A DNA stretch of 62,546 bases, counting the filler, from Basidiobolus ranarum (taxonomy: Eukaryota): NCBI GenBank assembly GCA_040143965.1. It is 14 parts of 14 records of this genome, joined end to end, with 100 filler letters (N's around TTAATTAATTAA, not from the genome) between each part and the next. Parts side by side here need not be neighbours in the genome. Positions count along the whole stretch, not along the records: positions 31,389 to 35,756 come from JASJQH010008858.1; 13 more parts are not named here. One strand, written 5' to 3'. Positions 1 to 62,546 of this stretch are shown piece by piece (within the stretch, counting starts at the first letter, position 1; the number at the start of each line of letters is the position of its first letter). Below the pieces are notes generated by a model that had not been told where the DNA came from, made no database searches, and worked only from the letters and a program-made list of their open reading frames with translations. The translations under genes were made by a program, and so were the position numbers.

Positions 1-439
1 AGATCAAGGCATTGATGAATGGAATAAGTTTATGCTCATAAAAGTTTCAATGGGATTTGAAAATATGCTGCACAAGACTTTAATTTGCACATTAGACAAT
101 AGATATTTATAGAACTGCCTATGTATTTTCTTTAACTTACTATGAGGTAAGAATATATACAGGCTGCATTTATAACAAATTTGTCTGCAAAGTTTCAGTG
201 AAATTTTGAGATGTGTTGGATAATTTTGCAAAAATAGTGTAGATAGGTAAAAGTGAACTAATTGATACATCTATCTATTATTACAAAAAGCTTGTATTCT
301 GCATTTCAGTATGGAGTGCTAAACAATCAGAACATGAGTGAACTACTAGATCATTAGTTGTCATTCACAGTTAGCTGGTTTTGAATCAATTATTCTATTT
401 TTCTATCAAATCTTAATTGTATCTTAATGACTTAAGTTG

Positions 440-870
440 TGCTTAGGCTAACTTTTGATTAGGCTGTCAGAAATCATCGCTTCTGTAGGAGAATAGAAAA
501 GGACAAGTTTGTTGTGCTTTATTGCCTCTCTAAAAAGCATGACCTGATATATGAATGTTTGCTCAAGCATTGAAACAGGGTTTTGATCCAATGGATTACT
601 ACTTAAGTTTTCTGAAAGAACAGTAATGGCACATCTTTGCATTTATGCATAGTCAGGAAATTGCTTCCTGGACTGCTTAGCTTTGTGTGTAGTACTAGAG
701 GAAGCCATTGAGTAAGCACTGTAGTGGAGAGTGCTACACTTTGATTTTTATTGCTATTTCAACTTATAGTTTTATTACTAAATAGAAACATAAACCCAGT
801 TGTTGTGCAATTGTGAGGTTTCTTCTCTAGTCATTGTCATAGTGGCCTTCAAAATGAGATGCCTCCAGAG
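440..870 (-). mobile_element. Degenerate Ty1/copia RNase H remnant
   Basis: Minus-strand peptide ...LFREAIKHNKLVLFYSPTEAMISDSLIKS resembles the copia RNase H C-terminus (YCPTEEMIADILTK type). The reading frame is broken. Confidence 0.7.
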
Positions 871-908
871 GGTCAGAGAATTTAAGAACTAGTACATACA
901 CCAGATTA

Positions 909-1258
909 TGTTGTAATTAGATAAATAGCAACACATTATTCAGTAGCTAGCATATTCATCTTTTAAATGTTTAGCTACTAATTGTGTCATTCAAAATGTG
1001 TGTTTATTGCTCTAATTGATAGAAAATCAAATAGACCCCTTTTACCAATTTTCACTATTTTCTCAAAACTTCTCCTAATCACCTCAAATTTTCACCCATG
1101 CTTAACAGGCATGTTTGTCATGATCTAAGCCCATCTATTAGTCCTTTTTCATAGTAAACTATCAAGTGGACTTATCAAATTTTACAAGACTTAAGTGTCT
1201 ATTTCATGAATCCAAATCTTGCCCAAAACACTTGCAAATCCACTAAACACTTTTATCA
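909..1258 (+). repeat. 5' LTR of copia family A
   Basis: TGTT...ATCA termini, directly followed by PBS GGTTACGAGCCC (1259-1270) and gag. Homologous to ~13469-13762, ~14652-14995 and 25481-25832. Confidence 0.85.
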
Positions 1259-4200
1259 GGTTACGAGCCCCAAGAAAGCTGTTATAAGAAAGTCTGCCAG
1301 TACTATTACCAATGTTTTTGCATCCACAGAGAAGTTTGATGGTGAAAACTTTCACCTTTGGAAGTTCAAGATGCAAATGGTGCTAGATGACAAAGACCTT
1401 TGGGGATTTGGTACAGGAGAAGAAATAGAACAAAAGGGACTACCAGAAGCAATCCTTGCCTTTCACAAGAAGCAGAGGAAAGCACTCTCCACACCTTGTC
1501 TACATCTCAGAGATTCTCAAGTGATACACCTACAATAAACCAAGAACATCCAAAATACTTGGGAAGCACTTGAGGAACTATATGACACTGAAATATGGCT
1601 TATTAGCCATATCTTAGGTGAAAATTATTCTTGATTCAGATGAATCCTGATGGTTCTATGCTTAATCATAAATTGGATAAAAACTATGGCAGACCAGCTC
1701 TCATGCATTGGAGCACCTCTAATTGAGGATGACTTAGTCATAACACTACTTGGGAGCCTGCCAGACAAGTTTGGGAACCTTATAATTGCCCTAGAATTAA
1801 GATCAATGCCATCAACAATTGAATATGTTGGTGCTGGGCTTTTCAATCAAGAATTAAGGAGATCCAATTATCAGCAAATTAACGCAGAACAGGCATTTTT
1901 TGGAGCTGTAAAACATCTAACAGGCTTGAATAATGGCGCTCCTAATAGGAAATTAATAATCTGCAAGTATTGCAAGAAATGAGGCCATTTAATCAAAGAT
2001 TGCAGAAAAGGATTTTTGCCAAAAAGCTAAAATTGGAACAGGTAAGTCAGACAGGCTCAGATGGAGATCATTTATCTGTGTCTGCCCTATAAGTATCCAC
2101 TAAAGCAAACTCAGAAATGTGGTATATTGATTCAAAAGCTTCCTAGCATAGATCAAACAGGAGAGATTGGTTTTGCTGCTTAAAACCAATCCAAACAAGG
2201 GACATCACAGTTATGCTCAATTTAGACCAAAATTCAGCTACTTCATCTGCAAAACTTGATAAAGTACTCATTGTACCAAAAATAGCCAATAATCTACTTG
2301 CAGTAAGCAAAGCATCAACTTGAGGTCAAAATATCATGCTTAGTAAGGCTGGAAGCACTATCACAGATTGGATTAATACCAAATTGACTACTAGGATCAG
2401 AACTCAAAACTTATATAAGCTAGAAATCAACAACTTGCATCCTGAGCATGCAAACTTGGCCAAAACTGGCAAAATAAGCTGTCAAACATGGCAGAAAAGA
2501 TTGGGCCACATTGGGGAGCAAAAAAGTGACCCAAATATTCCAAAATCAGCTTGTTTCAGGCTTGGAAATTGGAAAATTCACTCAATTGAATCTGTGTGAA
2601 GGTTGCATATATGGAAAACATTGCAGACAGCCATTTTTGAGCTCTGGACAGATCAAATCCACTTAGATTTTTGCCCTCATTCATTTCAACCTATGCGGGC
2701 CCATGAAAGATGTCTCATTAGGTGGCAAAAGAAACATTATGATCTTTATTCATGACAAAATAAGGAACAATGGTATTCTTTCCCAAATCCAAATTTGAAG
2801 CCTTAGCTACATTCAAGCACTACAAAGCAATGGTAGCGAAAGAATCAGCACAAAAAATAAGGGTATCAAGGTGTGATAATGAAGGAGAATACTACTCTAA
2901 ATACTTTGCTAGTTTTTTGCTCTGAACATGGAATTAAGCAACAAACTACTGTATTTCATACTCCACAACAAAATGGAGTTGCAGAATGTGCTAATAGGAC
3001 CAAAGTGGAAATGGCAAGAACAAAATTACATTATCAAAAGTTAGATTACCACTATTGGGCTGGATCTGTCTCTACTGTAGTCTATATCAAAAACAGATGC
3101 CTAACAAGTTTGTTACAAGATTCTACTCAATTTGAAGCCCTATATGGATCAAAACCAAGTGCGGATCATCTCTCAATCTTTGGTTGCACATCATGTTGCC
3201 TAATTCCTGCTCAAGAACACTCTAAATTGGAGCCCAAAAGCAGAAAATGCATATTTCTTGGCTACTGTAATGGATCCAAGGCCTACAGACTGTTTGATAC
3301 TAAAACCTAAGAGGTAATCCAGTGCAGAGATGTGATTTTGATTAAAAAGCATATTTTTCACCTCAAATCACAGTACTTGATCCAGAAAATGCAATCAGTT
3401 CTATTCAGGAAGTTTTTGACAATATTTCAGGTGTATCAGAGCCCTTTTTGAACAAAATTTCAGTCTCAATTACATCAGAGGATGATTCAGGACCCAGAAG
3501 ATCATTCAGAAGGAGAAATAAGCCAGGAAGCTGGTGAAACACTTCCAATGATGATGCATATGCTTATGCAGCATTCTGTGACAAACCATTGATTCTGGTT
3601 CAAGCTCTGGAGTGTCCAGAATTGAAATGATGGGAAAAAGCATTGTCAGATGAGTGTTCTTCACTTTGGGACAATAAAACGTGGGTTTTAGGTCCGTTCC
3701 ATTGGGGAGAGAGCCAATAGGTTGCAAATGGGTCTACAAAGTCAACCATCAAGCTGATGGCACCATACAAAGGTACAAAGCAAGATTAGTTGCCAAAGGC
3801 TATTCCCAGAATCCAGGAGTTGATTTTAATGAAGCTTTTGCTCCAGTAGCTAGGTTTAGCTCTAATAGATCAATCATGGCACTCTCAGCCATCCATAACC
3901 TTGATCTCCACTTAATGGTTGTAAAATCAACCTTTCTGAATAGAAATATATAGGAAAAGATTGATATGTTGCAACCATATGGATATGTTGAACCAAGACA
4001 TCCTGATATGGTCTGAAAACTGCAAAAATTGCTATATGAACTCAAGCAAGCACCCAGGGCATGATACAACAATATAGCTACATATTTGGCATTACTGTAA
4101 TTCCAAAAATGCACTGCAAATCACTGTATTTACATCGTAACAACAAGAAATAGGATATGTATCTTGGCACTATATGTAGATGACTTGATCATACCCACAA

Positions 4201-4391
4201 ATGACCTAGAAGCACTTAATCAGACAAAAAGCAGCTTATCAAACCAATTTCAGATGACTGATATGGGTGAATTAAGTTATTTTCTTGGAATCCAAATCAA
4301 GAGAGATAAACCCAATCAGAAAGTCATGCTGAATCAGTCTAGATACATCCTGGACATCCTAAAACGCTTCAACATGGAGAAGAGCACGCCT
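909..4391 (+). mobile_element. Ty1/copia retrotransposon family A, near full length, pseudogenised (gag-protease-integrase-RT), cut by the contig end
   Basis: Gag KFDGENFHLWKFKM, zinc knuckle CKYCKK*GH, protease WYIDS, integrase TPQQNGVAE, RT PIGCKWVYK...YKARLVAKGYSQ and LYVDDL. Integrase precedes RT. Many stops and frameshifts. Confidence 0.95.
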
Positions 4392-4491
4392 NNNNNNNNN
4401 NNNNNNNNNNNNNNNNNNNNNNNNNNNNNNNNNNNTTAATTAATTAANNNNNNNNNNNNNNNNNNNNNNNNNNNNNNNNNNNNNNNNNNNN
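4392..4491. other. Artificial 100-bp contig spacer (N44-TTAATTAATTAA-N44). Identical spacers start at 8881, 13369, 17855, 22338, 26817, 31289, 35757, 40225, 44692, 49158, 53623 and 58086
   Basis: Identical N-flanked six-frame stop linker. The segments between spacers never increase in length (4391, 4389, 4388, 4386, 4383, 4379, 4372, 4368, 4368, 4367, 4366, 4365, 4363, 4361 bp). Confidence 0.99.
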
Positions 4492-5332
4492 AGTTAAAAT
4501 CCACAATATTCCTCTATAAATTCTCGCATCATTTAATCCTTCAATAATCATTATCAGTTTAATAATCAGGTATGTATCATTATTCTCTGCTGGTGTTGAT
4601 ACCAGCCTTGGTGTACACTTAATATCTTATTTAGCAATCGACTCACGGACCACCCTCTGCAAAAGAATATTGATCCCAGTTCACTTTCTTCTGCATTCTA
4701 ACTGATTATTTCACTCGTTGACCAGTACCTGATCAGTTCATATTGGGACCATATATTCCAGTATCATCAATTTTCACTTCCTTATAGCAAGTCTAGACGC
4801 AAAAGCCAAATCAACATTTGCTGAAAAATCTTAGATCTGAGCTTACTTCTAGCACCAAACAATAATTCAAGAACACTGCTAACATCGCAAAAACCTAAGT
4901 AACGGTTGAAGCCGTGAGAGCATATATGTATCTTAAATATCCGATAAGAGTTCGACATGCTGGCAGATATGACGCATCATAATGATCGGCATACAAGCAC
5001 TAACTATCAGTAAAGCGTTTATTCTGGAATGACGATGATGACTTATGGATCTCGATCTATCCAATGACCAGTTAGCTGATTGGCTGGATAATTCAATGTG
5101 AGGCCTGTGACGATGCTTCTGAATTTCATTGAATCAGTGTGACCGCAAAACGTTACATTTCTCATCGCATTTCGCTATTTCTCACCACTAGAGCCAATTC
5201 TTTGTCATCTGAAATCACTCTGCTTAAACCTGAACCCGGTCGACTCCTATAAAAATATAAGCCAAGCCGAAGCATTATATGAATAACTTTTTGTACTAGC
5301 TCTGATTGCTATCGTTGGTTTACAAACAGATC

Positions 5333-7565
5333 ATGCCATCTAGCACTGAGAAACGTATTGCCTCTGTCAAAGCACATCTCTCACATTCAGTTTCCCCATC
5401 CCCCAGGTAATATTTCTCTTCTACTCTGTATTTGCCATTAATCTAACGTACTTTATAGCCCTACCGAAAGTCTAGCCGCCGAGAGAGCCAATCCCTCGTT
5501 CCCCGTTCGTGAATTGACTTATTTTGTAGATGGCGGTCAAGAGATCACAAAGGTATTTCTTCATTCCCATATAGCCAGACTTGAAGTCAGCACTGATAGA
5601 TTTTGATTGGTTGGAAATTAGCTGAATGAGAAGTTCATGTTTGAATTGGAGAGAACTGCTGTATGGAAAATGGATGATATTCACAACCTACCTTTACCAG
5701 CGGTGAGAGAAAGAGCTCTAAAGAAGATAAAGAGTGTTCTTCATAATATGGCTAATGAGCCACCTGAACACTTCCAGAGAAGAGTTGTATTCATGGGCTT
5801 AGTGGACCCTGGCGTTTACACAAGACTCAATGTCCACGTGAATTTATTCTATAGTACATTATCGGGCCAAGCCACCCCAGCTCAACTGAACTATTGGACG
5901 AAACGAGGCGCAAGAACAATGAACGGTGTGACTGGTTGCTTCAGTATGACTGAGCTTGGCCATGGTTCTAATGTAGCTGCTCTTGAAACTACGGCTACAT
6001 TTGATGAAACTACTGATGAGTTCGTCATTCACACCCCTACCATCACCGCTACGAAGTGGTGGATTGGCGGTGCTGCCCATACAGCCACTCATACTACGGC
6101 ATATGCTCAGATGATCGTGAAGGGTCAGAATTATGGGGTCAAGGTTTTTGTTGTCCCTCTTCGTGATCCCAATACCTTCGACCTACTACCTGGAGTGAAT
6201 ATCGGCGATATCGGTAAGAAGATGGGCCGTGATGGGATTGATAATGGGTGGATTCAATTTACCAACGTTCGTATTCCTCGTCAAAATATGTTGATGAAAT
6301 TCACGCAAGTCACTCGTACAGGCGAAGTGGTTTCACCTCCTCTTGCCCAGCTCGCTTATGGTGCACTTATTGGTGGTAGAGTTCTCATGATTCGTGATAG
6401 CAGTAACTTTGCCAAGAAGGCTCTCACAATCGCTCTCAGATATGCAGCTGTCCGACGCCAATTCTCTGCCAATCCTACCGAGCCTGAAACCAAAGTGTTA
6501 GATTACGTAATTCATCAAAATCGGTTATTGCCGTTACTTGCTCAAGCATATGCAGTCAATTTCACAAGTATGGAAGTAAGCAAGCTATACCGCAATTTAC
6601 TGGATAAAATGCAGAACGCTCGTCCTGGTGATGACATGTCAGAAAACATCCTCATACTCAAAGAAACTCATGCTACCACTGCTGGTCTCAAAGCATTTTG
6701 CACTTGGAATTGTCTGAAAACGATTGAACAATGTCGTCAAGCCTGTGGTGGACATGGGTATTCAGCATACACGGGCTTAGCATCTATGTACCAAGATTTT
6801 GCAGTACAATGTACTTGGGAAGGAGATAATACTATTTTGACACTTCAGACTGGCCGCTCTTTAATTAATTACTATCAAGAGGCTAAGAGCGGTGGAAACA
6901 TCCCGGCAGGCGTTGGCTATCTCAAGAATGTCGAACAGCTGAGTGCACTTCGCTGCCAGGGTGATGATATTGCATCTATCACAGCATTTGATACTATCAT
7001 TGAAGCTTGGGGCGTTGTAGCAGCAAATGCAGTTAGAACGGCGGCAGATATATTCGATGCTTCTATATCACAGGGAGCTTCTAAAGAAGCGGCTTTAGAA
7101 AGTTGTGCTGTAGAAAGACTGCATGCAGCAAGAATGCATTGCTATGGTTACATTTTCAAGAAGTTTACCGAATCTATTCTTGAGGCACCACAGAGTGTGA
7201 CTGTGATACTAAACAAACTTTGTTTACTCTACGGTTTATACAATATCCAAGAGAATGCTGGTGAATTTATTGGTTCACAGTATTTCTCTACGAATCAAAT
7301 GTCTATTATTCGTCAGCAAGTAACTGAGCTCTGCTCTGCCATTCGCAAAGATGCGATTCCACTGGTGGACGCTTTTAACTTGTCTGACTTTGTCATTAAT
7401 TCCCCTTTGGGAAGGTACGATGGAAACGTATATGAGTCATACTTTAACGTGGTGAAATCCAATAACCCTCAACAGCCAGTCCCATATTTTGAGTCAACTA
7501 TTCGTCCCATTCTCAATGCGAATTACTCCACACAAGAGATTCCCGATCTAGAAATAGATCAATAG
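5333..7565 (+). CDS. POX1: Peroxisomal acyl-CoA oxidase. Exons 5333-5406, 5459-5552, 5622-7565
   Basis: Motifs TELGHGSN, KWWIGG, GDIGKKMG, CGGHGY and CTWEGDN (catalytic Glu). Two GT-AG introns extend the ORF in frame to MPSSTEKRIASVKAHL. TATA-like box near 5248. Confidence 0.95.
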
Positions 7566-7779
7566 TCAAGTATCTGATGGATAATCCCCTATGTTCTTAA
7601 CAAAATCTTTCTAAATAAAATTACCATCTATAAATTATGCCTTTTGTAATAGTGACGGGCTTGTTTATTGAAAGATAGATATATGTGAACTTTAAGTAGG
7701 CTTGGACTGCAGTTATCAAACCTTGGCTCAATATAATAAAGTGAAATAGATAGCTGCTGAGATCAAACATCAAACTATT

Positions 7780-8280
7780 CCCACTTTTATATACTAAAGG
7801 ATGCATTTGCTGTTGAATATGACATAGCATAAGCATCTATATAATCATATAGTTAGCTTCCACTATACTATTAATTAATATCTTCAACTGGAATTTACTT
7901 ATAATCTTCAAAACTGCAAGTTGGTGAAATATTCTATGATTTTCTCAAACTAGTCTAAAAATCCCAAGCTGCACAATGGTTGATCTATCTTTTGACAAAA
8001 GTATGAATGCCAACTTACACCTAATAGATCTTCAACTTCATATGAGATTAATCAATCTGCTTTTGTCTGATCTTGCTTGAAGTACATACTGTATTCAGTA
8101 TCAGTCTTTTGGAATATGAATAGTTACAAAAAAGCATCTACCTTGCTATTCCAAGCTCTTTGAAAATGCTTTAAATCATCAAGTATTTTCTTGTGCCTTG
8201 AAGCTTTTTGAAGTCTTTGAGGTCCATAAGCCTATTTATCAATGTAGAAATCCTCTACAGGCATTGCATTTAAAGAAACA
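7780..8280 (-). mobile_element. Highly degenerate copia RT remnant
   Basis: Reverse complement resembles the copia RT stretch at ~61280-61440 (GAATAGCAAG.TAGATGCTTTTTT...CATATTCCAAAAGA). CpG-poor. Boundaries approximate. Confidence 0.6.
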
Positions 8281-9538
8281 ATTATGATCTCTACTTAGAA
8301 TAAACTTGAAAGAAAATAAAATTGATTTGATCTTGATCAGATCTGGCATCTGGGCCAAAATCTGGTCAGAGGACTATCATAACGTCATTCCCATATATTT
8401 TGCCAGAGTTAATGGTGCCCAAACATAAGGTATGCATCATTTAATATTATAAAATTTTATCAAAAACTCTTTTTTCATCTGCCATTTTGAAGGGTATAGA
8501 GCTTTATGATTTCTACTAAATATTGTGCATGCCCTTATACATGTATTTTAGCTTTTTATTTCAGCCATATTGAGAAGTAAAAAATATTGGTATCTCTTTA
8601 TGTTTGATCTCTGTACATGCATAAACCTGACTAATCAGGGTCACCCACAACAGCAATATGTATTGATAATAGACTAAAGGCAAAAAAATTATTATGCAAA
8701 AATCTATTTACTATCATCATCTTTCTCCTGTTTACACAGTTTTCATTCTGAATTCTGCCTCATTCTTACAATGCAATTTGGTCTTAAACATTCATTTTTT
8801 CAGTGTACTTGTATATATTGTGTACCAACACACCAAGTTATATAACTTGCACTAGCCCTTTTAAATCTATAAAAGTATCTNNNNNNNNNNNNNNNNNNNN
8901 NNNNNNNNNNNNNNNNNNNNNNNNTTAATTAATTAANNNNNNNNNNNNNNNNNNNNNNNNNNNNNNNNNNNNNNNNNNNNGCTGCATCTATCAATGGTGA
9001 TGAATGCCTCTGTATACTCTACTTTATTTTCATCAAAGAAAAGAAAAACCTCTCCAATCCTTGGTTTTTTGATTTCCAGCCTCCTTGTTACGTGCGAATT
9101 TGTGATCAAGGCAACTCAGTTTTATGAAACAAATATGCAGAGAAAGCAGGCCTTGGAGTCAAATCACTAGCAACACTTGGATATATTTTTCCTCGCAGTC
9201 GCTTTTGGTCAGTCTATACAATAGTTGTCAATAATAAATGCCATTACACTCTATAGATACCTTAATTGCCCTGTAACTTTAACAAAATCCAATTATTTGT
9301 AGTTCCAACCATCCAGAGTTGACGGATTTGAACTGGCATATCTATTTAAGGTTACCAATAGTGCCGCAATTCCAAGTTATGCCAAACAACCACACATCGC
9401 CCAATCACAATCAATGATTCCCAATTAGACATAAACTCCCCCAGCCAGAAACTTCCACAGCGCTCAATCCATCAGGATGAAGATCCTTTAAAGACTGACA
9501 GTACGACCACTCAGCCAACTCAGAAGACCCCTACTGCT

Positions 9539-10393
9539 ATGGAGACTATTGCTGTTGATTGCCCACCTGTAGTTGATGTGGCGGAAGCTGCTGGTGACAT
9601 CAAGAAATCTGTAGACAAGAGTGTAAACGGTAATACATTGGATACCCACGTCGACGCTTCAAAGGCTATTCCGTATGGCGTTGATGTTACCGCTGATCCT
9701 GCACTCACCGGTTACTACAAGGTTTCAGACTTTGAAAAGCTTAAAGAATGGATGGTAAGATGGTTCCCAAGTTCGACCATACCGGCAACCATCGAGCGGT
9801 CCAAAATTCTTGTCCTTGATTTAGATGACACTCTCATCAGCTATCGTATTGGCGCCAGTAGAGATGCTTACTGGCATAGAGAGGGAAGATCAATTAGCTT
9901 CAGACCATTCCTTAAATTGTTCCTCCAGGCAATGTGCCAATACTACGCAGCTGTTGATATTTTCACATCCAGTAGAGCTCCATACGCCGAATATGTAACG
10001 CGAGAAATTAATGAATTCATCCAGGAAGAAGGGGAAAACTACAAGATTCGTAGGGTTTTTTCTCGTGACGATTGCATTATTGACAATGGTGAACGGCGTA
10101 AGGATTTGATCCAGACTCATGGCATGCCCCTTAGCAGTATTGTCCTTGTTGATGATGATCCTTACTATTCGGTTCTCTCGCAGAACAACAATGTGCTCCA
10201 TCTCCCAGGCTGGGAAAAGGTTAACGGAGATACTTGGCTCATAGACAGCATTCCTTTTCTTGCTCATCTTTCTCAGTGTGAGAGCATCGAGAGGGAGATT
10301 GAGATGTTTAAAAAAATATGGAACAAGCACGAGTTTGTTAAAACGGCAACATCCACAATGGACAACAGTGCCAATTTTCCCATGTATTATTAG
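9539..10393 (+). CDS. FCP1/SCP-like (NIF) HAD phosphatase, 284 aa, intronless
   Basis: LVLDLDDTL (DxDxT motif I), FRPFL..FL, IFTSS..YA, KDL and LVDDD motifs. Confidence 0.85.
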   Translation: METIAVDCPPVVDVAEAAGDIKKSVDKSVNGNTLDTHVDASKAIPYGVDVTADPALTGYYKVSDFEKLKEWMVRWFPSSTIPATIERSKILVLDLDDTLISYRIGASRDAYWHREGRSISFRPFLKLFLQAMCQYYAAVDIFTSSRAPYAEYVTREINEFIQEEGENYKIRRVFSRDDCIIDNGERRKDLIQTHGMPLSSIVLVDDDPYYSVLSQNNNVLHLPGWEKVNGDTWLIDSIPFLAHLSQCESIEREIEMFKKIWNKHEFVKTATSTMDNSANFPMYY

Positions 10394-10908
10394 TCTGAAT
10401 AGCTAATCTCCAAATACTGTGCTTCAGTATCCAGGTTTTTATGAGAAATCTCTGGTAACAATAAAACAAAAACGTCAATTCAGTTATGATGCCACGAGTC
10501 TTCCTCAAAAACTGAGTCACATGATTACACAGTCCTATACTGGTGGTCAATCAGTGGTGACATTGAATGCCGATGCTAGAGGCGCATCATTCAGACCTCT
10601 TTGAAATGAACAGCAATACTTGTAAAGTGCAATCCAATTTCGCCAAAGCAACTCGTAAGCACAACGCAGGTTACAGCATCTATGCCTCTCCAAGCTCTAT
10701 TTGTAACAGTATAACTAAGTGCAAAGTAAGAAATCATATAATGGGTACAAATAAGATATGAGGTATAGTGTAGTATATCAAGTTAGGCATGATATCTATG
10801 CTAGAAATAATATGCTTCAATACTTGATACTATAAGCGTAATGGAATCATTCAATTTCAATTAAATATCTGTAAAACTGACACATGTATCTTGTTTGCTA
10901 CTAGTTAC

Positions 10909-11191
10909 TGTTGAAATTAGCATTGTCTAAACACCTATATAGTCATATATAGCTTATATTTCACTAAGATATTACCATTATTCTCATGAGGAATTTACTT
11001 AGTTCTCAGATATATAGATTTTTCAAGGAAGCCCCAAACTTTGCACACATATTCTTGGGACCTTCCTTAACACATTCTACACGTTAGTTTGTTTACATCT
11101 TGACAAAACTATAAATGTCAACTGAATACTCAATAAATCAATAAGTGAGAACCACCAAACCACTTCCAACAGGCTCCCAAATACTTTAACA
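10909..11191 (+). repeat. Solo LTR of copia family B with 5-bp TSD GTTAC
   Basis: TGTTGAAATTAGC...TACTTTAACA, with GTTAC at 10904-10908 and 11192-11196. Homologous to 58683-59030, which is attached to a PBS and gag. Confidence 0.9.
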
Positions 11192-11964
11192 GTTACTAGA
11201 TATGTTGTGGGTGTTTCAGATAGACTTGAAGCTATATGCTTGGGCTTTAGTTAATGAGCTAATCGAAAGCATTAGTGTAGTTGTGCTAGGAATTCACAAG
11301 AATTGTAATTGCTTTATGCTCCTAAGGAAGGACTAAAAATTCATAAGCTAACCCAGCACTTCACAAATTCTGTTTTTCTCAGTATTTCAGAGGTTATATA
11401 AAGTAGATCTTGCTACTTCAATGGCACTTATTAAAAGAATCAAAATAGCTATAATAAATATATCACAGTACTGGCACTTTTGACCTCTGCACTTCGAAGT
11501 TGCCCTGCTTTATCCTAGAAATGTGCATTTTAATCTTACCAAAATTCGAAGCACAATATTGCTATTTACTCTACACATAACTTTGAACAGCCCAGCTATA
11601 TTAGACTGTTCAGTGGATGCACTTTGGTCTTGCTTAGAGAATCTTCACAACTGAGTTTGAATAGAAAGGCTGTGCAATGAAATATGTACATGATATCCCA
11701 TGACATTTCTCTCCGTGAGAGAATAAATGTCTGGCACATTAACTGGAAAATTACTGCACTTCCATATTGTCTTGCCAAAAAGGATGGCCCAGTTGGCCCA
11801 TTTTATTCAATAAAATAATTAAACATGGTTACAAAAACAATATATATATCTACAAAATACTCACCATGGTATTTTGCGTACCACCAAACATAAAGCCTAT
11901 GTGCGTGGTAAAAAGCACGAAAATGTGAATGTTTTACTATATAACAAGTTAACGCTCATGAAGA

Positions 11965-12938
11965 CTATTGTGGTTGTCCTGACCCCTGTCCCATCAAGCC
12001 AGGCAATGAAGTCGACATAGGAGTAGATCCATATTTCGATAGTGGTAGCATTGAAGGCTGGGATTGACCTCCCATATGGTATGGTGGTGCGTTAGAATCA
12101 TCTCGAGGCCTTTTGTTTAGAGCCTGGTGTCCACCGTGCGTAGGTGGCAGTTGCTGGTGCGAAGCGCCAGAGAGTCCACCACTGGAATATGCTGATAGGC
12201 CAGGTGGTCCGGAGCCAGAGCCAGGATGTTGAGATTGTGGTTGTCGATTTGGATCCATCATTTGGGGAGGAGCAACTAAAGAGTGAGGCCCATTTGGTGT
12301 ACCACTCATTATTCCACCAAAAAGATTTGAAGGGCCAGCCCCGATATTAGGGGGTGCTGGCTGGTGAGCCTGATGAGGAGTACCGCGAGCCTCGAGATCC
12401 CGACGAAGCCTCATAATTTCATCTTCATATCTTGAAAATAAAATAGGTAAGAACACCAACTTCAAATAGATGAGTTGTACTGTACAAAATAAACCAGCTC
12501 TTACTGTTGTCTAACTGTTTGATGTGCTCTTTCAAGTTCATAAAGATTCTGTTGAAATCCAGACACTTCATTAAGTTGGGTTGAAACTAAAAAGTGTAGA
12601 GTTATTAAACTATTGTTTTTACAAAGCATATTAACCTTGAAGGAAAGCAATAAAAATATCTCTGAAAAAAATGAGAGGTTTTGGGCTACATTCGCCTTTT
12701 GTTTCAAACAAAGATGGAATTGCTTGGAAACGCGTGCTTATCTCAACTAAGCGAAAGCAACGTTGTATTCATGGTGTAATATCGAAGTATACTTACTCTT
12801 ATGCTCAAATTCATCTCGTTGCATCTTGCACATAGAGACATCTTGATTCATCTTCTCAAATTCCATCCTCAAAGCCTCGAGAAGCTCAGAGAACCTACTT
12901 CCAGGTCCAACTGGAGCCATTGGTCGATGATTATACAT
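11965..12938 (-). CDS. TUP1: Tup1-like co-repressor N-terminus (Tup_N coiled coil plus P/G/Q-rich region, no WD40). Exons 12938-12797, 12586-12505, 12430-11965; 229 aa
   Basis: RFSELLEALRMEFE...RDEFEHKISTQLNEV..FQQNLYELERAHQTVRQQYEDEIMRLRRDLE is the Tup_N signature. Two in-phase GT-AG introns; in-frame TAG at 11965-11967. Confidence 0.8.
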
Positions 12939-13468
12939 ATTCGACCTGTTCGTAGAGGAAAGCTCAGCAAGCTACGGCTATGGAGCTACTCCAATGGTAT
13001 ATCGTGCGTTTTCGTACTCTTGAATAAAAGTCAACAAATCTAACTCAACTTCACAAGCAATGAGATGAAATTAGTGAAGCCTAAACGAGTAATCGTGGAT
13101 GTGAAGGATTGTTTGGCTTTAAATAACTCAATTGTCCATGATCTTTAAGGGGAGAATTCGTAGCCCTATTTTTGAAGCCACATGTGTTCTGTAATTGCAG
13201 AATTTCGCAACACGCTCAGCATAATCTATAAATAACAGATCCGTCAATGTCTCAGTTGATATTCAAGTAATCGGTCACTTGCTCGACTTCATCTCAGTCT
13301 CAACCCCACTTTTCTCAACCAAATTTGACACGACGCTTTGATCATTATCTCTCATATGGGCGACTCGTNNNNNNNNNNNNNNNNNNNNNNNNNNNNNNNN
13401 NNNNNNNNNNNNTTAATTAATTAANNNNNNNNNNNNNNNNNNNNNNNNNNNNNNNNNNNNNNNNNNNN

Positions 13469-14650
13469 AATATTTTGCACTCAATTTGGAGATGTAAAAA
13501 TGTGCATTTAATACTCTAATTAGTCAATATTACAATTGGATCACTTTCACCAATTTTCATTATACACTCATAACTGGTCAGAATCATCTCAAATTTGCAT
13601 ATATACTTTGCAGGCATCTTTGCTGGGTCAGAAATTTGTCCAACAGTTTTACTTTGTACTAAACTTCTGATAGGACCCCTTCAATTCAAGGAATATGTAA
13701 TACTTGAATAACAAATCCAAACTTGCCCAAAATAATTCCAAATCCCCTGAGCACTTTTATCAAAAAATGGAATCAGCAAAATAAACAGTCCACTGTGGAG
13801 TAGAAGTGGTGTTGAATATTGCACTAAAGACTTAGCCAGTTTCTGGTCTAAACATGAATTAGGTCAACAAACTACTATTGCTTACAGTCCACTGCAAAAG
13901 GGAGTAGCTGAGCATAGAATTAGGACCATGGTGGAGATGGCAAGGTCAACTTGAGAATATCAAAAATTAGATCTTCAATTTTGGGCAAAATCTAACTTTA
14001 CTATACTCAATATGCCAGTTTATAGTACAACAAGAATGCTAGAAAGTACCATGACACTTGAAGACCTGTTTAGATCTGCTCCAATTGCAAATCATTTTAG
14101 GTTTTTTGGTCAAGTTGTTTATTGCAATACTAAGCCTCAGAATAGTATAGTTTCCAACTCAAAGGCAATAAATGCATATTTCTTAAAAATGTTGATGCTA
14201 TCCAGAATCTTGACTGGCATTCAATGGATGCAAAAGCAACCTCTCTTGATATAGATGATTAAGAAGAAATCTATAATGAGTAACTCAATCAACATGTTGA
14301 ACCATACCAATCTGATATGTGCTGTAAGCTGCCAAAGTTAATATACAAGCTCAAGTAAGCATCCAGGACATGTAATAACACAATAGACACCTATTTAGAC
14401 CAAACTGAATTTGAAAGAAGCACAATTGCTCATGGTATTTAAATTCAATCAAACTGAACTAGCATCCTTATCATAATGCAAGATGAGGATGACCAGACAA
14501 TAGCCACACCAGACCTAAAAGCACTCAATAAGATAGCAATCAGCATATGAAGCCAAATTTTGATGGTTGATACCAGACATTAAGTATTTTTCTATAATTC
14601 AAATCATGACTAAGTGATCAACTCAGAAAACTATGTTGAGGCTGTTTGGA
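13469..14650 (+). mobile_element. Very degenerate copia family A relic (LTR ~13469-13762, integrase and RT fragments)
   Basis: LTR-A similarity, plus QKGVAEHRIRTMVEMAR-like integrase and KLIYKLK*ASR RT fragments. Confidence 0.75.
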
Positions 14651-14651
14651 T

Positions 14652-16945
14652 AAGATAACAATGTTTAGAGGATTTGGAAATGTTTTGGACAAGATTTAGA
14701 TATGTATTTAGACATTTAAGTATTACTGAAGTGAACATGTCCTGTTTAAAGTTTACTATGAATTTGGACTATTGGACAAGTTTTTGTCATAACAAATATG
14801 CCTGTAAGCTTGGGTGAAAATTTGAGATGACTTAAAGAATTTTTGAGAAAATAGTGAAAATTGGTAAAAGTAATCTGATTGATATATATCAATTGGAGCA
14901 ATAAATGCTCAATTTTGAATGGCAGAGTTGAGAGCCAAATAATTAGAATATGAATTAACTAACTACCAATTAATGAGTTGCTATATACCCAATTTTGATG
15001 TTCCCATACAACAATTTATCATGTATTTCTCTCAACTCAACTAATATCTCAATAATTCACATTGCATCTTAGCTCAAGGCTTGATTGAGATGTCAGCAAT
15101 CATTTCTTCAGTAGGGCAATAGACAAGTTCAAGTATATCATTTTCCACTGCTTCTCTAACAGTAAGATTTCTAATTTCTATCTCTATTGTTCTGGCATGA
15201 AACATAAGGTTTTCAGCTAATGAAACCCATCTTTGATTATTTTAAAATACAGTAATAGAAGCTTTTAGCATATATCCTAAGTCAGTAAAGAACTACCCTA
15301 ACCACATACCTTTTGTGTAGTAGCAGAGGCAGCCATGTACTCTGCTTTTGTAGTACAAAGTGCTACAGGTGGTTGCTTCTTATTATTCCAAGTTATGGCT
15401 CCACTACCATGGAAAAGTGTACCCAGTTATTTATCCTCAATTACCAAGGTTCTGTCCCTTGTCTTTATCACTGTAGCCTTCAGAATTTTGTGTTTCAGCA
15501 GTGCCAGAGTATTTCAAAATGTGATCTACAGATCCTCCCCTGTACATGAATATACATTTTATTGCATATTTGGGTCCAAATTCTGAATTTCCAAGGTATT
15601 GGCTGACAATTCCCTCTGCCACAGCTACGCCAGCACAGGTTCCATAAATTGTATATGTTAAACTACCCACCATGGATTGATAAAGGAACTCCTGCCTTAG
15701 ATTTCAGTAATTTTGGGCCAAATTGGTTGACATTTTGATTAATTTGGTATTAGGATCCATTTGTGCTGATACAGGCTTGAAATTCTCCTAGTTGAGGCAT
15801 TTTATGATGTCTAGGATGATTCTAGACTGATTCAGTATAATTTTCTGATTGGGTTTATCTTTCTGATACTTGTTTCCAAGGACAGAACTTGATAGGTGCA
15901 TACCAGTCAACTGAATTTGGTTTGATAAGCTGCTTTTTCCCCAATTAAGTGCTTGAAGATCATTGGTGGCCATGATCAAGTTATCCACATATAGTGCCCA
16001 GATGACAATCTTATTTGTGCATGCTTAGATGTATATACAATGATACACTGTGCACTTACGGAATACCAGTGATCCCAAAGATGCATCTATCTTGTTGTGC
16101 CATGCCCTGGGTGCTTGCATAAATCCATACAGCAGCTTTGGCAGCTTACAGACCATATCAGGGTGCTTTGGGTCAACAAATGCATCTGGTTGTTCCATGT
16201 GAATCTCCTCTTCTAGATTTCACTCAGAAAGGCTGTTTTACATCTATTTGATATATATCCAGGTTGTTGATGTCTGAGAGTGCCAGGTTTAATCTAATGG
16301 AGCTAAAACTAGCTGCTAGAGCAAATGTTGCATCAAAATCAAGTCCTGGAGTCTAGGAAAAACCTTTGCAGCTAGGCCTTCTCATTGATGGTAGGGGACT
16401 TCAAGTCCATATTTATTATCCTGAAGTGAAGAAACCTCTTGCTGCTTTGGGGTTCCAATTGAGAGCATTTTTGAGGTGGTATTGGGCAATATGCTGTGCA
16501 ACCAAAGATCCTGAAATGTTCCACATTGGGTTTTGATCCACAAAGGGCTTCAAATGGGGTATAATTTTGAGGCAATCTTGTTTGGCAACTGTCTATGAAA
16601 CAGACTGCAGTGTAGACCAAGTCAGCATAATATTGGTGATCTGATTTCTTTGGTCATGTAACATTAAGATTGCCATCTCCACTCTGATTCTTTTAGCATA
16701 TTCTGCAATTACATTTTGCTGTGGAGCAGTAGTTGGTTGCTTCATTCCATGTTTGAAATAAAACCTAGCAAAGTCTTTATGACAATATTCTCTACTATCA
16801 TCACTCTGTGGTACCCTTCCTTTTTGTGCTGATTCTTTCCCTACCAGTGCTTTGTAGTGGTTGCACATGGCTAATGCTTCTGATTTTTATTACAAAGAGA
16901 ATTCCCAGGTAAATCTTGTTTTGTTTTCAATTAAGATCATAAGGT
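14652..16945 (-). mobile_element. 3' part of a copia element (integrase-RT-RNase H plus 3' LTR-A at ~14652-14995), degenerate
   Basis: Minus-strand PQQNVIAE, TPFEALCGSKPNVEHFRIFGC, MVGSLTY and RNase H remnants, followed by LTR-A sequence. Confidence 0.85.
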
Positions 16946-16946
16946 A

Positions 16947-17854
16947 CCCTGACAAAACTTTGAGAATTGTCATTGTAGGAAAAACCATCATAGTTTTAAT
17001 CCATTTGGGATTGACCATCAACTTAACATCATAAAATAGTAAAGTTGGATTGGAATTTAATTATTTTTCTGAGTTTGAGATGTGAAATTTCAAGATCTCA
17101 CAAAATAGTTCACATGATGGGCTACAACCTCAGAGAACTATGGATCAAAACATGTGCAAAAAATGTAACTCAAATTTTCCACATTTTCCACTTAAATGCT
17201 GATTTATCACCTTCAAAATCCCTAGTCTCTTTGTTATATTCCCCAAAATTTTTATACAGTTCCTCATACCCAAAGTTCAGCTCATATTGAACACAAGTTT
17301 GTATCAATATCTCCATCAAAGCCCACCATTATATTAATGCAGCTGAATCAACATTCTTCCAGCTATCTGGCTGATACCCAGCAATATTGTGCCACTCTGT
17401 ATTAAGCTCTTGCTAGATCTCTGTACAGTCAACACCAGACTGAATGTGAAGTTGAATGTTCTTTTTGTGAAGCCACTTTTCACATATTTGCACTGTGTTT
17501 TTCCCTTCATACTTTGGAAAATACCCCTCAAGCACTTGGACTACTTTTATATGGCCTTGTAGTGCTACACTACTGAGGATGCTTGATAGTGTTTGTATGG
17601 CTTTTTGCTTGCCTTTAACTTTGATGCTATTTCAGCACTTTGAAAAGTACCAGTTGCAATTGGAGAGCCATGAGTTTTATTTGCTGGCGTTTTGGCTTGT
17701 TGAGAGATGCCAGGTGTTGGATAAACTTCCAAATTTAGCACTCTTCCAACTGGTGTACTGGGTTCCATGGTGAAATAGAGCTTTTTTGCAGTAGATCTGA
17801 CTCTGGAAATGCAGATATTGGTACTGGTGTGAAGTATTTGGTAAGTGGGACAGT
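16947..17854 (-). mobile_element. Right arm of CCC-terminated DNA transposon D with ORF2 remnants
   Basis: Begins CCCTGACA, a one-mismatch reverse complement of the ...TGTTAGGG end at 46064. Homologous to 44792-46064, including the shared peptides GRVLNLEVYPTPG and MRxIFxxMKGKxxCKY. Confidence 0.75.
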
Positions 17855-17954
17855 NNNNNNNNNNNNNNNNNNNNNNNNNNNNNNNNNNNNNNNNNNNNTT
17901 AATTAATTAANNNNNNNNNNNNNNNNNNNNNNNNNNNNNNNNNNNNNNNNNNNN

Positions 17955-18421
17955 CTTGTACATGTTGTGAGTACCGGAGCGAGAGTCATAACGAAGCCAG
18001 ATACCGAAAGTCTTGATCTTCAATGGGTTCTTTTCGAAGATTTCATTCAAGGAAACAATTTCACCAGCGGCCTTCTTGACCTTCTTGAGTTTGGTCAAAA
18101 AATACCAGAAACGACTCTTGGCGACAACCTCATTAGGAGCGAAAATTCTCATTCTGAAGAGTCTGGGAACAGGCTCCTTCTCAGAAGGAAGTTTACGACC
18201 AATGATCTGATACTCGTGCAACTACAAAATAACCAAAAGAGATGTGAGAACCAATATATATGCGAAGTTTGACGGATGGAAGTTCAGTAAAGAATGGATG
18301 ATAAGGCCGCATATCATGGAGATTTTACAATAGTTTCGACTACTTTAATATAATCACAAGCAAAAAAGACGCAATTTACGAAGCAATCTTCACTACAAGA
18401 GACTTGACTTACTCTACCCAT
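17955..18421 (-). CDS. RPL20: 60S ribosomal protein eL20 (L18a), cut at the 3' end by the contig boundary. Exons 18421-18413 and 18221-17955
   Basis: [15 protein letters not shown]...[15 protein letters not shown]...[18 protein letters not shown], with a GTAAGT...TAG intron. Confidence 0.96.
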
Positions 18422-18829
18422 ACTGGCTACAAAAATTCGCACACCTGAAAGAGGAAGAGAAGTGCAAGCGTAGGTTTTTCCAATTTATTGCAGATCTATG
18501 GGATCCAAAAATGGAATGGATGCTCTTTTTCATTGGCTACCCGAAAATCTGCCTGAATTTTGTGTATGCTTTATGTTTATTGTAAATAAGGAATAGCAAC
18601 TTGGATTAGGTTTACAACACGCAAGTCTACCTGCTCTCAACATATAATCAGTGAAGTTAACTTTAAACATGAATTAGTCAGTGCATTTGTATCGAATTTA
18701 CAGGATTCGCACTGTACCCACACTCGAAAATTTCTCACCGAACAGATGCGATTGTTGGAAGTTGTATAGAAGGAGCTGAGAGCTTATCGCACTACATAAC
18801 TTTACACTTGTCATTTGTAAAGAGCAATA

Positions 18830-19308
18830 ATGGATTTCAGTCAATTCTCCCCCGCTGAGCGCTCTCACATGGAGCAGCTCATTCAGCAAAAGCAGGTAAG
18901 CTTATACTAGCTCTTTCTTTAGTGTCATAAAATATTGAAAATGAACTACATTCTCGCAAAGAGCAGCCATCTTCGTTATACGTTTTGAAATATAAATTCA
19001 GTCTGACCATAATATTACCACCACTAGATGAAAGATTTCATGCGTTTATATACTGGTTTGGTTCAAAGATGTTTCGAAACTTGTGCCCATAACATGAAAG
19101 CCACCTCTATCAATGCCGATGAGGTAATGCTTACTCATATAATGCCTAAGTTGCCAGTAGTTAACAACTCACAATCCTCTATTCATAATAGGAAACCTGT
19201 GTCAACCGTTGCATTGATAAGTTCATGAAACATTCTGAACGAGTCGGCCAACGTTTCGCCGAGCAAAATGCTTTGTTGACTCAACAGTTGAACGAAAAAC
19301 AGAAATAG
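18830..19308 (+). CDS. TIM9: Mitochondrial small Tim chaperone Tim9, 92 aa. Exons 18830-18895, 19028-19123, 19192-19308
   Basis: [20 protein letters not shown]...[26 protein letters not shown]. Twin CX3C motif; phase-0 GT-AG introns. Confidence 0.95.
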
Positions 19309-20657
19309 ATCAGCTTAACTTGTTTCTTATGTTTCTTGACTTTGCATTCAGTACTCTTTTGAATCACTTTCTAAGTTCCGTTGCTTCAATAATCAGGTAC
19401 ATTATTGTTCCTTATTGGTTTAGGATTTTGGAATTATATACTTTTCTCTATGTTATTTGTTAACAGATATATGATGAAAACTTGAAGGATAAGTAAATGT
19501 CGGATTATAGTTGAGTGAAAAATAAATGGTTTCCATCTACAAGCTGATGAAAATTCGTTGGTAAACATGTGGTTGGTTTCTTAATCCTAGAGACTTTGAG
19601 GATCGCTATAAAATATTTGAAGTTGATATTGAACAAAAACGATCTATTGTCTTCTATTATTGTGCTCCTGTTCTCAGTTCCTATATTGTCAGATGTTTGG
19701 GTGTGTACACTTGCACTTCTGCAACTTCAAGTTTATTTATTCTTCCTTCCTCTCGATTATTCACTTAGAGTTGGATTATTATTCTTTGCAATCGTCTAAT
19801 TTTAGGTTAAAACCCTGTATAACACCACCAAAAAAGATATCATTTGCTTATCCCGTCTCATCATTAACTAATACACAAAAATAATGAGAAATCAGCACTA
19901 CAAACACGTAGATAGGGATTAAATGAAAAACTCGTAGGAAAGAAGTATCGTACGATTTAGCTGCAACGGCTTTATAGCATCAGTCCTTGGGGGCTATGCT
20001 CATCTCCTATTAAGAACTTTTGAAACAAATAATTCCTCAACCTGGATTGCTTACAACAGTAGTGACTTGCTTTGGTAACTTAAATGAATGCTCAACATCG
20101 CGTCTCTCATGAAGTTACTCTTTAAATGAGGCAACAGGGTTTAATGTTTTTTATAGAAGCTTCACGATTCTTGGTATTGTTTTTAGCGCGTGTATTTTGC
20201 TCAACTTCCTCTACTTGTAAATATCTTCACTTCAGACATTACCAAATTCAAAACTGCTAATGCAGGAGCACTCACTTCTTTCTGTACCTCTAACTTTAAT
20301 TTATTTATCGGCCAAACATCTTTGTTAGTGTTGGCTAACTCATTCTTGACCTTCCAAGCTTTGGTATCACACTCAGCCAAATATGCCAAAAGAAGATGGA
20401 CAGGCGCAGTTAATGTTTAAACGATTCCGCATTATTGAGGGAATTCCAATAAAAACCTTAATCATTCATGAATACCGGTTATATCCTCTGAAATATCGCC
20501 ACAATCAAATTAGGCAGACATCTCTTAGAATGTTATAGATAACTGACGGGTAATTAGAATCACAACTAAATATGGATAATTTTCATCGTCTAGTGGGAGA
20601 GCGAACTTCAATGATTTGAGATAAATTGGGATTTCGTCCATTTATTATTACGTATAC

Positions 20658-21112
20658 TCAGGCAAATTGCTGATCATGATCAGCGCAGATTTTATGCTTC
20701 AATCCCTTTACAATCAAATCCAAAGCCTGAACAGCCTCTGTACGGTGTTTGGCAGAAATGGCTACAACCACAGTTCCCTCACCTACATATATCTTGCCAG
20801 TACGGATGTAAACAAAAGCCTTGGTGAGAGGAACCTGGCTGCGTACTTGAGTAACTAATTCTTCAAGGTGCTGCTTTCCTTCCTCAGAGGTTTTCTGATA
20901 TTCCAGGTTCTTGACCTCGCGTCCTACAAACAAGGAGTGCCCGTTAGTCACATCATTTGGACAGTACTAAAAGAGACTTTGCAATTACCTTGATCCTCTT
21001 TACGGATGGTGCCCATGAAGGTCACGATAGCACCGGAGAATTCATCTTTGACGAAATTAACAGCAGTGTCAAGGCTGGGGATTTTGGGGCCTGCTTCAAG
21101 ATGATCAGTCAT
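20658..21112 (-). CDS. Divergent MoaE/MOCS2B-like protein (molybdopterin synthase large subunit fold), 129 aa. Exons 21112-20989, 20923-20658
   Basis: SGAIVTFMGTIR, V..LEY, G.I.VGE..VVVAISAKHR.EA...LK motifs. The family's C-terminal PIWKKE motif is absent. Confidence 0.8.
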
Positions 21113-22437
21113 TTTTGAGAATGGATACTCACCTAGAATTAAGGTTACCTTTTATATAGCCAATGCATGTATGATTACGTAGTACTTAACTATTAATGTA
21201 TGTGAAGATACTTCCCGACACAATCCGAGTGGAGTTAATCTTGCTGCGATGTGATTGTGCGTGATCTTTTTCATTCATCAGTTCATCGGAATCTTTCCTT
21301 TTTGGATTGGAAGTTCACAACAGCTCAGAAGAGGTTACGGGCTTTGATCAATCAACTTTTTGAGGCTTGATTCTTTTTTTATTGGTATAGAAGCTTTGGA
21401 TATCGTTTGTGGGCGATAGCTGAATCAAAAGGTGCTCATAGCTCAGGTCGTTTAGGAGTCAGTGTGTTGGAGTGGGTGATGGGGTGTATTTGTTTGAATC
21501 AATGGACGTGTATATCCTGAGTACCTTCTCTTTGGACCTAGGGGGTGAGATCCAAAGCTGTTCGAGACCATGGGACAAATAGGGGTAGAATGTATGATTG
21601 GCTAAACTCAAGTCGGTGTCAGCTGTGAATTAAAGGTAAATTACCAGTAGCCATGAGTCATGCTGTACAACTGGTGCAAATCAATTTACCTTGACCACTA
21701 CCGTTAAAATATGGGTTCTCGATTCCTTGGTCTGTCAGATGTGACTTCTATGTCTGCACATTAATACTGGATTTATGGTAGTTTAGTATATCTACCCAGC
21801 TTACTGGTGACTATCGTGAGCCTGACCTTTACACCCATGCCGACCAGAAGTCGAAGGTGGTTTTAAGGCAGTAGTAATAGCGGTGGTAGAGCTCCCCACT
21901 TGAAACTGGCGCCTTCAAAAGAAACTCACTAGCAGCAACCCAGTACTATCATATATTTAGCTTGTGTTGCAGCAGCTTCCAATAGACTCACGATGGTGGG
22001 GATGTTGCTATTTGAGTTCCTCTATTCTTTCATCGTTCTGACACTGAGATTTCTGATGGGTTTCTTGCCAACTACTTTGATCCGTCGTGTTGTTTTTATT
22101 CGTCTTGATCTCAGCACTGATGAATACACAAATTTAACTTGCCTACACGATTTTCTATCAAGTCAGCAACCGATTCTTATTTGAAGCTAGAGATTTAAGG
22201 GGGCTAGAGTCGTACTCAACTCCATTGGTGGCACCATCCCATGAGTATTCTGTTCTGTTTCTACTGGCTGGTAGGAACTCGACTTTGATACACTTTCTAT
22301 GCAAGTAATCTAAGGATAACTATCTCCGGTAGCACCTNNNNNNNNNNNNNNNNNNNNNNNNNNNNNNNNNNNNNNNNNNNNTTAATTAATTAANNNNNNN
22401 NNNNNNNNNNNNNNNNNNNNNNNNNNNNNNNNNNNNN

Positions 22438-23750
22438 ATTCACAATAAAATCTCTGGAACTCAGCAGGGTTGAGGGTACTATTGGTCTGTGGTACATTCT
22501 ATTAGCTAGACTTTTAGGCTCTTAGAGTGCCTTAAACGCTATCCAAGCATGTATTCTGGAACCAGGAGATCATGCAAACGGATAAATAAGCCAGGAAACT
22601 GATGAAACCCTACTAGTGATTTTTTCTATAATTATACTGCACTTTATGATGGGCCACAGAATCTAGATCAAGCTTGGAGTATCTAAAAGAAAACTTTTAA
22701 AAACAATGGAATATGATTTTTCCTCACTCTAGGTTAGCAAAAAAACAACATAAAACACACTTGTTAGTGCTTGAATTCTAAAAGTCCACTGCAGAGTATA
22801 GTTGTTAGATCAAAGCATCTGGAAATAAATTTCTATCCTAGCATTTTGGGTGGGTGATTTAGTCATAGCTACAAATGACCTTGAAGCACTCAATTAAAAA
22901 GATATCATGTTATTGAATCAACTTCTGATGACTGATATAGATGAATTAGATAATATCCTTGGGATCTACATCAATAGAGATAAAATCAGTCCTAGAAGCA
23001 GGCTGAATTGGTCTCAAAATATCCCCAACAACCCAAAGCACTTTGACATGGAGAAAAACAGCCAGTGTCATCACCAATAGAGCCCATAGTAAACTAAGTC
23101 CAATTTTTGTCTCCTCGGGCTCAAAATGATCACAATTAAAGCCAGGAATTCCCTTATTATTCCATGCTGAGTAGTTCTATATATAGTTTGATTGCAACAA
23201 ATTAAGACATAACTACAGCTGTGGGAACAATGAGTCAATAGCTCTAAGCTCCATTGATTGGAGCACAAAACAGCAGTACAACATTTCTTCATATATATCA
23301 AGGCTACTGTAGATCTTGTCCAGAATACTCTGGCACTCCTGAGGCACAAACTCTTGAAGGCAACAGTGATCAATACTGGAGAAGAAACCTTGATGATTGC
23401 AATTCAACAACTTTGTATACTTTTTTCTGTTTAAAAAAACCAAACTAGGCATATTCTGTGTAAATATACAGCAGGCTATATAATTAAGGAAGCACTTGAC
23501 AATTCAGGAAGCTTGCAAAAACATGCTACAAAGGTATTTGAAGATAATCAAAGATGTTGATTATGAGGTAAAAATTTATATTTTTTGCATCAACAGGACA
23601 CAGAGATAGCAGGCAATATTTGTTAAAGCAGCAATTGATAATGACATGATTGAACCTGTCTATTGCACTACTAACTGCATGATATCAGAAATATTTTTGA
23701 ATAGTGTGGCATTAATATATGTTGGAAATGAAGCATAGCTGGATTCCTAA
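22438..23750 (+). mobile_element. Very degenerate copia RT/RNase H relic
   Basis: ILWVGDLVIATNDLEAL and MTDIDELDNILGI fragments homologous to 4164-4391, plus RNase H-like remnants. Confidence 0.7.
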
Positions 23751-24049
23751 AACTTATTCATATGAATATGCTCTATTTATTGTATACAATGAATAAAGTA
23801 TTGTGCAAGTATAGAGCATAATAAGCAGGCCTGCAAAGCATAGGAGTAACTTGACAAGACTTGGAGATATTGTGAAGTGCACTGAATATGGATATAAGTG
23901 AACCAATTGCTATATCTACAAGATATACTAATTATTATATATCTTTTGATGTCAGTAGTAAGCACTCAGCAGACAAAGCATGATTAAACTAACTACCAGT
24001 TAGTGACTAGCTATGCAATGAATACAGCAATGTCAACTATGTTCTAAAC

Positions 24050-25832
24050 TGGCCTAGTAATCTAATATCATGGTGTAGTATAAGCAAGACATATTCAACT
24101 CATGGAACAGTCAGTGTATTTGCAATTCAAATTCTTGCCCAAAACACTTAATGACTGCTTAAACACTGTTGTCATACTTCCCATGAACATATTACCTCCT
24201 GGACAACCACTAACAACTTGTTCAATGCATGTGTGGCTACTTTATGTGAAGTCTTGCACTTCATTGTGCCCTACTTCTGATGAAGAGAACTGGTCTTCTT
24301 GATTTGCCACAGTTTTGTGTAAGATTCATTATTTGTCAAGACTTAGAAAATGATTTCTTTTGCTCTAGGTCAATTATTTGGTTGGTGCTTTTGCATGGCA
24401 AGTCAGCTTAGACTGTTGAGGTTTAGTATCAACACTGTAATATAGAATGATTGAACATGCTTTGGCTATGTTTAGCAGATAGTGTGCCTATAATATGATG
24501 CCCTTATCAGCGGCATCTAGTGCATAGTCATCTCCTGAGTAGACTTTCCTTTTCTGGATAGGTTTTAAGCTGGAAAACAGGTCTGTCTTGTTTCACATAT
24601 GTTGGGAAGCTCCTGAATCAATGTAACACATTTCTGAGCCTACCTTTGTTATCACTAATAGGGCAAACATAAATAGATGCCCCCTATCCGTGCTTTCTTG
24701 ACTTGCTTGTTCTGATTTTAGCTTTTTGGCAAGAATCCTTTTTCTGCAATCAGTAAATAAAAGGCCTGGTTTCTTGCAATACTAGCAGAAAATTGATTTC
24801 CTATCATAGGTGCCATTTTGAAGCCTGTTGAATGTTTTACAGCTCCTCAAAATGCCTGACCTGCAATATTTTGCTGAGAATTAGATCTACTTAATTCCCT
24901 GTTCAAAACGCTGGCACCAACATCTTCCATTGTTAATGGCTCTGTTATTGATTCTAGGGCAATTATGAGGTTCCCAAACCTGTCTGGCAGGCTCCCAAGT
25001 AGTGTCATTACTAAGTCATCTTCATTTAGAGGTGCCCCAATGTATAAGAGCTGATCTGCCAGTGTTTGTACAGTATTTATGATTAAGCATTGAATCATCA
25101 GAGTTTTTGTGAATGAAGAGCAAATTTTGGCCTAAGATATAGCCTAGTAGCCAGACATTTTGTCACAAATGGTCCCTCAAGTGCTTCCCAAGCAGTTTGG
25201 AGGATCTTAGAAGAATGTATGTATCTCAATGGAGAGTTTCTGAGATGCTGACAAAGTGTAGTGTGCTTTTATCAGCATTTGCTAAGGGCATGGAGACCTT
25301 GAGGTGAACCCTTTGGCTTTATGTCTGCTCCTGTAACAAGTCCCCAATGTTCTTTGTCTTCTATACAACTTGTAACTTGCCCTTCTAAAGTCCACTCCTT
25401 CAAACTTCTCTGTGGATACACAAACATTGGTAATAGTACTGGTAGACATTCCTTTAAGAACTTGCTTGGGGCTCATAACCAGATAAAAGTGTTTAGGAGA
25501 CTAAGAAGTGTTTTGCACAAGATTTGAATTGGTGAATTAGATGCTAAAGTTATATCAAATTTAATTTGTCCCATTCATGAGTTACTATGAAATAGGACTA
25601 TTTGACATGTTTATATCTTCACAAACATGCTTGTTGAGTTTGGGTGAAAATATAAGGTGATTTGGGGAGGTTTTGAGAAAATAGTGAAAATTGGTGAAAG
25701 TGATCTAATTGATATATATATCAATTAGAGCAATAAATAAACATTTTTAAGTGGCAGAATTGAGCACCAAACAGTCAGAATATGAGTTAACTAACTACAA
25801 AATAATGAGTTGCTATTTACCTCAATTTAACA
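24050..25832 (-). mobile_element. Copia family A 5' part (LTR 25832-25481, PBS 25480-25469, gag, protease, start of integrase), degenerate
   Basis: PBS GGTTATGAGCCC and gag DDLVMTLLGSLPDRFGNLIIALES; homologous to 909-2800. Confidence 0.9.
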
Positions 25833-25839
25833 TAATTTG

Positions 25840-26549
25840 CAAATCAAATCTTGTGCAATACATTTCCAAATCCCCCAAAACACTTTTATCAGTTTATGAG
25901 CCCCCAGCAAGCTCTTAAAGGAATGTTTACCAGTACTATTATCAATGATTTTGCATTCACGGAGAAGTTTGATGGCAAACACTTTCATCTTTGGAAGTTC
26001 AAGATGCTAACGGCTCCAGAAGACAAGAACCTTTGAAGATATGTTACTGGAGAAGAAATACTGCTAAAGGGACCACCAAAAGCTGTCCTGCCCTTCTACA
26101 AGAAGCAGATGAAAGCTCGCTTTACACTCCTTTAATATCTTGGACACTTTTAATTGAGGCATATACACTGCACCATAGGTGTCCAAATTGCTTAGGAAGC
26201 ACTTGATGAACTTTATGAGACTAGAAGTCTGGCTGATAGGCTATATTTCAGGAAAAAATAGCTCTCAATTCAGATGTATTCTGATAATTCTATGGCTAAT
26301 CATATAAATCAGCCAAACACTATAGTAGATTAGTTCTCATCCATTGGAACACCTCTGGATGAAGATACATTAGTCATGACCCTACTCAGGAGCATGCCAG
26401 ACAGGCTTGGGAACCTCATAATTTCCCCAATTACAAGATCCAAGCCACCAACAATTAATTGTGTGCATGCTAAGCTTTTGAATAAGGAATTAAGGAGATC
26501 TAATTATCAGCAAAATCATGAAAATCAGGCATTTTTTGAGGCAGAAAAA
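25840..26549 (+). mobile_element. Copia family A (3' end of LTR, decayed PBS, gag), back-to-back with the previous copy
   Basis: CACTTTTATCA-GTTTATGAGCCC followed by EKFDGKHFHLWKFKM. Confidence 0.85.
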
Positions 26550-26816
26550 TGTTGAATAAAGAAATTACTTAGGGAGAAATATTGGTCTGGCCAGGATTTG
26601 AACCTGTTACCTGCTTCACTCTAGCAAGTTGCTCTAACCACTGAGCTACCAGTCCTTTTATGCTATGCCTATATTGCTAGGGAACCTTAACCTAGTATGT
26701 CAATGTATGGTACTTTGGCATTTCAGCTATACAAGCAACTGATTGGCCTTAGACTTTGTGTTCAGATACAGTCACCATACTCCATATTTTCCTCTTTGGG
26801 AATTACTGCTTGTATC
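26550..26816 (-). mobile_element. tRNA-containing LTR (copy 1), inserted in copia-A gag and cut by the contig end
   Basis: Reverse complement aligns with 33552-33810 and ends ...TTCAACA. Confidence 0.85.
26583..26655 (-). tRNA. tRNA-like sequence (pseudo-tRNA, nominal anticodon AGA) inside the LTR
   Basis: GGACTGGTAGCTCAGTGGTTAGAGC...GGTTCAAATCCTGGCCAGACCA. A and B boxes intact; anticodon stem disrupted. Confidence 0.75.
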
Positions 26817-26916
26817 NNNNNNNNNNNNNNNNNNNNNNNNNNNNNNNNNNNNNNNNNNNNTTAATTAATTAANNNNNNNNNNNNNNNNNNNNNNNNNNNN
26901 NNNNNNNNNNNNNNNN

Positions 26917-27986
26917 CCCATGTTGTCACCTATGATTCAATGTAACTTGAATTGGTAACAGCCAATACCTTAATCGATTGTGCCTTCAACTGCTATCAAA
27001 TTCCGCTAATAATTAAGCTATTATTACGCCGGATGGTTTTGTTGAAATTCCTATGATCGGGTCCCAAGTGATTGCCCAAATTCCTGATATAGAGGCCTCA
27101 GGATCCGTGGAAGAAGAGTGTGAAGAATTGCGCCCAGATCGTTTGTTTGCGAAAAGTTTTGGCCGTTCAATGATGGTTGGGTACTGTTCAAAGTATATGC
27201 CCGACTTTGTATTGATGGGACTACCAAGATTTGACTTTCTGGATGAGTTGGAGAATGATTTGAAAGATTCTGTTCAGGTATTTAGATGTTGATTATGCAT
27301 CCAGGCGACAGGTTTTTACTGATTGAATCATTTTCAGTACCATGTGGACGGACCTGTATCACAGTCGAGCTGCATCGTAGCTGACACCAATACCTGGTAA
27401 GAGCTTACTCTTTCCCGCCTTTTTTTCATTGGTGACCATTCTAACATAGACATATCAATACTTAATAGGCAATGCAACCTAGTGGATTATACATCCAAGC
27501 CTCCACTTTTGGATTCAAGTTTTGAGGAGAATTTTGTTCAGAAAAAAGGGGTCACTATACAACGGATATTGCCGTCAGATTTCGTTCGACAAACCCTCAC
27601 CCAAATCCAGAGTTTGGCCCGTCTTGGCATCCCGGCGAAATCCGTAAGTCGTTCAGCATTTTATGTGGCCGTTTATAAACTAAAACCAACTTTCTTTTTG
27701 AATCGAAGTGTGCTGGATACTTCGAAGATATGCTTCAAGAGTTGTTTTTGAAGAGCTGTGTTGTAGCGGAATTTTTGGAGAGCCAGGAAATGGACCGAGC
27801 AATTGATCACAAAGCTCTTGGAGCAATCGTAAGGTAAGCAATGGAATTTCTGTGGATGCTTAATAATAATGATATTTATCATTTCCATTCGTTTATAGCC
27901 TTAAGGAGTCTGATATGCCTTTACTCCTTTCCATTGCCAAAACCCATAGTCTCAAGTTTACTCGAGATTTGAATAGGAGAATATGA
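26917..27986 (+). CDS. Folliculin-interacting protein (FNIP/Lst4 family) C-terminal exons, 5' part missing
   Basis: FGRSMMVGYCSKYMPDFVLMG, SCIVADTNTW, FEDMLQELFLKS and ESDMPLLLSIAKTHS match FNIP_C. Several short GT-AG introns; stop TGA at 27984-27986. Confidence 0.88.
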
Positions 27987-29130
27987 AGATGTAGACGCGG
28001 ATTTACCGAAATCCAACTAATGAGAACCAATATATCAGACATTATTTTGATTTTCACGTGAAATACTTATACCAAAACAATAGCAACATACAGGACATAG
28101 ATATGCTTTAACCTCCTTGAATGTTGACAAGCCAAGAATGCGATAGTTGGCCACTATTTCTAATTAATACTTCGTAATCTATCCCGAATCTACACCAATT
28201 AATATCTATCTCTGGAAATCGTACCCTCTCCTCCCTAAGCAAGCAAGGTAACCCGACAGAAAGTAAGCTAATGGTGACATACTGGTAACTATTTTTCGAT
28301 CATTGGGAACCCAAGTAGTCAGCTTATTTCAACGGAGTATTCTATGAATCCCCACGGAGAAACCTACCACTTTACTTACACCCTACAATTTAAACATTTT
28401 CATTTTGCTCGTTTTCTGGATTTTCAACAAGATGTATTTGTAAATCACCTGACATTTTTTAGTGTATATATATATCCTTTATATTTGATATATTCTTCAC
28501 TTCTATTTTCGTTTTCTATTTTTTAGTGATTTGAAATTTCGATAAAATTCATGAATCTTGGATAACTAATGGGTTCATCATATTGTGATCACTTGTTAAG
28601 GGAGATGAAGAGTTTCTTTGAAGAATTGAATACTCTGTATCTGAATGATTATAGTGATCTTAGGAGATGCAATAGGTGTAAGTTTCATTAGGTTTATGCT
28701 TCAATTTCTACACTACTCTTTGAAAGACTCTCCTCAGGAAACAGAATAAGAATAGGAATAGACAGAAGGGTTCCTAGACGATGATGATGATTCAGGTATC
28801 CTTGCTGTCAATGATTAGGGTTAGGGTTGGTATAAAAGAGATGGGAAATTTGTCAAGGAATAATAGAAAAAAAACAAAGGTTTTACTGAGTACATAATAA
28901 TAGAATCGTTTAAAGTATGTGAGTTCTGTAAGTAAATTGGCAACAAAATGAATTTCCCCCTGGAGAAACCAAAAAAGAAAGCACATACTCCTATTTCTTT
29001 TTTATGAAGAACAATAAATAACTACTAGTTGTATGGATGGAGTAAAAATAAAGTAATATATCAAGTAAGAAAGTTTTGAAAGGTAGAAAGAATATGATGG
29101 CAAGATGAAGAGAAATGAGGACAACATAGA

Positions 29131-31288
29131 TTACTTCAATAAATTGATCTTGGCGGATAATTTACTGGGTTCGTTGAGAAGGTAGACCAACTCACGGGTT
29201 TCAACTGAGTCCAACAAACGGACGGTAACCTTAGATGGTTCAGGAATCCCCAAGCTCTTGATAATTGGGAAAAGTTTGGAGCCTAATTTCTGCTTACGTT
29301 CAGGTTCTGGCTTAGCACTTAGTTCAGATACAAGCTGTTCATTTTCTGGTGAGAGAGCGAACGGGCTCTCACTCGTAGCAGTGCTAGATTTAACGAGATC
29401 CAGAGCTCTCTTAGCTTCGGTCACTTTTTGGGAGAGATATTCAGGATTGAAGATAAGCTGAGCGCGCTCGAAGCGAGGAAGGCCAAGTAACAACTCGGTA
29501 ATTTCAGCTACGTCATCTTGCTGAACAGAGGCGACTAATTGATGAATCTTTTGCTTTTCGGCATCAGGACCATACTTTTCTATCAATTCTCCTTGATTTA
29601 CGGACCAAGAACCGTTAGAGAGTTTGGTGCGGGCTTCGATAGCCTTCTCCTCCAAAGCCTTGGGGTATGAGAATAGCAATACAATATCATCCATCTTGAG
29701 AGTGAGTAGCGCATCAATAATCTTGGCGTAGTCTTGTTCTTCGATGGTGTTGAATTTCTTCAATTGAGAGGTTAAACGAGAACTAAGAATACTGTTTCTA
29801 GTCTCAACAGTGAAGGATGAAAGAAGTGCTGGATTAAGTTGAACTTCACCACTTCCAACGAAAGTATTGGCTTCAGATTCTTCGACCTTTCCAGTAGAGG
29901 AATCACTACCGAAAGTAGCAGCTAGTCGTGCTTCACGGATTTTCTTTGGCTCAGCGATGCATACAGTGATAGGTTTAGAGCGAATGGGGCGACCATCTTT
30001 TTCTGACATAGCTCTAGCAGCATCCTCAGGATTACGGAAACTAACGAAGCCGAACCCTTTAGATTTGAGGGTTTTCTCATCCATCATCACACGAGCACTG
30101 ATAATATGTCCGAAATTTTGGAATTCATAGAAGAGATCGGAACTTTTGATGGATAAATCAAGATTCTTGATGTAAAGATTGGAAGGATCAAGGCCAGCAC
30201 TTTTACTAGCATCTGAGCTTCGGACATCATTAGTATCAGGAGTATCGACCTGAGCATAAATGGAAGTGTTACTATTGTTATTTGAAACACTAGTATCGGG
30301 CAAAGCATATTCAGATGCTTGAGAGCCCATATCCTTGAAGCTGCTTTGAGTAGGAGGAGTAAAGAGATCGAAGGAGAGGCCGGGACGTCCACGCATACTA
30401 CCACCAAGAGAACCAACCTTCAGGGAGCTACTGGGAGTTTTACCGGTCTTCTTATCACGGGGAACGTATTGAGTCAAAGTACTGAATAAATTTACGAATA
30501 CATTAACATCAACGTCAATTCGAACAATCAAATTAAAGTGTATACATACATGGCACAACCTTTGTATTCAGCTCCATTCTAAATTCAATAATGATTAGTT
30601 AAAGGAAACCAATCAATCATTCAGCCATATACTAACCATATTTTCATAGGCGGTATTGGTATCATCAGGGTTCCAGTATTGAATCAAACCAAACCCACGG
30701 AAAGTACCATTTTCGTCCATACCGAGCTTACAGAGGTAAATATGTCCAATCTCACGGAACATGTTGTAAATAGAGGTCTCATCGGCCTCAGGAGCGACAT
30801 GCTTAACCATAATGGTCTGGCAAGGAGGCTCCTGTTCAATTTTACCGGAGCTGGGTTCAAAATAGGTAAGACCCATGAGACCTTTATGGCTCTTCATGTA
30901 GGTATTATTCATAGTAGCAAAAGCTCTTTCGGCTATAACAATCGAAAAAAGTAAGATTTAAAAGTAAGTACAAATGTTAGCATTATTCGCAAGAAGAAAC
31001 TTCCCATACCATCCATAGGTGTGAAGAACTCCAACATACAACCAACAAGAGAGTTGGAATGAGCAACACGGAAGCTAGATGAGAAAACGTTGTTCACAAT
31101 GAGTTAACGACACCTTTTGAAAATAACAAAAAGCTGGAATTACCTTTTAGGAGGAGTAGTAGTGAACATGTTTTTCAAGTCGTCCCATGAGGCTGTAACT
31201 TGAATAGTACGAAAATAGAGACGCGTCTCGGCAAAAGTAGGGGCACTGGGGGTCGTGGGAAGACCAGCTAAAGTGGGAGCGACCAGAC
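29131..31288 (-). CDS. rrm4: Rrm4-like RNA-binding protein (3 RRM plus 3 MLLE/PABC domains), 5' end missing, multi-exon
   Basis: RRMs with RNP1 RGFGLIQY and KGFGFVSF, plus a degenerate first RRM. Three MLLE-like repeats end in RKQKLGSKLFPIIKSLG...KVTVRLLDS. Confidence 0.8.
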
Positions 31289-31442
31289 NNNNNNNNNNNN
31301 NNNNNNNNNNNNNNNNNNNNNNNNNNNNNNNNTTAATTAATTAANNNNNNNNNNNNNNNNNNNNNNNNNNNNNNNNNNNNNNNNNNNNAGAATTAAGATT
31401 TAAGTTAGGATTAAGATATATGAATATTTAGTTGAGTGGGAG

Positions 31443-31819
31443 TGTTGAAGTTTATTGTCTTTATCATATTTGTTATCTCTATCTTTATACACCTAACTAC
31501 TTCATATATCACATATAAGTTAGTTAACATTACTTAGCCAACAGCACTTAGCTGAAAATTGGAGCATATATTATATATATATGTGAATAATGTGAGAATT
31601 AGCAATTCTATAATGGAAATTTCAAACTTGCCCAAATTGCCCCAAAGATAGCTCATTTTACTCCCACAGATTTTCTGAACACAACCCCAGAGTTAGTTTT
31701 CTGTATTTCCACCAACAAGTACAAATGCTTTATTTCTGGACAATAAACAATTATCTCACAAAACTATTCACAACTCCACTTTTCTAAAGTTCCTCCAAAC
31801 AGCCCATATTTTCCCAATA
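31443..31819 (+). repeat. LTR family C (3' LTR, preceded by PPT TTGAGTGGGAG)
   Basis: TGTTGAAG...CCCAATA, with a copia-type polypurine tract immediately 5'. Homologous to 42800-43176 and 45650-46026. Confidence 0.85.
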
Positions 31820-32079
31820 CAAATTAGTGTTCAAGTGGTAATTGTGTAAAATTTGAGTTACATTTTTTGCACATGTGTTGATCCATAGTTCTCAGAGATT
31901 GTAGCCAATCATGCGCAACTATTTTGCAAGATCTTGAAATTTCACTCCCAAAACTGAAAAAATTGATTAAAATCAAATCTAACTTGACAATTTTATGACA
32001 GTAAGTAAACAGTCAATCCCAAATGGACTAAAATTGTGACAGTTTTCTTACAATAACAATACTCAAATTTCTATTAGGG
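31820..32079 (+). mobile_element. Right terminus of transposon D
   Basis: Ends ...ACTCAAATTTCTATTAGGG; homologous to the terminal arms at 16947 and 46064. Confidence 0.75.
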
Positions 32080-33529
32080 CAAACAACCATTTGGACATGA
32101 AGATAGTTTAGTTACTGAAGGATTATAAGTCATACAATTGACAAGTGTTTTCTACTTGCACCAGGTGTGTGGCAAGCAATACTCTAACAAAAATAGAATT
32201 AGTTTGATTTGGATTGGATCCACCCTTCTGAATTGCAAAACTGTTAGCAAACCATCACAATATTGGTGGCTTGCATTCTGCAATGGATTTTGATGGTGAG
32301 ATGGTGGCTTCTTGACAGTATTTTGATAGTATTCTAACATGTTAAAATATTGATCCTCATATATGGCATGCATTAAATGATTTCCAGCAATATTTGCAAA
32401 AATCTAATTTACAAATGGCAAATTACAGGGTTTACTGCTGTAGTAATTTGAATTAACATTCATGTCTTTATTCAGATATTTTAGGCTTTGTATTCCAGCC
32501 ATAATGAGAATCAAAAAATACAACATTCTTGTTGTGTTTAGTCTCTATACATACACACACCTAACTGATCAGACATAACTCAACAACATCAATATGCTTT
32601 ACCAGCAAACTAATGGTGAAAAAGTTGCTAATTGTCTGAATTTATGAATAGCACTGCCACTTGGCAAATAGCTGACTCTTGTTACCATTCACAATCAGAA
32701 AAAGCTCTTGGATTTTGGCACATTTCCATCAAGAATTCAGCCAAATATCCCTGACTTGCAGTCAGCAAATGTCCTGCCCCAAGTAGATGAGTCATTGCTT
32801 GAATAGATTACCCTATGACTAAAACTAAAATACTGCATATCTTGATCTATCTTGCCAAGAAGTCTGTCTTGCAGCTTTCCTAAAATACTGTCAGATGATC
32901 ACACAAACAAATAAGCCCAAATTAAAGAGGTACTTACTCTGTGTCCATGGATTGGGCTTTGTTGCTGTTGTTGTGCTCAAACAATGTGAAAACCTGTGAG
33001 CACATTGAAAAGAGCCCTTTGTTTGAAGGTTAATATACTATGGAGTCTCCTTTACCCATTGCATTCCATCCATTGCTGATTTTGCTGATATATTGTTAAT
33101 TATACTAGCATATGGTAATACCAACAATTGCACAGGGAGCATCATTTCACTACAGGTGCACTCCATTGGGAACTCCCAGAATATATAGCCAGGCCTATGA
33201 TATCAAAGCATTGTGAGAGATGCAGCAAGAAATGTACTGAATGCTGGCATAGATTCAGTGTTTATTCTTTAAATCTTTAATAAAGTTTTTCGTATCCAAT
33301 TATAAAATCTTTCCATTGTTGCTCTATCTGCCTGAGATCTGCCAATGTGAGTTGATGTTATAAAAATATATTAACTATATCCACAAACAACTCCCAACAT
33401 TGCCAATACTTAGCAGGCAGGAATTGTTTCAAAATTCCACTTGAATATATACAAATCCAATACTTACAATCTTTGCATTAGAAAAAACACCTAGATGAGT
33501 GGAAATTGATAGGAATCCTGGTAAAATAT

Positions 33530-33810
33530 TGTCAAAAGTCTGGTGACTTGTGTTACAAGCAGTAATTCCAAAGGAAGAAAATAAGGAGTATGGTGACTGC
33601 ATCTGACCACAAAGTCTAAGGCCAATCAGTTGCTTGTACAACTGAAATGCCAAAGTAACATACATTGAAAGACTAGGTTAAGGTTCCCTAGCAATATAGG
33701 CATAGCATACAAGGACTGGTAGCTCAGTGGTTAGAGCACCTAGCTAGAGTGAAGGAGGTCTCAGGTTCAAATCCTGGCCAGACCAATATTTATCCTAAAT
33801 AATTTCAACA
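33530..33810 (+). mobile_element. Complete tRNA-containing solo LTR (281 bp) with 5-bp TSD AATAT
   Basis: TG...CA termini, with AATAT at 33525-33529 and 33811-33815. Removing it restores the host transposase frame (KLPLYFTRIP). Confidence 0.9.
33713..33785 (+). tRNA. tRNA-like sequence (pseudo-tRNA, nominal anticodon AGA, short variable loop) inside the LTR
   Basis: 73-nt cloverleaf: acceptor stem 6/7 pairs, D stem GCTC/GAGC, T stem TCAGG/CCTGG with TTCAAAT loop, anticodon stem only 3/5 pairs. Confidence 0.8.
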
Positions 33811-35332
33811 AATATAATGGTAACTTGATGATTGCAAGTATTTTCCCATTTGATTCATACTTTGGTCCTATTACAAATGGCTCATTCTTATTCAATTTTC
33901 CACTATATAGCTGAATAAGTAGTATTGAAATGCTGTTGAATAGTAAGTGCATAGTGCCTAATGGGAAGCTTTGGCTCCAGCTGATCCTCTTTGGCAATAT
34001 AACCTTATGACTAATACCAAGTTTGGTGTTAGTCTGACTATTTAGTGAATTGCTAACAGTTGGCATGTTGAAATGTGACCGGGCTATTGATGGTAAAACT
34101 ATGGCATTTAGTGCTGTATTTGGATAGTAGTAATGCATATGCCTGATGGAGTACACTCCATTGATTTGACAAAATCTACAGCAAGATAGTGCATTGGGGC
34201 TACAAAAAACCCTAAGTTTAATGATGGTAGGAGTGTCACCAACACTTACAATGCTTTTAGCTTTAATATAGTATTCACCCATCTGAACCCCATTTGATAA
34301 CCATGCAAATTCCACAATCAAAGGCTCCAAGAAGCTTTCTATAAATACTGGTGATCTAGGTCCAGATATGATGGAAAGTATCAAAATATTATGACTCTTA
34401 TACCTTTCAGAAGGATGAAGATTTAAGTTAATTAGAGTTATTGGCTAGCAAGCCTTGCCAATTGCATATTTGTTTAGTGAGAAACCATCCAGAGCCAATG
34501 CAATGCATGATCATATGTGTTCTCAACAAAACCTTGACTTTTCAGATTCTGGTAGTTACATCCATCAAGTATATATGTAATACCATCAGCTTTATGATGA
34601 GTATCTTGGTACTGGATCAATGATCTATATTTAGGTGATTTCATGAAAACTATAAGACAGTTAATGAATTGCATGTAAGCTAAATATGAATGATAGTTAC
34701 CTAATTGAGTGATTGCCAATTGCAAGGAATCAGTAAATGATTTCAGGTTTTTCAGATCACTAGTGAAAGCCAAAAACCATTTGAACATGCAGGTAGTTTA
34801 ATTACTGAAGGATTATAAGTCATACACTTGACAAGTGTTTTCCACTTGTACCAGGTCTGTGGCAAGCAACAGTTGCCAATCAACTGTGGTAAAAGTGTAA
34901 GAAAACCAATAAACACCTGGTTGCTAAGATTAGATTGAACTCTCCACTCCTCAATAATCAAAGCTGCTTCCTTTACTGCAGGTGTTATAAGTGGACTAAA
35001 ACTTGCCAATAAAAAAGAGTCCATAACAAAACTGTTGTCTTCTTCTTCAACTTCTGATATACTACTGTTATTACTGGAATAACCAAGGTCAACATCTAGC
35101 AGCCTGTCCTCACAGTTGTCTGGACTTACTGGTTTGATAAAAGTTGATTTTCTACCTACATCATTCTGATCATGTAACTGTGGTAACTCCACAGTGTCTT
35201 GACTTTTGGCAGTGTTACCAAAATGTTTAGGCAAAGCACAGCCAATGCACTCAGTGGGCAAAACAAAGTTGATTTAGTGCACATATAACTGTTGATATTT
35301 ACCAGGCTTAATGCAGCTGGTGGCTTTGTACA

Positions 35333-35756
35333 TCCTAACAAAAACAAAATGAATTTGATCTGGATTGGATGCACCCTCCAAAATAGCAAAACCATTGTAG
35401 AACTGTCACAATATTGTTGGCTTGCATTCTGCCAGGGATTTTAATGGTGTGAAGGTGGTTTCTTGATGGTATCTTAATGGTATTCATACATGTTAAAATA
35501 TTGATCCTCAAATTTGGCATGGTTATTCATAATCCAGCAATTTTTGCAAAAATATAATTTTCAAATGACAAATTAATGGGTTTACTGCTGTAGGAACTTG
35601 AATTAATGTGCATGCCTCTATTTAGATATTTTAGGCTTTGAATTTCAGCCATAATGAGAATCAAAAAATACAAGAATCTTGTTGTGTTTAGTCTCTACAT
35701 ATGTACATATTTGACTGATTAGACATAACTCAACAACATCAATATGCTTTACCAGC
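35333..35756 (+). mobile_element. Second left terminus of transposon D, nested in the D copy above
   Basis: TCCTAACAAAAACAAAATGAATTTGATCTGGATTGGAT..., colinear with 32182-32607 and 59553-59976. Confidence 0.8.
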
Positions 35757-35856
35757 NNNNNNNNNNNNNNNNNNNNNNNNNNNNNNNNNNNNNNNNNNNN
35801 TTAATTAATTAANNNNNNNNNNNNNNNNNNNNNNNNNNNNNNNNNNNNNNNNNNNN

Positions 35857-35967
35857 CTTGACAAAACTATAAATGTCAACTTTCTACTCAATAAATCAAT
35901 AAGTGAAAACCACCAATTCCTCTAATTCTCCAAACCACTTCCAACAGGCTCCCAAATACTTTAACAA
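35857..35967 (+). repeat. 3' part of LTR family B
   Basis: Near-identical to 11099-11191. Confidence 0.85.
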
Positions 35968-36302
35968 TTGATACATTGCTTTCTGTTTCTGATATATATA
36001 TCATAACAAAAGTTAACTAAGATGTTGAATCAGGATTAATTATCCAACACAATCTAGTGTTTTGTGAGATAAACTACTGATGTAAAGATAGAAAATAAAT
36101 GTGTACTTCAAGCACTCTACCAAGGAAAAGAAAAGACTTGTCAACCAAGAGCACTACTCATAGTTTGTAACCACTTGTCACCTATCTAGTTGAATATTCA
36201 TACTGGTTGCAATATTGATTTTTGGAATTGAAAGTGTTGAGGTGATTTATTACACATTGAAATGTAGGTCAAAATTTATACACTAACATTAGAAACATCC
36301 AA

Positions 36303-36544
36303 TTTGGAGTTGTCATTCATAGCAATATCCCCCTTGACTTGCATCTGTAGGTTGCCATTGGCCAGTTTCAGTTTCTTGCCAGTACCGTGAGCATATCCTT
36401 GATCTTGGGCAGCTTTGTACTCAGCATCAGCTTGAGCTTACTTGGCTGCTCCTTCAGGTTGCATTTGTTCCAACCAAGAACACTTCCAGTGGCTTTTTGA
36501 ATACATCCAGTGGTGCATTTGATGTTAGTATTGATTTTATCCAT
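36303..36544 (-). pseudogene. CsbD/Hmp1-like hydrophilic stress-protein pseudogene
   Basis: MDKINTNIKCTTGCIQKATGSVLG/QMQPEGAAK*AQADAEYKAAQDQGYAHGT...QVKGDIAMNDNS resembles fungal CsbD-like proteins. It has a frameshift, a stop and a probable internal deletion. Confidence 0.6.
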
Positions 36545-36801
36545 ATTGAGATGCTGGTAGTTAGAACTACAAATAAGTTGAAAATTTATAAGCTGAACTG
36601 TATTCTTTTAATATTTACTGACTTGATTCAAACTTGGTATGTTCAAAATTCCAGATATTAGAAACTTGATTTAAGGCTATTGTTCATTAATCATTCCATA
36701 ATGTTTTATCTATTGGGTATTATTAATGCAATAAAACCAATGCAAATTAAATGATTTATACCAGTTATGATTAGAGTGAATTTGGTACTCAGTCAAAATA
36801 T

Positions 36802-37448
36802 TGCTGAAATTATCATTGCCTAAACAACTATATAGTCATATATAGCTTAGTATCAAGTTATCTCATATTTTACTAAGATATTACCCATTATTCTCAATTG
36901 GGTTTTACCTAGAATTGTTAAAGTATTTGGGAGCATGTTGGAAGTGGTTTGGAGAATTAGAGAAATTGGTAGTTTTCACTTGTTGAATTATTGAGTATTC
37001 AGTTGACATTTATAGTTTTGTCAAGATGTAAACAAGCTAACATGTAGAATGTGTTAAGGAAGGTCCCAGGAACACGTGTGCCAAGTTTGGGGCTTCTAGC
37101 AAAAGTTTGAAAAGTCTATATATCTGAGAACTTCTAGGTTGGTAAAAATATTCCAAGTAAATTCCTCATGAGAATAATGGGCGATATCTGTTAAAGTATT
37201 TGAGAGCCTGTTGGAAGTGGTTTGGAGAATTAGAGGAATTGGTGGTAACCCTAAATGAGATAACTAAGTACTAAGCTATATATGACTATATAGGTGCTTA
37301 GGCAAAGCTAATTTCAACAAGAATATTTTTACCAACTTAGAAGCTCTCAGATATATAGATTTTTCAAACTTGTGCTAGAGGCCCCAAATTTTGCATATAT
37401 TTACCTGGGACCTTCCTTAACACATTCTACCCACTAGTTTGTTTACAC
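36802..37448. repeat. Nested LTR-B cluster: a + strand LTR interrupted by a - strand composite LTR-B (36916-37319, TSD AGAAT)
   Basis: AGAAT at 36911-36915 and 37320-37324. A further LTR-B end restarts at 37189 inside the insert. Confidence 0.8.
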
Positions 37449-38911
37449 TATATTCAATGAAGCTTATTAGAAGCCCTATAGTGTTTGCTCTGATACCTTG
37501 ATACCTCCAAAACTACCAGGTGAAATATCACTAAACTTTATGACAACAATTCTATACTATTATTCCATTTGGAGTATAAATATCGGATTATTGAAAGCAG
37601 AAGTTACGAGACATTGCAAATGGATCATCACTCTGATAGATAAGTTATAAATTTACATCTCTCTCAAATCTGTCAGGAGTGCCACTCGATTTTCCCCTGA
37701 TCGCTCCGATAAAAATAGCATAATCGAAATAAAGTTAATCAGTCTATTTATCAGTGAATCCAGTTCCAAAATTGCACTCACCCCAGGAACCAAGTTTGTT
37801 GATGTTGTATACACTGATGGTTGTTGTGATTAAAGATAGTGCTGAGATATTTTCGAAACATTCTGCTTGTTACAAAATTGGATTATCAAACAAAAAGCGA
37901 TGGCATCAACGAGAAAGTATCTTTCGCAGCTAGCTGTAAAGCAGTTATCGCCAGACAAAGCTTGTATAAACCAACTTTAGAAAGTATTAACTCTAAGCAC
38001 CTAAGAGGTTAGTTCTCATCAGCCCGACAATTCTGTGAGAGAATGTGATATTGGCATTTTGGGTGGAGTGCTAGGCAATGCAATTGATGGCAATATTTCT
38101 CTCCAGGAAGATTAGAAAAAGGCCGAAAAGGAACAAGGGCTATGATAAGTTAAGAAATAAACAAATTTTTGGTTGTAAAAATCAAAATTGCTGAAGAAAG
38201 AAAGCCTCTTGAAATTATATTTACTTGTTTGTTTAATCTAACTTTGAATTGTGATGTTGGCATAAGGTGAGGAAATTAAAACTTCAAGGCTTGTATACAT
38301 TGATAATTAGCTGATTGAGAGTGTAGAAGCTCATTGTTTTATCTTCACACGCCTAACTACCCTTTTAACACATAAAAGGTATCTATGCGATACGTGAGGT
38401 TGAGCCTGAATATCAAAGTTGTCCAAGTTAAGCTTGATAAGGCTCATTTTACTATCACTAACATGTGAGAACAACTGTACTATTTACTTCCCGTCTCACC
38501 TTTAAAAATATGTAACTGTACATGGATTTCTTAAGTTCTAGTTATCATCTAAGCATCAGACTCTCATAAGCTTCTTCACCAACTTCAAAAGATTTTTGAT
38601 TGTAAAGGTGGATGTCGTATCATATATAGTATTAACATTTTGGAGACATTTGGGCTATTGTTAAGTCGTAAATTTGTCGTAGTGTATCAATCACTAACAT
38701 CAACTTCAATAAAATCTTATCAACTGACAAATATGTGCAGTCTCATAATATCAAACTTATTGATGACTTTTTGATCGTAGAAGGGAGCCTAGGTGTTATT
38801 AAGGCAATAAATTTATTTCTGCTGAAACCAGAGTGAGTAGTAGCAGTATTACTCCAATTGTATCATCAGGCGCACTTACTTCCCGGCTTGTTTCTTCATT
38901 TGTCCAAAGAT

Positions 38912-39304
38912 TTATCCACACTGGCCAACGTAGTTTACGGTAAGTTGACCGTGTTTAACTTCATTATCCCCCGGGAAACCAAGAGGGATGCTGCCACAAA
39001 CGTTACAGCCATGATTTTGCAATTGATGAAGCAATGAACAAGCCTTGGACGCAGTAATAGAACTGCCCGTATTTTGGGTAAAAGCAGCAATTCCCCCAAG
39101 TATATGACAGTTAGTTGCAATTCTGACTCCAGGACCATAGGAGTTACCGCCCGGCAGGTTGCATACAGTATTGACTAATTGATTCAAGCTGTTTCCCGTA
39201 GTTCCACATTGACTACTTCCACGGCAGTTAATACCAAGAGCGTCCACTTGAGACAGCAGACCAAACGCAGTAAAGATGGAGCAAGTATTGATGAAAATTC
39301 GCAT
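38912..39304 (-). CDS. KP4 killer toxin-like secreted protein, 130 aa, intronless
   Basis: 22-aa signal peptide ending VDA, then LGINCRGSSQCG...HGC.VCGS.P...GQLTVNYV. TATAAAAG about 45 bp upstream of the ATG at 39304. Confidence 0.93.
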   Translation of the reverse strand: MRIFINTCSIFTAFGLLSQVDALGINCRGSSQCGTTGNSLNQLVNTVCNLPGGNSYGPGVRIATNCHILGGIAAFTQNTGSSITASKACSLLHQLQNHGCNVCGSIPLGFPGDNEVKHGQLTVNYVGQCG

Positions 39305-40324
39305 ATTGGAATGGAATGTTGATGGCGTTGTATTGTGTCGAGTTGTATCTTTTATATTGCACCGTGCTTGGTAATGAATGCTATTAAACCTATTCTGGGT
39401 CCGGCTAGACATGTACAAGAGTCATTCTTTAATATATACCATTAATGTACTTTCAGTCGGAGCACTTGACATATTAAGTATTAGATAGGTATTTCAAAGG
39501 CCACCCTATGGACTTTTAAAGATCAATAAGCCCACACTTCACTCCTCACCAATTGAAAAGTATGGTGAGCGTACCACTATCAAGAATAAATAAAAATTCA
39601 GCTTTAAATTTGTATGACGTACGTTCGCTCTGTTGTTCCCCTCAACGAATGAAATAGACATCAACTAGTATATATCACGTTTACTCTTGACTCCAGGTGA
39701 AGTTGGAAACCAACACATATCGGTGTTACTTCATGTTGTCCAGAACCCCATTTAGCACTCTTGGATCTAAAGCAATACATGTGAAATACAACCTCCACCA
39801 ACCACATTGAGATCTTATTAAGCAACAATGTAAGTAGACTGAGCTGATCTGTATAGATACGGGTAAGCAGAGCCTCGGTTACAAAAGCAATGGGGAATAA
39901 CGGCAAATTATTGGGCAGGTGAACATAATTTGAATTTACTTGGAACCATGTTCGTGTGATTTCAAATATTTGGCATATACCGGATTCATAGCTTCTATTA
40001 GATGATCAATTTGGGAAAGATCTTTAGGAAATAAATGAACGTGATCATACGTTCACTATGATTATCATTTACTCTATATACAACTAGGATTAGAACTAGG
40101 ATACGTGCAAGTCTAGGAAACAATACTCTTTATCTCGGGTAGGCCTAGTAAGGAATAGGAAACAATACTCTTTATTTAGAGGCAACAGTCACCCTTAACA
40201 AGTAATTTCTTAAAGTATTTTCAGNNNNNNNNNNNNNNNNNNNNNNNNNNNNNNNNNNNNNNNNNNNNTTAATTAATTAANNNNNNNNNNNNNNNNNNNN
40301 NNNNNNNNNNNNNNNNNNNNNNNN

Positions 40325-42799
40325 GCAGCGAGTGAATTAGAGTCTTCTTCCCAAAAGGAGATTACTAATATTCCAACATTCAATGGGGAAGATTTCCATG
40401 AATGGAAATTCAAGATGCAACTTGTGCTTGAAGGGAAACATGTCTGGGAAGTAGTTCAACCAGATGAAGAAGAAGAAACTTCTGAAGAAGAAAGTACAGA
40501 TTCTGACACTGAAACAAAGAAGCCAACACGTAAAGAAGCCAGGGCAGCCTTCAAAGAAAAAGACAGATTGGCATTTAGGGAAATATGTCTAAGACTGGGA
40601 TCACAACAACTTATGCTAGTCAGAGATGCTGACTCTGCCAAGAATGCATGGGAAATCCTAGTGGAACATCATGAGCAAAAAGGGCTTGCTCACTTGATGA
40701 TGCTACAAAGAAAATTCTTAAACTCTCATATGTCTGAGGATTCAGATATTATGACATATGTAAATGGTGTCAAGAAACTTGTTGAACAACTGGAATCAGT
40801 GAACTATGAAGTGCCTGATATGGATATAACTCTTACCATAATCAATGGTCTCCCTGAATCATCTTCAGCCCTTGTACTCACTTTTGAAGCAACTGGGGAT
40901 AATCTTACTCAGCATTATCTAATCACTTGTCTATTTCAAGAAGAACTTAAAAGGTAAGACAAAAGTCAGCTTGCAGATGAGGCAAAAACTACACAAGCAT
41001 TTTATTCTCAACATAGCAAACCAGAAAGGAGCACTGTGAAATGTTACAAATGTGGAAAAGTGGGACACATTGCACATTATTGCAGATCAAAGAAGTAATG
41101 GGTCTCTAAGAAAAAGGAGGCATATAACATCACTAAAAGTGGAAATGAACACTATGTACATATGGCAACCTCTAAATCAGGAAATGACTCTGCTGATGTA
41201 TGGATTCTAGATTTTGGAGCAAGTGATCATATGTGTCAAAATAGAAAAATAATGCATGACTATAAGGAAATAAAACCTCTGGACATCATGGTAGCTGGAA
41301 GAAACAAACTGGTTGCTTATAGAATGGGAAAGGTCACACTAGACTTACAAATGAGTAATACCAAAAGTGTAACAGCAACCTTGTAAGATGTTTTATATAT
41401 TCCATCATTTACAACAAATCTGTTTTCTATTGGAGCAATTGAAAAGAAACATTATGATGTCAAATTCAGCCCAGTAAAAGCAACCATTTACAAATCAAAG
41501 GACTTGAGAGTAGCAACTGGAATAAGCATTGGGAATCTATAGCACCTGAATATTGCACCAATAACTGAGACTTTTTCTAACTTTGCAACAATTACTTCAG
41601 GAAACTTGATGACTTGGCATCAGTGCTTGGGTCATCCAAACTATAATAGTGTGAAACTAATATATAAGAACAGCCTATGTACTGGAATGGATCTTAAGCC
41701 CTCAGTTATTACTAAATGTGAAAGCATTATTCAAGGGAAAATCACCAGCAAACCATTTCCAAAAGAAGGAGCTAGCAAAGCCAAAGATTTATTAGATCTT
41801 ATTCATACAGACTTATGTGACCCAATACAAACTCTGACATCAAGTAAGTGACAATATTACTCATCTTTATTGATGATAAATCTCACTTCACAGTTTCATA
41901 TCTTCTGTCAAGCAAAGGAGAAGTGTTTCAATGTTTCAAGTTATATGAGGCAATGGTCACAAGCATAACAGGAAGAAAAAACCAACACATATGTGGTGAT
42001 AATGGAACTGAACTTAGCAATGAAGCCATGACTAGATTTTGTCAAGAAAAGGGAATTCAGCAGCAATTGACTATTTCATATAGTGCAGAACAAAATGGAG
42101 TTGCATAAACAATGAATAGGACTTTAGTAGAGAAAGCACATACAATGCTGATTGATTCAGATCTGCCTAAGACCTATTGTGGTGAAGCTATTTTAACAGC
42201 TACATATCTCCAAGATAAAAGTCCAACACATAGCAACCATAACTCTAAAACTCCTATTGAAATCTGGACTGGAAACATGACTAATCTGAATCACCTCAGA
42301 ATTTTTGGATCAATAGTATATGCTCATATTCCAAAACCTTAGCATAGGAAATTGGACAAAAAGGCAATTAAACGTATTCAATTAGGATATCAGAACAAGG
42401 CTATTGCCTCCTAATTGCTGGCACAAATCAAATCATCAACTCCAGAGATACTATATTCATTGAAAAACATCTCAAATCTACTAATCAAGGGAATTTGACT
42501 TTGGCTGAAAATCAATTTCTCAATAACTCAAACCCTGAGTTAACAAGTTCTGAAATCAATCTTGAGCTAACAAGTACTAAAACCAACTTGGAAAATGATA
42601 CATTGGAAATAGATATTGGAATTAGACCAAATTTGGAATCTGAAACTATCTATCAAAATTACCCAAATTTAGAAAATATCACATTGGGGACAAGGTCTAA
42701 AACATCAGCCATCAACAAATATATGACAAAGCTCGAATCTTTCCCAATCCCTGTGGTGAATATTCCTAGCAGAAAACCAACAAGCAATAATCCTGTATC
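40325..42799 (+). mobile_element. Ty1/copia element of a third lineage (gag-protease-integrase), pseudogenised
   Basis: FNGEDFHEWKFKM, CYKCGKVGHIAHYC, WILDFGASDHM, WHQCLGHPN, LIHTDLC, IFIDD and EQNGVA. Confidence 0.92.
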
Positions 42800-43176
42800 T
42801 ATTGGGAAAATATGGGCTGTTTAGAGGAACCTTAGAAAAGTGGAGTTGCAAACAACTTTGTGAGATAATTATTTATTGTCCAGAAATAAAGCAATTATAC
42901 ATTTTGATGGAGATACAGAAAACTAACACTGGGTTGTGTTCACAACAACTGTGGGAGTAAAATGAGCTATCTTTGGGGCAATTTGGACAAGTTTGAAATT
43001 TCCAATATGGAATTGCTAATTCTCACATTATTCACAAATATATATAATATATGTTCCAATTTTCAGCTAAGTGATATGTGTCTAAGTAATATTAACTAAC
43101 TTATATGTGACATATAAAATAGTTAGGTGTATAAAGATAGAGATAGCAAATATAATAAAGACAATAAACTTCAACA
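42800..43176 (-). repeat. LTR family C
   Basis: Reverse complement of 31443-31819. The flanks differ (no TSD), suggesting recombination or deletion. Confidence 0.85.
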
Positions 43177-44433
43177 GATTAGCTTCTTATTATCAGTGTT
43201 GTATAGTCTGTACTCTTTTGTTCCATCAAAATATACCAAAAAAAGACATTTCTGGCTTTTTGGGTCTAATTTTGATCTCTTCTGGTCTGGAATCGTTGCA
43301 TATGCAGTATTTCCAAAAGCTTTGAGATTAGCAGCATCAGGCTTACTTCCAAAACAAGCTTGATAGGGTGTCATAGCCAATAGAGACCAAGAAGGACATC
43401 TATTCCTAATATATACTGCAGTTGTAGCCAATTCAGCCCAGAACTGTTTTGGTAAATCTTTTGAACATGCTTATTCTCAATAGCTTCCCTAACAAAGTGA
43501 TGTTGAATATCAATGTGCTTATTTCTAGCATGAAATTTGGGATTTTGAGCTTAAGAAATACAACTTTGATTATCAATAAAAATCATGGTGGGTGAACTTT
43601 GAAAAATTCCAAAGTCTTTGAACAGTTTCCTTACCCACATAGCCTCCTTTGCTGTATTTGATGCTGCCATATACTCTGCTTCAGTTGTTGAAAGTGCTAT
43701 GGTAGATTGTTTCTTGCTACTCCAAGATATGGCTGCTTCACTGTAGAGGAAGGTATATCCAATGATAGATCTTCTGTGCTCAATATCACATCCCCAATCT
43801 GCATCACTAAGCCAAATTAGATGCTCATTCTCATAAGAATATGTGTAACTTAATCCCAGATCAATTGTCCCCTTCAAAAATCTGAAAATCCACTTAACTG
43901 CTGCATAATGCACAGATCTTGGGTTTTGCAAATGTTGGCTGACTACTCCCACTGCAAAAGAGATATCTGGCTGAGCTCCAGTCATAGCATAGATCAAACT
44001 ACCCACCATAGATTGACAAGGGAACTCAGGGCTTTCAAATGACATATTTTGAGCCATATTTGGCTGATTTTCATCTTTTTTGATGGAATATCTGACTAGT
44101 TTCACACCTGGATCCAAGAGAGTTGCCACTGGCATACAATTCTGAATCCTGTAATGTCTGAGAATGTCTGAGATGTATTTAGATTGATTCAGAGTGATAG
44201 ATTTGCTCAATATATCTGTATAGATCTGTAGGCCTAAAAAATACGTAAGTTCACCTAAATTGGTCATCTTGAATTGGACTTATAGATCTCTTTTTGTGCT
44301 CCCAGGAGCTTCATCATTATTGGTAGCTATAATTAGATCATCTACATATAAGGCAAGTTTCACCTTACTGTCTTTGTCTGTCTTAAAGTAGATCCCAAAA
44401 TCTACCATACCCTTTTGGAAATCAAGTGATTCC
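43177..44433 (-). mobile_element. Copia fragments: RT/RNase H (44433 to ~43470) joined to an integrase fragment (~43460-43177)
   Basis: LYVDDL, SDADW, ISWSSKKQSTIALSTTEAEY and IDNQS; separately VYIRNRCP and KRSKLDPKSQKC. Confidence 0.9.
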
Positions 44434-44691
44434 TGTTGAAATTAGCATTGCCTAAACACCTATATAGTTATATATAGCTTAGTACTTAGTTATCTTATAA
44501 TTCACTAAGATATTATCAATTATTCTCAAGTGGAATTTACTTAGAATATTTTTACCAACTTAGAAGTTCTCAGATATATGGATTTTTCAAACTTGTGCTA
44601 GAAGCCCCAAACTTTGCACACATGTTCCTGGGACCTTCCTTAACATATTCTACACGTTAGTTTGTTTACATCTTGACAAAACTATAAATGT
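44434..44691 (+). repeat. LTR family B, cut by the contig end
   Basis: Starts TGTTGAAATTAGCATTGCCTAAACACC. Confidence 0.88.
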
Positions 44692-44791
44692 NNNNNNNNN
44701 NNNNNNNNNNNNNNNNNNNNNNNNNNNNNNNNNNNTTAATTAATTAANNNNNNNNNNNNNNNNNNNNNNNNNNNNNNNNNNNNNNNNNNNN

Positions 44792-46064
44792 TTAGTAAAC
44801 CCAAGGGAAAAGGAAAGGAGCCAGTGAGTTTAGGCTCTACTGTCCCACTTACTGAATTCTGCACACCATTACAAAGATCTGCGTTTCCAGAGTCAAATAT
44901 ACTGGCAAAACAGCTAAATTTGACCATAGAACCAGATCACCAGGAGGAAGAGTGCTAAATTTGGAAGTTTATCCAACACCTGGCACCTCTCAACAAGCTA
45001 AAACACCAACAAATAAAATTCATTGCTATCCATCCTCAACTGGTACTTTCAAAGGGTTGAAATTTGCACCACACTTAAAGCAAGTAAAAAGCTGCTCAAA
45101 TACTGCAAAGAACTCTCTATAGTTTCACACTACAAAGAGGTACAAGAATAGTCAAAGTGCATGAGAAGTATTTTCAAGATTATGAAGGGAAAAATGGAGT
45201 GCAAGTATGCAGAAAGTGACTTCCAAAGAAGAACATGCAGCTTAACATTTAGTCTGGTGTTGACAATTCAGATATCTGGGAAAAATGTAATATATAGTGG
45301 CACAATATTGCAGGGTATCCACCAGATAGCTGTAAGAATGTTGATTCAGCAATGTTAATACAATGGTAGGCTTTCATGGAAGTATTGATACCAACTTATG
45401 TTGGATATGATCTAAACCTTGGGCAAATTAGCATTCAAGTGGTAAATATGTGAAATTTGGGTTATGTTTTTTGCAAATGTGTTGATCTGTAGTTCTCTGA
45501 GCTTGTAGCCAATCATGAGACACTATTTTGCAAGATCTTGAAATTTAACTCTTTGAAACTGAAAATATGATTAAAATTAAATATAACTTACAATTTTACG
45601 ATGGCAAATCAATGGTCAATACCAAATGGATTAAAACTGTGATGGTTTTTATTGGGAAAATTTGGGCTGTTTGGAGAAACTTTAGAAAAGTGGAGACGCA
45701 AATAGCTTTGTAGATGATGATTTATTGTCCAGAAATGCAGCATTTATACATTTTGGTGGTAATACAGAAAACTTACACAGGGGTTGTGTTAAGAACATCT
45801 GAGGGAGTAAAATGAACTACCGTTGGGGCAATTTGAACAAGTTTGAAATTTCCAATATGGAGTTGCTAATTCTCACATTATTCACATATATATATAATAT
45901 TTGCTCCAATTTGCAGTCAAGTGCTAGTTGACTAAGTAATCTTAACTAACTTAAATGTGATATATGAAATGGTTAGGTGTATAAACATAGAGATATCAAA
46001 TATGATAAAGACAATAAAATTTGACAGTTTTCCTACAAAAACAATACTCAAATTTCTGTTAGGG
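44792..46064 (+). mobile_element. Right arm of transposon D with ORF2 remnants, interrupted by a solo LTR-C
   Basis: Ends AAATTTCTGTTAGGG; homologous to 16947-17854 in reverse. Confidence 0.8.
45650..46026 (-). repeat. Solo LTR family C with 5-bp TSD GTTTT
   Basis: GTTTT at 45645-45649 and 46027-46031. Removing it restores the D subterminal sequence GATGGTTTTCCTACAA. Confidence 0.88.
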
Positions 46065-46079
46065 ACTTGTTAATCTTTT

Positions 46080-46565
46080 GTTTCACTAAGATCTTGTCCA
46101 TCAATGTCAATTGGAATTTACTTAGAAGATTTTGCCAACTCATAAGTTGTCAGCTGTATAAATCTTGCAAACTTGTGTTTGAAGCCCCAAGCTTTGTGCA
46201 CATGCTCCTGAGACCTACCAGCTAATTTCTGCTGAAATTAGCATTGCCCAAGCACATATATTGTCATAAATAGCTTAGTACTCGTTTATCTTATATTTCA
46301 GCAACATGTTACTCGTCATTGTTAATTAGAATTTGCTTAGGATATTTTTACCAACTTAGAAGTTCTCAGATTTATCGATCTTTAAAAATTGTGCTAGAAG
46401 CCACATACTTCATACATGTGTTCCTGTGACTTTCCTAAGCACATTTTGCATGCTAGTTTGTTTACACCTTGACAAAACTAAGTAGCAACTTCCAACTCTA
46501 TAAATCAATAAGTAAAAACCACAAATTTCACTAATTCTTCAAACACTTACAACAAGCTCCCAGAT
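46080..46565 (+). repeat. Two adjacent or nested degenerate LTR-B copies
   Basis: Partial copy at ~46080-46220; a second copy starts TGCTGAAATTAGCATTG at ~46230. Confidence 0.7.
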
Positions 46566-46599
46566 AATCGTTATGTTAGAGTAAGCATTGATGCTGCTG

Positions 46600-47764
46600 T
46601 GAGTGCTCTAAAATACTTTCTTGATCTCTCAGTGTACTATAGGAAAGCAATGTTTAATGTTTTTCCTGCTTGACAGTGCAAGATATTGTTGGAATATTTA
46701 CAATACTACATCATTTATAACAGCAGTTTTGCTATCCATTTGATGAAATTTTAGCATTGTTATACTACTGTCCAGTTCCAATGAAATTAAAATATGCCAC
46801 ATAGGCAATTGTCTCATTGTAGTACATTCCTTCCGCTTGAGAGTATTCTGTTGCAACAAGTTTGGTTAGATATCCCTCTGTGGATTGAACAGTATGTTCA
46901 ACTTTTAGCACAGATTGTATCTAATTGAGTTTTAATAATTTGCTAACTGAATCAATATACAAGTTGAGTTATCCAGGGGAGATTGATACTTCTTTATCAT
47001 TGTAATACCACAATACTTTGCTTGGAGACTCTTCAAACCCTCCTGTGATAATATGGCCTCATCAGAAGTGGCTAAATTAGCACTAGGCCCCTTTTGACCA
47101 GTATGCGGATTGTTACTTGGTGGAGATCTGATTGAATTGAATCTTGTAAGTACAACAATTGGTGCTACATCTTCTGGTACATATCTTGGTATTAAAAGCA
47201 CCTTGGGCCAGGTTGAGGACACTGCTGATAAAGAATATGCATTATTTTCCTCACTAGTCAAGATCTGCCAAGAAAAATGTTGCAGTATTATTCTGTTATT
47301 TCATTCATTGTTGAGTTAGATAGAAAATCTAGGGAGAAATTAATTTTCCACTCAGAAATAATATTGAGTCTCATTGATCTTACTTGGTGCTATTCAGGAT
47401 GTTTAAATTCTGTAGATATTTATAAGTTGTTGTAAAGCTGCTAAAATTTGCACCCAATATCCTGCCATTTTTGAACTCTTACCCCATGACAACTTTACAG
47501 TATCTCTGACAAAGGTACAACTCCTAAAGTTTCAAGTAGTAAACCAACAATTGAAAACATTGCTTTCTTAGCATCATCAATGTAAAGAATCTTGATCTTG
47601 AGACCTGTTTGGGTGTCCACCATTCTTTGAATATCTTTAAGATATCAAAGTTTTCATCCTTATGGGCTAGAAAGCTTACTCAAGTACACTCTATCTTATC
47701 CTTGTTAAAGTTTGTAACATATATTTGTCTACCCAATGATTAGCATACCATATATCACATGGAT
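46600..47764 (-). mobile_element. Very degenerate copia integrase/linker relic
   Basis: Fragments such as SFLAHKDENFDI and MVDTQTGLKIKIL. CpG-poor. Confidence 0.55.
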
Positions 47765-49000
47765 GCCTATCAGGAATTTAAGGATGATTATTGTAAGAAA
47801 AATGCGACCATTTTAATTGATTTTTGGTTGACTGTTTACTTATTGTCATAAAATTATCAAGTTAGATCTGCTTGTATTGAATCATTTCAATCTCAGGGGA
47901 GAAATTCAAAGATCTGCAAAATAGTTGCACAGGATTAGCTATAATATCAGAAAGCTATGGATCAACACTTGTGTAAAAAAAGCCATAAAAATTTGCATAC
48001 TTTCCACTTCAATGCTCATCTCCATCTTTGAAATGCTTGTTTCTTTGATAGATTCTCCTGAATATTGTTGTAAAGCTCTTTGTACCCAATATTTAGCTCA
48101 CATGCCCTATGAAAATATGAGAGTGAATACCATAGGAAAACCAAAGGAAACACAAATATAGAGGTAGTTATAACATTAGAAAATGGGAGGAAAAAACTAT
48201 TGGTACAGTGACCATGAGAAAATGGGGAAATTGTCAATATAATACCTCTACAAAATGGTGAGAAAATAATATGAAATTCAAACCTGAAATATTTTTGTAA
48301 GGGTATGCAACAAAAGTATGGACCAGTATCTCTAACACAAGCCCTCATAGCACTAATGTTGCCACATTAATATTCTTTCAACAAACTGAGGATTCCCCTG
48401 AAATAATAATCCACTCTGTATTAAGTCTTCCCCACCATCTGCCTAATCAAAACCAGGCCAAATGACATGTTGACAATCCTTCTTCTGAAGCCACTTGCTC
48501 CATAGTTGCTCTGCATTTTCCCCTTCATGCTTTTAATAATACTCTTTATGATCTTTTACCTATTTTTTGCATTCTTTTAATATGACACTACTCATTGTGC
48601 TTTGCAGTGTTTTGGCAGCTTTTTGCCTGCCTTTAAATATGGGACAAATTTATACAACATGGAATGTGCAGTTGTGGTTGGAGAGCAGTGGGTTTTACAT
48701 GCTGATATTTTGCTTATTGAGCCATGCCAGGTATTGATAACTTCCAGCTTTTAAACACTTCCAAGTGGTGTTCATGGTTGCATGTTAAAGCAAGCCTTTT
48801 TGGTAATATATCTGCTGGTACATTCAACTCAGGATATTCAAATCTTAGTAATAGTGGGAAGATTTTGATAGCACTGGTACTTTAGCTATTCCCTTGAGTT
48901 TACCAACTTCCTGCTCCTAGACTACAGCTTTAGTAGCTTTTCTTTCATTTCCAAGTTGATAAATGCATACATTTTGAGATGTTTCATCAATAGGTATATG
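47765..49000 (-). mobile_element. Diverged right arm of a D-related transposon
   Basis: GCCTATCA terminus and colinear similarity to 16947-17854. Inner boundary approximate. Confidence 0.65.
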
Positions 49001-49257
49001 CTAGCTTAATTGCCCCTTGCAAGCAAAAGCCCAGGATATGGAAAAACAAAAGCCGAGTTCGATTCTCGGCGAGACCTTATCTTTTGCCAGCATTGGGCTC
49101 ATAATATATAAGAATAGCATAATATGGCAATGCCTGAGTTACGTGTAACATGCATACNNNNNNNNNNNNNNNNNNNNNNNNNNNNNNNNNNNNNNNNNNN
49201 NTTAATTAATTAANNNNNNNNNNNNNNNNNNNNNNNNNNNNNNNNNNNNNNNNNNNN

Positions 49258-51249
49258 CTTCCTCTAAACCATCCTCGGAGATTTTATCTTCTGATAAAGT
49301 CACAATAAGTGGGACTCCAAAGAAATCGGGTATATTTCGGGAAGTTCCGAAGGATGAGGTAGAGGCTTGTTTGGAATAAGCGTTCAATACTGACAAAATC
49401 ACATATCCGGAACCACGATTAGGTGGGAAAGCAACTGCTAGCTCGTAAACATAGATAGTATCACTGATGCCAATCTCATTTAACTTGTCCGAATTCTCAA
49501 AGACTTTGTATATACGAGAAGTATATACCTCACAGGAGACCAAATTATCTGGGTTGACGCTTAACAATGAGCCTATTTTTTCTTTCATAGCCCTATGAGT
49601 ACCTCCATGGGTCATCTTGAGATTCAATTTGAGAGGACGCTTGGATGGGTCAAGCGGGACGAAATGAACTTCAAGCTTTAGATCTTTGGAGACCGGAATA
49701 GGGAGAGTCAAATACATGAAAGGATCGAAAGTCACAGAGACTTTGTTACATTCCGGACAAATCAGAGTACTTTTGTATTGGCCCTGGAACATATCCACAA
49801 TAATACTATCATTTCGTGATTTGTGGATTTCCCAGTGCTCTTTAGCAACCAAGGCATCTGGTCGACCTTCGGAATCCTTCTTCTCTATATACGGCTTATC
49901 ATAGATACGATTCAAGTCTTCGTGTAAGCCGTCTAATAAGAAAGCAATAAACTCCTGTGAATCATGTTGCTGATATCCCATGAAAGAAGGGGCAAATCGG
50001 CCAATAGTCAATTTGAACTCTCTAGGAGCGATCGAATTATTCAATCCGTTCCAAAGCCTCTCTATCAAACTACCAAAAGCCTCAGCAACCTCTCCGTTCA
50101 TGCCTAGTGGGTTTGTTTTGTTGAGCTCATGTTTATACATGCCTGAGAAAAAGTATTCTTTGAGTTCTTTGGTATTGCTTAAGCATTGAAGAGCAGAGTT
50201 CATAAAACAGGTATTGCCCAGGTTGGACAAACCCGTGACACCATGAGGTTTTGAAGATGGTACAGTGGTTTTAGAAGTGTATGCGGGAGAGATAGAGAAA
50301 ACGGGTGTATTATTTGATAAACCATTAGGTGACGCTACAACAGGCTGAGCGACATATCCAGTTGGCCACTTGCCATCCTCTTTAATCTCAACACCGATAG
50401 CATCGTACAAATGAAGCCCAAACTCCTGGATAGTTTTAGTGTCGAATTTGGTTTCTATCGGCTGAGCGCTTTCTAATTGATCGGCTTTGATAAATAGAGT
50501 TTCTGGTACATTCTCACCGAATTTCCAAAGTTTCATTTCTCTTTCAATCTCCAACAAGTCAATCACCTTGAATCGAAGATCAGAAATGGTACATCCTTTG
50601 CTGATTCGTAATTTGGGTGCTTTCTTGCTAAGCATAGAAGAAGCTGGTCGAAGTATACGCACAAGGCTCACCTCCCATGGGTAAACTTCAATGATAGCCT
50701 CTTGTCCAGAGCTTTTAATGATCGGACGAACAATCTCAGGTGTGAGAGATCCATACCTTGATATAAATCCATCAGTTTTATGATGTATGTGATCAATTGA
50801 GAGAATAAATAAATTTGGCGAAGTTTATATAGCCTTACAGGTACTAAAATACAAAGATAGAAATCTTACCAAAGTATTAGTTTCTCCCAAGCTTCTTCAG
50901 GGACGGGTACAACATCTATATCGATGCTTAGCCATTCTCTTAAGGTGGTAAAGGAACCGTCATTAAAAAGAGATGTATTGTCGATAGGCCCGGGTGAAGT
51001 GGAAGACTTTTGTGTGGCGAATTGCCTCCATTGCTCGTACCACTTATAATCAATAAGATACCGTGTCTCCCCTACTTGAAGTGGTAAATTTACAAGAGGT
51101 TGAATGATATCATACTGATCCGAAGGAGAAGGAGAAGTCTCTATAAAATAAGAACGAAAATTAAAACGCTGAATTGAAGAATTCGCCTGAAAACCCAGTG
51201 TACCATATTGTGGAGGTTGTTCATCGACTACAACAACGACTGGATCCAT
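49258..51249 (-). CDS. Ubiquitin-specific protease, USP4/15 (Ubp12)-like with DUSP domain, 3' end missing. Exons 51249-50870 and 50756-49258
   Basis: DUSP ([17 protein letters not shown]), Cys box [38 protein letters not shown] and [12 protein letters not shown]. Confidence 0.95.
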
Positions 51250-53525
51250 TAGTCAGTATTCGAAGAAATATAGAAGGATTTACAGAAGTTGCTCGATCAG
51301 AACGCGAAGACCAAGGAGTAAAATTGAACTGTATCCGAATGAATCAAAGGTAACGTAAAGAAGGTAGATAATTAACAGATTCAGACAGTATCGAATGAAG
51401 CGTAAATAAAAGAAGAACTACTCAAATGATTTGAAGGCTCAATCAGAATATGAAGTATGACGCTCAGAAAAGAAGCTACCAAAAGGAAATTTCAAGCGAA
51501 AGATTTAATAAGTTGTGAGGTGATGGATGTTTTTTCTTCGCTAATGAAATAATATCACGAAGCTTGAGACTCGCTTAATAAAAATAACAGAACAAAGCCA
51601 ACCCACGCTATACTAGCTTCTACAGAATTGTAAAGTGCAGACAAGTAGCAATCTTGGAGGAATGCAAATGCCCCAGTAACTACCTATCACAATGTGGGTC
51701 AACGTAAATATATGACAATCATATTGTTTCTTAAATCGAAACATTTCAAGTTCGTATGCTGGATGATTCCATCATTTACAAGCCGAAGCAGTCTATACAG
51801 TAAGTCATTGGATGATAATTACCTCAAAATGAACTCCCTGATAATTACCCATTACCCCATCTTTATTCATCTGATCACACTTCTTTTTTCCAGAAGAATC
51901 CTAAATGTTGCTTACGGTAGCTGAGGTAAGTCAAATGCGTCATTAGTAGTGAGCGATCAGTAAATACATTTGGCTAAGATATGATACAAAAGGAATTAAT
52001 ATTTATTGTGCAACTCGCAACAATGATGTGTTGCTTCAAGACAGTTAAGATTATATCCACAATCAAGCAAAAGTATTACGAGATTTAGTCCATTTGAATC
52101 ATTCTGTTCTAGAAGGATTTTCCATCTTGCACGTAGTAAAGTTGATGCAATGTAGCTTAAATATCTTTAGAGCATGTATACTATGTACTCTAAAGTATAA
52201 TAGTTGCTACCTTATGAGCAACGTTTTGAAAGCACTATCAGTATATTCGATTGTATGTATAGGTTGCCCAGGAAAAAGATACCAGTATTAATAGTAGGCA
52301 ACTGCGTCTTAAACCTACAAAGTCATAATGACATTATGTGTCATTGGAACTCTCATTTAATTATTTCTCAAATTCACCTATTCCTTCGAAATATGAATTA
52401 CTTACCCACATTGGTATGAAGTAGCCCATCTAATACAAGAGTTATAAACAGTTAAATGAGTACTCTCATTTAGAAGCTAGATATATTGATAGTCATACAC
52501 CAACCCAAAGATTTCAACCACTGCTACAAAGGTAATATTGAATCATATGGTGATGGATGCTCGCATTATAGTAGGCTTTGGAATACTGGTGATACCATGA
52601 TACTTAACTCATTGATGGTGTAGAACATTTTGACCATGCTAGCATACTCATATTATTGCCAGTAGTAATAGGGGCTAAACTGACAGCCCTGATATGTGCT
52701 CACAAAGTTCACAAATCTACCTACAGGTAGAGTCATTGGGCTTCCTGTCAACTCCAATTAGTAAACTTTTAATGAAGATATATGATATGTAGGCTTGATA
52801 TGAGAACACCCAATAGAATAGTGTTACTTAGCCATATGATTTGTCTAGAAAGTTCCTTTTAGTAACACCCTTCCCCTGTCTCATCTACTGTTGTCTTAAT
52901 TTGCTTGAACTCACTACATAATGCCTGTCCCATTGGTACAGGCTGGACTTTCTCCTTGCTGACAGTTTTCATTGGATATAAGCAGATCAGTAGCTGAGTC
53001 ATACTGGGGATTTGATTTGTCAGAGAATTCTATGATAGCTCATAACCAAGTAGCTGAATATTCCAAAGAATCACATGTTAGAGTGTTCCTACTGCATCTG
53101 GAGTGATTATTAATATCTCACCAATTGAGTGCTTATTGTTCAGATGAGTCAAAATGATATAGCTCCAGAACTTAGAAAATACTTATGAATACCAAATATC
53201 TGCTCAGCAAAACTGTACCCTAGAATGTTCTGTGACCTAATTAAGCGCAAAGTTTTACCTAATTAGACCAATAGATCCAGATTTTATAAAACTTAAGCAG
53301 TTATGAAATTTACTATACCATTCTCCTATAGCAAATTAATGATATGGATTGCGGCAACGATTGGTTAATACTAATGTAGAAATAGTAAGGAAATAAAATT
53401 TGTATATATATCAAGCCAAAACGATATCGACACTGTTTAGACTTTTCTTCTTTCTCACTAGGATCTATATTTCCGGTGTTTTATATTCGATTTCCAAAAA
53501 AACACTCTAACCCCAACTCTAAATC

Positions 53526-53622
53526 ATGGCCAGAACCACACAAACCCCCCGTAAGTCTACTGGAGCCCAGGAGCCTCGCAAGCAGCTAATACCGAAGCTT
53601 GCGCGTAAGACCACAATCAAGT
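53526..53622 (+). CDS. Divergent histone H3-like N-terminal tail (32 codons), cut by the contig end
   Basis: MARTTQTPRKSTGAQEPRKQLIPKLARKTTIK aligns without gaps to the H3 tail [31 protein letters not shown]. Good ATG context and TATA-like elements upstream. Confidence 0.8.
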
Positions 53623-53722
53623 NNNNNNNNNNNNNNNNNNNNNNNNNNNNNNNNNNNNNNNNNNNNTTAATTAATTAANNNNNNNNNNNNNNNNNNNNNN
53701 NNNNNNNNNNNNNNNNNNNNNN

Positions 53723-54214
53723 CTGTTGGCTTTATCTGCTACTCAAGCAAATAACGGCTTGCCCATAGGACTGATCCTCTTCTTCCCATTATTATTTACT
53801 GCTGGAATGTCACTGATAGATACCTTGGACGGTATGCTCATGCTATGCACCTATAGCTGGGCCTTCATCTCCCCTATTCGTAAGATTTACTTCAACTTCA
53901 CCATCACGTTTATCTCAGTAGTCATTGCCCTTATCATCGGTATGGTGCAAGTTTTCAACATACTGGGAGATAAGCTTGACCTAAAAGGAGCGTTCTGGGA
54001 ATTTTTCGGCGAGGTTGGAGATCATTTTGATATTATTGGATATTGTATTGTTGGTCTTTTCGTATTTATCTGGATTGTGGCTATTATCATATACAAATTC
54101 GGAGGGTTCCAAGATCTCGAGAAGGATATTGTTGTGATCCGTGGAGACAACGATGTCGCACAATTGGAGAAAGGAGAAGAAGAAACAAAGGGAGTCTCGA
54201 TTTCAACCCAATAA
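53723..54214 (+). CDS. High-affinity nickel transporter (NiCoT family) C-terminal half, 5' end missing
   Basis: PLLFTAGMSLIDTLDG..M...YSWAF..P.RKIYFN.TIT.ISV.IA NiCoT signature, plus hydrophobic helices. Confidence 0.9.
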   Translation: MLALSATQANNGLPIGLILFFPLLFTAGMSLIDTLDGMLMLCTYSWAFISPIRKIYFNFTITFISVVIALIIGMVQVFNILGDKLDLKGAFWEFFGEVGDHFDIIGYCIVGLFVFIWIVAIIIYKFGGFQDLEKDIVVIRGDNDVAQLEKGEEETKGVSISTQ

Positions 54215-55248
54215 TCTTGAGTAACAAAATTAATTCGTAAATACTACTGTGAACTCATGTACAGGCTGTTATTTATTTCTTTTTTATCCTAAAATAAACT
54301 TATTAATTGCCCATATCTTCATGTTGTGACTGGCGATATCTTGCATTACCTGATGAATCATTGCTAACAAGACAAGGCGGAGCAGCTTGTTGAATGTCAT
54401 TATAGGCTCAAGCTCTATGTATAGCTAACACACCAAGGCCAGTCGACAATGAAATCCTAGAGAGTCCATTAGTAGGCTACTTATTACTTAGGGATGATCA
54501 GCAAGAAAATGTAGATGGCGCCTGTTCTACTTCGATAATCTCGAAAGTCAGCTGTCGTAGCAGCGCTATCCCTCACCCTAGTATCGCCATCATAATCTTG
54601 CCTTTGGCCTTGCATTACACAGAACATACGGAATCGAAAATCACTGGTGGCATGAGGTCTGTCCAATGTGCATAAAAAGGAGAACGGCTAAAAGGTAGCA
54701 CAAGTACCCATGGATGAGGATGCTTTGTATTGCTATTTGTAGTAAGATTTGCCATCTGGTGAAATGGCGGTTATTTCGAGCCAGGTTCAATATGATGCCT
54801 GGCTGAATAAATGTATGTATCGAAGTTACGGTGCTGGATTGTGAATATCTCATTGCTCTAGATTATCCACACTTGGCTATTATCATACAAGGGTTAACGC
54901 ATGTCGTTATCTCAAGAAATGCTGATCCTGAACAACTCTCTCACTTAATAACCTCCGTATCACCTTTGGGCTACATAGAGTCCCATCACTAGCTGACAGT
55001 CTATTGGCTATGCTCTACAAAGAGTTTTTCAAAAACGGTTAGTAATGAAAGCATTTCAGGATTTGACTGTCGCTGAGCGGTAAATTTCTCTTATCATTTC
55101 TACCTGCATTGGGTGTTGTGACTACCGATCAACATACAACCAGCAGAACAATCAGCATTACCACTAACTAACTAACACTAACCACTATTAGTATTAGACT
55201 GTAAGCATTTATTAAGAACAGATCGATGTTTTATTCAAGTAAATTCAC

Positions 55249-57174
55249 TCAGGATAGCTCGCTTAATGTTCTCCAAAAAACCATTCTCGGATCTCTGATG
55301 TCATCCTCCATGGCCTCTTTCCCCATTATACCACCAGATTCGAAAACCAAGGATGATCCAGTCCCCTCACTCAAAGGTTCCCAAGATTCATTCGGCACTC
55401 CGTGGCTTGCAAAATTCACCCAGTATTCAGTGACCTTCTCCGATAGCTCTTTCTCAGCTTCAGTAAGATGACTAATATGATAGAAGACAAACGGAATCTC
55501 CACTCCGTGGTGAATGCCAAGGTTTAGAGAGGCGGTTCTTTGCAGAGGTGCGTTGAAGCGATAGAAGTAAATATTGCGCAAAGAGTCTTTATGAGCTAAA
55601 TCACGGGCGTCATCACGAATGGGACGTGTAAATATCTTATCACCAAATATTCTGGCACCTGCAAGAGCTGTTGAACCACCAAATGAATCCAAGGGGTAGA
55701 GATCTTCAATTTTCTGGACAATCCCTGAAGGAAAAGTAGCCTCGAGGTTGGCCCTATACGTTTCTTCTTTACCGAATCCCGCCAAAAAGATTGTTCCTTC
55801 ATCAGTGTTTTCCCCAATAATAATATCCTTCACGAATGGATCTATATTTTCGGGCTTTTGTAATAGAAGTCTTGGATTTTCTTTGATTGTAACTCCATCG
55901 ATAGTTCCAACCCACAATATACGCATTTCTGTGGCTAGTTTATCTATGACTTCAATAAGTATTTCACTGGACACCTTGCGTAATTGAGACACCTTGTCGT
56001 CTCCTGTTATATCCAAGTGTTTGCAGATTTTATCAAAAATTATTTGTTGTTTCTCTATGGTAGCGGCTGGTAGAGTGTCCAAGCCACCGGACTGTAAGAT
56101 AGCTCGATTGAATAGTCCTCTCGAGATAACAAGGTGATGGGCCAGACTAACCGAGCCTGCTGATTCACCAAATCCACAGATACGACTATCATCACCGCCA
56201 AAAGAAGAGATGTTTTCTTTAACCTAACATCAATAACCAAAAGTATCGGTCAATAAATATAGGAATCCAAATGCTTGCAAAACATTTCCTTAATTCCCCT
56301 TTCACCTACTCAAAGTAACTTACCCACTCAAAGGCAAACCGTTGGTCCAGGAATCCATAGTTTCCTGCAGTCCCATCGCCAGAGTCCTGCGCAAGTTCCT
56401 TACTAGCTAGGAAGCCAAACAAGTTTAACCGATAGTTAATGACTACTACAAGGACCGGGTGTCTTTTAACCAGATTAGTAGCATCTATAATGTTGAGAGA
56501 AGCATTTAATATAAGGTTTACGTAGTTGGGTCTCAAGTTTTGTTATAATTTGAACATAATAGTTTTACCGTATAGTGCAAGAGAGTTGGAACCATCCTTC
56601 AAAGAGCCGCCATGTATCCATACCTTCAGGAAGAAAGTGGCTATCAATATATATTCCCGCTCTGAAAAAAGAATAACAAACGAACCATCACTGGCCAGCC
56701 ATCCTTGGGCTTGGTCTCATAAGGGGGTGTATAAATGTTTAAATTCAAACAATTATCTTCATCCTGACCTGGAACATAGTCTGGTATACCAGGAAAGGTT
56801 GGTATAAGAGATTTTGGTTGAGGGCAGCTTGGCCTTAGAAAATTAGACATGGTGTAAATAAGTAACAATTGTGACAAAGTGAATTTTGTACTCCATATAA
56901 AACTTACCCATGTTGAGTTGCATCGTAAACTTTCTCGGAATTAGGCTGTACTTTCTGTGGTTTTTTCCATCTCAGCTCACCAACTGGTGCCTTTTATCCA
57001 AATGATGTTTAAGAAATAAGAAATTTTCTACCTGCAGGCTATTAAAGATAAGCGATAACACACCTTTGCGTAAGGAATATTGTAAAAAGCCTGGTGAGTT
57101 CCATATGCGTATCCTTGATACTTTCCTTGTGGTAGTTGAACGTCTACTGGGCTTGGGTTATTTTGAGAGGTCAT
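55249..57174 (-). CDS. Type-B carboxylesterase, multi-exon, no evident signal peptide
   Basis: NIPYAK|APVGELRWK, EDNCLNLNIY, VWIHGG, NYRL..FGF, GNYGFLDQ, GESAG, NTDEG and HHGVEI (Ser-Glu-His triad). ATG at 57174. Confidence 0.93.
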
Positions 57175-58185
57175 GCTTATGCAACTATTAGTTGGTCAGT
57201 CCAACCAGACAAGACGGGCAAATGGTAAGTTTTATAGAGATATTTTATTGGTTATGGGATGTTAATTTGTCTTATTGGGGCTAATGGTGAAATACCTGCT
57301 ATTCTCAAACAATAGGGTGTCTTCTAAATTTAGACCACTCATCATTCATAATCGACCACGGTTTTAAATAAAGCCTGGACAGATACCGCTGATTGCTGGT
57401 GTGAAAAAAGCTTACTCATGCAAAATACCGCTTACAGTTTAATTGATAGCTACGGACCAACATATCGAGAATGTACAATTTGTTATCCAAGTAGATCAGA
57501 ATGTAGCAACGTTTCTCATACCAAAGAGTGAAACGTGCGCATCCATTCAAGAAATGTACTTGATTTGGCATCGAAAATTCCTGCACTAGTGCCATATTTT
57601 CCACTTGGCAAGTGCCATTCTGAATGTTCCTAATTCCCAATAATTTGGAGAAATCTCCGTGCTTTTAATTCCTCCTAACCTAATAAATATGATATACGGT
57701 TAGATAATTGTAGTAATTTGTGGAATTGAAAATTGCCCTAAGTGATGGTAACTTTATTTAGCTAAAGTATTATTCTAAACAAAGTGATATTTGTGTTGTA
57801 TAAGTAATCTTTATTCAACATCTTAGCTTAGTTATGATGCATTTATCAGGATCAGAAGGCAATGTATCTATGGCCCCTATATTCTAATTAGGAATTAGGG
57901 TATAGACATTCTGGTAAGGGTAAGGATGAAAAGAGGGGTGCTGGGGTATGCAATCAACTTACTGTTGGAGCATCTTGACACAATGGGTGTAGACTTTGTG
58001 TATTAGAAGCAACTTATGATAGTGTGTTTTTAGTTACTTTATTCTTAAGAGTATATGGTGACTTATATAGTAGAACAGTGAATCANNNNNNNNNNNNNNN
58101 NNNNNNNNNNNNNNNNNNNNNNNNNNNNNTTAATTAATTAANNNNNNNNNNNNNNNNNNNNNNNNNNNNNNNNNNNNNNNNNNNN

Positions 58186-59030
58186 ATTCAGGACTGTAAC
58201 TATAATATCTTGATCAGTAGTAGGTACTCCAATGCATTCAATTTCATCCACTAAAATAGTGACTCTATTAATTAGTGATATAATGTCTTCTCCTGGCTTC
58301 ATCTTTAAGTTAAATAATTGTCTTCTTAGAAACATCTTGTTGGCAGCAGAACTTGTTTGGTAGGTGTCTTCCAAGGCTTTCCATACCTTCTTGCCAGTTT
58401 TAGCTCTTGAACAATGAATTAGCAATTTGCTTTAACATTATCACAAATTGTGTTAAAGACACTTTGTTCTTTTTTAACCTGGTGTAAAACTTCAGTTTCA
58501 GATAGTTTTTCATTGTTTTTTTCTCCTACAACAGTGTCCCAAAGTCCTTTATCTTGTAGCAGCATTTTCATTTTAATTTGCCAAACTTGACAATTGGTTC
58601 CATCCAATTTTTGAGAAGAGGGAAAAGTTCCATAGATTTGAGAAGTAGACATTACAAAGATGGCAAGCTTGGGCTTATAACCTTTTAAAGTATTTGGGAG
58701 CCTATTGGAAGTGGTTTGGAGAATTAGAAGAATTGGTGGTTTTCACTGATTGCTTTATTGAGTGGAAATTTGACATATATATTTTTGTCAAAATTTAAAC
58801 AGACTAAGATGTAGAGTGTGTTAAGAAAGATCCCAGGAGCATGTGTGCAAAGTTTGGAACTTCTAGCACAAGTTTGAAAAATCTATATATATGAGAACTT
58901 CTAAGTTGGTAAAAGTATTCTGAGTAAATTCCAACTGAGAATAATGGATAGTATCTTAGTAAATTATAAGATAACTAAGTACTAAGCTATACATGACTAT
59001 ATAGGTATTTAGGCAATGCTAACTTCAACA
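58186..59030 (-). mobile_element. Copia family B 5' end: LTR 59030-58683, PBS 58682-58671, frameshifted gag
   Basis: PBS GGTTATAAGCCC; gag KLDGTNCQVWQIKMKMLLQDKGLW and VWKALEDTY...FLRRQLFNLKM. Confidence 0.9.
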
Positions 59031-59189
59031 AATTGAACTAAGATGATGAATAAAGATTAATCATCCCACAGTTTGTTTACAACTTAAAAAACTATAAATG
59101 CCAACTTTCTACTCAATAAATTATCAAGTAAAACCACCAATTTCTCTAATTCACCAAACTACTTCCAACAGGCTCTCAAATACTTTAAT

Positions 59190-61850
59190 GCAAATTGGTC
59201 TAAATTTGATCCAAACAGCATGTTATGCATATTTCTGCATTGTTGGACTTAAACTAAGGCCTACAGACTTTGTGATATCAAAACTTCAAAGTAACCAAGT
59301 ACATGGATGTTGTGTTCTATGAAAATGATAAATCCTTGCCTAGAATGACTGCAGATGCAAACAAAAATCAATTTTCGCCTGATCCAATCATACCAATTCA
59401 AACAAACCGCAACAATCAAGAAAATAGCATTTCTGTTGACCCCTCAACTATGATTCCCCCTACTGAAGTGCCCAATGCAATGCCAGAAGTTGTAGTATCC
59501 TTATCCCAAACCAGAATATAATATCAGGTCAGAAATAGCTCTGATTACCGTACCCTAACAAAAATAGAATCAATTTGATCCGGATCAGATCCACCCTCCA
59601 AAAGAGCAAAACTGTCAGAGAACCATCACAATATTGGTGGCTTGCATTCTGCCAGGGATATTGATGGTGTGATGGTGGTTTCTTGATGGTATTTTGATGG
59701 TATTCATACATGTTAAAAGATTGATCCTCAAATTTGGCATGCGTTATTCAATATCCGGCAATATTTGCAAAAAAATAATTTTTGAATGGCAAATTACTGG
59801 GTTTACAGCTGTAGGAATTCAAATTAATATGCATGCCTTTATTGAGATATTTTAGGCTTTGTATTCCAGCCATAATGAGAATCAAAAAATACAAGAATCT
59901 TGTTGTGTTTAGTCTCTACATATGCACATATTTGACTGATTAGACATAACTCAACAACATCAATATGCTTTACCAGCAAACTAATGGTGGAAAAGTTGCT
60001 AAACATCAGAAATTTTAAATAGCACTGACACTTGGCAAAGAGCTGACTCTTGTTACCATTCACAATGAGAATAAGCTCTTGGATTTTGGCAAATTTCCAT
60101 AAAGAATTCAGCCTATGTATCCCTGGCTTGCAGTCAACAAGTGTCCTGCCACAAGTAGATGTGTCATTGCTGGAATAGATTACCCCACGGCTAAAACAAT
60201 AATACTGCATATCTTGATCTATCTCACCAAGAAGTCTGTTTTGCAGCTTTCCTAAAAATACTGTCAGATTATCACACAAGCAAATTAGTCTGATTATAGA
60301 GGTACTTACTCTGTGTCCATGGATTGAGCTTTGTTGCTATTATTGTGCTCAAACAATGCAAAGACCCATGAGCACATTGAAAAGAGCCCTTTGTTGGCAG
60401 GTTAATATACTCTGGAGTCTGCTTAACCCATTGCATTACATCCATCACTGATTTTGCTGATACATAGCTAATCAGATTAGCATACAGTAGGGCCTATAAT
60501 CTCTAAGCTTTGTGAAATATGTAGCAGAGAATGTATTGAACACTGGCATAGATTCAGTCTATCTTCTTTAAACCTGTAATAAAGTTTTCATATCCAATTA
60601 CAAAATCTTTGCACAATTGCTGTATCTGCCTGAGATCTGCCAATGTGAGTTGATGCCGCAAAAATATATTAACAATATCAACAAACAACTCTCATTGTTG
60701 CCAATACTTATCAGGCAGAAATCTTTTCAAAATTCCACTTGAGATGGTTTTCCTACAATAACAATCCTCAAATTTCTGTTATGCTATATCAATGAGCTCC
60801 AATATTAGCCCTATGCCTGATCAGCTCAAATACATGAACCTCAGAATTTAAAAGAGGCCCTGAATGTCGCCTGTACAAAATTTTGGATATTTGCAATGGC
60901 TGATGAGTACCAGGCTTTGATTGATAATCAAAACTTGGATTTTAACAAACTTACCAGATTATAGAAAATCAGTTGGCTACCCATGGACATTTAAAGTTAA
61001 CACAATTCTGATCGCAATATAGAAAGATACAGGGCTAGACTAGTAACCAAAGCCTATTACCAAGTATCAGGAATAGATTATTCAAATACTTTAGCTCCTG
61101 CAGCAAGGTTTAATTCAATTAGCTTGATTTTAGCAATTTCAGCTAAATATCAGTTTTTAATACATCAAATCAAAATTAAAGCTGCTTTTTTGTATGGCAA
61201 GCTTGCTGAGAATATCTATATGGGCCCATCAGATAGATTTGCAAACACAGAAAGCCCTTAAAAAGCTTTCAGACTCTGGAAAACACTCTATGACTTAAAG
61301 CAATCTCCCAGAACTTAGAATAGCAAGATAGATGCTTTTTTCCCAACACTCATATTCCAAAAGAGTAATGCTGGCTATAGTGTCTACTTCAGGCCAGATG
61401 AGACAAACCCAGTTTTATTAGCCTTATATGTTGATGACTTTATTATAGGAATCAACAACTCAAAGACTTTGGAGAGAGCCAAATCCTACTTATCTGCCAA
61501 ATTCAGAATATAATATTGGGGAACTGACATACTGTCTTGGAATACAAATTAAGATAGAGAGCACTACCAGAGCAATAACTTTCAACCAGTCTAAGTGTAC
61601 TCTAGATATATGTATAAAGTTTAAAATGGAAAAATATAACTCAGTATCTATTGCAAAAATAACATATCTTAACTTGATCAAAAATGGATCAAGTCAAACA
61701 TTCATGGATTCAAATGAAAGCCAGAAATTTCTTTATCAATCTATGGTTGACAGTTTGCTATATATCATGGTGGGAACATGGCCAGATATTGCTTCTTCTG
61801 TTGGAGTTATGTGCCAATATCTTCAAAATTAAGGATCTGATCAAATCATA
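59190..61850 (+). mobile_element. Degenerate copia (end of integrase through RT), interrupted by transposon D
   Basis: DVVFYEN, IERYRARLVTK, LYVDDF and YQSMVDSLLY...PDIASSVG fragments. Confidence 0.85.
59553..60784 (+). mobile_element. Internally deleted transposon D with both ends (CCCTAACA...TGTTATGC) and an apparent TA TSD
   Basis: The left end and transposase 3' region are fused at ~60741 to the right terminus. TA at 59551-59552 and 60785-60786. Confidence 0.75.
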
Positions 61851-61853
61851 GCA

Positions 61854-62087
61854 TCCTATCAAATATAAATTTATTTGATCCAGATTGGATCTACTCCTCT
61901 GGATTGCAAAACCATCAGAAAACCATCACAATATAGGTGGCTTGCATTCTGCCAGGGATTTTGATGGTGAGATGGCAGCTTCTTGATGGTATTCACACAG
62001 GGTAAAATATTAATGCTTGTATTCGGCATGTATTATGTAATTTCCAACAATTTTTCAAAAAACTAATTTTCAAATGGCAAATTACTG
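61854..62087 (+). mobile_element. Further left terminus of transposon D
   Basis: Colinear with 59553-59798. Confidence 0.75.
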
Positions 62088-62089
62088 AG

Positions 62090-62546
62090 TTGATGGAAAG
62101 TCAATTTCCACTTCTTTCAAACTTCCTTGCCTTTCTTGCTGAACTGGAAGCCACATTTGGAAATGCAGATAAGAAAAGAACTTCAGCCACCAAGCTCTGT
62201 GCACTTAAACAAGGGTCAAAACCTGCTTCAACTTATGCTGCAGAATTCCGCCTTCTTGCCTGTGATCTCAATTGGGGAGAATCTGCCCTGCTCAACCAAT
62301 TCCAATATGGACTCCAAGAAAACATTAAGGATCTTTTACTCACTATAGCTGATCCAGTGACCTTGACTGATGCTATCCACCAGGCAGTTAAATGTGATAA
62401 CAGGTTATTTGAAAGACAACAACAAAGAAATATGGTTCCTTTCTTCTCTCCTTCATCATCGACTTTCAGACCCCCCTTCCATCAAACACAAAATACAGCT
62501 CAAGCTGATGACCCAATGCAAAATGATGGAACTTGCATCCAAAAGC
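62090..62546 (+). mobile_element. Ty3/gypsy gag fragment, open to the window end
   Basis: FLAELEATFG...KLCALKQGSKPASTYAAEFRLLA.DLNWGESAL..QFQYGLQENIKD...AVKCDNR...DDPMQ.D is a typical retrotransposon-gag pattern. Confidence 0.88.

Follow-up and report, generated by a model that had tools for sequence, protein, structure and literature searches.

The 281-bp unit at positions 33530-33810 of the Basidiobolus DNA analysed here is probably the solo LTR of a small non-autonomous TRIM of the Helenus type, carrying a tRNA-derived RNA polymerase III (Pol III) promoter within the LTR. The unit is a discrete mobile insertion, which is the firmest result of the analysis: it interrupts a transposase pseudogene, is bounded by a 5-bp target site duplication (TSD), and recurs with the same internal layout at a second, unrelated site. 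Since its architecture matches that of Helenus LTRs, the kind of element is already known, and the unit is an added member of a described kind rather than a new kind; that it forms a new family in this lineage, as suggested in the initial annotation, is plausible.

The analysed window

The window, that is, the whole stretch of 62,546 bases that was analysed, consists of 14 separate contigs of about 4.39 kb each, joined by 13 spacers of the form N44-TTAATTAATTAA-N44. These account for 26 runs of 44 N, paired around TTAATTAATTAA, with the spacers at 4392-4491, 8881-8980, 13369-13468 and onward. For piece 2, the protein collection gives the source of its product as a contig of 4,389 bases. Because the window is made of joined contigs, only 31389-35756 is real context of the 281-bp unit, and features found on different pieces are not genomic neighbours. 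Several contigs of the window have repeats in common, and G+C across the window is 32-41%. The coordinates of the features discussed below are collected in Table 1.

The window has long open reading frames free of interruptions that code for proteins of eukaryotic type, among them those of Copia gag/RT, Kp4, NicO, an acyl-CoA oxidase, a carboxylesterase, a UCH protease and part of a poly(A)-binding protein. The acyl-CoA oxidase ORF (5622-7565) has 81% and 74-75% identity to Basidiobolus meristosporus proteins and 74% identity to one B. ranarum protein, with the next genus at 60%. The Kp4-domain ORF, of 169 aa, lies at 38912-39421 on the minus strand (Pfam PF09044, E 5.9e-29); the killer protein of the Ustilago virus belongs to this fold family.

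Table 1. Positions of the 281-bp unit, its parts, its second copy, the interrupted host gene and the Copia families, counted along the window.
Feature	Position	Strand	Basis or remarks
Probable solo LTR, TGTCA...CAACA, Helenus-like	33530..33810	+	TSD; split host transposase; similarity to copy 2 lost at CA end
Part upstream of tRNA-like sequence, 183 bp (U3 by analogy)	33530..33712	+	GGCCAATCA at 33620-33628; AATATAGG at 33693-33700
tRNA-like sequence, 73 nt	33713..33785	+	ARAGORN, Rfam; AGA at anticodon position, short variable loop
Tail after tRNA-like part, 25 nt, T3 runs only	33786..33810	+	Ends TAATTTCAACA; U5 end by analogy
Left TSD copy AATAT	33525..33529	.	Includes host Tyr codon 33528-33526 on minus strand
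Right TSD copy AATAT	33811..33815	.	Includes duplicate Tyr codon 33814-33812
tnp2-type (Transposase_21) transposase pseudogene, upstream part	33812..34507	-	Pfam PF02992 (E 2.3e-05), homologues, tblastn
tnp2-type transposase pseudogene, downstream part	32936..33528	-	tblastn of P0122 residues 154-350
Second LTR copy, 92% identical	26550..26816	-	tRNA-like part 26583-26655; 5' 23 nt lost at contig end
Degenerate Copia element	909-4391	+	LTR R3 909-1258, PBS, gag, integrase SH3-like, RVT_2 ORFs
LTR family R2, about 350 bp, TGTTGAAATTAG...ACTTTAACA	58186-59030 (-), 10909-11191, 46230-46566, 44434-44691, 36801-37445

Insertion into a transposase pseudogene

The initial annotation had described a 281-bp TG...CA element with an exact 5-bp TSD, and this description holds: TG stands at 33530, CA at 33809-33810, and AATAT follows on either flank. 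The duplication is beyond chance, being a match at five of five positions at one fixed position pair (P about 0.0015 with the composition of the contig). The LTR has TGTCAAAAG at the end away from the tRNA-like part and ...TTTCAACA at the tRNA-side end; such ends, together with a TSD of 5 bp, indicate that an integrase like those of LTR retrotransposons was at work.

The surrounding gene gives an independent view of the same boundaries. The minus-strand ORF 33767-34444 is a fragment of a tnp2-type transposase, with a PF02992 match that lies under the curated cut-off (E 2.3e-05), and Transposase_21 is found in the homologues P0124, P0126 and P0128 at 79-95 bits. A search of this ORF against 1.84 billion representative proteins gave 436 matches at E <=0.001, including 62 at E <=1e-10, and 13 of the 15 best-ranked homologues were compared with the contig by tblastn. 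Six of these 13 (P0122, P0126, P0128, P0131, P0132 and P0135) match significantly on both sides of the unit, with the far side restarting at 33522-33528; of the remaining seven, some are short proteins that do not reach the junction, and the others match past it only weakly or at a greater distance. In the closest spanning homologue, P0122, residues 2-154 correspond to 34267-33812 and residues 154-265 to 33528-33193, with the frame shifted by one, and Tyr154 is matched twice, by the TAT codons 33814-33812 and 33528-33526. These codons are 286 nt apart (281 + 5), so that the transposase gene is continuous once the 281 bp and one 5-bp target copy are taken away.

The interrupted pseudogene is dead, as it has in-frame stops and a frameshift near 33193, and since the unit sits in a dead transposase, no effect of the insertion on a host gene is evident. 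One of the transposase homologues, P0123, is itself a B. ranarum protein. No empty site for copy 1 was found in the window at the DNA or the tblastx level, and the repeat 32180-33444 (= 59551-60742) stops 85 bp short of the insertion. That repeat, of at least 1.26 kb and with the C-terminal part of a tnp2-type transposase, occurs at 32180-33444, 35331-35756, 59551-60742 and 61852-62091; it recurs at 3.15-kb and 2.3-kb spacing inside two contigs, perhaps as tandem or perhaps as nested transposon copies.

The tRNA-like part

Near the 3' end of the unit, the initial annotation had placed a 73-nt cloverleaf with intact A and B boxes, a broken anticodon stem and an A3-A70 mismatch, and each of these features was recovered. 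ARAGORN calls a plus-strand tRNA with anticodon AGA at 33713-33785, where the Rfam family RF00005 reaches 51.8 bits (gathering score 29; E 3.1e-08). The A box TAGCTCAGTGG (33720-33730) and the B box GGTTCAAATCC (33764-33774) are intact, and the Rfam alignment contains the non-standard acceptor pair 3-70 and two non-standard pairs in the anticodon stem.

A working tRNA would have full cloverleaf pairing and an isotype that fits its anticodon, and 33713-33785 has neither. tRNA-Ser needs a long variable arm, and the AGA anticodon is accompanied in copy 1 by a variable loop of 5 nt. The RNA of this part folds no better than shuffled sequences (z -0.24), and its minimum-energy fold is not a cloverleaf. 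The tRNA-like part thus keeps its A and B boxes but is no credible working tRNA. A weak Rfam match to the Plastid-ycf2 5'UTR RNA on the minus strand (33713-33786, 31.4 bits; gathering score 65.7) is most likely noise from the tRNA-like fold.

The absence of runs of four or more T between the cloverleaf and the LTR end was also seen, and in fact no such run occurs on the plus strand of the whole 281 bp. This absence is not significant, with an estimated 0.8 runs or so expected in 281 nt at 24.6% T, and T4 depletion was for that reason dropped as a sign of Pol III read-through. By analogy, the 183 bp upstream of the tRNA-like part may be termed U3 and could have a promoter role.

A second copy at an unrelated site

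BLASTN of 33400-33950 against the window returns a single other copy, with 33554-33806 matching 26814-26561 at 92.1% identity over 254 nt. The tRNA-like part of copy 2 scores 44 bits in Rfam, and the A3-A70 mismatch is common to both copies. The flanks of the two copies are unrelated and their layout is alike, which makes the tRNA-like part integral to the repeat; with the same layout at two unrelated sites, it is neither a late insertion into one copy nor the product of a segmental duplication. A cloverleaf inserted separately into a minority of copies, an outcome that had been named as fatal to the initial reading, does not fit the copies in the window, two of two of which carry it. Copy 2 has the CA end (...TTCAACA at 26550), and its 5' end lies off the contig.

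This CA end is the exact point at which the repeat that hosts copy 2 leaves its two other copies, 26200-26549 corresponding to 1567-1913 and, inverted, to 25183-24849; this host repeat is itself Copia internal sequence. Copy 1 is thus bounded by the TSD on both sides, and copy 2 abuts host DNA on the tRNA side and the contig end on the other. The LTR family has made at least two independent insertions, and copy 1 was integrated as a block with a 5-bp duplication. The initial reading of the unit as an LTR retroelement with a Pol III promoter in its LTR stands as far as an LTR-type mobile unit with integral tRNA-like motifs is concerned; paired LTRs, a PBS, a PPT and an internal domain of this family were not seen in the window, which holds two copies.

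The 73-nt parts of the copies differ at five positions, all in the stretch that separates the A and B boxes; with 92% overall identity and only two copies, the intact boxes in both are not evidence of selection. Unlike that of copy 1, the tRNA-like part of copy 2 (26583-26655, minus strand) has a cloverleaf-like minimum-energy fold (-26.7 kcal/mol, z -2.48); in this copy 2 fold, a 7-bp 'anticodon' stem shifts the loop, so that the central triplet is AGU, not AGA. An apparent extra 5'-end copy at 57076-57100 (E 0.008) appears unrelated once its sequence is read. Exact-pattern scans found no further copies in metagenome contigs (two patterns), prokaryote-genome contigs or viral contigs, and these empty results say little, because the collections are mostly non-fungal. 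Translated LTR copies were not found among the spurious ORFs of the protein collection, in which no candidate of 45-144 aa shared query words.

Copia families in the window

The Copia elements of the window, which are candidate partners of the 281-bp unit, carry the PBS GGTTAYGAGCCC, a 5-bp TSD and LTR ends similar to those of the 281-bp unit. The R3 LTR runs TGTTGTAATTAG...CACTTTTATCA and is directly followed by the PBS GGTTACGAGCCC (1259-1270), past which lie ORFs, in different frames, for gag (DUF4219, Retrotran_gag_2), an integrase SH3-like domain and RVT_2. Two copies related to this element stand head to head in 24548-26549, one of them hosting copy 2. In the R2 family, the LTR at 59030-58683 (minus strand) ends ...ACTTTAAAA and is followed by the PBS GGTTATAAGCCC and an ORF read by eye as Copia gag; the R2 solo LTR at 10909-11191 has the TSD GTTAC, and at 36801-37445 R2 fragments of both orientations lie nested together. 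A PBS scan with GGTTATGAGCCC, allowing <=2 mismatches, gave 6 matches against 2.66 expected, a number reached by 9 of 100 shuffles, and is useful only because 4 of the 6 lie directly after LTR ends; scanning the window with CATGGTAGCG gave nothing useful.

The 281-bp LTR resembles R2 and R3 in its TG...CA ends, in its 5-bp TSD (known for the R2 solo LTR) and in the terminal motifs TGTTGAAATTA / ...TTT.A.CA. It differs from both in that the R2 and R3 LTRs are about 350 bp long, are devoid of a tRNA-like part and are followed by a PBS and gag/pol ORFs, and no overall similarity extends beyond the termini. When the 3' end of the 281-bp unit is reverse-complemented, it agrees with the R2 5' end TGTTGAAATTAG at 11 of 12 positions, the last 11 nt of the unit being those that match. 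A derivation of the 281-bp LTR from R2 by insertion of a tRNA was rejected, as global alignment in one relative orientation gives scores at shuffle level (z 0.06-1.77).

Alternative explanations

When the termini of the unit are compared with those of the Copia reference LTRs, some of whose boundaries are a few nt off, four of five reference 5' ends clearly favour the minus orientation (5.5-9.5 vs -0.5 to 2) and four of five 3' ends favour the plus orientation. The termini therefore do not orient the 281-bp LTR, and the tRNA-like part could be antisense to the RNA of the element. Since the orientation is not fixed in this way, the main rival is an ordinary Pol II-driven LTR, of a Copia element or a TRIM, with a passenger tRNA fragment or SINE that may be antisense and has no role in replication. 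Besides the 5'-end scores, such a reading can draw on the tRNA-side end, which on the minus strand reads TGTTGAAATTA, agrees with the R2 5' end as given above and resembles R3, and on the CCAAT-like and TATA-like motifs within the 183-bp part; insertion of a SINE into an LTR is, moreover, the origin that Kojima proposes for Helenus-type LTRs (PMC10886601). Yet the reference 3' ends point the other way and leave the termini uninformative, the one relative orientation that was aligned has no overall similarity to R2, and the layout of the unit, with the tRNA-like part 25 nt from the end, a T-rich stretch and ...ACA, fits the Helenus LTRs, which are all in the sense orientation in the available part of that paper. 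On balance, the passenger fragment is unlikely.

The other explanations fit the unit less well than a Helenus-type solo LTR does. A MITE, that is, a non-autonomous DNA transposon with a 5-bp TSD and TGT...ACA ends, into which a tRNA-derived segment came by chance, would also be short and non-coding with an exact 5-bp TSD, and by eye the extreme ends form imperfect inverted repeats at about 7 of the first 10 nt; but the inverted similarity stops by about 10-12 nt, the termini match those of LTRs in the same genome behind which a PBS and Copia gag lie, and the window showed no transposase partner with ends of this kind, so that a MITE is improbable. Although a tRNA-derived SINE, or another LINE-dependent retroposon, would explain why a short, dispersed repeat contains a tRNA-like Pol III promoter, the layout already contradicts it: in both copies the tRNA-like part starts 183 nt into the unit and stops 25 nt short of its 3' end, an A-rich or simple-repeat tail is absent on either strand, and the unit has TG...CA ends and an exact 5-bp TSD. 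The initial annotation was right in holding that this is not a SINE head, and we consider a SINE very improbable. The initial annotation had also named a functional tRNA gene within a segmental duplication as an outcome that would overturn its reading. Both Rfam and ARAGORN do call a tRNA, but the A-A acceptor mismatch in both copies, the non-standard anticodon-stem pairs and the combination of a Ser anticodon with a short variable loop speak against a working gene, and the similarity between the copies ends at the TG...CA unit, with unrelated flanks; a working, duplicated tRNA gene is hardly credible.

Proposed mechanism

If the unit is the solo LTR of a Helenus-type TRIM, the full element would, by analogy with Helenus and Cassandra, consist of an LTR, a PBS, a short non-coding core, a PPT and a second LTR. 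[quoted passage not shown] Following Cassandra and the proposal made for Helenus, Pol III would bind via the A and B boxes and start near G33713; R would then begin with the tRNA-like part, and R-U5 would be the last 98 nt of the LTR. As no T4 run follows the tRNA-like part, Pol III would not be stopped inside the LTR and could read through into the core and the 3' LTR. Pol III transcription with read-through may allow an escape from Pol II-level silencing.

A more specific proposal, put forward tentatively, is that the unit may belong to the first TRIMp3 lineage outside Dikarya, being a Pol III-driven and Copia-dependent miniature retrotransposon of an early-diverging fungus and having arisen independently of the Helenus elements of rusts and mushrooms. 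Its R would start at the tRNA-like part, and loss of the usual T-run would let Pol III read through the 5' LTR. A bolder variant, which takes up a by-eye likeness to Helenus-4_PGr, makes it a relative of those elements, and would imply great age or horizontal transfer.

Implications

If the Helenus-type reading is confirmed with full-length copies, the range of tRNA-promoter TRIMs, which now takes in rusts and a small number of mushrooms, would come to include a fungal lineage that diverged early, and their presence there would support a repeated acquisition of Pol III promoters by LTR elements. Such LTRs are called tRNA genes ('tRNA-Ser-AGA') by ARAGORN and Rfam, and they can be expected to swell the number of predicted tRNAs in Basidiobolus-like assemblies, as already happens in rust genomes.

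Comparison with known systems

SINEs carry their tRNA part as a head at the 5' end and finish in LINE-related or A-rich sequence at the 3' end. The tRNA-derived SINEs (SINE2) share with the 281-bp unit an A/B-box promoter and the character of a short dispersed repeat, and differ from it in that its tRNA-like part lies 183 nt inside a TG...CA unit with a fixed 5-bp TSD. What precedes the tRNA-like part here is 183 nt of conserved repeat, in both copies, and the tail is TAATTTCAACA.

Cassandra, a TRIM of plants with a 5S-derived promoter (Kalendar et al. 2008), differs from the fungal 281-bp LTR, the promoter of which is tRNA-derived; a threshold as lax as E 1 gave no 5S rRNA match anywhere in the window, and Rfam finds a tRNA alone. 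Pol III transcripts have been demonstrated for Cassandra, whereas for the 281-bp LTR they are a prediction.

The closest counterpart is Helenus. That tRNA-bearing TRIMs of this name have been reported, as the initial annotation stated, is borne out by Kojima 2024 (PMC10886601), which describes TRIMs with a tRNA-derived sequence in their LTRs, with the same LTR layout, under the names Helenus and 'TRIMp3', the latter a term that in the literature searched is used for these elements by Kojima alone. According to the available part of that paper, fungal Helenus is represented by 113 families in Pucciniales, with a few more in Agaricus, Coprinopsis and Amylostereum, and has 5-bp TSDs, frequent solo LTRs and mobilisation by Copia; the fungal LTRs measure 111-274 bp (Table S1), and the consensus LTRs start with TGT, carry the tRNA-like part within a few tens of nt of the 3' end, and continue with a T-rich stretch and ACA. 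[quoted passage not shown] Pol III promoter function has, per Kojima, not been validated even for Helenus (PMC10886601).

Several features set the 281-bp LTR apart from the Helenus families described there. Its host is Basidiobolus, whereas the range given by Kojima 2024 is Pucciniales and three Agaricomycetes; Basidiobolus, Zoopagomycota and Mucoromycota do not occur in the available part of the paper, the screen of which was seeded from Repbase and is not exhaustive (PMC10886601), and no earlier report of tRNA-bearing TRIMs in the Basidiobolus lineage was found in the literature searched. The unit is known here as an LTR alone, without an internal part, it is longer than the fungal LTRs in the available passages of Table S1, and only T3 follows its tRNA-like part, where many of the available rust consensus LTRs have TTTT. 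The sole sequence match to a described family, by reading and not by computed alignment, is the 11-nt end motif TAATTTCAACA, common with Helenus-2_PTrit, and an 18-nt stretch of the unit is absent from DataS1 of Kojima in the form available. In Helenus-4_PGr, the tail and the GACTGG acceptor arm are alike by eye only, a likeness that may be cherry-picking among many families.

In its architecture, by contrast, the unit agrees with Helenus. In two of two copies (51.8 and 44 bits), the LTR carries close to its 3' end a tRNA-derived sequence whose A and B boxes are conserved; a short T-rich tail follows this sequence, and the TGT...ACA ends (TGTCA...CAACA) come with a 5-bp TSD (AATAT/AATAT). The tRNA-like parts of Helenus are mostly non-functional and inflate tRNA predictions, including 'Ser-AGA' (PMC10886601), and the unit likewise gives a Ser-AGA prediction that is not a credible tRNA, as do Helenus-9_PSt, Helenus-2_UVF and Helenus-6_CroRib. 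Finally, the anticodon-loop iMet type of PBS is dominant in fungal Helenus and its Copia partners (PMC10886601), and Copia elements with a PBS of this type are present in the same genome as the 281-bp LTR.
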